This document shows, in pieces, positions 1 through 45,017 of a DNA stretch of 45,017 bases; position 1 is the first letter of the stretch, and every line of letters begins with the position of its first letter. The notes beneath the pieces were generated by a model that was not told the origin of the DNA, searched no databases, and worked only from the letters and a program-made list of their open reading frames with translations. The DNA is from a virus (Duplodnaviria > Caudoviricetes): IMG/VR virus record IMGVR_UViG_3300024996_000126, positions 1 to 45,017 of that record, one strand, 5' to 3'. Position numbers and translations under genes: made by a program.

Positions 1-978
1 CTAAGCCGATTTTTTGCCGGGTTTCGACGGCCCGCTGACGGTCTTCGGCGCCTTGTCGCGCAGGTAGATTCGCGTCGTGTGGGCGTCGGTGTGGCCCAGC
101 AGCTCGGTGGCATTCTTGCCCTCGCGGTCAGCTTCGGTGCCCGACATCGCCCGCAGGTCGTGCAGCGTCACGTCATCGATGCCGGCGGCGCGTGTCGCAT
201 CCTTGAAGTGGCGCCAGACATTCTGTCTCTCTCGCTTTGTTCCGGCGCGCCCGGACAGCAGGTACCGGGCCGATTTGATGCTGTATTTCAGCCTGCGAGC
301 CCGTTCCACCACGGCGCGTAGCTCGGGCGTCCAGGCCACCACCAGCTTCTTTCCGGTCTTCTCCTGCTCGAAGAAGATGCCGTCGTCCTGCAGGTGGCCG
401 TATTCGATCTTGAGGACGTCGCCGATCCGCTGGCCAGTCAGGTAGCAGATGTCCATGATGACCTGGATCCAGTCCGGCGCCTTGGCATAGATGGCCTGGT
501 ACTCGCGCCACGTGATCAGCCGATCGCGCTGGCCGGCCGGCAGCCGCTTGACCGACAGGGTGGGGTTGGCGAGCACGATTTCCCGATCCATCGCCCATTG
601 GAAAATCAGCTTCAGCGTGGTCAGCAGATGGTTGCCGGTGGCCGCGCGTTCGCGCCACATGTCCTGCATCTGCACGATGGCGCCGTGCGTGACCTGCTCC
701 GGCCGAAACTCGGCGAAGGTCTCCTTCAGAATGCCGGCGCAGCGCCGGTAGATTCGAGCGGTTGAAGCCGATACGTCCCGTGTGATGTTGGGCAGGGCCT
801 TGTCGACCAGGGCAGGGAAGCCGTTCTCGGGCACGGCCACGATGCCTGCGTATTCCAGCAGGGCGGTGTGCAGGTCGTCGCCGAGGCGCGTCCACTTGCC
901 CTTGTGGACGTAGTAGAACGCGCCGTGGCGCTGGTACACGCACGCCGGCAGGTGTCTATCCTTTTTGCGTGGCCGCAT
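1..978 (-). CDS. int: Tyrosine recombinase / phage integrase
   Basis: Catalytic motifs TGQRIGD (R), HDLR (HxxR), LLGH...TTRIY (H/Y); N-terminal arm-binding-like segment. Confidence 0.95.
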   Translation of the reverse strand: MRPRKKDRHLPACVYQRHGAFYYVHKGKWTRLGDDLHTALLEYAGIVAVPENGFPALVDKALPNITRDVSASTARIYRRCAGILKETFAEFRPEQVTHGAIVQMQDMWRERAATGNHLLTTLKLIFQWAMDREIVLANPTLSVKRLPAGQRDRLITWREYQAIYAKAPDWIQVIMDICYLTGQRIGDVLKIEYGHLQDDGIFFEQEKTGKKLVVAWTPELRAVVERARRLKYSIKSARYLLSGRAGTKRERQNVWRHFKDATRAAGIDDVTLHDLRAMSGTEADREGKNATELLGHTDAHTTRIYLRDKAPKTVSGPSKPGKKSA

Positions 979-1207
979 GTCCAGATCCTCTTAGTGTGGC
1001 GGGCACGCGCAGCTGTGGCGCCGGCGTACCGCGGCTGGCCACCTTCACGCCCAGCATCGCCTCCACAACGGCCACGGCCACCAGGGGGCTACCGTCTGTG
1101 CTGCGGGCCATGTGGGGTATGCCCATCTCGCGCAGCGCCCGCAGTTGCGCCTTGTATTTCGTCTTGCCGGTGATCTGCTCGACGTCTTCCGGGGTGCATA
1201 TCAGCAT
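956..1207 (-). CDS. Excisionase-like small DNA-binding protein (DUF4224-like)
   Basis: MLICTPEDVEQITGKTKYKAQLRALREMGIPH...DGSPLV; AGGAGG RBS before ATG 1207; overlaps the int start. Confidence 0.75.
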   Translation of the reverse strand: MLICTPEDVEQITGKTKYKAQLRALREMGIPHMARSTDGSPLVAVAVVEAMLGVKVASRGTPAPQLRVPATLRGSGHAATQKG

Positions 1208-1326
1208 ACTGCCTCCTGTGAGCGCCCTTTGATCTGCTTGCCGCAACCTCGCGCCAGCTCTAGCTGTCGCTGATCTGTCATATGGTTTTCCACGCGGTTA
1301 TCCACGGCTACTGTGGGTAAGTTCAT
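1201..1326 (-). CDS. Possible 41-aa coupling ORF (MNLPTVAVDNRVENH...)
   Basis: ATG overlaps the methylase stop; its own stop overlaps the xis start. No recognisable family. Confidence 0.3.
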   Translation of the reverse strand: MNLPTVAVDNRVENHMTDQRQLELARGCGKQIKGRSQEAVC

Positions 1327-3137
1327 GGTGCCAGCCCTCCGCGCACAGCGATAGCCTCGGCCACTGGCCGGACCCAGATCGGGGTGCTGGACAGTTGAAA
1401 GGTCTCGCCGCTCCTGGCCAGCAGGATGGTGCGGCCGATTTCGTTGCCGATGGCCTGGGCGGCCCGGCGCGGCACGGCGTTGCCGATGTGCTCGCGGTGG
1501 ACCTGGTCGGAGCTGCCGTGCATCAGGAACGGCGCCTGGCCGGCCTCGGCGTAGTCGTCGGGGTCGTAGATGCTCTGCAGGGCGGCCAGCTCAAGCGTGG
1601 TGAACGGCCGGTGCCATGTGCCGTCCAGCGACGTGATGCGGCACACCAGGCGGTCATCTGGCGTCGGCATGGGCCTGGGGTCGGCGACGGACCAGCGGCC
1701 GTTGTCGTGGCACGCCGAGCCGGACACGGCGCCGCTGGACTGATCGAACGCCACCACACCGTAATGGCCGCCGGTCAGGTAGTTGTCGCCGCGGGCGCGC
1801 CGCATGCCGCTGCGCGGATCGGCGACCGCGAAGGCGCCTTGGCCGGTGGTGCTGGCGCCGATGACCGTGCCGGCTGGATCCTGCCAGTCGACGATCCGAT
1901 ATTTCCCCTTGCCGTGGAATCCAGATGTGGCCCTGGGGTCGGCCACGCACTGGCCGCTGCCGTGGGCGCCGGTCACCGCCCGGGCGGCATGCTCCCAGGC
2001 CACGATCCGGTATTCGTTGCTGTGCTTCGCCGGGCCCTGATGGCGGGGATCGGCCACGCTGAAGGTCCCTTGGCCGGGAGACTTCACGCCGCTGATCGCG
2101 CCGCTGGCGTCTTCCCAGCGCCGGACGCCGTAGGCCTGGCCGTCTTTCCAATGGGCGGACGGATCGAAGCGGGGGTCAGCGATCGAGAAAGCGCCGTTGG
2201 TGGGGCTATTGCGGCCGGCGATTGTGCCGGTGTTGTCCGCCCAGCCATGCACTCCGAGGTAACCCGCCCGATATTCCGGCACGATCAGGAAGTCCCGCAG
2301 GTGGCCGTCCTCGACAGCCAGCTTGTTCAGGCTGCGCCAGTCGCTGCCCGCCTCGACGAAGGCCAGCCGCACCCAGGTCTTCCAGCTGAGACTGGGGACG
2401 CGGTGCATGGGGCCGGCGGCCGGGTCCCCGGGCAGGTGCATGCGGCCCAGGACTTCGCCGACGCCGCGAAGCAGGCGCTTCGGCGGCTCGTAGATGAACG
2501 CCGGCACTTTTTCCGCATGGCGGGCGATCAGCAGGAACCGCTTCCGGCTCTGGGCCAGGCCGCCGAGTTCGCCGCAGTCGTGCGTGGTCTCGCGCACAAC
2601 GTAGCCGTAATGGCGCAACATGCCGGTGATCTGGTCCAGCAGATGCCGGCCACGCGTGGCGATGCGCGGGACGTTCTCGAACAGGATGACAGGCACCGGG
2701 TCATCGGCCCAGGCCTCCAGCATCAGCCAGACGCCGCGCAGGGTCAGTTCGTTCAGGGCCTGGTAGCGGCGAGTCTTCGCATGCGCCGCCGGCAGCAGGC
2801 CGCTGAATCCCTTGCAGGGCGCGGACAGGAACACGATGTCGGGGCGCAGGTGCTGGGCGGCAATACGGATGTCGTCGGGCCCAGCCTCGACCCAGCCGGC
2901 CGGCGGTTCGTGGCCGTGCCAGGCCTCGTACTGCTGCCGACTGAACAGGTCACGCACGGTGCACGGTACGCCGGCCAGCATGCGGAAGTCCTCGGCACCC
3001 ACCGGATCGACGTCCATGCCGCCCAGGCAGACCATGCGGCCCTGCAGGCCGGGGCTCTCGGGCCGGGCATCATTGAAGCCGGCGGCGCCGGATCCGGAGC
3101 CGCAAAATAGGTGGAAGTGCCTGATGTCAGCTAACAT
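1323..3137 (-). CDS. DNA (cytosine-5) methyltransferase with tandem repeats in the variable region
   Basis: Motif I FCGSGSG, motif IV APCKGFS, motif VI FENVP, motif VIII QSRKR, motif IX RPFTTLELAALQ, motif X IGNAVP. Start placed at MLADIRHF (3137); an in-frame ATG at 3245 is also possible. Confidence 0.92.
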   Translation of the reverse strand: MLADIRHFHLFCGSGSGAAGFNDARPESPGLQGRMVCLGGMDVDPVGAEDFRMLAGVPCTVRDLFSRQQYEAWHGHEPPAGWVEAGPDDIRIAAQHLRPDIVFLSAPCKGFSGLLPAAHAKTRRYQALNELTLRGVWLMLEAWADDPVPVILFENVPRIATRGRHLLDQITGMLRHYGYVVRETTHDCGELGGLAQSRKRFLLIARHAEKVPAFIYEPPKRLLRGVGEVLGRMHLPGDPAAGPMHRVPSLSWKTWVRLAFVEAGSDWRSLNKLAVEDGHLRDFLIVPEYRAGYLGVHGWADNTGTIAGRNSPTNGAFSIADPRFDPSAHWKDGQAYGVRRWEDASGAISGVKSPGQGTFSVADPRHQGPAKHSNEYRIVAWEHAARAVTGAHGSGQCVADPRATSGFHGKGKYRIVDWQDPAGTVIGASTTGQGAFAVADPRSGMRRARGDNYLTGGHYGVVAFDQSSGAVSGSACHDNGRWSVADPRPMPTPDDRLVCRITSLDGTWHRPFTTLELAALQSIYDPDDYAEAGQAPFLMHGSSDQVHREHIGNAVPRRAAQAIGNEIGRTILLARSGETFQLSSTPIWVRPVAEAIAVRGGLAP

Positions 3138-3170
3138 TAAATTCGGTTCCCAGAAAAATGGAGAGGGATC

Positions 3171-3401
3171 ATGAAAGATCCGTTTGGGCTGAAAGAAAAA
3201 TTGGCTGCGCTCGTGGAGGCGCAGGGCCGTCTTCAGGCTCTCCATGAGGAAATGGATGAACTTGAGAAGCGCTTCATGGCCGAAGACGACAAAGCCCCCG
3301 ATGAAATAAATGCGCTTGGTCCTGAATATGTGGAACTGCAAGGTGAGGTCGAAGAGCTGCGGTCCCAGTACAACGAGGCATTGAGGCAAGCCGGGCTCTG
3401 A
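3171..3401 (+). CDS. Small acidic coiled-coil protein, antisense cargo gene (moron)
   Basis: 76 aa, GGAGAGGG RBS, AT-richer codon usage, opposite strand to flanking operon. Confidence 0.7.
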   Translation: MKDPFGLKEKLAALVEAQGRLQALHEEMDELEKRFMAEDDKAPDEINALGPEYVELQGEVEELRSQYNEALRQAGL

Positions 3402-3439
3402 GCGATGGTTTTCTCGCGGTCGGTGCAAAATTTGCGCAT
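3233..3439 (-). CDS. Putative 68-aa sense-strand bridge ORF (MRKFCTDREK...) over the antisense moron
   Basis: GGAG RBS before ATG 3439; its 3' end overlaps an ATG (3245) that is in frame with the methylase. Confidence 0.35.
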   Translation of the reverse strand: MRKFCTDREKTIAQSPACLNASLYWDRSSSTSPCSSTYSGPSAFISSGALSSSAMKRFSSSSISSWRA

Positions 3440-3521
3440 CTCAATCTCCAATAGGGTGGGCAGGCGCAGCGGCGAGTTGGGATAGGGAGACCGTGCCGCC
3501 GCGCCCTTTGTGCCCGTTGAT

Positions 3522-5315
3522 CTATGCCGCTGTCGTTTCCGCGACAGCCGTGCTTTCCGCAATCCGTCCGCCTTCGACCCAGTGGCCGGTCACGCACGGG
3601 AAACTCCCGAAATTCGGCAGCTTCTTGAAAGTCCCGAACACCAGCGCGGTGTCGATCCGGCCGGCCTCGGCCAGGGCGTCCAGGCCCGCGATGCAGTCGG
3701 CGCGGCTCGCAAGGTCCAGGATCCCGAATTCGTCGAGCGCCACCAGCTTGAGGTCCGACAGGTCGGCCAGGGCCAGCGCGATCTGCGCGTCGGCGCGCCA
3801 GCGCTCGGAGGCCGACAGCAGGACGTAGGGCCGCCCGCCCACGTAGACGTCGATGTCGCTGTTGACGATCTCGACGCGCGGGAAATTCAGCGTGCGCTGC
3901 AGGCCGGCCAGGATCCGGTTCACCGGGCCCAGGCCCTTGAGCAGGATGTCGGCCGGGATGCCATCGGACGACAGCGCGTCGACGGCCGCCTGCCAGTCCT
4001 GGGCGTCACGGTGCGCGGCTGCCGCCGCCTTCGTGCGGCCCTGCGCCTGGCCGGCGGCCTGCTGAGCGGCCTGCTGGTTGCGCAGATCGGCGCTGACCTG
4101 TGCCAGTTCGGTTTCGGCTGCCAGCAGGAAATCGCGGATGCGGTCCACGTCGGCCTGGCTGCCGCGCTCCACGTTCTGCTGCAGGCGGGCACCGGCGGCC
4201 CGGGCGGCCTCGATGTCGCGGCGGTCGTTATCCACGGACCGTTGCATGAGGTCGCGGGCCTTGCGGGCTTCGGGCAGCTTGGCCGCGGCTTCGGGGTCGG
4301 CCTGGGCGTCCACGGCGCCGTACTGGGCCTCATAGGCTGGCAACGCTTCGGCATGCTCGTACAAGTTGCCGCCGTAGTTATCGGTCAGGAATTTGACCGC
4401 CCGCGCCAGGTCATGCACCAGCCCGATACGTGGCCCGGTGCCTGCCCGCTGCTCGAGCTGCTGGACCTGCTCGGCCCACTGCTGCAGCTCGGCCTCGTCG
4501 CGCGCCAGCTTGTCCTGGGCTGCGGCCAGCCTGGCGAACGCCTTTTCGTCGGCCTCGCGGTTTTCCTGGGTACCCAGCCAGGCCTTCAGCTTCTGCTCGG
4601 CGGCACCCAGTTCGGTGCGGCCGTTGGCGATGCGGTGGCGCAGATCGTCGGCCTTGGCTTGCAGCTTGCTGATGGCGGCCTCATCGACAGGGGCCCCGGC
4701 CGGCGCCGCCCAGCCTTCGGCCTTCACGTGGCCATAAGTCTCGCCGGTCGTCGCCTTCCAGCTGGCCTTGGCGTCGCGGCAGCGCTCTTCCGCGAATTTC
4801 GCCGCCGCCTGGAAGCCTGCGCGCAGCATGGGCGTCACCGACTCGATCACGGCGTCCGTCAGGCCGCGCTCGCGCATGGCGGCCACGATGTCGTCCTTGT
4901 TGCTGGTGGCGCCGGTCAGCGTAAACAGCAGCTGGCGGCGGTCGTCGGCGCTGGTCTGGGCGAATGCCGCCGGCTCCAGGCAGTAGGGCAGCGCCAAGCG
5001 CTGGCGCTCCCAGTCGGCCATCTTCAGGTCATGCACCAGTTCCTGTTTGCCAGCCGGCGCGGTGAATGTGGCCTGGCCGCCGTTGATGTCCAGCACCACG
5101 CTGCCGCCCTTGGCGTCGTCGTGGACCAGCATGCCCAAGTCCTTCTTTTTCAGGACCCGCTCGGGCATGCCCAGCAGCGCGGCGCGGATGGCTTCGCGCA
5201 CACTGGACTTGCCGGCGTGGTTCGCGCCGCAGAAGGCCGTGACCGGCGTAGGCAGGGCGACGTCCACCTGGGCCACGCCCAGGATGTTTTCGATTGCGAT
5301 GTGGGTGAGTTTCAT
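3522..5315 (-). CDS. SbcC/RecN/SMC-like ABC-type ATPase with coiled coil
   Basis: Walker A GANHAGKSS, central coiled coil, signature-like LSASE, Walker B LVALDE. Confidence 0.85.
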   Translation of the reverse strand: MKLTHIAIENILGVAQVDVALPTPVTAFCGANHAGKSSVREAIRAALLGMPERVLKKKDLGMLVHDDAKGGSVVLDINGGQATFTAPAGKQELVHDLKMADWERQRLALPYCLEPAAFAQTSADDRRQLLFTLTGATSNKDDIVAAMRERGLTDAVIESVTPMLRAGFQAAAKFAEERCRDAKASWKATTGETYGHVKAEGWAAPAGAPVDEAAISKLQAKADDLRHRIANGRTELGAAEQKLKAWLGTQENREADEKAFARLAAAQDKLARDEAELQQWAEQVQQLEQRAGTGPRIGLVHDLARAVKFLTDNYGGNLYEHAEALPAYEAQYGAVDAQADPEAAAKLPEARKARDLMQRSVDNDRRDIEAARAAGARLQQNVERGSQADVDRIRDFLLAAETELAQVSADLRNQQAAQQAAGQAQGRTKAAAAAHRDAQDWQAAVDALSSDGIPADILLKGLGPVNRILAGLQRTLNFPRVEIVNSDIDVYVGGRPYVLLSASERWRADAQIALALADLSDLKLVALDEFGILDLASRADCIAGLDALAEAGRIDTALVFGTFKKLPNFGSFPCVTGHWVEGGRIAESTAVAETTAA

Positions 5316-5767
5316 GCTGCCGCCCTCCCACCGAAGTCCAGTTCGGGCTGCGGCTCGATGAGAATATCGACTTCGTCGGCGACGAACTCCGCCAGTTGCG
5401 CAACCTCATCAGCCATGGGCTGGATGCTGATACCGAAGGTCATTTCGACCAAGTGGCCGTCCTTTGGCTTGAGGCTGAACTTGCTGACCTCGACGCTGCC
5501 GTATCGGCGGCCCAGGATAGTCAGATCGCAGTTCATGACCGTGGTCGAGAACCCAATTGGCTGCAGGGCGGGATTCTTCACGGCCCCAGCATCGGTATAG
5601 AGGGCGAAACGCAGGGCGTCGTCGAAGAAATCGAACATCGCGGCGTTGGTCGTGCATAGGAACTTGACGTCCACAGTGAGGACCTTTTCCTCTTCCGGGC
5701 CTTCCTTGCGGCAGTTCAGGTGCCGGATCTCCGCCGGGCCGCTGTAGGTGAACTTGTCCATGGCCAT
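5312..5767 (-). CDS. Phage hypothetical protein
   Basis: About 150 aa, overlapping start/stop with both neighbours. Confidence 0.7.
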   Translation of the reverse strand: MAMDKFTYSGPAEIRHLNCRKEGPEEEKVLTVDVKFLCTTNAAMFDFFDDALRFALYTDAGAVKNPALQPIGFSTTVMNCDLTILGRRYGSVEVSKFSLKPKDGHLVEMTFGISIQPMADEVAQLAEFVADEVDILIEPQPELDFGGRAAA

Positions 5768-6942
5768 CACTCCATGTCGGCCGCATCAGCGCGGCGGCGG
5801 GGTTGGCGGGTGGTGGATGCGGGGGCTGCGGCTGTCTGGCGCTGCTGCGGCTCGTCGGGGAAGGGCAGGCCCGGATCGTTGTCGATCACGCCGTCGAGTT
5901 CGTCCAGGCGGCGCTGATAGGCGGCCTGAAGTTCCGCGGCGCGGGCGGGGTCGCAGTCCTGGATGCTGTCGGCGGCCACGCCCAGGACGTCGTGGTCCTT
6001 GGCGGCCTTGATGCTGGTCAGGACCTTGTCGGCGTCGAGATATTCGGGGGCGGCCGCCTGCTTGTGCTGGCCGACCGGCGCGGGATCGGCGGTGTCGGCT
6101 GACGTGGCGGCCCGTCCGTCGCCGGCGTCGTCTTCGTCGCCGTCGTCCACGGGCGTGATGTAGTCACCCTCGAGCACGTTATCCAGGGCCTGAGACCGGC
6201 CGGCCGCATTCAGTTCATCCAGGGCGGCGGCGCTGGCCAACTCGATGGAGACCGGCAGATACTTCACCAGGCGGCGCAGCACGGTCTTGCGGCCCATCTC
6301 GGCGTAGTGCTGCCCCCAGACCGTCGAGCGCTTATCCTTGGCGAACTTGTAGTTCTGGCTGTTGTCGCGGATTTCGTTGATCTGCTCGGCGCTCATGACC
6401 TCGAAGGCGTGGCCGCCACCCTGCAGCTTGGCAACCGCGTAGAAAGCGATCACCGGGCCGCGCGCGCCCATGGTGGGCTTGTGCGCCAGAGTCTCGTCCA
6501 GGCCGTAGCTGTATTCGAACTCGTCGTTCGCGCAGACCTCGTGGGCGGCGATGCTCACGATCTGGCCGCTGCGGCGCGCCAGGTCGATCAGGCCCTTGTA
6601 GCCCAGTACGATCTGGACTTCGGTGACGCCCTTCTTGCGGTTTTCGAACGGGATCAGGTAGGCGTGGCCAAGCGGCGTATTCGGCTCCAAGCCGAGCTGT
6701 GAGCAGTGCACGACGGCGCCCATGAGCGATTCGACGCTGCAGTTCATGAGCTTGGGCGTCGTGCGCAGCGCACCCAGCGCGATCTTGAGCATGCGGTCGG
6801 CGCCGACGTGCTTGGGCAGCACCGCGGCGAGCGTGCCCTTCTGGCTCTCGAAGAACTTCTTCACGTTGCCGATTCCGGCCTCGCGGGCGACCATCTTGGA
6901 GGTCTGCTTCAGTTCGGCAAGGGATGTGGGATTTGCGGCCAT
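5767..6942 (-). CDS. recT: RecT-family single-strand annealing recombinase
   Basis: QLGLEPNTPLGHAYLIPF, LGYKGLIDLARRSGQI, EMGRKTVLRRLVKYLPVS. Confidence 0.95.
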   Translation of the reverse strand: MAANPTSLAELKQTSKMVAREAGIGNVKKFFESQKGTLAAVLPKHVGADRMLKIALGALRTTPKLMNCSVESLMGAVVHCSQLGLEPNTPLGHAYLIPFENRKKGVTEVQIVLGYKGLIDLARRSGQIVSIAAHEVCANDEFEYSYGLDETLAHKPTMGARGPVIAFYAVAKLQGGGHAFEVMSAEQINEIRDNSQNYKFAKDKRSTVWGQHYAEMGRKTVLRRLVKYLPVSIELASAAALDELNAAGRSQALDNVLEGDYITPVDDGDEDDAGDGRAATSADTADPAPVGQHKQAAAPEYLDADKVLTSIKAAKDHDVLGVAADSIQDCDPARAAELQAAYQRRLDELDGVIDNDPGLPFPDEPQQRQTAAAPASTTRQPRRRADAADME

Positions 6943-6957
6943 GGTGGCGGTCTCCTA

Positions 6958-7872
6958 TCAGTAGGTTTCGATGTCGGTCAGCGCCCAGGCGGGCAGGGAT
7001 ACGGGCTGGATGCCAGTGGGGTAGCCCGGCCACTCGCCGGACTTCAGGCAGGCGGCGTAGGTGTCGAGGTTGCGGCGATACTCGGCGCGGCCCTGCTCGA
7101 GGGCGGCGTCATCCAGCATCACGGCGCTGGCCGCGTAGGGGTATTCGGTTTCGACGGCCAGGAACACGAAGGCCAGCACGTCCACGCCGGCGGCCTGGGC
7201 GTAACCGTCGCTGTAGTAGGCGGCCTGCACGTGGTAGCGCATGCGAGCGATCTGGCGGGCGAACTCGAGCGGCGAGGCGTTGCTGTAGGTCTTCACGTCC
7301 ACTGGGATGACGCGCCCAGGCCCGGCGTCATGCACCCAGTCCGGACGGCAGCGGCACAGCACGCCCGTCACCGGGTCGCGCCAGTACGCGGAGACCTCCG
7401 GGCGGCCACGGTCCAGCGCGTCGCGGATGTCGGGCAGCTTGCGCACGCTCTCGGCCTGGCGCAGGGCGGTCTCGCGCTGGTCGTGCGTGATGACGACGCG
7501 GCCTTCGTTGGCGGCCAGCCATTCGCGCCACCAAGTCATGGCCTGCAGGCTGTCGCTGCTGGGATTCTTGGCGTTCCACTGCGCGCTGGTGGGCCGGCGC
7601 GGCGCGTCCGCAGGCAGCACGGCATAGCGGCGGTCGAACTCGGCGGGCTCTAGGATCGCGCAGTGCGCCAGGTGCCCGACCAGGCGCGCCGGCGTCTCGT
7701 CGTTGGCCTTCGGCGGCCGTGCCGTGTCCAGGTATTCGGCGTAGTAGTGCGCCGGACTGCGCTCGATCAGGTCCAGACCGGTTTTGCTGATGCCGGGGCC
7801 CGAGTGGTAGACGTCGATATCCTGGTTGTCGATGATGCCGATCGGGTCGACGGGTTCGGTGACGGCGTTCAT
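6958..7872 (-). CDS. RecE/exonuclease VIII-like PD-(D/E)xK exonuclease
   Basis: GISKTGLD..RSPAHY, CRCRPDW, DVKT, YHVQAAYYSDG; adjacent to recT. Confidence 0.9.
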   Translation of the reverse strand: MNAVTEPVDPIGIIDNQDIDVYHSGPGISKTGLDLIERSPAHYYAEYLDTARPPKANDETPARLVGHLAHCAILEPAEFDRRYAVLPADAPRRPTSAQWNAKNPSSDSLQAMTWWREWLAANEGRVVITHDQRETALRQAESVRKLPDIRDALDRGRPEVSAYWRDPVTGVLCRCRPDWVHDAGPGRVIPVDVKTYSNASPLEFARQIARMRYHVQAAYYSDGYAQAAGVDVLAFVFLAVETEYPYAASAVMLDDAALEQGRAEYRRNLDTYAACLKSGEWPGYPTGIQPVSLPAWALTDIETY

Positions 7873-8177
7873 GCGTATGCTCCCCATTCGGAAAACTTCA
7901 ATGCGTCTTCCGCGGCATCCGCCCGGGCCTGATCGGCCTCGGCGGCGATGGCCGCGATCAGTTCTTGTTCGATGGCGCGGCGGTCCTCGCTCAGCATCAG
8001 CTGCTCGATGTCCGGCGCCGGCTTGCCCCGCAGGTCCAGGACCTGGAAATCGACCTCTTCGGCCTGGCCGGGGTCGGCCCAGTCCATCGGGCCATCCAGC
8101 ACCGGGCGCTCTTCCTTGCGGTGATAGGTCAACCGGACCCGGCAGGGGACGCCCTGGATGTAGGTGGCGAGGATCAT
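7869..8177 (-). CDS. Phage hypothetical protein (MILATYIQGVPCRV...)
   Basis: ATGA overlaps at both ends. Confidence 0.7.
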   Translation of the reverse strand: MILATYIQGVPCRVRLTYHRKEERPVLDGPMDWADPGQAEEVDFQVLDLRGKPAPDIEQLMLSEDRRAIEQELIAAIAAEADQARADAAEDALKFSEWGAYA

Positions 8178-8677
8178 GGCCGCGCCCTCCGCCCCGACAG
8201 CGCCTCGCGGATGATTCCCGCCGCCCGTTCGCACTGCGCGACGTCGAAAAACCCGAAATGGCAGGCCTTGGGCTCGATGCCCATGCGCTCGGCCAGCCAC
8301 AGGTAGGCCGCGTCGCGGTCGGCGCCGAAGCGTTCGTCTGTGATCGTCTTGAACAGGAACTTCGTGTGCTTGCGCTCGTCGCGCGTGTTGCGGTCGGCCA
8401 GCGTGCCCAGCGGCAGGTCGGTATCCGGGTGCAGGCCGACATAGGCGCGGCAGCCCGAGCACAGGTAGACGTATGGCCAATTACCGTACTCGCGGCCGTT
8501 ATAGACCTCGGCATTACTCACGAGGCCGACGCATTCGCCGCAGTGCGGGCAATCCGTAGGCGGGTCGATGCGGTCTTTCACTCGCGCCAGTGCGCGACGA
8601 GAGACATGCGGCAGCGGGGCGGGCGCATCCAGCCTGTCCTTGCTCTTTGAGCGCGGGTCGATTCCGAGGATGATCAT
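8174..8677 (-). CDS. Zinc-finger phage protein (DUF3268-like)
   Basis: CPHCG...YLCSGCRAYVGLHP..PLGTLAD, AYLWLA..MG....CHFG.F. Confidence 0.8.
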   Translation of the reverse strand: MIILGIDPRSKSKDRLDAPAPLPHVSRRALARVKDRIDPPTDCPHCGECVGLVSNAEVYNGREYGNWPYVYLCSGCRAYVGLHPDTDLPLGTLADRNTRDERKHTKFLFKTITDERFGADRDAAYLWLAERMGIEPKACHFGFFDVAQCERAAGIIREALSGRRARP

Positions 8678-8679
8678 GG

Positions 8680-8958
8680 TTAAACCCCCACGAACATCAG
8701 GGCGACGAACCCGGCCAGCGCCAGGACGCCCACGGCGTCATAGCGATCGAATCGCCGGGTGCGCTCGGGCAGATGGATGGCCGGCGACAGCATGATGAGC
8801 AGGGCCGGGTCGCGCAGCACGCCGATTTCGACGCGCGGCGTCATGGTGCGACGCTGGTATGCGGGGACGCTCAGGCCAGGGTGGCTGGTGGCGGCGTCCA
8901 GGCGCTGGGCGCGGCGGCGGGCCTGGGTAAAGCGGGGGTTGATGGCGGGCCTACTCAT
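8680..8958 (-). CDS. Hypothetical protein with C-terminal transmembrane segment
   Basis: C-terminus AVGVLALAGFVALMFVGV; coupled to neighbours. Confidence 0.6.
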   Translation of the reverse strand: MSRPAINPRFTQARRRAQRLDAATSHPGLSVPAYQRRTMTPRVEIGVLRDPALLIMLSPAIHLPERTRRFDRYDAVGVLALAGFVALMFVGV

Positions 8959-9310
8959 CGTCGACCTCCACCACGCCGCCCTCGGCGTCCAGCGAGTACC
9001 AGACGTCCGGCTTGATGCCGTCCTGGCCGACGATCACGGCGCGGGCGTGGAGAATGCGGCCGTGATTGGCTTCGTCTCGCCAATCGTTGTGCCGGTAGAC
9101 CAGGAAGAGGGCGGAGCCCTCGGCGCCGCGGGCACGGCACTCGATGCCGGCAGCAGTCGCGGTGGAGAACTTCCCCAGCGCCTGGGCTGCGCCCTGGTCG
9201 CCGCTGGCCTGGGCCGCGCCCTGGTCGCCGCCCGTGCAGGTCAGGGCGTCGGTGAAGCCTTTGTAGGCGGTGATGGTCTCAGGCTTGGCAGCCTGGGGGC
9301 GCTTCGGCAT
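8951..9310 (-). CDS. Phage protein with GDQGAAQAS repeats, apparently internally deleted
   Basis: AYKGF..LTC start, two 9-aa repeats, C-terminal GQDGIKPDVWYSL; GGAG RBS; first gene after PL. Confidence 0.65.
   Translation of the reverse strand: MPKRPQAAKPETITAYKGFTDALTCTGGDQGAAQASGDQGAAQALGKFSTATAAGIECRARGAEGSALFLVYRHNDWRDEANHGRILHARAVIVGQDGIKPDVWYSLDAEGGVVEVDDE
9180..9231. repeat. 27-bp period tandem repeat (2 copies)
   Basis: gcctgggc(t/c)gcgccctggtcgccgc at 9180-9204 and 9207-9231. Confidence 0.85.
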
Positions 9311-9326
9311 GGTGGTCTCCCAAATA

Positions 9327-9396
9327 CAACCCAAATATGAGTTGTTGGGAGAATGCTAAACCCATAAATGGGCTATGTCAACCGCAATTTGGGTTG
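9327..9396. promoter_or_regulatory. Left operator: three 18-bp imperfect palindromes
   Basis: CAACCCAAATATGAGTTG 9327-9344, AAACCCATAAATGGGCTA 9358-9375, CAACCGCAATTTGGGTTG 9379-9396. The first is identical to 13140-13157. Confidence 0.85.
9353..9381 (-). promoter_or_regulatory. PL-type sigma70 promoter
   Basis: Minus strand TTGACA-17 nt-TAGCAT, interleaved with the operators and pointing into the left early operon. Confidence 0.85.
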
Positions 9397-9608
9397 CCTT
9401 GTGAGGCTTCAAGAATTTCGCCAAGCTGGTCCGTGTAGTCCCGAACGGCTTGCAGGGCATCGCCCTGCAGATCTCCGAGGCTCAGGAGAGCGCTTTGTCG
9501 GTCATAGGTGATGAGTCTGACAAGGGCAGCCAGCTTTCGCTGAGAGGCGATGAGCGCCTTAGTATCGCCCACAGGCAATCCACGCACGTCTCCAGTTTCC
9601 ACCACCAT
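9378..9608 (-). CDS. 76-aa protein behind a LexA box; candidate SOS-inducible antirepressor
   Basis: GGAGG RBS before ATG 9608; SOS box about 40 nt upstream. Function inferred from context only. Confidence 0.6.
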   Translation of the reverse strand: MVVETGDVRGLPVGDTKALIASQRKLAALVRLITYDRQSALLSLGDLQGDALQAVRDYTDQLGEILEASQGNPNCG

Positions 9609-9643
9609 AGCTGAGCCCTCCGCCAATTCATTAAGTCAATAAT

Positions 9644-9663
9644 AACTGTGTAAACATCCAGTA
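9644..9663. promoter_or_regulatory. LexA (SOS) box
   Basis: AACTGTGTAAACATCCAGTA matches CTG-N10-CAG (TACTG-(TA)5-CAGTA type); a TATTAT -10-like hexamer follows on the minus strand. Confidence 0.8.
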
Positions 9664-9837
9664 AAAAGCCTTGCGCAACGGGCGGACTCGTGGAATCCAG
9701 GACGGGCGCGGCCTTTGATGGCGAGATTGGGATTTTCCCTACCCGCTTGACGACAAGTCTACGGATCGCTGGGTGTCGATGTGTGAGTGACACAGCCCTT
9801 GGAGGGCCGTGACAGTCGGAAGTCCGCTTTAGCATGC

Positions 9838-9864
9838 TAAAAAGCCGCCCCGAGGGGCGGCTGG
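9838..9864 (-). terminator. Intrinsic terminator after the small hydrophobic peptide gene
   Basis: Minus strand AGCCGCCCC-TC-GGGGCGGCT followed by TTTT. Confidence 0.8.
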
Positions 9865-9870
9865 TTGGGG

Positions 9871-9939
9871 TTAGCAGACTGGGGCTGAATAGGCGGTCAA
9901 CACCACCATCATCAGCACCAGGACGATGGTTTTGATCAT
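9871..9939 (-). CDS. 22-aa hydrophobic peptide MIKTIVLVLMMVVLTAYSAPVC, Ibs-like type I toxin candidate
   Basis: AGGAG RBS 7 nt upstream, single hydrophobic helix, own terminator; below the ORF-track length cutoff. Confidence 0.6.
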   Translation of the reverse strand: MIKTIVLVLMMVVLTAYSAPVC

Positions 9940-10064
9940 GCTGCGCTCCTGTGCCCAGGTTGTTGTGGGCCTGCTGGCTGGGATGACATCAACCCAGTGC
10001 AGATGAGTCACGAACATTCGACGCTACAGGGCTTCAGTGCGTGCGCCTCCTATAATCGGCGACC

Positions 10065-10985
10065 ATGGCAGCAAAGAAACATCAGGGTCGCCGCACCGCG
10101 AAGCGCAGGGCGGCCCCACGCAAGAAGCAGCCGAGCGGCGGCCTCGCAAAATTCCTCAAGACGGTATGTCTATCGGCGGCGGTGTCGTTTGCCGCCATGA
10201 CCTGGGCGCTGCACCCGCAACTGCGGGGTCAGATTGACGTCGACCAGATCCTGGCGCGCCTGAACTTGGATCAGCCAGGGGAGGGCGCAGCCAGCCCACG
10301 GCCGCCCGCGCCCGCGGCACCAGGCGGCTACGTCCAGACGTCCTTCGCGCAGTGCCGCGAGTTCTTCCCGCGCCAGGCGCCGCCCGTCGTGCCGGCTCGG
10401 CCGGCCCAACGCGAACTGTGTTTCTCCTCCTTTGCCATCCTGTACAGTGGCCAGCGGAAAACCCCGGTGCTGGTCGCCGAGCGCCTGAACCGCCAGGCGC
10501 TGATCGCCGCCCAGGGCGTCGCGCGCACCGATAACTTCTACAAGGAGGCGCGGCTGCCGGCGGCCGAGCGGGCCGGGCTGGATGACTACAGGGGATCAGG
10601 CTTTGACCGCGGCCACATGGCGCCAGCCGGCGACATGTCGAATGCCGACGCCATGGCGCAGAGCTTCAGCCTGGTCAACATGGTGCCGCAGGCCCCGCAG
10701 GCGAACCGCGGCGCCTGGAACAAGATCGAGCAGGACACCCGCAAGTACGTGATGCGCGCCAAGGGCGACGTGTATGTGATCTCGGGGCCGGTCTATGGCG
10801 ACCATCCCCAGACAATCGGTGCCGCCAGGGTAGCCGTGCCCGACTACACATTCAAGGCCGTCTATGACGCCACGACGGGCCGTTCCTGGGTACATTGGCT
10901 GGCCAACAGCCCCGACGCCCGGCCCGGCGCGCCGATCAGCTACGAGGAGTTCGTGCGGCGCACGGGGCTGCGAGTGCTGGGGTAG
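10065..10985 (+). CDS. DNA/RNA non-specific endonuclease (beta-beta-alpha-metal, NucA-like) with N-terminal export/anchor segment
   Basis: FDRGHMAPAGD, NMVPQ...NRGAWNKIE; basic N-terminus followed by a hydrophobic stretch; TATAAT at 10051-10056. Confidence 0.92.
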   Translation: MAAKKHQGRRTAKRRAAPRKKQPSGGLAKFLKTVCLSAAVSFAAMTWALHPQLRGQIDVDQILARLNLDQPGEGAASPRPPAPAAPGGYVQTSFAQCREFFPRQAPPVVPARPAQRELCFSSFAILYSGQRKTPVLVAERLNRQALIAAQGVARTDNFYKEARLPAAERAGLDDYRGSGFDRGHMAPAGDMSNADAMAQSFSLVNMVPQAPQANRGAWNKIEQDTRKYVMRAKGDVYVISGPVYGDHPQTIGAARVAVPDYTFKAVYDATTGRSWVHWLANSPDARPGAPISYEEFVRRTGLRVLG

Positions 10986-11034
10986 GGCCTCCAGGCATGA
11001 AGAAGCTCTCCGGGGAGGGCGGTGCTAGCGGTGC

Positions 11035-11526
11035 TTAGTTCGCGCCCGCATTCGGTTCCCAGGTTGGGGCGCGTTCGCCGAAACCGAATTGAGCTGCGAT
11101 GCGTCGCCTGTAAGTGAGCCTGTCCATCTCAACTTCGCAGCCGATGGATGCCTCCACTTCGTCGGTACACACCTGAACCAATCCACGCAAGGCTGTCGGC
11201 TCTCGTGCGCCGATTTCCCGGCGCCGACGCTCCGCTTGTTCCGGGGTTATGGTGCCGTCGGTCATGTCAGCCAAAAGCGCGAGGAAATCCGTAGCCAGCG
11301 ACTCATGCTTCGCGGCCATGCCGGGAAAGTCCAGCACGATGGATAGAATAGTTGCCGCGCCACTAATTAGAGCTACGGAAATACCTGCCCAGCCGGGGAT
11401 GGTCGCCAGAGCGGTGAGAGCCACGATAGACAGAAATTTCGCACCGGCGTCATTCAGGCGGAAAAAATGCTCGCGCTTCTTGTGATAGTTATGTGACACC
11501 CGGACGAGAATTTCTGACTGTGTCAT
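11035..11526 (-). CDS. Two-TM membrane protein, SLATT-like
   Basis: YHKKREHFF..., two hydrophobic helices, then AAKHESLATDFLAL helix; resembles the SLATT architecture. Confidence 0.6.
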   Translation of the reverse strand: MTQSEILVRVSHNYHKKREHFFRLNDAGAKFLSIVALTALATIPGWAGISVALISGAATILSIVLDFPGMAAKHESLATDFLALLADMTDGTITPEQAERRRREIGAREPTALRGLVQVCTDEVEASIGCEVEMDRLTYRRRIAAQFGFGERAPTWEPNAGAN

Positions 11527-11693
11527 CCTTTATCACCTTTCGTTGGCTGTGGTCGCGGTGGCTGGGCGGACTCAATATTCTGAGGCCTTTGGTCCCGAGT
11601 GTAACCGCGCCCGCCGTTTGAAGGCTGCTGCTTTTGGTTCGGCTGTGGCTGCGGTTGTTGCCGGCCCGTGTTCGACGGTTTCCCTGTTGCCAT
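11523..11693 (-). CDS. 56-aa Gln/Pro-rich low-complexity peptide
   Basis: GAGGAGAAGGG RBS; MATGKPSNTGRQQPQPQPNQKQQP...; ATGA-coupled to the SLATT-like gene. Confidence 0.6.
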   Translation of the reverse strand: MATGKPSNTGRQQPQPQPNQKQQPSNGGRGYTRDQRPQNIESAQPPRPQPTKGDKG

Positions 11694-11805
11694 TGTCCCT
11701 TCTCCTCTGTTGAAAATCAATTTTTCACGCCTCCCACGCCAGAAGACGCGGCCCACAGGCTCGGATAAATGCCGTGCATCGTCTTGATGCTGGCCTTGAA
11801 TGCTG

Positions 11806-12078
11806 TCAGTCTTCCATTTCCAGCGTCCGGTATTCTCCGGTGTCGTAGTCGTATACCTCGAGTTCGACGGTGCTCCCCGAGCGCTGGATAGACTCCACTG
11901 ACATGTCGTGGTATTCGCCGGAATCGTAGTCATAGACTTGAATATCGCTGCCAGTACGAACCAGATTGCCGGTTTCGATCTCGACGGCCGCGCCGCTGTC
12001 AGTATCTGCCCCATCCCACGCAAATGCCGGGGTTGCTACAACGCAGCATGTCAGGGCCAGTGCCCGTATAAATGACAT
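11806..12078 (-). CDS. Small secreted acidic protein (DUF5334-like)
   Basis: Signal peptide ending AFA; WDG...EIETGNLVR; two YDYD(S/T)GEY repeats; AAGGAG RBS. Confidence 0.75.
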   Translation of the reverse strand: MSFIRALALTCCVVATPAFAWDGADTDSGAAVEIETGNLVRTGSDIQVYDYDSGEYHDMSVESIQRSGSTVELEVYDYDTGEYRTLEMED

Positions 12079-12128
12079 TCATGGCTCCTTGCTCTATTTG
12101 CAATTCAGGTCGGCGCCAAACGAAATCA

Positions 12129-12266
12129 TCAATGGCAGTGCCTGGTCCCGGTCTTGTGGTTCATGTGGCAGCCGTTTTTGTCGGTGCCGCCACTGTGCGC
12201 CCAGGCCGGTGCTGTTGCGATGACGCCGAAAACGGCCAGGACGGCGGCTGCGATAATCTTTTTCAT
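12129..12266 (-). CDS. 45-aa secreted His/Cys peptide (YHYH-type HSGGTD..GCH...HCH)
   Basis: MKKIIAAAVLAVFGVIATAPAWA|HSGGTDKNGCHMNHKTGTRHCH; GAGGAG RBS; not in the ORF track. Confidence 0.8.
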   Translation of the reverse strand: MKKIIAAAVLAVFGVIATAPAWAHSGGTDKNGCHMNHKTGTRHCH

Positions 12267-12385
12267 GGTTCTCCTCACATATCCACATTAATAATAAGGT
12301 TTTGTTACCTTTGGGTTTAAAGTAACCCCACGTCAGCCGGCACTCAATCGGGGTTTCTCAGAGGTCGAAGCCGCGCTAGAAGGCG

Positions 12386-12574
12386 CTACCTACGAAGCGC
12401 TGGCCACTTTGCAAACGCAAACACCCAAAGGGCGACCAGGTTCACCACCGGAATGAATGCCACGATGACCCAGGCTTTGCTGTACCCGGCTTTTTCCAAA
12501 ATGACTGCTGCCGGGATCCCGATCAGCACGAGATAGCCTACAAGCGAAAACAACATTCCTGAGCCATTCATCAT
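12386..12574 (-). CDS. Small membrane protein
   Basis: ILEKAGYSKAW...FIPVVNLVALWVFAFAKWP; directly downstream of cI. Confidence 0.75.
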   Translation of the reverse strand: MMNGSGMLFSLVGYLVLIGIPAAVILEKAGYSKAWVIVAFIPVVNLVALWVFAFAKWPALRR

Positions 12575-12667
12575 TTGCGGTACCCCCTCAGTGCCCACCG
12601 GGCCTACAGGCCAACCCCACGCCAGCGGCGTGATCTTCATCACTTCGTGTCCACGATCTCACAACAA

Positions 12668-13093
12668 TCACTTCGAGTCTTTTTTCGCGGCGGTTTCAGC
12701 CTCAAACCCCCTAAGCATCACGTCCAGCGCGTCATCCACCTGGCGCAGCTGCGCCGGCGTCAGCGCGCGGATCCGCTCTGCGGTGGATTTTTTTAGGGGC
12801 CAGGGGAGGGGGGTGTCAGTCGATGCCCTAGCCGAGGCTGCCGGCGTGTTTGGCTCAATGCCTGGAACGAAGAGTTGCCATACCTCAAGCCCGAACGCCT
12901 TGGCGATTCCATCCAGTTTGTCGATTGCGATCGCCGAGGCCCCGGCCTTGTCGCCGTTGCGCACACGGTCGTATGTTGACCGCGTGATGCCGTCGGAAGC
13001 GGCGCTGGCGGCTGCGTTGGACGAATAGTGGCCGCCCGGCCCAATCAGCCGGTTCATGTTCTCAGCGAGGATTTTCATAGCGCGGTCGCTCAT
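12668..13093 (-). CDS. CI-like HTH repressor, 141 aa, no S24 peptidase domain
   Basis: ILAENMNRLI...ITRSTYDRV...IDKLDGIAKAFGLEVWQL (XRE-type HTH); divergent from cro across the operators. Confidence 0.8.
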   Translation of the reverse strand: MSDRAMKILAENMNRLIGPGGHYSSNAAASAASDGITRSTYDRVRNGDKAGASAIAIDKLDGIAKAFGLEVWQLFVPGIEPNTPAASARASTDTPLPWPLKKSTAERIRALTPAQLRQVDDALDVMLRGFEAETAAKKDSK

Positions 13094-13116
13094 ATTTGAG
13101 ATGTTCGCAGAATAAA

Positions 13117-13161
13117 TAACCCAAGTGCGGGTTGACTTCCAACCCAAATATGAGTTGAAAT
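13117..13161. promoter_or_regulatory. Right operator (two 18-bp sites) and PR
   Basis: TAACCCAAGTGCGGGTTG 13117-13134, CAACCCAAATATGAGTTG 13140-13157; TTGACT 13132-13137 as -35. Confidence 0.8.
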
Positions 13162-13166
13162 AGGGC

Positions 13167-13388
13167 ATGGACCAAAACCTTGACCTATTCCACGTCGTCC
13201 ATGCCCGCTTGCGGGAGACGAAATACTCCACCTTGCCGGATGTGGCCAGGCATTCCGGGGTGCCTGAAAGCACCCTGAAGAAGATCCGATCCGGCGAGGT
13301 TCGGAACCCCAGAATCAACACTGTCTGGGCACTGTACGAGTACTTCCGCCTGCACCCCCAGCCAGCGGCAGGAGGCGAGCATGTCTAG
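13167..13388 (+). CDS. Cro-like XRE HTH regulator
   Basis: LPDVARHSGVPESTLKKIRSGEVRNPRINTV. Confidence 0.88.
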   Translation: MDQNLDLFHVVHARLRETKYSTLPDVARHSGVPESTLKKIRSGEVRNPRINTVWALYEYFRLHPQPAAGGEHV

Positions 13389-14067
13389 CCGCATCCAACT
13401 CGTCGTGGACATTTCCATGGTTGCCTTCACGCCATTCGGCATCACGCTGATTGTCGAGGGACAGACGCCGGCCACTTTGACCTTCCCGCTGTGCGACGGC
13501 TGGGTGGGGAGTTCGAGTGCATTGCGCCTACTTCGCCAGTGTTTGCATTGCGGCAAGTACGACGGGCCACTGAGCAAGACCGGCGTCGATCAGTTTGTGG
13601 ACAAGATGCTTTGTGGCATCGGCCGGAATTCCGCGAAGCTGATCGAGCCATTTCCGCTTTTCTTCTTCTGGCGCGTCCGACTCCTGGATCCTCGATGCCA
13701 GCATCAGCCGGACCTGATCGTCATGAAGCTTGATCGTCACCACCCCCAGGATGGCCGACAGGCCGCCGTCGTCGGCCAAGAAATCGAGGCCGTGCGCGGT
13801 GATGACTGCCATCCCGCGCCGGTCTTCGAGATATCGCGGAGGCATCAGAGTGATGAGTTGGTGCTCAGCGAGGTATTGCAGATTGGCCTGGAGCCTTTCT
13901 TTTCCGCCTGGAAGATTGCTTTCCGGGTACCTGCTTTCGACAGCCGTCAGGCCCATCGGCTCTGGATAGAGTTCGGCAAGCGCCTGAAGTACGACGCGCT
14001 GAAGGTTTCGGTCCAGCTTCATGTTGTTCGTTCCTTATTCAAAAAAACCGGAGGCGCTCATGTCTGA
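13381..14067 (+). CDS. Putative bridge ORF spanning antisense gene 13528-14022
   Basis: GGAGG RBS and 8-nt overlaps at both ends. It is the codon-aligned shadow of the antisense gene, so the protein may have no function. Confidence 0.35.
   Translation: MSSRIQLVVDISMVAFTPFGITLIVEGQTPATLTFPLCDGWVGSSSALRLLRQCLHCGKYDGPLSKTGVDQFVDKMLCGIGRNSAKLIEPFPLFFFWRVRLLDPRCQHQPDLIVMKLDRHHPQDGRQAAVVGQEIEAVRGDDCHPAPVFEISRRHQSDELVLSEVLQIGLEPFFSAWKIAFRVPAFDSRQAHRLWIEFGKRLKYDALKVSVQLHVVRSLFKKTGGAHV
13528..14022 (-). CDS. Winged-helix-like phage protein, antisense moron
   Basis: MKLDRNLQ..L...ANLQYLAEHQLI...ITAHGLDFLADDGGLSAILGVVTIKLH; TAAGGA RBS. Confidence 0.8.
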   Translation of the reverse strand: MKLDRNLQRVVLQALAELYPEPMGLTAVESRYPESNLPGGKERLQANLQYLAEHQLITLMPPRYLEDRRGMAVITAHGLDFLADDGGLSAILGVVTIKLHDDQVRLMLASRIQESDAPEEEKRKWLDQLRGIPADATKHLVHKLIDAGLAQWPVVLAAMQTLAK

Positions 14068-14173
14068 GCTGACCATCATGCTGATCGCGGCTGTCGCGTT
14101 TGGCGCCGGCTACGTCGTTGGTCACATCCATGCGCTGGTGAGCTACCACAAGCGTAGGGGGCCGCATGCTTGA
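14060..14173 (+). CDS. 37-aa membrane peptide (MSELTIMLIAAVAFGAGYVVG...)
   Basis: GGAGG RBS, hydrophobic core, coupled to the next ORF. Confidence 0.55.
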   Translation: MSELTIMLIAAVAFGAGYVVGHIHALVSYHKRRGPHA

Positions 14174-14354
14174 GTCCAACCTCACCACGCAACCGATCGA
14201 CTCGCAGGAGATTGTGCGACGCCTTGATCGGCTTGAGCAGATCGCTTCCGAGACGATGCGGGCGCTCACGGCGCTCACGACGGTTGTTCAGAATCTTGAT
14301 GCACCAAGGAAGGCTGTGGAGGACTGGAAAGATCCTTGGGCGGGGCGATTCTGA
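14166..14354 (+). CDS. 62-aa coiled-coil hypothetical protein
   Basis: Coupled start; plausible composition. Confidence 0.5.
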   Translation: MLESNLTTQPIDSQEIVRRLDRLEQIASETMRALTALTTVVQNLDAPRKAVEDWKDPWAGRF

Positions 14355-14877
14355 TGGTAGGGAGCACAAGAATATGCGGCTGATAACTAGCCCTTCTGAG
14401 AATGCGGATCGGCGAAGCCGTAAGCAGCTCAGGCAGACACCCCTCACGCAAATTATTGGTGGCCGCTGCATGCCAGTACGCCGTCGCCACGGCGTGTGTG
14501 CTGGATATGAAGTGGTTCTCGTCAATCGTCTTGAGCGTATCGAAGTCACCCATGCATTGAGGGGCCTCGGGATCGGTGATCTCAACGTTATAAATGCATG
14601 GAGAAAGGACTTCTGTAGCCAATTCCTGGCCTCCATGCAGCGCGGCTGCGGTGCTGGTGAAAAGGAAATTGCAGTGCAGTCGGCTGGGGAGGTGAGGCGC
14701 AGTAAAGAAACGCACCTGATCGAAAATCAGTTCTCGGACCACGGGCCATCCATTTCTGCCCTGCGTTGGGTTTTGGCCAAGGATGTTCTTGCCGAAATTC
14801 CCGGGCTCAATGATGGAGCCCGGGGCGAGCAGCATGGGCGAGACGTAAAGCAGTTCTTGCGGCGCGCTGGCGGTCAT
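14275..14877 (-). CDS. DUF2441-like (ART-like fold) protein, antisense moron
   Basis: RELIFDQVR....PHLPSRLHCNFLF...IYNVEI, YW, ELL; GGAGAG RBS; TAGAAT -10 upstream. Confidence 0.65.
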   Translation of the reverse strand: MTASAPQELLYVSPMLLAPGSIIEPGNFGKNILGQNPTQGRNGWPVVRELIFDQVRFFTAPHLPSRLHCNFLFTSTAAALHGGQELATEVLSPCIYNVEITDPEAPQCMGDFDTLKTIDENHFISSTHAVATAYWHAAATNNLREGCLPELLTASPIRILRRASYQPHILVLPTIRIAPPKDLSSPPQPSLVHQDSEQPS

Positions 14878-15285
14878 GATGTTTTTCTCTCCATAGAGTT
14901 CTTGGGTACATCAGATTCTACGGACCTGGAGCCGGCCACCCAACCCCAACACCCCTGGAAGCCGGACCCTGCTGACGACCGCGTGCCTATTGGCCCCGGC
15001 GACGTCATCACGTCAGTGCACCGTCACGGCACCGTCGGCCGGCAGCCCGTGCTGCCAGCACCAGGCCAGCCGTTCGAAAACCGCCTCGATGTGGCTGGCG
15101 TCGGCGTAGTCACCAAAGGCCTGCAGCGCCAGGCGCTCGGCTTCATCCATCAATTCGTGTCGTGTGTCGGCATCCATGGCGGCAGTGTCGCCGCGGCCGC
15201 AATGCGCGTCCATTCGTACTTCCCGTCCCTGTCATTTCTGTCACGGCGCCATTGTGCTGGTGCCTGGAGCCACTGTCATGCGTAG
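14374..15285 (+). CDS. Putative bridge ORF spanning two antisense genes
   Basis: GGGAG RBS before ATG 14374; stays open across the spacer between the two genes; stop overlaps the CII-like ATG. Codon-aligned shadow, so protein function is doubtful. Confidence 0.25.
   Translation: MRLITSPSENADRRSRKQLRQTPLTQIIGGRCMPVRRRHGVCAGYEVVLVNRLERIEVTHALRGLGIGDLNVINAWRKDFCSQFLASMQRGCGAGEKEIAVQSAGEVRRSKETHLIENQFSDHGPSISALRWVLAKDVLAEIPGLNDGARGEQHGRDVKQFLRRAGGHDVFLSIEFLGTSDSTDLEPATQPQHPWKPDPADDRVPIGPGDVITSVHRHGTVGRQPVLPAPGQPFENRLDVAGVGVVTKGLQRQALGFIHQFVSCVGIHGGSVAAAAMRVHSYFPSLSFLSRRHCAGAWSHCHA
15013..15177 (-). CDS. 54-aa hypothetical protein (MDADTRHELMDEAERLA...)
   Basis: Plausible helical small phage protein just upstream of and antisense to the CII-like gene. 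Confidence 0.55.
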   Translation of the reverse strand: MDADTRHELMDEAERLALQAFGDYADASHIEAVFERLAWCWQHGLPADGAVTVH

Positions 15286-15847
15286 TCTGTCGCAGACCCT
15301 GATCGGAATCCTCCGCGAGGAGATCGCCGAATACCGCCGCGCGCACCGCCTGTCGCGCGAGACCGTCGCCGCGGCTGTCGTCGAGGCCCACGAGGCCCTG
15401 GGCGCCGACGCGTCAACCGGCATCCGGTTCGAGCCCAAGACGCTCGACGCCTTCGAGCGCACCAAGGTCAACGCTGACCGCGTCTTTCGCTGGCTCGACG
15501 ACAGCACGAAGGACGCCAACCTGCTGCCAGCGAACTTCCTGGTGTCGCTGCTGGCCGGCCTGCCAGACGACGTCCGGCGGCGCGCGCTCGATCGCATCCT
15601 GCTGCCGCTGGGCTTTGCCGCCCGGGCTCTCGGTGAAGAGCAGGGCAGCGCGCCGGTGTCGGCCGGCGGTGTCGCCGCCCTCATCCGTGAGCAGAGCGAA
15701 GCCGCGGCCGCTGCCACCAGCCTGCTGGGTGAGCACGGCCCGGCCGCCCTGGCCGACGCCCGCCGCGAAGTCGCTGAGGCCGTGGACATGGGCCAACGCG
15801 TTCTGGAGCAGATCGAAGCGCAGATGGCGGCGGAGGCGAGGGGATGA
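15278..15847 (+). CDS. CII-like phage regulatory protein
   Basis: Position between cro and replication genes; NADRVFRWLDD..KDANLLPANF; GGAG RBS. Confidence 0.6.
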   Translation: MRSLSQTLIGILREEIAEYRRAHRLSRETVAAAVVEAHEALGADASTGIRFEPKTLDAFERTKVNADRVFRWLDDSTKDANLLPANFLVSLLAGLPDDVRRRALDRILLPLGFAARALGEEQGSAPVSAGGVAALIREQSEAAAAATSLLGEHGPAALADARREVAEAVDMGQRVLEQIEAQMAAEARG

Positions 15848-16122
15848 CTACTCGGCCCCCCGTGATTCGAGCAGATGACGCACTTCGGCGCGCGCCTCCT
15901 CCATTGCAACGTCCCTGGTGGGTGCATATTCCTCGCAATTTTTGTACCCCTTCCCGGGCACAGAAACGTACCAAGACCAATGCCTCGTGCCGATGCGCTG
16001 GAGCTGAATGTGGCGGTCGAGTTCTTCGTTCTGAATGCTCATTTTTGAGTCCGTTTTCAAGGTTTGACGTCCTCAAAATATCGCGTCACGACCGGATTCT
16101 TGCAAGCGGGGGAGTGGTATGA
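15844..16122 (+). CDS. Putative bridge ORF over antisense gene 15848-16042
   Basis: ATGA overlaps at both ends; not codon-aligned with the antisense gene. Confidence 0.35.
   Translation: MTTRPPVIRADDALRRAPPPLQRPWWVHIPRNFCTPSRAQKRTKTNASCRCAGAECGGRVLRSECSFLSPFSRFDVLKISRHDRILASGGVV
15848..16042 (-). CDS. 64-aa hypothetical protein, antisense moron
   Basis: MSIQNEELDRHIQLQRIGTRHWSWYVSV...TRDVAMEEARAEV; AT-richer sequence. Confidence 0.55.
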   Translation of the reverse strand: MSIQNEELDRHIQLQRIGTRHWSWYVSVPGKGYKNCEEYAPTRDVAMEEARAEVRHLLESRGAE

Positions 16123-16712
16123 AGTGGACCGAACGTACCATCGCCGCGGCCCTCGCCCAGCAGACCTTCAACCGCAAGTACCTGGTCGTGGTCCCCAACT
16201 GCAACTGGACGGGCTACGAGGCCGACATCCTAGCCGTCACCGAGAACCTGCGGCTGATCGACGTCGAGATCAAGATCAGCCGCGCCGACCTGCGGGCCGA
16301 CGCCCGGAAGGACAAGTGGTGGCGCCACGAGAATGTCGGGTCACCGCTTCGCCTAGAAGACTTCGACGCCAGCGGCCGGCTCGTCCGCCGCCGACACGCA
16401 TACGCCCAGCAGTTCGAGCTGCGCACGTGGCCGCGCCGGGTCTGGAAGCACTACTACGCGCTGCCCGCCGAGATCTGGACCGATGACTTGCTGCCCGCCC
16501 TGGGCTCCGAGGCCTCCGGCGTCCTGCTGCTCAGCGATACCGGGCACGGACTGCAAATCCGCTGCAGGCGGCCGGCCAAGCCGTGCCGTGACGCCGAGAA
16601 GATCAGCCCGGCTGCCGCCGTCCATGTCGCCCGTCTGGCCAGCCTGCGCATGTGGGACGCCTATCAGAAGCTCGACGGGCTGGTCGCAAAGAATGAGGCG
16701 GTGACCGCATGA
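16119..16712 (+). CDS. MmcB-like PD-(D/E)xK nuclease-fold protein
   Basis: EADILAV...DVEIKISRADLRADARKDKW, YYALP. Confidence 0.75.
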   Translation: MKWTERTIAAALAQQTFNRKYLVVVPNCNWTGYEADILAVTENLRLIDVEIKISRADLRADARKDKWWRHENVGSPLRLEDFDASGRLVRRRHAYAQQFELRTWPRRVWKHYYALPAEIWTDDLLPALGSEASGVLLLSDTGHGLQIRCRRPAKPCRDAEKISPAAAVHVARLASLRMWDAYQKLDGLVAKNEAVTA

Positions 16713-17905
16713 CAGGCCTACCTGACCCCCTGACGCCCGCCGACTGCAACCTGCGCGGCATGCCATTCATGCCGTTGGACACAGAGCGGCTCCTGGACAG
16801 CGACATGATGGCGCTGTCCACCGGCGAGGAATTCAAGACGGCGTTGCGCTTGTGGTGCAAGTCCTGGAATCAGGAGCCCGCCGCCTCGCTGCCTGACGAC
16901 GATCGCATTCTGGCGCACCTGGCCGGCAAGGAGCCGGCGGCGTGGCGCAAGGTCAAGGACGTGGCGCTGCGCGGCTTCATCAAGTGCGGCGACGGGCGTC
17001 TGTACCACCCCGTCATCGCCGAGAAGGCACTGGAGGCCTGGGGCGCACGCGAGGCTTTCCAGGCCAAGAAAGAGGGCGACAACGACCGCAAGAAAGAGGA
17101 ACGCGAAGACCGCCGGATGCTGTTCGCCGCCCTGCGTGACATCGGCGTGATCCTGCCGGCGAAAGGCACTCCCACATCGCACCTGCGCAAGGTCGCGGCG
17201 TCACACGGAATCCAGATAGTCGTCACGGAGGGTCACAAGGTTGTCACTGTGACACCAGGCGGAAGTCACAAGGAAAGTCACAGCGGTGTCACGGCTAAGA
17301 CAGGGACAGGGACAGGGACAGTAAAAGAAAAGGGAGCGGCGGCGGCACCTCCCCCGCGTGCGTACGTACCTGCGCCCGCGCACGAGGACCCGCCGCCCGC
17401 CGCGCCGCCTGGCATCCCGGAAGTCCCTGTCGAACCCCAGGAGCCGCCGGCGACGATCCCCGACGAAGCACCCCGGCGAGCCACGCAGATCGCCGTGCTG
17501 CTGCGCCGCAACGGCGCCGATCCCCGGACCTTGCCCAACGACCGGCGTATCGCTGACTGGGCGCGGGACGGCGTAGCCGACGCCGAGGTGCTGCTGGCCC
17601 TGGAAACCGCGAAGGAGCGCCGCAAGGCTCAGGGCAGCGACCAGCCCATCGGCACCGCCTACCTGGCGCCGATCATCGCCGACCTGCGGGCTGCGCCGCC
17701 GGAGACTGGGGCCAGCAAGCCTGCCGCCGCATCCAAGCCCTGGCCCTGCAGCTGGTCGGGAATCGTGGCTAAGGGCGCTGAGTTGGGGCTGGCCCAGGGA
17801 GTGGACGAGCTGGCGCCGGAATTCAAAGTCCGCGTTTTTGCCGCCGCGGACCTGACCGACGACGAGCGTTCCCGGCTGCGCGCCGACTACGGGGTGAGCG
17901 TATGA
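16709..17905 (+). CDS. Replication initiator (DUF1376/YdaU-like, lambda O analogue)
   Basis: FMPLDTERLLDSD...LWCKSW.Q.PAASLPDDDRILA...GRLYHP; internal iterons. Confidence 0.85.
   Translation: MTGLPDPLTPADCNLRGMPFMPLDTERLLDSDMMALSTGEEFKTALRLWCKSWNQEPAASLPDDDRILAHLAGKEPAAWRKVKDVALRGFIKCGDGRLYHPVIAEKALEAWGAREAFQAKKEGDNDRKKEEREDRRMLFAALRDIGVILPAKGTPTSHLRKVAASHGIQIVVTEGHKVVTVTPGGSHKESHSGVTAKTGTGTGTVKEKGAAAAPPPRAYVPAPAHEDPPPAAPPGIPEVPVEPQEPPATIPDEAPRRATQIAVLLRRNGADPRTLPNDRRIADWARDGVADAEVLLALETAKERRKAQGSDQPIGTAYLAPIIADLRAAPPETGASKPAAASKPWPCSWSGIVAKGAELGLAQGVDELAPEFKVRVFAAADLTDDERSRLRADYGVSV
17200..17335. repeat. Iteron array / probable origin of replication
   Basis: GTCAC at 17200, 17222, 17232, 17243, 17265, 17277, 17288 plus inverted GTGAC at 17249; then (GACAGG)3 and an A-rich tract. 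Confidence 0.75.
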
Positions 17906-18153
17906 CCCCCACACCCGTCCAATGCATCAACTGCACGCGCTTCAGTCTGCGCGGCCACACCGGCATGGCCAGCCAAGGCTACGGCCAATGCGCGCTGGCC
18001 GCCGGCGCCGGGCACTTCGAAAGCGCCGTCTTCCAGCGCCACTGCGCGGACTTCGAAGCGGTGGCGGCTGACGTCGCCGAGCGCCGCCGGCAGTGGCTCG
18101 ACGCCAAGCAAAAAACCTTTCACGAAGCCATCGAACGGAGCAAAGCACCATGA
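17902..18153 (+). CDS. Small Cys-containing hypothetical protein
   Basis: CINC...GQC...RHC..F; ATGA coupling. Confidence 0.7.
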   Translation: MTPTPVQCINCTRFSLRGHTGMASQGYGQCALAAGAGHFESAVFQRHCADFEAVAADVAERRRQWLDAKQKTFHEAIERSKAP

Positions 18154-18680
18154 CTTTTCATGACCAACCGACGAGCATGCAAGACCTGGCGTTCCCGCGC
18201 GCCGGGCAGGGCAGGGGTGATACCGGGGCGATACCCCGGGCGGCCGGCACGGTCCAGTTCTTCGTCCCCGGCAAGCCCCAGGGCAAGGGCCGGCCCCGCG
18301 CCGTCGCCCGCGGCAAGTTCGTGCGCATGTACACGCCGGAGAAGACGGCCAGCTACGAGTCCACGGTCGCGCTGGCAGCCAGCCAGGCCATGGCAGGCCG
18401 CCCGCCCATCGAAGGCCCCGTGGTGGCCACCCTGTTCATCGCGCTGCCCATCCCGACGTCCTGGTCGAAGAAGAAGCAGGCCCAGGCCCTGGCCGACGAG
18501 CTGCTGCCCATCACGAAACCGGATTCGGATAACGTCGTGAAAGCCGTGTTCGACGCCATCAACGGCGTGGTGTGGGCCGACGACACCCAGGTGGTCGATC
18601 ACACGGCGAAGAAGCGCTACCGGGGCCGGCCCGGTGTCTCGGTCACGATTTCGCCGATCAACGCCCAGGAGGCCCGCTGA
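18150..18680 (+). CDS. rusA: RusA-family Holliday junction resolvase
   Basis: PQGKGRPR, TKPDSDNVVKAVFDAINGVVWADDTQVV. Confidence 0.92.
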   Translation: MTFHDQPTSMQDLAFPRAGQGRGDTGAIPRAAGTVQFFVPGKPQGKGRPRAVARGKFVRMYTPEKTASYESTVALAASQAMAGRPPIEGPVVATLFIALPIPTSWSKKKQAQALADELLPITKPDSDNVVKAVFDAINGVVWADDTQVVDHTAKKRYRGRPGVSVTISPINAQEAR

Positions 18681-19057
18681 TGCCCTACACCCCAGCCCAG
18701 CGCCAGGCCCTGAACGAGGCCAAATCCCGCATCGCTGTCGCCCTGACCGCCGCCGGCGTGCCCAGCATGTTCTGCGACACCATGGCGGACCTGCGCACCC
18801 GGGCGCGGCGCGTCTTCGGGCCGCCTCTGAACGGCGAGACGAACACCGAATACTTCAACCGCGTGGCCGACCTGAAGCCGCGGGCGAAGGCCGCGACCAC
18901 CGGCCAGGTTGTGGTGCCGAGGGTCAACCAGCCGCTGAGGATCCGGCCGTGGCGGCCGACGCCGCATCTGAGGGCGGCAGAAATCGATGCGCTGCCGACG
19001 CCGGTCAGCATGAGCGGGCGGGTGAAGTCGTACGTTGGGTTCGAGGAGCGGAAGTGA
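18680..19057 (+). CDS. Hypothetical protein
   Basis: TGATG coupling; AGGAGG RBS. Confidence 0.65.
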   Translation: MPYTPAQRQALNEAKSRIAVALTAAGVPSMFCDTMADLRTRARRVFGPPLNGETNTEYFNRVADLKPRAKAATTGQVVVPRVNQPLRIRPWRPTPHLRAAEIDALPTPVSMSGRVKSYVGFEERK

Positions 19058-19059
19058 CG

Positions 19060-19425
19060 ATGGAAGATCGCCCGCTGAGCGGACACGACCTGCTGTGGAA
19101 CTGGGCGCGCTGGTGCTGGACTGGCGAGACGCCGGGCAACATGCAGCGCTACGTGCCGCAGGAAGACGATCACCGGCCCATCATGGTCGATCACGCCCTG
19201 GCCGTGCAGGCCTTGTACGAACGCCTGCCGCGGCACCAGGCCATGGTGATCCAGGCCGAGTACACACGGAAGAACAGCTGGTTCGGACAACTGTCGGCTG
19301 ACGGCCGGCGCACGATGGCCAGGCGCTGGATCCAGGAAGTGACGGGTGCCGTGCTGCGCCAGGAGGATTACACGCGGCTGCTGGAGGTGTTCCAGATGAA
19401 GGTGGAGAAGGAGATTTGGCGGTGA
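19060..19425 (+). CDS. Late antiterminator Q-like protein
   Basis: LLWNWARW start, HALAVQALYERLP...VIQAEY; position at the end of the early operon. Confidence 0.6.
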   Translation: MEDRPLSGHDLLWNWARWCWTGETPGNMQRYVPQEDDHRPIMVDHALAVQALYERLPRHQAMVIQAEYTRKNSWFGQLSADGRRTMARRWIQEVTGAVLRQEDYTRLLEVFQMKVEKEIWR

Positions 19426-19703
19426 AGTATGCGAACGAAGTGATCGAGCTGATGGAGGCCTACCCGATGCGCTCGTTTAGAGTAGGGGAGCTCGTCAGGC
19501 ACGTCACGAAAGGGCGGCCGTTGACCGTTCCGCAGAAGGCTGCCGCACGGAAGGCCGTAAAGCGGGTGATGGACGCGCTCGTTGAGCATGATGCGGTGTT
19601 GCTGGTGCGGGCTGCGGAGGTGTCCGGGGCTGCTGCTGAGTACTCCGTGTCTCGCTTGCGGGACATCGGGTCTGGAAAAGCGGGACAGAAAGCGAGACAA
19701 TAG
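19422..19703 (+). CDS. Small winged-helix-like protein
   Basis: KYANEVIELMEAYPMRSFRVGELVRHV...AVKRVMDAL; GTGA coupling. Confidence 0.65.
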   Translation: MKYANEVIELMEAYPMRSFRVGELVRHVTKGRPLTVPQKAAARKAVKRVMDALVEHDAVLLVRAAEVSGAAAEYSVSRLRDIGSGKAGQKARQ

Positions 19704-19727
19704 CGGTGGGCAAGTTGCGCCCTGAAC

Positions 19728-19763
19728 AAAAGAATCCCCGCTCACGGCGGGGATGTTTCATTT
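19728..19763. terminator. Probable bidirectional terminator (tR'-like)
   Basis: AAAAGA-ATCCCCGC-TCACG-GCGGGGAT-GTTTCATTT between converging genes. Confidence 0.7.
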
Positions 19764-19975
19764 CAGGGTTTCTCTTTAGCGTCTCCATACGGAGACTGGT
19801 TGGTTGGCTTTAGTGAGACACCTTCGTCCGATGCCTTGGCATAAATCGCGTCTTCTGTTCTGCCCAGCTTTAGGCCAATTACTCGTGTAGGAGTATTTTC
19901 CTTGGCGAGGCTCTTCAGCGCTTTGACATCATCAGACGTCCAGCGCTTTCCTGAATTGCGTGTGCTTTTGGTCAT
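19763..19975 (-). CDS. 70-aa Myb/HTH-like small protein, antisense moron
   Basis: RNSGKRWTSDDVKALKSLAKENTPTRVIGLKLGRTEDAIYAKAS; GGGAG RBS. Confidence 0.75.
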   Translation of the reverse strand: MTKSTRNSGKRWTSDDVKALKSLAKENTPTRVIGLKLGRTEDAIYAKASDEGVSLKPTNQSPYGDAKEKP

Positions 19976-20160
19976 ATAGTCTCCCTGGTAAATCGCTGGT
20001 GTAGGAACTAGTAACATACCACCACCCCACCCAGTTGTCTCCTCATCAGCCGCCGCTGCTTTTCGCGCCCCACTGAGCCGAGAGATTCGCGGGGCGCATG
20101 AATGTGGCATAGTTAACCTTCCAGCCGTCAGTTAACCGGCGTGACTAAAAAGGAGGGGTA

Positions 20161-20457
20161 ATGGTAAAGATAGTTTCAGCCGCTGAGGGAGACGCGAACG
20201 CTATGATGCGCGACAACGTAGATTTGCCGGACGTCGAAATAAAAGGCGATCAGGTTGTTGTGCGCTTTCGAAGCTTGTCGCCATTCAATCAAGCGGTCAA
20301 GGAGCACAGGGTTGAGTTCTCCTTCGCAAGCTTGATCGATAAGGGGATGATTCGACTCTTACAGGAATACTCCAAAGAGGATGCAATCAAGCAAAAGGAT
20401 GCTCTGGTTAGCGCGCTGAAAAATGCCGCCGAGAAAGTTGGCTCGTTAGAGCTGTAA
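20161..20457 (+). CDS. 98-aa hypothetical moron protein
   Basis: AAGGAGG RBS, AT-richer, own terminator. Confidence 0.7.
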   Translation: MVKIVSAAEGDANAMMRDNVDLPDVEIKGDQVVVRFRSLSPFNQAVKEHRVEFSFASLIDKGMIRLLQEYSKEDAIKQKDALVSALKNAAEKVGSLEL

Positions 20458-20473
20458 GTCGATAGAAAAATAC

Positions 20474-20498
20474 AGCCGCCTTCGGGCGGTTTTTTATT
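20474..20498 (+). terminator. Intrinsic terminator
   Basis: GCCGCC-TTCG-GGCGGT followed by TTTTTATT. Confidence 0.85.
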
Positions 20499-20501
20499 GC
20501 C

Positions 20502-21125
20502 ATGGACAAAATCACCCGCCCTGTGCCGCTTTTGGGGATGCTGGAGGATGGCCTGTTCGATATGATCCTGGCGCCGGCGGCGAACGTTGCGGCCTGGGCT
20601 CAGGAAACCATCCTGGCCGAAGATGGCCCCCTTCACAATCCAGACCACACCCACTTGCTGGACGCCGACATCGGCTTCCTCTGGGCGTCGTCAGCCTTCG
20701 CCAAGCGCGGCCGCACGGTAATCGGGCAGGCCGAGCCGGTCATGATCCGCGCCGGTGGCTGGCAGAAGGCGCGGCAGGAGCAGCAGCTACGCGAGTGGTT
20801 CGGCCGTGTGCCGGATTTCCTGATTACCCTGGCCGCGGACTACTGCGCCCAGTGCAGCGACACCGAGTTCTGCGCGCTGGTTGAGCACGAGCTCTACCAC
20901 ATCGGCCAGGAGCAGGATGAATTCGGCGCGCCCAAGTTCACCAAGGACGGCATGCCGAAGCTGGTGCTGCGCGGCCATGATGTCGAGGAGTTTGTCGGCG
21001 TGGTCCGGCGCTATGGCGCCAGCGCCCAGGTCGCCCAGATGATCGAGGCGGCCGAGCGACCTGCAGAAGTATCCGGCGCCAGCATCGCGCATGCGTGCGG
21101 CACGTGCTTGATGGCGGCGGCCTGA
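20502..21125 (+). CDS. Putative phage metallopeptidase
   Basis: ALVEHELYHI (HExxH), LRGHDVEEFVGVVRRYG; C-terminal CGTC. Confidence 0.85.
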   Translation: MDKITRPVPLLGMLEDGLFDMILAPAANVAAWAQETILAEDGPLHNPDHTHLLDADIGFLWASSAFAKRGRTVIGQAEPVMIRAGGWQKARQEQQLREWFGRVPDFLITLAADYCAQCSDTEFCALVEHELYHIGQEQDEFGAPKFTKDGMPKLVLRGHDVEEFVGVVRRYGASAQVAQMIEAAERPAEVSGASIAHACGTCLMAAA

Positions 21126-21142
21126 CCAGATAGGAATTCAAC

Positions 21143-21610
21143 ATGGCAACGCTCAACGATGCGGCCAAGCGCTTCATCGTGCAAGCGCTGGCCTGCTACG
21201 ACACCCCCAGCGAGGTATCCGCCGCCATCAAGGACGAAATGGGCCTGGACGTGGCTCGCACCCAAGTCGCCCAGTACGACCCCACGAAGGTGGCCGGAGC
21301 CAAGCTGTCGCAGAAGTGGCGCGACCTGTTCGACGAAACCCGCAAGAAGTTCCGCGAGGCTGTGGCCGAGATCCCCATCGCGGACCAGGCCTTCCGCCTG
21401 CGGTCCCTGGGCAAGATCTACGACCGGCACATGGCGCGCGGCAACGTGGTGGCCGCGGCGGCCGTGCTCGAGCAGGCCGCCAAGGAGCAGGGCGGCATGT
21501 TCACGAATAAACGTGAGGTGAGCGGGCCGAACGGCGGCCCCATCCAGCAGGTCACCATGGACAAAGACGAATTCGCATCGATCGCGCAGGAGATGCTGAA
21601 AAAGGTGTGA
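21143..21610 (+). CDS. terS: Terminase small subunit (DUF2280-like)
   Basis: FIVQALACYDTPSEV, YDPTK, LEQAAKE.GG.FTN, EVSGPNGGPIQ; precedes TerL. Confidence 0.85.
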   Translation: MATLNDAAKRFIVQALACYDTPSEVSAAIKDEMGLDVARTQVAQYDPTKVAGAKLSQKWRDLFDETRKKFREAVAEIPIADQAFRLRSLGKIYDRHMARGNVVAAAAVLEQAAKEQGGMFTNKREVSGPNGGPIQQVTMDKDEFASIAQEMLKKV

Positions 21611-21614
21611 CGCC

Positions 21615-23084
21615 ATGCAGTTCAACGACCTATCCGACGAGGAGCGGTTCGTTGGGCGCGCGCTGGCCAGGGAGGACCTGTACTACTTCTCGCGGTACAT
21701 GTTCCTGGCGCGGCGCAACTTCCCGTGGCTGCGCGGGGACCACCACCAGGTCATCTGTGATGCGCTGATGCGCGTCTACCGGGGCGAGTGCAAGCGGCTC
21801 ATCATCAACGTGCCGCCGCGGTACTCGAAGACCGAGCTGGCTGTCGTCAATTTCATGGCCTGGGCGCTGGGTCTACACCCGGACGCCGAGTTCATCCACA
21901 CCAGTTATGCGGCGACTCTCGCCGTGCAGAACGCCGCCAACGCCCGCGAGCTGGTCAAGCACGAGGAATACCAGCAGATCTTCCCGGGCGTCGGTATCCG
22001 AGCCGACAGCAACGCCAAGGGCGACTGGCGCACGACGGTCGGTGGCGTGGTCTACGCGGCGGGCTCGGGCGGCACCATCACCGGCTTTGGGGCAGGGAAG
22101 GCGCGGCCCGGCTTTGGCGGCGCCATCATCATCGATGACCCGCACAAGCCCGACGAGGCGACGTCCGACGTCATCCGCAAGGGTGTCATCGACTGGTTCC
22201 AGAACACCCTGGAGTCGCGGCGCAACAGTCCGGACACGCCGATCATCGTCATCATGCAGCGCCTGCATGAGGAGGACCTGGCGGGCTGGCTGCTGGCCGG
22301 CGGCAACGGCGAGGCCTGGGAGCATGTCTGCCTTGAGGCGCTGATCGACGAGGACCAGCCCACCGAGCGCGCGCTGTGGCCGGCCAAGCACACGGTGGCC
22401 GATCTCAAGCGCCTGAAGCGGGCCAATGCCTACGTCTTCAGCGGCCAGATGCAGCAGCGGCCCACGCCCCAGGGCGGCGCCATCATCAAGGGCGCCTGGT
22501 TCCCGCGCTACCGCGCGGTGCCACCGCTCAAGTGGCGGGCGGCCTACGTGGACACGGCCCAGAAGGCCAAGGAGCACAACGACTACACAGTCTTCCTGCA
22601 CGCCGGCATGGGCGAGGATGGCCGCGTGTACCTGCTCGATTGTGTGCGCGCCAAGCTGGATGCCGTCGCGCTCGAGCAGACGGCCCGCGACGTGTGGGCG
22701 AAGTGGAAGCAGGCCGCCTCCTACCAGCGCACGGCCTTCCGGTATTTCGCCATCGAGGACAAGTCCAGCGGCACCGGCCTTATCCAGCAGCTGAAGACCA
22801 AGCACCACATCCCGGTCAAGGAGCTGCAGCGCCTGCGCGGCCAGGACAAGTACAGCCGCGTGATGGACATCCAGGGCCACCTGGAAAGCGGCTTCGTGGC
22901 GCTGCCCGAGGACGCGCCTTGGGTGGCGGATTTCGTGGCCGAGTGCGAGGCCTTCACGGCAACCGACAGCCACAAGCACGACGACCAGGTCGACACCCTG
23001 GCTGACTGCGCGGCGGACATGCTGGGCGGAGGCCTCCAGGCCGTTGGCCTCATGATCCCAAAACGCCTCTTGAAAGGCAGGTAA
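21615..23084 (+). CDS. terL: Terminase large subunit
   Basis: NVPPRYSKT Walker A, IIIDDPHK Walker B, IMQRLH, DTA, HDDQVD nuclease motifs. Confidence 0.96.
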   Translation: MQFNDLSDEERFVGRALAREDLYYFSRYMFLARRNFPWLRGDHHQVICDALMRVYRGECKRLIINVPPRYSKTELAVVNFMAWALGLHPDAEFIHTSYAATLAVQNAANARELVKHEEYQQIFPGVGIRADSNAKGDWRTTVGGVVYAAGSGGTITGFGAGKARPGFGGAIIIDDPHKPDEATSDVIRKGVIDWFQNTLESRRNSPDTPIIVIMQRLHEEDLAGWLLAGGNGEAWEHVCLEALIDEDQPTERALWPAKHTVADLKRLKRANAYVFSGQMQQRPTPQGGAIIKGAWFPRYRAVPPLKWRAAYVDTAQKAKEHNDYTVFLHAGMGEDGRVYLLDCVRAKLDAVALEQTARDVWAKWKQAASYQRTAFRYFAIEDKSSGTGLIQQLKTKHHIPVKELQRLRGQDKYSRVMDIQGHLESGFVALPEDAPWVADFVAECEAFTATDSHKHDDQVDTLADCAADMLGGGLQAVGLMIPKRLLKGR

Positions 23085-23309
23085 ATGCCCATTTTCCGAG
23101 TATTCGCGCGAGACAACAGCGTCTCGCTGGTGATCCGTGCGCGCTGCATTTCCTGCGCCCGCCAGATCGCAGCCGAGCGCAGCCCGGCCGACGAGTTCGC
23201 GCTGTGGTCCGACCCCCAGCAATCCGGCGTCGAGTGGATCAGCAACCCCGAAGCTCAGGGCTACCTGACCGAGGGCCGCGCCGGCATCATCAAACGGATT
23301 TCAGCATGA
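23085..23309 (+). CDS. 74-aa hypothetical protein
   Basis: VIRARCISCARQIA; fills the terL-portal gap and is coupled to the portal. Confidence 0.6.
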   Translation: MPIFRVFARDNSVSLVIRARCISCARQIAAERSPADEFALWSDPQQSGVEWISNPEAQGYLTEGRAGIIKRISA

Positions 23310-24670
23310 CCGACAAAATGACCCTGGCCGTGAACCATGCGCTCAACGACATGCGCATGGCCCGCGCCCGCATGTCGCTGCTGAACCCAGGCATGGGGCT
23401 GGACGCCAAGCGAAATGCGGCGTGGTGCGAGTATGGATTCAAGGAAGACCTGGACTTTCAGGACTTCTACAAGTTGTACCGGCGCGGCGGCGTGGCCTAC
23501 GGTGCCGTCGAGAAAATCATCGGCGCCTGCTGGAAGACCAATCCTTGGGTGATCGAGGGCGATGATCAGGATGAATCCCGGTCCGAGACGGCCTGGGAGC
23601 GCAAGGTGAAGCCCCTGGCGTCCGTCGCATTTTGGCGCAAGATCGGCGAAGCTGACCGCCGCCGGCTGGTGGGGCGATTCTCAGGCCTGATCCTGCGCAT
23701 CCGCGACAGCCAGGCCTGGGATCAGCCGGTGCGCGGCAGCAATCCAGCGTTGGTCGACGTCATCCCGGCCTGGGCTGGCGCCCTGCAGCCCGTCGAGTTC
23801 GACACCGAGCCGAACTCCGACCGCTACGGCCTGCCGAAATACTGGCAGTACACCCAGACCACGGCGAACGGCAGCCGCAGCCAGGTCAAGATCCACTACG
23901 ACCGCATCCACATCCTGGGCGATTGGACTGCGGACGCCATCGGGTTTCTGGAGCCGGCCTACAACGCCTTCGTCAGTCTGGAAAAGGTCGAGGGCGGATC
24001 AGGCGAAAGCTTCCTCAAGAACGCCGCGCGCCAGATGGCCGTCAACTTCGACAAGGAAGTGAATCTTCGCGACCTGGCCGCCATGTACGGCGTGGATCTG
24101 GCCGATCTACAAGAGAAATTCAACGCCGCCGCCCGCGAGGTCAACAGCGCCAACGATCTGCTGATGATCCTGCAGGGCGCGAATGTCACGCCGCTGGTGG
24201 CCAACGTCCCGGACCCGAAGCCGACCTATGACGTGAACCTGCAGACGGCGGCCGCCGCTCTGGACATTCCGACCAAGATACTGGTGGGTATGCAAACCGG
24301 TGAGCGCGCCAGCAGCGAAGACCAGAAGTATTTCAACGCCCGCTGTCAGTCGCGCCGCGGCGACCTGGGTTTCGAGATCCATGAGCTGTTTGAGCACCTG
24401 ATGCGCGTCCGTGTTGTGGACCGCATCGCTGAATACACGGTCATGTGGGACGATCTGACCGATGCAACCCAGGCCGACAAGCTGGCCAGCGCCAAGCTGA
24501 TGAGCGAGATCAACGCCCAAGCGATGGCGACAGGCGAGACCGTGTTCACCGGTGGTGAAATTCGCACGGCAGCAGGCTACGACCCTGAGGACGCGCCTGA
24601 TCCGCTGGGCGAGGATGACGAGGACGAGGATGGCGACGAAGCCGAACCCGCCGATCCTGCCCGCGAATAA
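23306..24670 (+). CDS. Portal protein (DUF1073-like)
   Basis: Position after TerL, 454 aa, LEKVEGGSGESFLKNAARQ, IPTKILVGMQTGERAS. Confidence 0.88.
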   Translation: MTDKMTLAVNHALNDMRMARARMSLLNPGMGLDAKRNAAWCEYGFKEDLDFQDFYKLYRRGGVAYGAVEKIIGACWKTNPWVIEGDDQDESRSETAWERKVKPLASVAFWRKIGEADRRRLVGRFSGLILRIRDSQAWDQPVRGSNPALVDVIPAWAGALQPVEFDTEPNSDRYGLPKYWQYTQTTANGSRSQVKIHYDRIHILGDWTADAIGFLEPAYNAFVSLEKVEGGSGESFLKNAARQMAVNFDKEVNLRDLAAMYGVDLADLQEKFNAAAREVNSANDLLMILQGANVTPLVANVPDPKPTYDVNLQTAAAALDIPTKILVGMQTGERASSEDQKYFNARCQSRRGDLGFEIHELFEHLMRVRVVDRIAEYTVMWDDLTDATQADKLASAKLMSEINAQAMATGETVFTGGEIRTAAGYDPEDAPDPLGEDDEDEDGDEAEPADPARE

Positions 24671-25583
24671 ACGCGACCCCGCCGGTGTCGATCGCCTGGA
24701 GCGCGGCGCCATGCGCGAGTTCGGGCGGCGCATTCGCAAGATCTCCCGGGGCTACGTCAAGTTGCTGGATCGCATACCGGCCGAGCCGATGGCGAACAGG
24801 GCGACGACAGACACAAAGGCCCGCCGCTACACGTTTCGGCTCGACCAGTACCTTCTGGCGTCGATCCTGTCCGACGGATCTGACCTGGTTGATTCGCTGC
24901 TGGCTGACCAGCGCGATCCGTGGTTTTTCGAGGCCTATGTGGCCGTGGCCTATCGGCGCGGCACCGCCCAGGCGTTCGCCAATCTCGCCCAGCAGTCGCC
25001 AGCGTATCTCGCCGGGCAGATCAGTGTGGCCGACATTATGCGCAGCGACCCGTACCGGCGGCGCATGGCGCTGGTGCAGGCCCGCGAATTCGAGGAGATG
25101 AGGGGGCTGGCCGCGACGGTCAAATCCGCCATGTCTCGAATCCTGACCGACGGCATTGGCCGGGGCCTGAATCCGCGCGCCATCGCTCGCAACCTGACCG
25201 ATCAAGCCGGCATCGAGGCGCGGCGCGCGAACAAGATCGCCCGATCCGAGGTGCCGATGGCGCTGCGCCGGGCCCGCTGGGACGAGTCGGACGAGGCCAC
25301 CGAAAAGTACGGGCTGCGCACCCTGGAAATGCACCTGTCGGCACTCAGCCCGACCACGCGCGCCACGCACGCCGCCCGGCACGGGAATCTGTACACGACC
25401 GCTGAGGTGCGCGACTGGTACAGCCGGGACGGGAACGCAATCAACTGTAAGTGCGCCCAGACAGCCGTTTTGGTGGACGAGAACGGCAAGCCCCTGGTGC
25501 CGCAGATCCAGGCCCGCGCCCTGGAAACCAAGCGCGTGATGAAAGCCAAGCACAACGGCCCGTGGGCCGACGAGGACAAATGA
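24630..25583 (+). CDS. Head morphogenesis protein (SPP1 gp7/Mu F-like)
   Basis: ARRANKIARSE, TTRATHAARHG, INCKC. Confidence 0.88.
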   Translation: MATKPNPPILPANKRDPAGVDRLERGAMREFGRRIRKISRGYVKLLDRIPAEPMANRATTDTKARRYTFRLDQYLLASILSDGSDLVDSLLADQRDPWFFEAYVAVAYRRGTAQAFANLAQQSPAYLAGQISVADIMRSDPYRRRMALVQAREFEEMRGLAATVKSAMSRILTDGIGRGLNPRAIARNLTDQAGIEARRANKIARSEVPMALRRARWDESDEATEKYGLRTLEMHLSALSPTTRATHAARHGNLYTTAEVRDWYSRDGNAINCKCAQTAVLVDENGKPLVPQIQARALETKRVMKAKHNGPWADEDK

Positions 25584-26932
25584 TGAAGAAGCAGATCGTG
25601 CTGCAGGTCAATGAGGGCCTGGATCCGGCGCTGGCCGGCCGCCGCCCGTCGGTGGATCAAGCCGGACGCACCCAGGTCAACATCACGACCCAGGTGAACG
25701 CCAGCCAGATACGGCGCGAGCAGATCAACGGCCGGGATTCGTGGATCGTGCCCAGCTACACGCTCCCCGCCGGCGTCATCATGAACGGCGGGCTGTACAC
25801 GGCCGCCGAGATCGATGCCCACTACCAGGAGCTGGAGGGCACCGTGGCGCCGCTCGGGCATCCTGTCGTCGACGGCAAGTTCGTGTCGGCGTTTAGCCCC
25901 GAGGGGCTGGCAGGGTTTTATGTGGGGGCCACCAACCGCAACGCGAAGAAGGCCGGCAATCGGATCTACGTCGAGAAGGTTATCGACGTGGAGACGGCCA
26001 GCAAGCACGAGGGCGGCCAGCGGCTGCTGGAGCGCCTGGAGGCCCTGGAAAAGGGCGAGGATGTGCCGCCCATCCATACCAGCGTGGCGGCATTCCTGGA
26101 GCAGTTGGAGCCCAATGAAGAGCAGAGTGCCCAGGGTGCCCAGTGGGTCGCCAAGATCCACGCCATGGACCACGACGCCATCCTGCTGGACGAGGTGGGC
26201 GCAGCGACCCCGGAGCAGGGCGTCGGGATGATGGTCAACGCCGATCAGGCCCAACCGCTGGCCGCCAACACCGGCGCGCTGGTGGGTGAGTCCTATCGGC
26301 AGCGCGAAGAGCGTCTGAGCCAGGCCGCCCGCAAGCGCTGGGCAACCGGCGCCGACGAATACGTCTGGGTCGCGGATTTCACCGACAGCCAGGCCGTGAT
26401 CGTTCGCAACGGAGGCGTCTCCGAAGTCTACGGCTACGAGGACAAGGGCGGCGCCATCACCTTCGCCGATACCGGCACGGCCGTCGTGCGCCAGGAATCG
26501 TGGGTCACCGCGGTCGCCAACTCTCTCAAACGATTTTTCACCCAGCAGGCACGCCCTGCGCAACCACCGGAGGGCAACATGCCTATCACCGCTGAAGAAC
26601 GGGCCGACCTGATCAAAGGGACCAGCGAAGCCGTCGCCGCCAACATGGCGGAACCCCTGAAGAACCTGACCGACGCCGTCACGGCGTTGCAGGCCAACCA
26701 GACGGCCCTGGCCGAGCAACTCACCGCCAACGCCCGCGCCGAGGAAGCCGAGAAGCGCAAGGCCGTGGCAGCCGTGCACGGCGACGTCGTCGCCAATGCG
26801 CTGTCGGGCGAGCCCCTGGACGCCATGTTCAAGTCGCTGGGCACCGCCGCCACCATCGGCGCGAATGCCGCCAATCAACCGCAGGATGAGGGTGCTCCGG
26901 ATCCTGCTGCCTACTTCGGAGGTGCGAAATGA
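25580..26932 (+). CDS. Prohead protease/scaffold protein
   Basis: NGGLY...APLGHP, DHDAILLDEVGAATPEQGVG, C-terminal coiled coil; precedes the capsid genes. Confidence 0.78.
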   Translation: MMKKQIVLQVNEGLDPALAGRRPSVDQAGRTQVNITTQVNASQIRREQINGRDSWIVPSYTLPAGVIMNGGLYTAAEIDAHYQELEGTVAPLGHPVVDGKFVSAFSPEGLAGFYVGATNRNAKKAGNRIYVEKVIDVETASKHEGGQRLLERLEALEKGEDVPPIHTSVAAFLEQLEPNEEQSAQGAQWVAKIHAMDHDAILLDEVGAATPEQGVGMMVNADQAQPLAANTGALVGESYRQREERLSQAARKRWATGADEYVWVADFTDSQAVIVRNGGVSEVYGYEDKGGAITFADTGTAVVRQESWVTAVANSLKRFFTQQARPAQPPEGNMPITAEERADLIKGTSEAVAANMAEPLKNLTDAVTALQANQTALAEQLTANARAEEAEKRKAVAAVHGDVVANALSGEPLDAMFKSLGTAATIGANAANQPQDEGAPDPAAYFGGAK

Positions 26933-27378
26933 GCCGCTATCGCCGCGTCAACATTGACGGTCAGTCCCTGTACAAGACCGAAACCCGCCTCACGGCGGCC
27001 GACCTCAAGCCCGGCACCTTCGCCACCATCAACGGCTCTGACAAGTTCGCGCAAGCAACCGCCGTCGCGGGCCGGATGTATGTGATCGATGTCGCCTATC
27101 ACGAGGGGCTGACCATCACCGATCCGGTTCCGGCCGGCCATTCTGCCATCGGCAACTACGTCGAGGAAGGCCGCGAACTGGCCATCCTGTGCGCCGCCGG
27201 GGCCTACGCGAAGGACACGCCGATCAAGGTCAATTCGTCCGGCCAGGGCGCGGTCGGCGTGGACGGTACCGACGCCATCGTGGGCTTCTCGCAAGACGAG
27301 TTCACGATCGGCTCCGGCGAAACCGAATTCATCCGCGTGCGGATGCGCGCAACCCAGAAACCCGGCGCTGCCGCCTAA
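26929..27378 (+). CDS. Head decoration / minor capsid protein
   Basis: 149-aa beta-rich protein between scaffold and major capsid genes. Confidence 0.7.
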   Translation: MSRYRRVNIDGQSLYKTETRLTAADLKPGTFATINGSDKFAQATAVAGRMYVIDVAYHEGLTITDPVPAGHSAIGNYVEEGRELAILCAAGAYAKDTPIKVNSSGQGAVGVDGTDAIVGFSQDEFTIGSGETEFIRVRMRATQKPGAAA

Positions 27379-27389
27379 GGAGATCACAC

Positions 27390-28475
27390 ATGTTTTTCAC
27401 TCCCCAAACCCTGGCGGCCAACAGCCGCCTGCGCGGCCACTGGGCGGACCTGTGGGCCAACCGCAATATCTACAACCGCCAGCACCGGACGATGGTCGAG
27501 GCCAATCGCGCCCAGATGACGCCTGACATGCTGGCGTGCAATGCGGTCGGAGGTTTCGCGCGCGACTTCTGGGCCGAGATCGACAACCAGGTCATCCAGA
27601 TGCGCGACACCGAAACGGGCATGGAGATCCTGACCGATCTGCTGGCGGTGCAGACGGTCCTGCCGGTGGGCAAGACCGCCAAGCTCTACAACATGGTGGG
27701 CGACATCGCCGACGATGTCTCGGTGAGCCTGGACGGCCAGGCGCCGTTTTCGTTTGACCACACCGAGTACAACACCGGCGGGGACCCGATCCCGGTCTTC
27801 ACGGCCGGGTACGGCGTGAACTGGCGCCACGCCGCGGGCCTCAGCACCGTCGGCCTGGACCTGGTGCTGGACAGCCAGGAAGCCAAGCTGCGCAAGTACA
27901 ACAAGAAGCTTGTTTCGTACCTGCTCGATGGCAACGACAAGATCAAGGTCGAAAGCTACGAGGCCAAGGGCCTGCGCAATCACGCCAACACCAAGAAGAT
28001 CGACCTGAAGACGGCTGGTGCCTCCGGCGGCGCGATCAACCTGACCACGGCCAGTCAGACGGACCTGAACAAGTTCTTCACCAGCGGTGCGTTTGGCCAG
28101 ACGGCACGCGCCAACCGGGTCGACGCCTATGACGTGGTGTGGGTCTCGCCGGAAATCTTCGGCAACCTGAACGCGCCGTACCTCGACAGCAACGGCATTG
28201 CGACCGATCGCACGATCTTGCAGGTCTTCGGGCCGCGCTGGAACGTGCGTGAGTTCCGCATGACCTATGCGCTCTCGGGTAACGAGCTGTTGGGCTACCA
28301 GCGCCGCCGCGATGTGGTGACGCCCCTGGTGGGCATGACCACGGGCGTGGTGCCGCTGCCGCGTCCGCTGCCCAACGTCAACTACAACTTCCAGATCATG
28401 GGCGCCATGGGCATCCAGGTGAAGGCCGACGATGCCGGCCTGTCCGGAGTTGTGTACGCGGCCGATCTGACCTAA
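27390..28475 (+). CDS. Major capsid protein
   Basis: 361 aa, TAAGGAG RBS, strongly biased codons, position in head module. Confidence 0.88.
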   Translation: MFFTPQTLAANSRLRGHWADLWANRNIYNRQHRTMVEANRAQMTPDMLACNAVGGFARDFWAEIDNQVIQMRDTETGMEILTDLLAVQTVLPVGKTAKLYNMVGDIADDVSVSLDGQAPFSFDHTEYNTGGDPIPVFTAGYGVNWRHAAGLSTVGLDLVLDSQEAKLRKYNKKLVSYLLDGNDKIKVESYEAKGLRNHANTKKIDLKTAGASGGAINLTTASQTDLNKFFTSGAFGQTARANRVDAYDVVWVSPEIFGNLNAPYLDSNGIATDRTILQVFGPRWNVREFRMTYALSGNELLGYQRRRDVVTPLVGMTTGVVPLPRPLPNVNYNFQIMGAMGIQVKADDAGLSGVVYAADLT

Positions 28476-28487
28476 CAGGGGCACGAC

Positions 28488-28769
28488 ATGAAATACATCG
28501 TCATTCGCCCCTGGTACGGAGTCGAGAAGGGTGCCGTCGTGGACTTGAAACATCTCCACCCGGCGCTCAAGACCAACGTCCGCCCCATCGGTGGCGAAGC
28601 CGCCGAACTGGTTCCGGCCACGCCCGGCGCCGGCGGCAAGCCTCCGACCAAAGGCGAGATCGCCAAGCGGCTGAAGGAGCTGGGAATCGAGTTCGACGGC
28701 CGCCAAAGCGCGGCGGAGCTGCTGACCCTGTTGCCCGACGGCGATCCGTTGAAGACCGCCGCCGAATAG
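28488..28769 (+). CDS. Small head-associated hypothetical protein
   Basis: EIAKRLKELGIEFDGRQSAAELLTLLP (HeH/LEM-like C-terminus). Confidence 0.7.
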   Translation: MKYIVIRPWYGVEKGAVVDLKHLHPALKTNVRPIGGEAAELVPATPGAGGKPPTKGEIAKRLKELGIEFDGRQSAAELLTLLPDGDPLKTAAE

Positions 28770-28809
28770 CCGCCTGCGGGCGGTTCTTTTGCCCCGCTTC
28801 GGCGGGGCA
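28768..28809 (+). terminator. Tandem hairpins / terminator after capsid genes
   Basis: GCCGCC-TGCG-GGCGGT-TCTTTT, then GCCCCGC-TTCG-GCGGGGC. Confidence 0.7.
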
Positions 28810-28831
28810 TCCCAATTATTGGAATCGAGCC

Positions 28832-29224
28832 ATGGTGACCACCGATCAGGCCAAGCAGTACCTGGAAGGCCAGGGCATCACACTGCCCGATTTCGTCCTG
28901 GCGGCGCTGGTCGAGCAGGCCAACAGCATCCAGGACTGTCTGGACGCCCACTACACGCCGGCCACGGCCCTGCTGATCCAGCTCTATCTGCTGGGCCTCA
29001 TGGGCCTGGGGCAGGGCGACAAGTACATCAGCAGCCAGACGGCACCCAGCGGCGCGTCCCGGTCCTTCCGGTATCAGGGCTTCGCCGACCGTTGGCGCGG
29101 CGCCATGTCGCTGCTGCGCGGCCTGGATAAGCACGGCTGCGCCACCGGTTTGATCCCGCCCGATCCGACCAAGGCGGCTGCCGGGTTCTGGGTGGCCGCG
29201 GGCGGCTGTATGCAGGGGAAGTGA
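28832..29224 (+). CDS. Head-tail adaptor protein
   Basis: ISSQTAPSGASRSF; synteny. Confidence 0.75.
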   Translation: MVTTDQAKQYLEGQGITLPDFVLAALVEQANSIQDCLDAHYTPATALLIQLYLLGLMGLGQGDKYISSQTAPSGASRSFRYQGFADRWRGAMSLLRGLDKHGCATGLIPPDPTKAAAGFWVAAGGCMQGK

Positions 29225-29225
29225 C

Positions 29226-29555
29226 GTGTCCAACGTAGCGAACTGGTCGTATGCCAACACCGCCACGATCAAGCCCTTCACTGGGCGCGGCGACTGGAAC
29301 GGCACGAACGCCTACGGCGAGCCTTTCGAAATCGCCTGCACCTGGACGGCAGCCAATGAACAGGTGCGCGATCAGTCGGGCGCGGAGTTCGTCGCCAAGC
29401 ACCTGATCTTCACCGAGGACAAGCGGCCCAAGTACCTGGACCTGATCCAACTCGCTGGTCACGACGACTGGGAAGAGATCAGAGCTGTCACCGAGTGGGA
29501 TATGTCCAGCCTGGACGAGCCTGATAGCCCGGATTTTCGGCTGGCAACGGCGTAG
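29226..29555 (+). CDS. Head closure / head-tail joining protein
   Basis: Synteny and size. Confidence 0.7.
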   Translation: MSNVANWSYANTATIKPFTGRGDWNGTNAYGEPFEIACTWTAANEQVRDQSGAEFVAKHLIFTEDKRPKYLDLIQLAGHDDWEEIRAVTEWDMSSLDEPDSPDFRLATA

Positions 29556-29563
29556 GGGGCAGC

Positions 29564-29956
29564 ATGCCAGTGAAAGGAATAGATCGGGTCAAGGCCAACT
29601 ACCGGCGCGTCACCCGAGAAATCGCGACCAAGACAACGGATCGCACTGTTGCCGCCATTCTGTCCCAGGGCGGCGCTATGGCCGCGACGATGACCCCGAT
29701 CGACACCTCGAACCTGATCAACAGCCATTTCGTTGAGATCAAGGTCGAGCGCAACAAGATCATCGGGCGAACGGGCTACACGGCCAGCTACGCCTTTGCT
29801 GTCCACGAAGCGCCGGGCACGCTGAAAGGCCAGCCCAGGCCAGACGGGCGTGGCGACTACTGGGACCCGAACGCCAGCCCGCGCTTTCTGTCCGAAGGCT
29901 TTGACCAGATCAAGAGCAGCATCCCAGCAATCTTGAAGGCCCACTACCGTGCTTGA
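29564..29956 (+). CDS. Neck/tail completion protein (HK97 gp10-like)
   Basis: TPIDTSNLINS, GYTASYAFAVHE, PRFL. Confidence 0.8.
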   Translation: MPVKGIDRVKANYRRVTREIATKTTDRTVAAILSQGGAMAATMTPIDTSNLINSHFVEIKVERNKIIGRTGYTASYAFAVHEAPGTLKGQPRPDGRGDYWDPNASPRFLSEGFDQIKSSIPAILKAHYRA

Positions 29957-30308
29957 TGAACTGAAAGCCTGGATCGAGGCGATCCTTGGGTCGGCCTGGG
30001 TCTACAGCATGGGCATGTGGACGGATCGCCCGGGCATCGAGGAAAGCCCGATCTGTTCGATTCAGGGCGACGGCGGCCCGCAGCCGGACGTGGACGACCG
30101 CCGCCCGCGATTTCGCGTGATCCTGCTGGGCGCCGTCAAGGGGTCGGTGGGGCCGCCGAAAGATGGTGCTGATGCTCTGACCGCCGCCGCGCTGTCCGTC
30201 CCGCCACCGTGCGGAGCCGCGCATATCCGAATTTCCGAGCCGACCGGGCCGGGCACAACGACCGACGACCGGCGCTGGTATGCGCTGGACATCGAGATCC
30301 TTTTCTGA
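29949..30308 (+). CDS. Tail terminator-like protein
   Basis: Synteny before the tail tube gene. Confidence 0.7.
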   Translation: MLDELKAWIEAILGSAWVYSMGMWTDRPGIEESPICSIQGDGGPQPDVDDRRPRFRVILLGAVKGSVGPPKDGADALTAAALSVPPPCGAAHIRISEPTGPGTTTDDRRWYALDIEILF

Positions 30309-30331
30309 CCGCCTCCGGGCGAAATCTACCT

Positions 30332-30356
30332 GCCGCCTTCGGGTGGCTTTTCATTT
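30332..30356 (+). terminator. Intrinsic terminator-like hairpin before the tail tube gene
   Basis: GCCGCC-TTCG-GGTGGC-TTTTCATTT. Confidence 0.7.
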
Positions 30357-30368
30357 GGAGGCCATGAC

Positions 30369-31100
30369 ATGGCTATTTGCAAAAGCACGAAATACGTTGG
30401 CCGCGACGTGGTCCTGGAATACGCCATTGGCTGCGGCGACGCCCGACCTGTCGAGGCCGACTGGAAGCGCTTCGGCTCGATGCGCACCAAGGAATTCAAC
30501 CTGGAATGGGAAACCACCGATGCGACGGCTGACGACTCCATCGGCGCGCTGCGCGAGAATTTGGCCACGTTCCAGTCCCTCACGATCTCGGGCGACGGCA
30601 CCTGCAAGGCCAGCGGCGCCGGATCTGCGAACCTGATCGAACTGACGAAGCACGTCGCCAATCCGGCGGCGACCGGCGGCCAGCCCACCGCCTGGCTGCG
30701 CATGACGTTTCCCGATCTGACCTTCACGGCTTTCATGATCATCACGACCATGAGCCGGTCGGCGCCGTTCGACGACGTGACGACCTACAGCATGGAAGCC
30801 AGCGCCACGGCGTCGGACTTCGGCCTGATCGTGGAAGACACGCCGGCGCCGGTCACGATCACGAGCGTCACGGTGACGCCCAGCACGCTGGCGATGGTCG
30901 AGGGCGATCTGGATGCGCTGACCGCTGCCGTGGTGCCCAGCACCAGCCCCGAGGTGAAATGGACGTCCAGTGATGCGCTGGTTGCGACTGTGGACAGTCA
31001 CGGTCACGTCGAGGCGGTGGGCGCTGGCACGGCGACGATCACCGCCACCAGCGCCTATGACGCCACGAAATCGGGCAGTTGCGCGGTGACGGTAAGCTAG
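30369..31100 (+). CDS. Major tail tube protein with C-terminal Ig-like (Big_2) domain
   Basis: DATADDS, RSAPFDDVTTYS; C-terminal VTVTP...VKWTSSD..VATVD..G.V.AVGAGTATITAT. Confidence 0.9.
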   Translation: MAICKSTKYVGRDVVLEYAIGCGDARPVEADWKRFGSMRTKEFNLEWETTDATADDSIGALRENLATFQSLTISGDGTCKASGAGSANLIELTKHVANPAATGGQPTAWLRMTFPDLTFTAFMIITTMSRSAPFDDVTTYSMEASATASDFGLIVEDTPAPVTITSVTVTPSTLAMVEGDLDALTAAVVPSTSPEVKWTSSDALVATVDSHGHVEAVGAGTATITATSAYDATKSGSCAVTVS

Positions 31101-31501
31101 GGCTTACGGGGCTGGTCCGCGACAGGGCCGCCGGCGTCGGTTGCAAGACCGGTGCTGGTGCCCGTTTGGCTCGATGACGAGGTGTATCGGGACAGGATGT
31201 CTTGGTGGTCAAACATCATCATGACCATGTTTGATCTGGTGTCGGCCCCGCCGACGAAGGCTCCAACGATTGGAATAAACGTCGAGGGGCGGGCGCGGGA
31301 CTCAACGTAGCTGTACATCAGTGTCGTGGTGCCGTCCATGTTGCGCATAGTCGTCGTGGGCTGGCCCAGGGCGGCGATTACCTCCTGCTTCGTCGTCTGG
31401 CCTTCGTGAAATTGGGAAAGCTGGTCGTCAGAGACTTTGACGCCCGATGACGCGCAGCCGGCAAGAGCCAAGGCTGCCGCGAGTGCTGCGATTTTCTTCA
31501 T
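31097..31501 (-). CDS. Outer-membrane lipoprotein, BamE/SmpA-like domain; antisense moron
   Basis: Lipobox LAGC; GQTTKQEVIAALGQP; AGGAG RBS. Confidence 0.85.
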   Translation of the reverse strand: MKKIAALAAALALAGCASSGVKVSDDQLSQFHEGQTTKQEVIAALGQPTTTMRNMDGTTTLMYSYVESRARPSTFIPIVGAFVGGADTRSNMVMMMFDHQDILSRYTSSSSQTGTSTGLATDAGGPVADQPRKP

Positions 31502-31520
31502 TTTTAGTTACTCCTGTGAC

Positions 31521-32114
31521 ATGAGAATCCTAACCGAGATCGGCGAAATCAGCATTCACGCGGGCCGTGATGTGCTGTTGCGCCCGTCGCTGGCGGCCAT
31601 CGCCAGCCTGGGCGAACCTGCCGAAATCGTGGAGACGTTCGCGCGCGTGATGGCCGGCGACTTCATGGACAGCCTGGCTGTCGTGTTCGCCTGCGCAGAT
31701 GAAGATGTGTCGGACCTGTTCGGCTTCTACGAAGCACGGGACGATGCGATCTGCTACATCCCCGGCACCGCGCCGGCCGCCCATGTCATCCCCCTGGCCC
31801 AGTCGTTGATGCGCCATGGTGTGGTGGGCGTTGCCAAGCCGCTGCCGCGCCGCGCTGATATCGAGCAGGAATACATGACCGAGTTCGACGCCCGCGAGCA
31901 TGCTGCCCTGGCCATGGCCCACCTGGGCCTGACCGAGCGCGAGGCGTGGCACATGACGATGACCGGCCTTGTCGCAGCACTTCGGGCGAAGTTCCCGCCG
32001 TCATCCAAGGACACGCCGGGCGCGCGGGCACCGACGAAGGATGAGCACGAAGCCACCATGGAGTGGTTCGAGCGAGTTGAGGCGGCCCGCCGGGCCAAGC
32101 AAGGGGCGCACTGA
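31521..32114 (+). CDS. Tail assembly chaperone
   Basis: Between tube and tape measure genes; LRPSLAAIASLGEPAEIV, HLGL...EAWHMTMT. Confidence 0.75.
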   Translation: MRILTEIGEISIHAGRDVLLRPSLAAIASLGEPAEIVETFARVMAGDFMDSLAVVFACADEDVSDLFGFYEARDDAICYIPGTAPAAHVIPLAQSLMRHGVVGVAKPLPRRADIEQEYMTEFDAREHAALAMAHLGLTEREAWHMTMTGLVAALRAKFPPSSKDTPGARAPTKDEHEATMEWFERVEAARRAKQGAH

Positions 32115-35113
32115 TGGCAGACGGAACCAACGTCGGCGCGATCTACTACGAGGTCGAGGCCGACACATCCAAGCTACTTGACAGCGTTGCGCCCGTCGAT
32201 AAGTCGCTGGACGGTCTGAACAAGACGTTCAGCAGGACCGACAAAGCCGCGAATCAGGCGCAATTCCAGATGACGAAGACGGCGGTTGCCGTCAAGAACA
32301 TGGGTGCAGAATCGACGGCCGCCACGCGCAATGTGTCGGGGCTGTATGGCGCGCTGGCCGGCCTGGTGTCGCTGCGCGCCGCCCAAGGCCTGATCGAGAT
32401 GGCAGACGCCTATGGCGAGATGGCTGAGCGCATTGCGATGGCCACGTCCAGCCAGGCCGAGTACGAGCACGTCCAGCAGCGCTTGCTGGCGACGGCGAAC
32501 GGCACATATCGCAGCCTGTCTGAGGCCCAAGAACTGTACGTCCTGACGGCCAGCACGCTCAAAAGCCTGGGTTACGACACTGATCAGTCCATGGATATCG
32601 TGGATAGTCTGTCGTACGCCTTTGTGAAGAACGCGACCGCGGCGGATCGGGCGTCTACCACCATTGACGCTGTCACCAAGGCGCTGAACAAAGGCAAGGT
32701 CGAGGCCGACGGCTGGCAATCGATCCTGGCGGCTGTGCCGACCATCGTCGATGACTTGGCGGCGTCCACCGGTCGCAGCACGGCTGAGATTCTGGCGCTG
32801 GGCGCCCAGGGCAAGATCACGGGCCGCGAGTTGTCCGAATCTCTGCGCAAGTCGCTCGACGACAACAAGCAGGCGGCCGACGACATGGCGACCACCGTAA
32901 AGGACGCCTTCAACAACCTGAAAAACAATCTGTCGGTCTTCGTGGGTGAGGCGAATCGCTCAAGCGGCGCCACACAGTTGCTGTCTGCCGCCCTGGTCGG
33001 CCTGGGCAACAATATCGAAACGGTCGTCAATTTGCTGGTTGTGGCTGGCGCCGGCGCGATGGCGCGCTATATCGCCCAACTCGGGGCGTCGGCTATCGCC
33101 AGCGGCCGGGCCATGCTGGCCGCCCGCGCGCAGGCCGCCGAGGAGTTGCGGCTGGCGCAGGCCCATATGGCTGCCACCCAGGCGGCGCTGGCCCAGGCCA
33201 CGGCCACCAGCGGACTGACGGCAGCGCACGGTCGGGCCGCTGCTGCTGCAACCGCACACGCCGCTGCGGTTACCCGGATGCAAGCCGCGCAGGCCGCTGT
33301 GGTTACCGTGGGGTCGCGTCTGTTGGGACTGCTGGGTGGACCTGTGGGCATCATCGCGCTGCTGGCGTCTGCTGCAGCATCGGTCGTGACGTTTGGCAGC
33401 GACTCGAAGTCGGCGTCCGGCAAAGTGGACGGCCTGGCCGGATCCGTGGATGGCCTGACCGCATCGCTCAAGCAGTTAAGCAATGCCGGCCTGTCGTCGG
33501 CCGCCGCCAATATTCAGGAGCGCATCGGGGAGTCCGCTCGCCTGGCCGTCGAGGCCCAGGACAAGCTGAAGGACCTGCAGGCCCAGCTTGCGAAAGAAGC
33601 GCCCGGATCTGCTGCGGCTGCACAGATCACCGCCCAGATGTCGAGCTGGGGCACGATATACGGCGAAGCCCAGAAAAACCTGGACAAGCTGCATGACCGC
33701 GCCAAGGAGATCAATGATCTGCAAGGCCGGCGCACTGCGGCCGCGTCTGGGCCGACTGCGCAAGCCGATCCGGAGCTCGAAAAGAACCTGAAGGCGATGC
33801 GCGAGCAGCTTGAACTGTCCAAGCTGACCGGCGCAGCCCGCGCGCGACTGCAGGCCATCCAGAAGTTGGGAGCGAATGCGACGGCGGAGGAAAGGGCGGA
33901 AGCCGAGCGTCTGGCGACCCAGATCTACGAGCTTGAGAACGCGCATAAGGCCGACGTCAAAACAACCAAGGAATCGGTCGCCGCACACAAGGAAGATGCG
34001 AAGGTCATCGGCGAGTTGGCTACCGAGCTGCTGGGCGCCAGCGAAGCATCCCGCGAAATGGCTCAGGCCAAGGCCGCTGCGCAGCTGTCGAAGTTCGCCA
34101 CGCCGGAGGAAGTGGCCCAGGTCAAGGAGTTGGCCGGCGCGTTGTTCGATCTGAAGCAGGCTCAGGCCGACCAGAAGTTGATCAACCAGGCGGACCCCAT
34201 CAAGGGCGAGACGGCGAAGTATGAGGAGCAGCTGGCCGCGTACCAGGACATGCTGGCGCGCAAGGTCATCAGCGACCAGGAATACTACGAATACGCCGGC
34301 GCGCTGGCCCAGCAGCATGAAGCGACGATGCTTGCCCTGCAGGAAGAACGTTTCCGCAACGAGTCCGTTTGGAACGAAACCATGATGAGCGGCCTGGACG
34401 CATTGGGGCAGGCCGGGGCAAATGTGTTTTCTGGGATCTTGTCTGGCACGGCATCGGCCGTTGACGCGGCGCGAGGTCTGGCCAACACCATCCTGGGCCA
34501 GGTCGTGCAGTCGTTCATTCAAATGGGCATTGCGCAAGTCAAAGCCTGGGTGATGGGGAAAGCCGCACAAACGGCGGCGGGCGCCGCGTATGCAGCATCA
34601 GTGAGCGGGCAGGTCGCCGCCACGACCGCGCTGGCCGCTCAGGCTGCCTTTGCGTCCACTGCTGCAATTCCAATCGTTGGCCCGGCGCTGGCCCCTGCTG
34701 TTGCAGCCACTGCCGCCGCCGCCGCCGGTGCCTTGGGTGCGCCAGCCATTGCCGCAGCCGCAACCGTGGGCGTGGCCGGCCGCCAATACGGCGGCCCTGT
34801 CGCCCCCGGAGGTATGTATCGGGTGAACGAAAACGGTGATCCCGAGGTCCTGAACATGGCCAATGGCCGCCAGTACATGATCCCGAACCAGCGCGGCGAG
34901 GTCGTCAGCAACAAGGACGCGACGAAGGCCGGGGGCGGCGGACACATCACCGTGAACCTGATCGAAGACGCATCCAGGGGCGGCCAGGTGCAGCAGGACG
35001 ACGCTGGCGATGAGGACCGCATCGTGAATGTGTTTGTTGCCAGCATCCGGGGCGGCGGCGCGGCGGCCGGCGCCATTGAATCGACTTATGGCGTCCAGAG
35101 GCGCGGGCGATGA
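32114..35113 (+). CDS. Tail tape measure protein
   Basis: 999 aa, Ala-rich, N-terminal tape-measure domain, C-terminal GRQYGGPV..GGMYRVNENGDPE. Confidence 0.95.
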   Translation: MADGTNVGAIYYEVEADTSKLLDSVAPVDKSLDGLNKTFSRTDKAANQAQFQMTKTAVAVKNMGAESTAATRNVSGLYGALAGLVSLRAAQGLIEMADAYGEMAERIAMATSSQAEYEHVQQRLLATANGTYRSLSEAQELYVLTASTLKSLGYDTDQSMDIVDSLSYAFVKNATAADRASTTIDAVTKALNKGKVEADGWQSILAAVPTIVDDLAASTGRSTAEILALGAQGKITGRELSESLRKSLDDNKQAADDMATTVKDAFNNLKNNLSVFVGEANRSSGATQLLSAALVGLGNNIETVVNLLVVAGAGAMARYIAQLGASAIASGRAMLAARAQAAEELRLAQAHMAATQAALAQATATSGLTAAHGRAAAAATAHAAAVTRMQAAQAAVVTVGSRLLGLLGGPVGIIALLASAAASVVTFGSDSKSASGKVDGLAGSVDGLTASLKQLSNAGLSSAAANIQERIGESARLAVEAQDKLKDLQAQLAKEAPGSAAAAQITAQMSSWGTIYGEAQKNLDKLHDRAKEINDLQGRRTAAASGPTAQADPELEKNLKAMREQLELSKLTGAARARLQAIQKLGANATAEERAEAERLATQIYELENAHKADVKTTKESVAAHKEDAKVIGELATELLGASEASREMAQAKAAAQLSKFATPEEVAQVKELAGALFDLKQAQADQKLINQADPIKGETAKYEEQLAAYQDMLARKVISDQEYYEYAGALAQQHEATMLALQEERFRNESVWNETMMSGLDALGQAGANVFSGILSGTASAVDAARGLANTILGQVVQSFIQMGIAQVKAWVMGKAAQTAAGAAYAASVSGQVAATTALAAQAAFASTAAIPIVGPALAPAVAATAAAAAGALGAPAIAAAATVGVAGRQYGGPVAPGGMYRVNENGDPEVLNMANGRQYMIPNQRGEVVSNKDATKAGGGGHITVNLIEDASRGGQVQQDDAGDEDRIVNVFVASIRGGGAAAGAIESTYGVQRRGR

Positions 35114-35580
35114 TTACGACCGATATCGACTATCCCGAAGGCCTGCCTAATCCGCTGCGCTCGAATCATGGTGTCCGGCATGCTCAACCGTTCACACGCA
35201 CCGGCATGGCCACGGGCCGCGCGCGTCAGCGGCGATCTTTCACGAGCGTTCCCAGCATCCAGCAATTCATGTGGCTGTTTGCCGAGAACGAGGCGGCGGC
35301 CTTTGAAATCTGGTTCAAGGAAAGCATCCAGGACGGCGCCGACTGGTTCAATATCCGGCGCCTGACGCCGCTGGGCATGTCCACTCTGGTGTGCCGGTTC
35401 GCTGAGATGTACCAGGGGCCGGACCTCGTGGGCCGCAATCACTGGCAGGTCACGGCATCGCTTGAAGTCTACGAACGCCCGCTCATGCCCCCGGGCTGGG
35501 GCCTGCTGCCGGACTACATCATCGGCGCCAGCATTTTCGACATCGCCATGAATCGGCAATGGCCGGAGGATCAGCCATGA
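35110..35580 (+). CDS. Distal tail / minor tail protein
   Basis: TGRARQRR, FEIWF...DGADWF; follows the tape measure gene. Confidence 0.8.
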   Translation: MITTDIDYPEGLPNPLRSNHGVRHAQPFTRTGMATGRARQRRSFTSVPSIQQFMWLFAENEAAAFEIWFKESIQDGADWFNIRRLTPLGMSTLVCRFAEMYQGPDLVGRNHWQVTASLEVYERPLMPPGWGLLPDYIIGASIFDIAMNRQWPEDQP

Positions 35581-36059
35581 CTGTCCTGTCCGTGGTGTAT
35601 GCCAGCGCACCGACCGACGAGGTGATCATCGGGTCCCTAGAGGTCCTGGTGCCGGGTTTGGAGCCGCTGCGCGTGGCTGCCGATTTCGAGGATCATCTGT
35701 TGGGCGTCGATGGCGTGATGCAGCTGTTTGAACAGGGGCCTCTGTCGGTTGCGCTGCCGTCTAAGGACACGAAGGGCAATCAGACGTTGCGCTTCGGTGT
35801 TTCGGGCGTATCCGGCCGCGCCCAGCGGTACGTCGACGCCGCCCTGGAATCGGGCGAGTCGGCGACGATGATCTACCGCGAATACCTGTCCAGCGACCCC
35901 ACGACGCCGGCGCGGCGACCCGTCGTGCTGACGATTGTGGGCGGCAGCTTCGAGGGCCCCGACGCGGTATTCGAGGGCGCCTACTATGACCTGCTGAATG
36001 CGGCCTGGCCGCGCGAGCGGTACACGTCCGAGACGGCGCCGGGGATCCGCTACCTATGA
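35577..36059 (+). CDS. Minor tail protein (DUF1833-like)
   Basis: YASAP, YREYLSSD, WPRERYT....PG..Y. Confidence 0.8.
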   Translation: MTVLSVVYASAPTDEVIIGSLEVLVPGLEPLRVAADFEDHLLGVDGVMQLFEQGPLSVALPSKDTKGNQTLRFGVSGVSGRAQRYVDAALESGESATMIYREYLSSDPTTPARRPVVLTIVGGSFEGPDAVFEGAYYDLLNAAWPRERYTSETAPGIRYL

Positions 36060-36448
36060 CTCTGGATGATCTGTTGCAGACCCGCTATGTGAGGGGTGGG
36101 CGCGGGCCTACGGATGTCGATTGTTGGGGGCTGGTGCGGATGGCCAGGGTAGGGCTGTTCGACAAACCCCTGCTGCCGGCCTTCGCGGATATCTCCCCGG
36201 CGGACAAAAAAGGCCTCACGGCGGCATGCCTGACTGTGCGCGACGACGGCGGATTCCGCGAGGTGTCAGTACGTCCCGGCGCGATCGCCACGGCCTGGAC
36301 TGGGCGTCTGTGTGTGCATGTGGGCATCGTGATTGCAGCCGATGGGCGGCCCTGGGTCCTAGAGACCGACGAAGGCACAGGGCCCGCCCTGACGCGGCCA
36401 GCTACCTTCGAAAAGCGCTTTGCGCGAGTGATCTACTATGACGATTGA
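36056..36448 (+). CDS. NlpC/P60-like tail assembly protein
   Basis: GGRG...DCWGLV, HVGIV. Confidence 0.85.
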   Translation: MTLDDLLQTRYVRGGRGPTDVDCWGLVRMARVGLFDKPLLPAFADISPADKKGLTAACLTVRDDGGFREVSVRPGAIATAWTGRLCVHVGIVIAADGRPWVLETDEGTGPALTRPATFEKRFARVIYYDD

Positions 36449-39095
36449 TGTCTATCCGTCTCTACTTGAAGGCGAGCCGATCGAGCGCCACGAGTGGGCC
36501 GGTACGCTGGGCGCCTGGTTCGACAAGCACGGCATCGAGTGGCGCGGCCTGGATGCGCAGCCGGTCCTGGCGTCGGTCAATGGTGCCGCCCTGCCGGCGG
36601 ATGCGTGGGATTCCCGCGTCCTGGCCGTATCCGACCAGGTGGAAATCCGTGTGGTTCCCGGCGGCGGCATCTTCAAAGCCATCGGCAGCATTTTCAATTT
36701 CCTCTTCGGCTGGCTGATGCCCGGCGGCGCTGATGCCGGTAGTTACAGCACGCCGCAGGGTCGCCAGTTGGAAGCTTCGCAGGCCAAAGCCAACGCTGCG
36801 AAACTGGGTGATGCCGTGCCGGAACTGGCGGGCCGCTTCAAACGGTTCCCGGAATACCTGACGCCGCCGCGCCGATTCTTCGTCAACAAACGCGAACAGT
36901 GGCTGCAGTTCCACGCCTGCGTTGGCCCCGGGCGCTACGCGATCCTGGCGTCCGATGTGAAAGTTGGCGACACGCCGTTCTCCGCCCTGGGCGCTGATGG
37001 TTCGTATCAGTTCTACGTGCCCGGGGCCGATCTGTCCGCGCAGACGACCGCTGAACACTGGCACACGGCCGAAGAGGTTGGCGGCACATCCAGCGGTACA
37101 GCTGGCCTGGAACTATCCACGGAATTCGCAAACCGAAACAATACGGACCCTCCTGCGTACACGCTCACGGCGTCCAGCATCACTCGGTCGTCTGGAGTGT
37201 TCCCGTCGGGGTGGGGCGCGGGCACGCAGGTGTACGTGGAGTATCCGCGACTCTACACGATCACGACTCAGCAGGAAGTCAAGAATCCGGGCCCGCCCAT
37301 CGAGTATCAGAACGTCAGCGAGTTCGATGGTTATTTCGGGCACTTGGGCACCTTGACGGTCGGCATGTCGGTGCGGATCGGCACCCGTGCATCCGGGGCT
37401 GTTTACACGGTTCGGTCCGTCGTGGGCAGCAAGGTGCGATTTTCCAATGCTGCCGGTGACCCCGTTGTGGTAACGCCAGGCCCGAATCAAGCCGTGATTT
37501 TCGGCGCTGATATTGTGCGCACCATCGGCTCAGTAGCCAGTGAGACGTCGATCACGCTGTCGCCGGGCGGCTTTCAGAGCAGCGCGGAATCCAATGTGCG
37601 CGTCGCATTTGCCGGCGGCACGGTCTACGGCGAATGGACCAGCGAGTTTATAGCGACCCCCGGCAATGAGCTGACGACGGTGCTGGAGGCCGACTTCTTT
37701 TTTCCCCGGGGTCTGGCGCGAATCAACGACGAAAACGGGTCCTTGGTTAGCCTGTCCGCCGCCGTGGAAATCCAGTATCGAGATGCCCGAGGAGGGCCGT
37801 CCACGACCGTGCGGAGAACGTACACCGAGGCGACCGTCGATCAGATCGGTTTCACCGAACGTCTGACGGTGCCTCAGATGCGCCCGGCCGTGCGTGTGAG
37901 GCGTGTCGGCGCCGGGGGCACGCAGACGACGATCCAGGACACGATCCACTGGTACGGCCTGAAAGCCCGCATCGGCGGCGCGCCCACGCGGTATCCGAAC
38001 TGGACCACGATGGCGGTCAAGCTACGCTCAGGCGGGCGGCTGGCGGCACGGTCGGAAAATCAGATCAACGTCGTGGCCACGCGCATGCTGCCCACGCTGC
38101 AACCAGACGGCACCTGGGGCCCGGAGGTCGCAACCAGCGACATTTCGGCGTTCGTGCGCTACATCGCGCTCTCCATCGGCTACACCGATGACAACCTGGA
38201 CATGATCGAACTGCGGCGGCTGCATGCGATCTGGACGGCGCGGGGCGAGACTGCCGATCACGTTTTCGATCTGACGACGGTGAAGGAGGCCCTCGGCCTG
38301 GTCCTGCGCGCCGGCATGTCGGAAATGACAATTTCGGACGGCCAGATCCGCGCGGTGCGTGATGACGCGCGCACGCAGTTCGAGCAGGCCTACAGCCCGC
38401 AGAACATGACAAAGCCACTGCAGCGTCAGTTCAAAGCCCATCGTCATGATGACCCGGACGGCGTGGAAGTCGAATACACGGACAGCGAAACGTGGACGAA
38501 GCAGACCGTGATCTGTTCGCTGCCCGGCAGTCAGCGGCTGAAGCTGGAAAAGCTGAAACTGGACGGGGTGACAGACCGCACCCGAGCGTGGCGCATCGGC
38601 ATGCGTAAGGTCAGGGCGACGAAATACCGGTTGTGGGATTACAGCTTCCAGACGGAGATGGACGCGCTCAACAGCGAGTATCTGTCCTACGTGCCGCTGT
38701 TCGATGACGTCCCAGGCTACGGCCAGTCCGCGATCCTGGAAGGCATTGAGTCGGCTGCCGGTGGCGCACTGCTGCACATCAGTGAACCGCTGCGCTGGGA
38801 TGAGGGCGCGGCGCACGTCGTGGCCTACCGGTGCCCTGACGGCACCATCGCGGGGCCGTGGGCCGCAACGCCTGGCCCAGACGAATACAGCCTGATCGCT
38901 GACATCCCGCAGCCCTGGCCCGCCGTCACGCTCAAGCACGAGCCGCCGCACGTGTATTTCGGCGCGACAGAACAGTGGTGCTTCCCGGCGCTGATCACAG
39001 AAATAAAGCCGTCCGGCACCGAGAAAGTCAGTGTGTCGGCGGTCAATTACGACGTGCGCGTCTACGCCGATGACAACAACGCGCCGACCGAATAA
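36438..39095 (+). CDS. Tail tip / host specificity (central tail hub) protein
   Basis: 885 aa after the NlpC gene; FPRGL, DGVEVEY, VNYDVRVYADD. Confidence 0.88.
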   Translation: MTIDVYPSLLEGEPIERHEWAGTLGAWFDKHGIEWRGLDAQPVLASVNGAALPADAWDSRVLAVSDQVEIRVVPGGGIFKAIGSIFNFLFGWLMPGGADAGSYSTPQGRQLEASQAKANAAKLGDAVPELAGRFKRFPEYLTPPRRFFVNKREQWLQFHACVGPGRYAILASDVKVGDTPFSALGADGSYQFYVPGADLSAQTTAEHWHTAEEVGGTSSGTAGLELSTEFANRNNTDPPAYTLTASSITRSSGVFPSGWGAGTQVYVEYPRLYTITTQQEVKNPGPPIEYQNVSEFDGYFGHLGTLTVGMSVRIGTRASGAVYTVRSVVGSKVRFSNAAGDPVVVTPGPNQAVIFGADIVRTIGSVASETSITLSPGGFQSSAESNVRVAFAGGTVYGEWTSEFIATPGNELTTVLEADFFFPRGLARINDENGSLVSLSAAVEIQYRDARGGPSTTVRRTYTEATVDQIGFTERLTVPQMRPAVRVRRVGAGGTQTTIQDTIHWYGLKARIGGAPTRYPNWTTMAVKLRSGGRLAARSENQINVVATRMLPTLQPDGTWGPEVATSDISAFVRYIALSIGYTDDNLDMIELRRLHAIWTARGETADHVFDLTTVKEALGLVLRAGMSEMTISDGQIRAVRDDARTQFEQAYSPQNMTKPLQRQFKAHRHDDPDGVEVEYTDSETWTKQTVICSLPGSQRLKLEKLKLDGVTDRTRAWRIGMRKVRATKYRLWDYSFQTEMDALNSEYLSYVPLFDDVPGYGQSAILEGIESAAGGALLHISEPLRWDEGAAHVVAYRCPDGTIAGPWAATPGPDEYSLIADIPQPWPAVTLKHEPPHVYFGATEQWCFPALITEIKPSGTEKVSVSAVNYDVRVYADDNNAPTE

Positions 39096-39117
39096 CCACC
39101 CTTCAATCCACTACCAG

Positions 39118-39142
39118 GCCGCCTTCGGGTGGCTTTTTTATT
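39118..39142 (+). terminator. Intrinsic terminator-like hairpin before the tailspike gene
   Basis: GCCGCC-TTCG-GGTGGC-TTTTTTATT. Confidence 0.8.
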
Positions 39143-39152
39143 GGGCAACACA

Positions 39153-41354
39153 ATGACGACATTCAAAACCGGCAATCCCGTTGGCTCGGCCGCAGCTAAA
39201 GATCTGTACGACAACGCGGAGAATCTGGATACCTTCGTCAACGACCGGACAAAGCGATCGGCCCCCGACCGCCTGGGCGTCGAGCGCAAGACTTGGCACG
39301 GCATGGAGCAGGACTTCCAAGACTTCCTGATCAACTCCGGTTATCAGGACATCGGAGATTACGCCGCTGGCCTGGAGATCACGGCGCGCAATCAGGTCTT
39401 TTGGAAGGATGGTGAGCTGTACCGCGCCGGGGCCGCATTGGACCTGCCGTACACGACGACGGGCGACTGGCTGGCCGAAGGGGGGCTATTCGTGGCCGTT
39501 GGGGATCAGGTGCTGCGGCAGGATCTCGCGGGAAGCGCGGGGGCTGGCATGGTTGGCTACCAGTCTTCGGTGCCCGGCTCTGCGTCGGCAACGGCAGCGG
39601 ATGCCCTCAACAACCAGCCGATCTCTCTGGCTACTCTGGGTGTCAAGGGGGATGGGTCCGATGAAACGGCCGCCATCACCGCGATACTCCAATACGCTGC
39701 GGCTAACGGCATCAAGGTTGTCGACTACAGCGGAAAGACGTACCGGTACACATCCAATATCGATATCGCTGGCGACCTCACTCTCGAAGGCAATATTACT
39801 TTCCACGGGGATGCCGCAGGGTTTAGTGTGGCCGGGTCGATCGAGGAAATCGGGACCATTTCGGCGGCGGCATATCGCGGAAACGGCGCCATCACGGTGA
39901 CGTCCGTCGCCGGAATTTCTCCGGGCGACCTGCTGGTTATTCAGAATACGACGAGCTCGTCGTTCTCTCCGTATCGAGCGAATTATTACGACGGGGAATA
40001 TGTCCGGGTGCGATCGGTGTCAGGGCAGGTGATCTCCCTGCAGGAATCCCTTCGCAGTGGCTACGCGGCGGCGGCCACGAATAAGGTGTACAAGCTCAAC
40101 ACGGTCAAGGTTGACATTCGGGGCGTCTCCTTCACAGGAGGCGCCGTTGATACCTTGCGGATCGACTTTGCCAGGGATTCCGTCATCAGTCCGAAATACG
40201 TAGGGAATACTTTCCCCGGCGCGACCGGTCAGTCGGCACTCTCCATCCGGAACAGCTACAACTGTTCTGTTTCAAACGGCACCTTCCATCGCATCTATGA
40301 TTCGGCTTCTGGCCTGAACTACGGAATTGTGATTGGAAACAGTGCATATATCAGTATTCAATCGGTGGAGTCTTTTGGTGGGCGGCACGCCGTGGCTGTC
40401 GGCGGCAATGCCAACCCAGGAGCCATCCCCAATCGTGGGATCTATGTAAAAGATTCGGTGCTGTCCAATGATCCTGCGTCCGCAGTTTATTGTGCCGACT
40501 TCCACGGCAACACGCTGAACAGTTTCTACGAAAACTGCGTGATCTACGGCGGCATCGGGCTAGCGGGCGAAAATATTTACGCCAAAGGCTGCACCATCTA
40601 TTCCCACGCGGGCTCTGCGCGTTCACCATTGACGTACCACGAGCTGGTTGGTGGAGATTGTGCCTTTATGGATTGCAAGGTTTTCATGGGGCCTGGATCT
40701 ACCGCCGCAAATATTCTAAACAACGCGGGAAGCGAGCTTCTGGCCCTGATCAGCCGGCCGTACAAAATCGTGGTGAGCAATCTCACGGCTGATATCAGTT
40801 CGGCTGTGACCACAGTCATCAATGCTGTTGAGGGCTCCGGGAAGCCGAATTCATGGCACTTGAACGACTTCAACCTCACGGGAGACTCCAGCGGACTGAC
40901 GGGGCTGATTCGGTTTGCCAAGCTGGCCGCGGGGGTTAACCCCGTGCGGATGGAAATTACCGCCCCCCGGAGTCCCCTTTCCTCTTCGCTGTCTCTGGTG
41001 CCGCTTTCTGGCACGACCCTTTCCGGAACTATTTGTACGATGCCGGAGTTCACGGTGGGTGCAGACGTCACTATTCCGGTCGGAGCCACGGTCTCCACTC
41101 AAGGCGGGCCTCTGGGTAACGGCACGATCGTCAATGACTATCCTGATTTCCCCGCCGTGCCCCAATTGTTCCTGAGTTCGGCAGGCGAAAGCAGCACAGG
41201 CCCTGGCTTTGCTTTCCCCGTCATTGATCGTGCTGCTACTGTCGTATCCTGCGTGGCGCGGATGGTCACCGGCACCGGCGGAACCACAGCGACTATTGCA
41301 AAAACATACCGACTGTCCGTCACCGCAACGATGCGCAACTACCTCATCCCATGA
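39153..41354 (+). CDS. Tailspike / putative polysaccharide depolymerase (beta-helix)
   Basis: N-terminal TGNPVGS...DLYDNAENLD...DRLG attachment domain; GVKGDGSDETAAI cap; Asn/Gly/Ser-rich beta-helix-like body. Confidence 0.85.
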   Translation: MTTFKTGNPVGSAAAKDLYDNAENLDTFVNDRTKRSAPDRLGVERKTWHGMEQDFQDFLINSGYQDIGDYAAGLEITARNQVFWKDGELYRAGAALDLPYTTTGDWLAEGGLFVAVGDQVLRQDLAGSAGAGMVGYQSSVPGSASATAADALNNQPISLATLGVKGDGSDETAAITAILQYAAANGIKVVDYSGKTYRYTSNIDIAGDLTLEGNITFHGDAAGFSVAGSIEEIGTISAAAYRGNGAITVTSVAGISPGDLLVIQNTTSSSFSPYRANYYDGEYVRVRSVSGQVISLQESLRSGYAAAATNKVYKLNTVKVDIRGVSFTGGAVDTLRIDFARDSVISPKYVGNTFPGATGQSALSIRNSYNCSVSNGTFHRIYDSASGLNYGIVIGNSAYISIQSVESFGGRHAVAVGGNANPGAIPNRGIYVKDSVLSNDPASAVYCADFHGNTLNSFYENCVIYGGIGLAGENIYAKGCTIYSHAGSARSPLTYHELVGGDCAFMDCKVFMGPGSTAANILNNAGSELLALISRPYKIVVSNLTADISSAVTTVINAVEGSGKPNSWHLNDFNLTGDSSGLTGLIRFAKLAAGVNPVRMEITAPRSPLSSSLSLVPLSGTTLSGTICTMPEFTVGADVTIPVGATVSTQGGPLGNGTIVNDYPDFPAVPQLFLSSAGESSTGPGFAFPVIDRAATVVSCVARMVTGTGGTTATIAKTYRLSVTATMRNYLIP

Positions 41355-41402
41355 GGATTTAATTCGCCTCTCTCTATCTGCGGGCGGGTCCAAGTGAGGT
41401 CT

Positions 41403-43289
41403 TCATGAGCCGAGCAGCTCAAAGACCTTTTCCGATCCTGCATAGCTTATGTGCACAGGGTCGCGATAAATAGGGACGCCATCAATGATGGTGTTGCAAA
41501 TACTATTGGAGCAGATCGCATCCTGGAGATAGATGATCTTGAAGCCGTATTTCTTCTGAAGGGCGGTCAAAACAGCGTTGAGGGTCTTCGTGTTTTTGGC
41601 ATGTTGACTCATGCTGAAGGTACAGTTTTCTTGATCACCGACGAAGATCCGCCCTTTAATTTTCTTCTCCATGCAGTTCAGCAGCTCAGCGTTAATCTGG
41701 GGCGGCGGGAAGACCACTGTCACATCTATGTGGTGATCCATCAGCGCTCTCAGAATCAGATCGAAGTCATCCGTGAATTTCCTTCGGCTTGCTGGTTCGA
41801 TGACGAAACTGTCGCCCTTCTGTGAGAGCATCTTTAGCGTGCCACCCGTGTACCCGGCATAGTTTGCAGCCAATATGACCTTCTTGATGCTGTCGCTCTT
41901 CTTGAGGTAGCCAAGAACGTCGTTGTTGAATTGGATGCAGTTGCGCGATGTTTCGCCTGCGTTCTTATAGGTAGGGATGTATGCTGAGGTGCCAATAAAT
42001 GGCGCGCACGCGGAGTTCGTTGCTTGCAGCAGATCCACGCCCTTGGACTTCTTTAGTCCTTCCACAATCTGCATAGCGAACGAATCCCCCCACACCACAG
42101 TGTCTGGGCTCTCGCTTGTCCTGCAGGCTGGTTTGTCCGAGAAACGAACGTTGCAGGATCCGCTTAAGCCGTAGTTCACCCGCCGTAGGTAGGTAAATCC
42201 AGATTCGCTTTTGTTGTGAAGCTCAACTGAAAGCTGGGTGCCAGCGATCAAGATTCCGATAGAAACCAGAGAAAATGCCAACTTGCCTAGGCTGATCTTT
42301 CCGGCCCGGAAGGGCTCCTCCACGTTTCTGTACATTAGGTAAGCCAGAGCAACTGCGAGGCCGACTGTAAATATGCGCGCGTTGATCGGAATTGCGTGTA
42401 TGAACGCATTATTCATAAACACGATGAGCGGCCAGTGCACCAGGTATAGCGAGTAGGAAATGTTGCCGATGAACACCAAGCCGGTCTTGGGCGCGATCCG
42501 CTCAAAGGTGGCGCTGCGGCCGACGAGGATGGCGACGGTCGCCAGGCAAACGATGGCCGCATCCACTCCAGGGTGGGGGTATCCGGTGCTTGCGAATGGG
42601 ACGATTGCCAAGGCGGCAAACGCCGGCAGCAACATCGCACGGGCGCAGCGGATCATGGTCTGGTTGGCCGCAAACAGCGCGCCCATGGCGCCGATCAATA
42701 GCTCCCAGGCACGAGTCGGGAGCAGATAGAACGCTGTTGAAGGGTCGTCGACAGTAATGATCGCGCAGGCGACCAGGCTGGTGGCTGCCAGAGCGGGGAG
42801 TACATAGCGCCAAGCTTTGGCTGGGGTGAGGGCCAGGATGGCCGGGAACAGGATGTAGAACTGCTCTTCGATGGCCAGCGACCACATGTGCAGCAGAGGT
42901 TTCGAGGCGGCGGCCACGTCGAAGTACCCAACCTGATCCCACAGTACGAAATTGATCGAGAAGGTGAGCGCGCCAACTATCTGGCTTGTCACGTTGTCGG
43001 CCTCAACCGAGTTGAGGAAATAGGCGGACCCTATGGCGGTCAAGAGGATTGTGAGGTACGCGGCCGGCAGCAGACGCTTGGCTCTGCGCAGGTAGAAATC
43101 CTTGAAAGAGAAGGTTCCCGCGGCGATCTGCTTGCTGATGATTCCTGTGATCAAGAAGCCGGAGATCACGAAGAATATATCTACCCCGAGGTAGCCGTTT
43201 TTGAACCAAGTGGCGCCGATATGATCAAGCACCACCAAGGCGACCGCGATGCCGCGCAGCGCCTGTATGTCTGATCTAAATTTTGTCAT
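41403..43289 (-). CDS. O-antigen/polysaccharide O-acetyltransferase (acyltransferase_3 + SGNH, OafA-like)
   Basis: FRSDIQALRGIAV, GVDIFFVISGFLI, HMWSLAIEEQFY, SYSLYLVHWP; SGNH motifs WGDSFA and RDPVH. Confidence 0.93.
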   Translation of the reverse strand: MTKFRSDIQALRGIAVALVVLDHIGATWFKNGYLGVDIFFVISGFLITGIISKQIAAGTFSFKDFYLRRAKRLLPAAYLTILLTAIGSAYFLNSVEADNVTSQIVGALTFSINFVLWDQVGYFDVAAASKPLLHMWSLAIEEQFYILFPAILALTPAKAWRYVLPALAATSLVACAIITVDDPSTAFYLLPTRAWELLIGAMGALFAANQTMIRCARAMLLPAFAALAIVPFASTGYPHPGVDAAIVCLATVAILVGRSATFERIAPKTGLVFIGNISYSLYLVHWPLIVFMNNAFIHAIPINARIFTVGLAVALAYLMYRNVEEPFRAGKISLGKLAFSLVSIGILIAGTQLSVELHNKSESGFTYLRRVNYGLSGSCNVRFSDKPACRTSESPDTVVWGDSFAMQIVEGLKKSKGVDLLQATNSACAPFIGTSAYIPTYKNAGETSRNCIQFNNDVLGYLKKSDSIKKVILAANYAGYTGGTLKMLSQKGDSFVIEPASRRKFTDDFDLILRALMDHHIDVTVVFPPPQINAELLNCMEKKIKGRIFVGDQENCTFSMSQHAKNTKTLNAVLTALQKKYGFKIIYLQDAICSNSICNTIIDGVPIYRDPVHISYAGSEKVFELLGS

Positions 43290-43378
43290 TCCCTATTTCT
43301 TAGTCTCTTAGCAACGCCCGATTCTATACCGATCGACATTGGCTCCCGTCGTGAATGGGAGTGTTCGTCCAACAACCC

Positions 43379-43403
43379 TGCCCGCCCAGCGCGGGCATTT
43401 TTT
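43379..43403 (+). terminator. Intrinsic terminator-like hairpin before the lysis genes
   Basis: TGCCCGC-CCAGC-GCGGGCA-TTTTTT. Confidence 0.75.
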
Positions 43404-43419
43404 CGTCCAAAGGAACGAT

Positions 43420-43743
43420 ATGTCTGAGCCGCTATCCCCGGACACCCGGGCAATCATCAACGCCCTGCGCGAGACAAAGGGCGACGTGGAGCGGCAGATC
43501 GCAGTGATGCTTCGTGCCCAGCAGCAGCTGCAGGCCGATGTGACGGCTCTGCGGGAGGGGTTCCCGGACGGTGACCCAGAAAGCCACCGTCGTTACCACG
43601 AGTCCGTCATGGAGTGGCGAGAGCTGCGAAATCGAATGATCCGTGAAGCCCTGATCAAAGCTGCCCAGGCCGGCGCGGTCGGCGGGCTGGGGTGGGTCGC
43701 ATACGCCGTTTGGACGGCATTCAAGATGGAGGTGATGAGGTGA
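43420..43743 (+). CDS. Coiled-coil protein with C-terminal hydrophobic segment (lysis-region hypothetical)
   Basis: GFPDGDPESHRRYHE, hydrophobic tail; AAGGA RBS. Confidence 0.7.
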   Translation: MSEPLSPDTRAIINALRETKGDVERQIAVMLRAQQQLQADVTALREGFPDGDPESHRRYHESVMEWRELRNRMIREALIKAAQAGAVGGLGWVAYAVWTAFKMEVMR

Positions 43744-43979
43744 AGCTGATCGATGAGTGGCGGCAATGCCACCGGTTTTGGTCTGTGCGCCTGCAAGTAG
43801 CAGGCGTTTTTCTTTTGGGCGTAATGCAGGAGTTTCCCGATGTCGTTTCCCAAGTCTGGCTCGTTCTCCCTTCTGATCTCCGTTCTGAGATCCCTGACAC
43901 AGCTGTTTCGTGGCTCGGATACGCCTGCCTCGGCGCCGGCATCATCGCCCGGATCGTCCGGCAAGATCGGCTCCACTGA
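43740..43979 (+). CDS. Holin
   Basis: MKLIDEWRQCHRFWSVRL; two TM segments; ARIVRQ end; upstream of the endolysin. Confidence 0.8.
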   Translation: MKLIDEWRQCHRFWSVRLQVAGVFLLGVMQEFPDVVSQVWLVLPSDLRSEIPDTAVSWLGYACLGAGIIARIVRQDRLH

Positions 43980-44466
43980 GGCGGCGCCGATCACGATGAG
44001 TCCTCAGGGGCTGCGGGTGCTTCAGCATTTCGAGTCCTGCAGGCTGCGAGCGTACTGGGACGCCACGGGCCGTTGCTGGACCATCGGCTGGGGCGACACC
44101 GGGCCTGATGTCTATGAGGGCCTGGTGATCGACCAGGGCGAAGCGGATGCACGCCTCGAACGCCGGCTGGCGTTGGAATTCGTGCCGGGCGTGCTGGCCG
44201 CTATCACGCGCAGCATGACCAAGGGTCAACTCGATGCCTTGGTCGACCTGGCCTACAACATTGGTGTGACGGCGTTCCAGGGCTCGACGCTGGTCCGAAA
44301 GTTCAACGCGGGCGACACACGGGGCGCTGCCGACGAGTTCCTGCGCTGGGATCGATCTGGTGGTCAGGTGCTGCTGGGCCTGCGCCGGCGGCGCGCTGCT
44401 GATCGTGCGCTGTTCTTGGGCGCGGGCGGGGCCGAGGCTATCAAGATCGGAGAGGCTGTCTCATGA
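43840..44466 (+). CDS. Endolysin, T4-lysozyme-like (GH24)
   Basis: FESCRLRAYWD....WTIGWGDT (E-x8-D-x5-T), AADEFLRW, GLRRRR. Start is either 43840 (AGGAG RBS) or 43996. Confidence 0.92.
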   Translation: MSFPKSGSFSLLISVLRSLTQLFRGSDTPASAPASSPGSSGKIGSTEAAPITMSPQGLRVLQHFESCRLRAYWDATGRCWTIGWGDTGPDVYEGLVIDQGEADARLERRLALEFVPGVLAAITRSMTKGQLDALVDLAYNIGVTAFQGSTLVRKFNAGDTRGAADEFLRWDRSGGQVLLGLRRRRAADRALFLGAGGAEAIKIGEAVS

Positions 44467-44636
44467 TGCGTGCCGCCATGTACCGAATCTTTGTGCTGCT
44501 GGTCTTGCTGATCTCGCCCGTGCTGTTTCCCGCGCTGCTGGTGCTGCTGCGCGTCCTGGACGGCAAGTGGACGGATGGTGGCCTGGCTGAGCTGTACCGC
44601 GAGACGTGGAAACAGTTCTGGCGGGGCTATCCATGA
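44463..44636 (+). CDS. 57-aa membrane protein in the lysis cassette
   Basis: MMRAAMYRIFVLLVLLISPVLFPALLVLLRVLDGKW...; ATGA overlaps at both ends; not in the ORF track. Confidence 0.65.
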   Translation: MMRAAMYRIFVLLVLLISPVLFPALLVLLRVLDGKWTDGGLAELYRETWKQFWRGYP

Positions 44637-44893
44637 TCACGGGCTTTGTTGCCAACATCTGGGGCCGCGTGTGGCCCTACATCGCCGCCGCCGGCGCTGC
44701 GATCGTCGCGGCGCTGGCCATCTGGCGGTCTGGCAAATCTGCAGGCAAGCGTGATGCCCGCATTGATCAACTGGAGGCCGACGCATCGGCCAGGGAGAAA
44801 GCCCGTGAAGCTGCTGCTGAAATCGATCGTCTGGATGATGATGCTGTCCGTGATCGCGCTCGCCAGCGGATGCGCGACGTCGGCCGGCGGTAG
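44633..44893 (+). CDS. i-spanin (Rz-like)
   Basis: N-terminal TM segment followed by a coiled coil. Confidence 0.75.
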   Translation: MITGFVANIWGRVWPYIAAAGAAIVAALAIWRSGKSAGKRDARIDQLEADASAREKAREAAAEIDRLDDDAVRDRARQRMRDVGRR

Positions 44894-45017
44894 CTATTGC
44901 CAGGTGGTGCAGCGGCCGTTCGAGTGGCGGTCGGACGCTGAGATCGATGCCACGCCCGCTAGGCCGCTGCGGTGGATCGAGGCCGAGGCCGCTACCTGGA
45001 AGAAGGTGTGTGGGTGA
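44805..45017 (+). CDS. o-spanin lipoprotein (Rz1-like)
   Basis: Lipobox ASGC, two further Cys; overlaps the i-spanin 3' end in another frame. Confidence 0.8.
   Translation: MKLLLKSIVWMMMLSVIALASGCATSAGGSYCQVVQRPFEWRSDAEIDATPARPLRWIEAEAATWKKVCG

Follow-up and report, generated by a model that had tools for sequence, protein, structure and literature searches.

Rho is described as acting on RNA that is antisense or not translated, whereas phage late genes are protected by Q (PMC12360218). In tnaC, speFL and cruR, upstream ORFs or leader peptides shield Rut sites; these short ORFs act as switches that sense a ligand, and their function depends on the peptide sequence (PMC12360218). How polymerase passes through a phage operon despite Rho is also the problem addressed by lambda N/nut, HK022 put and P4 Psu (PMC12360218, PMC10695390). 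The ambigrammatic reverse ORF of Culex narnavirus 1 is reported to be maintained without stops, possibly because its function is simply to be translated (PMC8316113). In Pseudomonas phage Fc02, a lysogeny-strand gene overlaps an early lytic-operon gene (olg1/gene 10), both products being active; the sections of that paper on which we draw note no relay or polarity role (PMC9936078).

The DNA analyzed here (the window; 45,017 nucleotides) is an integrated prophage (G000:C10) with an integrase gene, in a host that carries Rho. On its plus strand, coupled ORFs follow one another without a break from cro (13167) to 19703, across four antisense genes, a1 to a4 (Table 1). The links lead from cro through bridge b1, a small membrane-type gene, a 62-aa gene, a linker ORF and bridge b2 to the CII-like gene, and then through bridge b3 to the gene that starts at 16119. 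Neighboring ORFs overlap by 1–10 nt and no link in the window lacks an overlap; the chain reaches 19703, with one branch to 19890, when ATG and GTG starts are allowed. A first-pass annotation had described a gap-free start/stop chain over the four antisense genes, and every link of it was found in the sequence, as were the ribosome-binding sites (RBSs) that it assigned to b1 (GGAGG) and b2 (a weaker and more distant GGAG, with a start that is additionally stop–start coupled). It was also right that b2 stays open through the spacer 14878–15012, that b3 is not codon-aligned with a4, and that two bridges are shadows aligned with the codons of the gene opposite; these, b1 and b2, share one frame. 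The 3′ 99 nt of a2 (14275–14373) are covered by the 62-aa gene and the linker ORF, without b2.

Table 1. Features of the early operon and its flanks (window coordinates)
Feature	Position	Strand	Basis or remark
cI-like repressor gene, divergent from cro	12668..13093	-	position; homologues in same place in L004, L062-L066
cro-like HTH gene, first chain link	13167..13388	+	phrog_9425, E 2.5e-13
Bridge b1	13381..14067	+	ORF1 N-terminal ~40 codons, then frame switch into codon-aligned a1 shadow; end overlaps ATG at 14060
ORF1 C-terminal part, still open, in relatives' frame	13482..13733	+	TGA 13731-13733; ORF end overlaps handover ATG
a1, cargo, 164 aa, winged-helix N-domain and helical C-domain	13528..14022	-	phrog_3983
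Handover ATG, antisense to the CAT codon of His100 in a1; shadow relay start in relatives	13723..13725	+	codon bias
Small membrane-type gene, 37 aa	14060..14173	+	RBS, coupling; similar ORF after cro in L004
62-aa gene overlapping a2 3′ tail	14166..14354	+	89% identical copy in L255
a2, cargo, DUF2441-like	14275..14877	-	weak PF10386 and phrog_5663 matches
9-codon linker ORF	14354..14383	+	same linker in L255
Bridge b2	14374..15285	+	a2 shadow, spacer with Pro-rich motif, a3 shadow; end overlaps CII ATG
Pro-rich peptide motif inside b2	14949..15005	+	no minus-strand gene here; conserved with synonymous variation
a3, conserved 54-aa antisense gene, directly upstream of CII	15013..15177	-	8 homologues
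Promoter-like site at CII start, pointing into a3	15251..15279	-	consensus scan, 1 found vs 1.2 expected, weak
CII-like activator	15278..15847	+	phrog_163, E 1e-12
Bridge b3, ATGA-coupled at both ends	15844..16122	+	same frame open in 3/3 relatives
a4, cargo, 64 aa, own RBS	15848..16042	-	absent in L005
MmcB-like gene	16119..16712	+	chain then runs via replication, RusA and Q-like genes to 19703
Candidate Q-type late antiterminator	19060..19425	+	Atlas score 0.91, antiterminator Q cluster, rank 10
Bidirectional terminator-like hairpin, ends gap-free early chain	19734..19754	.	hairpin-T

Shadow ORFs are a known feature of GC-rich genomes. Under a crude gene filter, 165-codon shadows were stop-free in 15/61 host genes at GC3 0.6 and 67/199 at GC3 0.7, and b3 stayed open in 31% of synonymous shuffles; ATGA junctions and 8-nt overlaps are general in the early operon of this prophage. 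Taken alone, the window proves little: its open shadows are not beyond chance, since 25–34% of host gene blocks at such GC3 are open. The first-pass caution that codon-aligned shadows are often open by chance therefore holds for the window itself, but not across relatives, where openness clearly exceeds what chance would give.

The evidence comes mainly from a1, which has 790 homologue clusters and whose structural model (pLDDT 79) has MarR/PadR-type wHTH matches at Z 10–12. By alignment-based gene counts, the shadow over the N-terminal two thirds of a1 is stop-free in 38/47 relatives in cI/cro/CII context, but in 0/9 antisense copies in tail or lysis operons (p 6e-6; several of the nine phages are kin to one another), with GC3 of 0.60 and 0.58, respectively. 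A neutral shadow should carry stop-making codons at the rate set by GC3, and over a1 it does not: stop-making Leu/Ser codons make up 17/644 (2.6%) in the early context vs. 108/799 (13.5%) in other contexts (p 1e-14), while A-ending control codons stand at 15.8 vs. 19.6% and the cI genes of the same loci have 99/532 stop-making codons. Within-gene shuffles can mistake an excess in the C-terminal part for a deficit in the N-terminal part, so direct codon rates were used alongside; these show no excess over other contexts in the C-terminal part. Among relatives below 55% identity, the shadow is open in 19/22 in the early context (6.6 expected) and in 5/33 in other contexts (4.2 expected). That GC-rich genes simply have open shadows, to which phage junctions supply overlapping starts and stops, is already disfavored and, for all the host baseline and the shuffles of b3, highly improbable: one gene family in one orientation at matched GC3 has opposite outcomes by operon, the depletion occurs in every GC3 bin and is confined to the N-terminal part, and early and other contexts are interleaved on a quick tree of a1, with 24 changes of which at least 8 are forced.

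The ends of the relay are also above expectation, so that for a1 both the frame openness and the end coupling that the first-pass annotation had proposed to compare among related prophages exceed the shuffle or control-frame values. An ATG chain from cro crosses a1 in 15/29 loci (3.6 expected from synonymous shuffles), and the first shadow-frame stop past the a1 start is coupled to an RBS-preceded start in 21/47 relatives, the window included, vs. 4 and 7 in the other frames. (A test of the whole chain from cro to CII by dinucleotide shuffle, 10/24 vs. 0.5, is not relied on, as its null destroys real sense genes.) An ATG lies within −14 to +3 of the relay stop in 22/38 open relatives. These couplings, and the overlap at every link in the window, would suit relays that serve translational coupling, handing ribosomes on to the gene that follows, termination not being the point. 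We consider this unlikely, as most downstream genes have a strong RBS of their own and late genes likewise need translation, yet lack relays; moreover, 9/38 open relays have no start codon at their stop, so those relatives keep the cover and not the delivery. Against ribosome cover as the function, stops occur in the a1 relay of 9/47 early-context relatives, and about 90–120 nt are uncovered before the next gene in nine loci.

A neutral shadow should also show no amino-acid constraint on its product, and this is what was found, both in a1, where four-fold sites in the N-terminal part are 31–37% identical, like controls, and in the a2 allele described below. Synonymous sites of a1 are saturated, as are the first positions in the shadow parts. 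Together, these patterns support relay frames that would be selected to stay open in the early-operon context only, with their amino acids unconstrained.

A single ORF bridging the whole of a1, the form that the first-pass annotation had reported, is present in the window; as a family rule it was rejected (6/111 members), and what is conserved instead is a two-ORF relay. In the usual form, an unnamed protein with a predicted fold (ORF1) lies over the 3′ third of a1 and is followed by a junk shadow ORF. The handover ATG leaves a trace in a1, where CAT is used at 36/45 His100 codons vs. 62/197 other His codons of early-context relatives (p 3e-9), and no such bias was found outside that context. 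ORF1 has the marks of an overlapping gene: it is conserved within and outside the overlap (its N-terminal half lies outside a1), its start has an RBS, and a1 wobble sites beneath it are constrained, four-fold identity being raised to 0.47–0.72 vs. 0.34–0.58, depending on the identity bin. Its entering frame is identical in 36/37 early relatives with such an ORF, and it forms 228 clusters at 50%, with a model of pLDDT 87. Searches with ORF1 gave no Pfam match, no PHROG match with E under 0.035 and no usable Atlas match; its best fold match (Z 4.0) is not taken as showing a new fold. In the window ORF1 is not intact. The L081 ORF1 matches it in two frames (E 2e-26), the switch falling within 13482–13509, and a contig of run X1, possibly from the same source, is identical letter for letter; no RNA run was listed as containing this DNA. 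This frameshift would have cost the ORF1 product, a loss that the shadow frame, with no stop anywhere along it, probably made tolerable; the predicted translation of b1, which has no Pfam or PHROG match, stays continuous.

That all bridges are ordinary overlapping protein genes, with the product as the function, is thus a description that fits ORF1, and to this may be added the conserved Pro-rich motif in b2 and the antiparallel Fc02 genes, which both act in exclusion (PMC9936078). As an account of the shadows it is very unlikely. First positions are saturated there, ORF1 is kept in 4/9 late a1 copies in which the shadow is closed, and in the a2 allele under b2 all seven listed changes are silent for a2, while five alter b2. 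The N-termini of b2-like ORFs are likewise unrelated, with 12–148 codons before the Pro-rich motif. The motif itself is conserved at the amino-acid level over at least 19 distinct DNA versions, is in some relatives a stand-alone ORF of 17–18 aa with an RBS, and contains no exact RAPP, RGPP or RAGP. The first-pass view of b2 as a ribosome bridge is corrected in that one part of it, the Pro-rich stretch, is conserved as a peptide. The relay over a2 recurs in L255 and L263. The last ~35 codons of a2 resemble an extension (the 35% identical homologue in L263 has 165 aa), and no relative of a2 was found in viral contigs.

Further along, a3 differs from its L004 homologue at codon positions 1/2/3 by 4/6/18 changes, and no SD precedes its ATG; its relay is open in 5/8 homologues, the three broken ones coming from one genus. 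The promoter-like site at the CII start is in the position of lambda P_RE, and a3, lying downstream of it, may belong to the establishment phase and not to the lysogen cargo. L005, which lacks a4, has the MmcB-like gene directly after CII. Searches of annotated phages and of 400 genomes from the order turned up no a4; weak matches in L266 and L267 were dropped as unrelated long ORFs.

As the first-pass annotation had noted, the late antisense genes 31097–31501 and 41403–43289 are unbridged. A third unbridged antisense gene, which it had not listed, lies past the terminator (19763–20110). Stop-making codons number 3, 14 and 7 in the three late genes. The candidate Q, which has no PHROG match, precedes this unbridged region. 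The annotation had recognized no N-like gene, and none was found in the early operon: N36 (PF11438) has no match in G000, although a divergent N could be missed, no boxA-like heptamer occurs in 9000–20500, and the small left-arm ORFs have no PHROG match. A divergent N or a put-like RNA could still be present. Psu has no match here, in a search equally blank in every control genome; Rfam gave no match and PADLOC nothing meaningful. No intrinsic terminator was found inside the early operon. Compared with the late antisense stretches, those under bridges have no marked excess of C, which counts against Rho shielding, and C/G skew does not single them out.

The early/late contrast also bears on whether ribosome traffic guards the early mRNA from decay or from antisense pairing with cargo transcripts (RNase III/E), or strips the duplex. 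Sense and cargo transcripts necessarily overlap fully, and translation itself has been proposed to protect RNA in ambigrammatic narnaviruses (PMC8316113). This is nevertheless quite improbable, because late transcripts meet the same duplex and nucleases unbridged (0/9 for a1; 0/10 for homologues of 31097–31501), and the known early/late difference, Q, acts on termination.

We therefore regard it as probable, though well short of certain, that the coupled stop-free ORFs over antisense genes work as ribosome relays, protecting PR RNA against Rho while it is being made. Ribosomes would reinitiate at each ORF overlap and traverse the backwards gene on the operon strand, and their traffic would deny Rho a loading site on several hundred bases that would otherwise be bare; over a1, the family norm would be an overprinted ORF1 covering the first third and a junk shadow covering the remainder. 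Late operons would do without relays, being protected by Q-type antitermination, the candidate looked at being that of this window. The first-pass proposal that ribosome coverage may replace N-type antitermination is supported in part, by the context-specific openness and by finding no N, but a single a1 bridge is not the usual form in the family, part of b2 is conserved as a peptide, and some early-context relatives do have stops. If any ATG or GTG may serve as a start, the largest gap in shuffled sequences has a median of just ~25 nt. By the usual rule this is too short for Rho, and the shielding argument thus needs reinitiation to be inefficient where there is no overlap. More tentatively, and with distinctly less confidence, N-less temperate phages might use translation as their early antiterminator, backwards inserts having to be recoded as two-strand cassettes with a relay, which could later be overprinted (ORF1) or acquire a Pro-rich peptide whose stalling adjusts the share of polymerase arriving at CII; relays would then be both a genome design rule and a cradle of overlapping genes.

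If true, shielding by relays would explain how backwards accessory genes sit inside the lysis–lysogeny operon of lambdoid phages without recognizable N, and would reveal ORFs on which selection acts through their translation and not through their product. It would also offer a route to the birth of overlapping genes and a design rule for payloads in phage operons. Whether long antisense ORFs in bacteria are selected, and for what, is an old question that becomes testable here with a built-in control, one gene family that has bridges in early operons and lacks them in late ones. For annotation there is a warning, as such ORFs get discarded as shadows.

Polarity and coupling are textbook parts; literature searches found no description of their arrangement here, operon-strand relay ORFs across backwards phage genes. 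As with tnaC, speFL and cruR (PMC12360218), a ribosome on an ORF is proposed here to deny Rho access to the growing transcript and so allow transcription of the genes beyond, but the relays have 90–300 codons, are encoded opposite another gene, are seemingly constitutive, and are sequence-free except for stops; a conserved sensing peptide is possible for the Pro-rich motif and does not apply to the shadows. Narnaviruses share a long ORF kept open opposite a real gene, but are RNA viruses of eukaryotes (PMC8316113) with a whole-segment reverse ORF over the RdRp, no operon and no Rho, whereas here the element is an integrated DNA prophage, openness depends on the operon, and the ORFs are coupled to their neighbors. 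Compared with N/nut, put and Psu, there is no N36, boxA or Psu match and the proposed solution is cis-encoded ribosome cover, which would not suppress intrinsic terminators, none of which turned up in the early operon. The Fc02 pair is a model for ORF1 and a1, while the shadow relays here lack protein constraint (PMC9936078). Two of the three bridges share the codon-aligned frame of GC-rich shadow ORFs, but their openness is, in codon terms, about five-fold over GC-matched controls of the same family, and, unlike plain shadow ORFs, they have coupled ends and a favored start codon.

The window, a lambdoid prophage integrated in genome G000, carries integrase, RecT, cro-like, CII-like, replication and RusA genes, and its CII has its nearest named relatives in Castellaniella. 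All links named in the first-pass annotation, which had claimed a coupled chain of operon-strand ORFs over the antisense genes (Table), are present with overlaps of 1–10 nt; the chain runs gap-free to 19703, just short of a terminator-like hairpin at 19734–19754, and a scan of 13167–19760 found no other such hairpin. The bridges have no match in Pfam or PHROG searches. Past the hairpin lie three antisense genes without bridges (3, 14, and 7 stop-making codons), two of which the same annotation had named. Stop-free shadows (codon-aligned opposite frames) are common in host gene blocks passed by a crude gene filter (15/61 at GC3 0.6, 67/199 at GC3 0.7), so the window alone is compatible with chance. 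Elsewhere in the prophage, the replication gene holds eight iteron-like GTCAC/GTGAC repeats (17200–17292), and a cargo cluster left of cI (10065–12643), parts of which are common to loci L242 and L089, encodes a non-specific endonuclease (PF01223), DUF5334, and small secreted and membrane proteins.

Antisense genes and operon-strand bridge ORFs of the early region
Feature	Coordinates	Type
a1	13528–14022	antisense gene
a2	14275–14877	antisense gene
a3	15013–15177	antisense gene
a4	15848–16042	antisense gene
b1	13381–14067	bridge
b2	14374–15285	bridge
b3	15844–16122	bridge

Of 309 viral and 251 metagenome loci related to a1, the best 80 of each were kept, along with genome matches; 173 loci were examined, 165 had the whole gene, and 111 were left at <80% identity. 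A single frame is open over the entire gene in only 6 of the 111, which seemed to refute the first-pass annotation by its own criterion of stops being common there in related phages. A relay (a chain of coupled stop-free ORFs) starting from cro, however, crosses a1 at 15 of 29 loci with a recognized cro vs. 3.6 expected under synonymous-codon shuffling (12/26 vs. 0.6 once three loci always open under shuffling are removed). Relays over a1 typically comprise two links. The first, ORF1, has an RBS and a start located at the cro stop; it enters a1 in a non-aligned frame (36 of the 37 early relatives having such an ORF), extends ~65 codons into it, and stops 11 nt past the start of an ATG complementary to the a1 His100 codon CAT in 27 of 47 relatives, or 10 nt ahead of this ATG in 8 more; the second link is a shadow ORF that begins at the ATG and continues out beyond the a1 start. 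Relatives L063–L066 have differing cro–CII DNA and all carry long coupled ORFs that stop on the CII start.

Operon context was called from cI, cro, and CII profile matches in the flanks and never from the counted feature itself; 48 loci were early and 63 other. The N-terminal part of a1 is stop-free in 39 of the 48 early loci, window included, vs. 11.8 expected, and in 11 of the 63 others vs. 8.1; relay ends are coupled in 21/47 vs. 4 and 7 in control frames. Direct codon rates, which do not depend on the shuffle, agree: TTA, CTA, and TCA make up 17/644 Leu/Ser codons in early relatives vs. 108/799 elsewhere (GC3 >0.45, p = 1e-14), with little difference in control A-ending codons (15.8 vs. 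19.6%), none between contexts in stop-making codons of the C-terminal part, and 99/532 stop-making codons in the cI genes of the same loci. Four-fold sites in the N-terminal part are saturated (31–37% identity), hence neither common descent nor protein function explains the openness, which persists below 55% a1 identity (19/22 vs. 6.6 expected); early and other loci are intermixed on a quick a1 tree. His100 is encoded by CAT in 36/45 early relatives vs. 62/197 other His codons, a bias absent outside the early context. By these sequence measures, the shadow link over a1 is selected for openness and not for sequence, and selection for translation of the relays is very probable.

Of the 71 flanking ORFs of the "other" loci, 43 were compared with PHROGs, giving a late set of eight loci with a1 on the antisense strand of tail or lysis genes plus L157, whose layout is that of L228. 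The a1 N-terminal part is open in 0/9 late copies vs. 38/47 early relatives (p = 6e-6, some of the nine being kin), at GC3 of 0.58 and 0.60, respectively. Homologs of the window's late gene at 31097–31501 are closed in 10/10 cases, two clearly at the same tail position. This gene (− strand) is a BamE-like lipoprotein moron of the tail region with a weak Cor match, and 41403–43289 (−) is an AT3-SGNH O-antigen acetylase-like moron (phrog_6705).

Judged by its sequence, ORF1 is a real protein: the N-terminal half, beyond a1, is alignable in 26 sequences, a1 four-fold sites beneath it are constrained, and its AlphaFold model (pLDDT 87) has six strands and one helix. A profile search returned 228 clusters at 50% identity vs. 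27 for a word-based search; Pfam, PHROG, Atlas, and fold searches gave neither a named family nor a clear match to a fold. The copy at L064:4236–4574 (−) and 25 aligned relatives are 100–135 aa, beta-sheet plus helix, overprinted on a1. ORF1 also accompanies a1 into late operons (4/9 copies) and is a putative partner of a1, antitoxin-like or a regulator. In the window it is divided between two frames, with the switch within 13482–13509: b1 consists of the ORF1 N-terminus followed by the a1 shadow, open throughout, and the old frame ends at 13733, still on the same handover ATG. A contig of run X1, possibly from the same source DNA, is identical at every base. Judging from this one case, continuous translation may be what made the break tolerable.

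Over a2, genome G289 has a 99.5% identical gene whose flanking cro is different and whose flanking CII is of another family, and the chain there is complete; in a 35% homolog (L263) the shadow ORF begins on an upstream stop, its own end falling on the next RBS-bearing start. The last ~35 codons of a2 (14275–14382) overlap a sense gene, are missing from the 165-aa homolog L263, and are probably an extension. An a2 allele occurs in runs X8, X10, and X11 of one study; among the 13 of 20 differences listed, seven lie under b2, all silent for a2, and five of these alter b2 with no stop, and two in the spacer are both silent for b2. This spacer carries a conserved Pro-rich motif (14949–15005, +) with free third positions, located upstream of a3 and CII and also found in L039, L043–L045, L134, and L163, either as a 17–18-aa ORF with an RBS or 12–148 codons into unrelated relays. 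It is the best sequence evidence for reading of the b2 frame and is a possible stalling or pausing peptide. The a3 shadow is open up to the CII start in 5/8 relatives and broken in three, all of one genus; a3 itself is the strand under protein selection. Over a4, 3/3 relatives have the same non-aligned frame open, with a different insertion site in at least two; this frame is either coupled at its two ends or entered by readthrough from the gene upstream. The frames remain open in 20, 25, and 68% of shuffles, which makes them modest evidence. A short palindrome-like element upstream of a4, present in 4/4 loci (window 16080–16092, L068, L253, and L254), resembles the iteron core and is a possible operator or promoter element.

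Rho terminates untranslated and antisense transcription, lambdoid early and late genes are protected by N and Q, and Rut sites can be masked by ribosomes on uORFs (PMC12360218; PMC10695390). The host encodes Rho; searches for N36 in G000 and for boxA in the early region gave no match, and 19060–19425 resembles Q (score 0.91), a lead. In the late region, intrinsic terminator-like sites follow this candidate at 19734–19754, 20474–20491, and 30332–30347. Frames are open, ends coupled, and the start favored, in early operons only; the relays would serve as ribosome cover of the early transcript against Rho. Ribosome delivery is disfavored relative to cover, since 9/38 open relays end without a nearby start codon, and the early/late contrast favors termination over decay. 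Against Rho cover, the relay is broken in 9/47 early relatives, gaps of ~100 nt are tolerated, and shuffled sequences, with restart allowed at any ATG or GTG, leave gaps of only ~25 nt. On balance Rho polarity is somewhat favored as the cause of selection for translation; the pattern is real and selected, and its function is what we infer from it. The cargo may be expressed in the lysogen and silenced by PR transcription, as the first-pass annotation proposed.

Full-text searches of openly accessible articles yielded no description of relays across antisense phage genes. This locus contributes an early/late contrast within one gene family, a two-step relay using an overprinted protein, a natural frameshift in ORF1, and a conserved peptide within a relay. 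P1 icd/c4 and lambda sieB are further possible cases for comparison. The relays would work like uORF shielding, yet are not a member of that class; they likewise resemble, without belonging with, the narnavirus reverse ORF (PMC8316113), and the ORF1/a1 pair resembles the antiparallel gene pair of phage Fc02 (PMC9936078).
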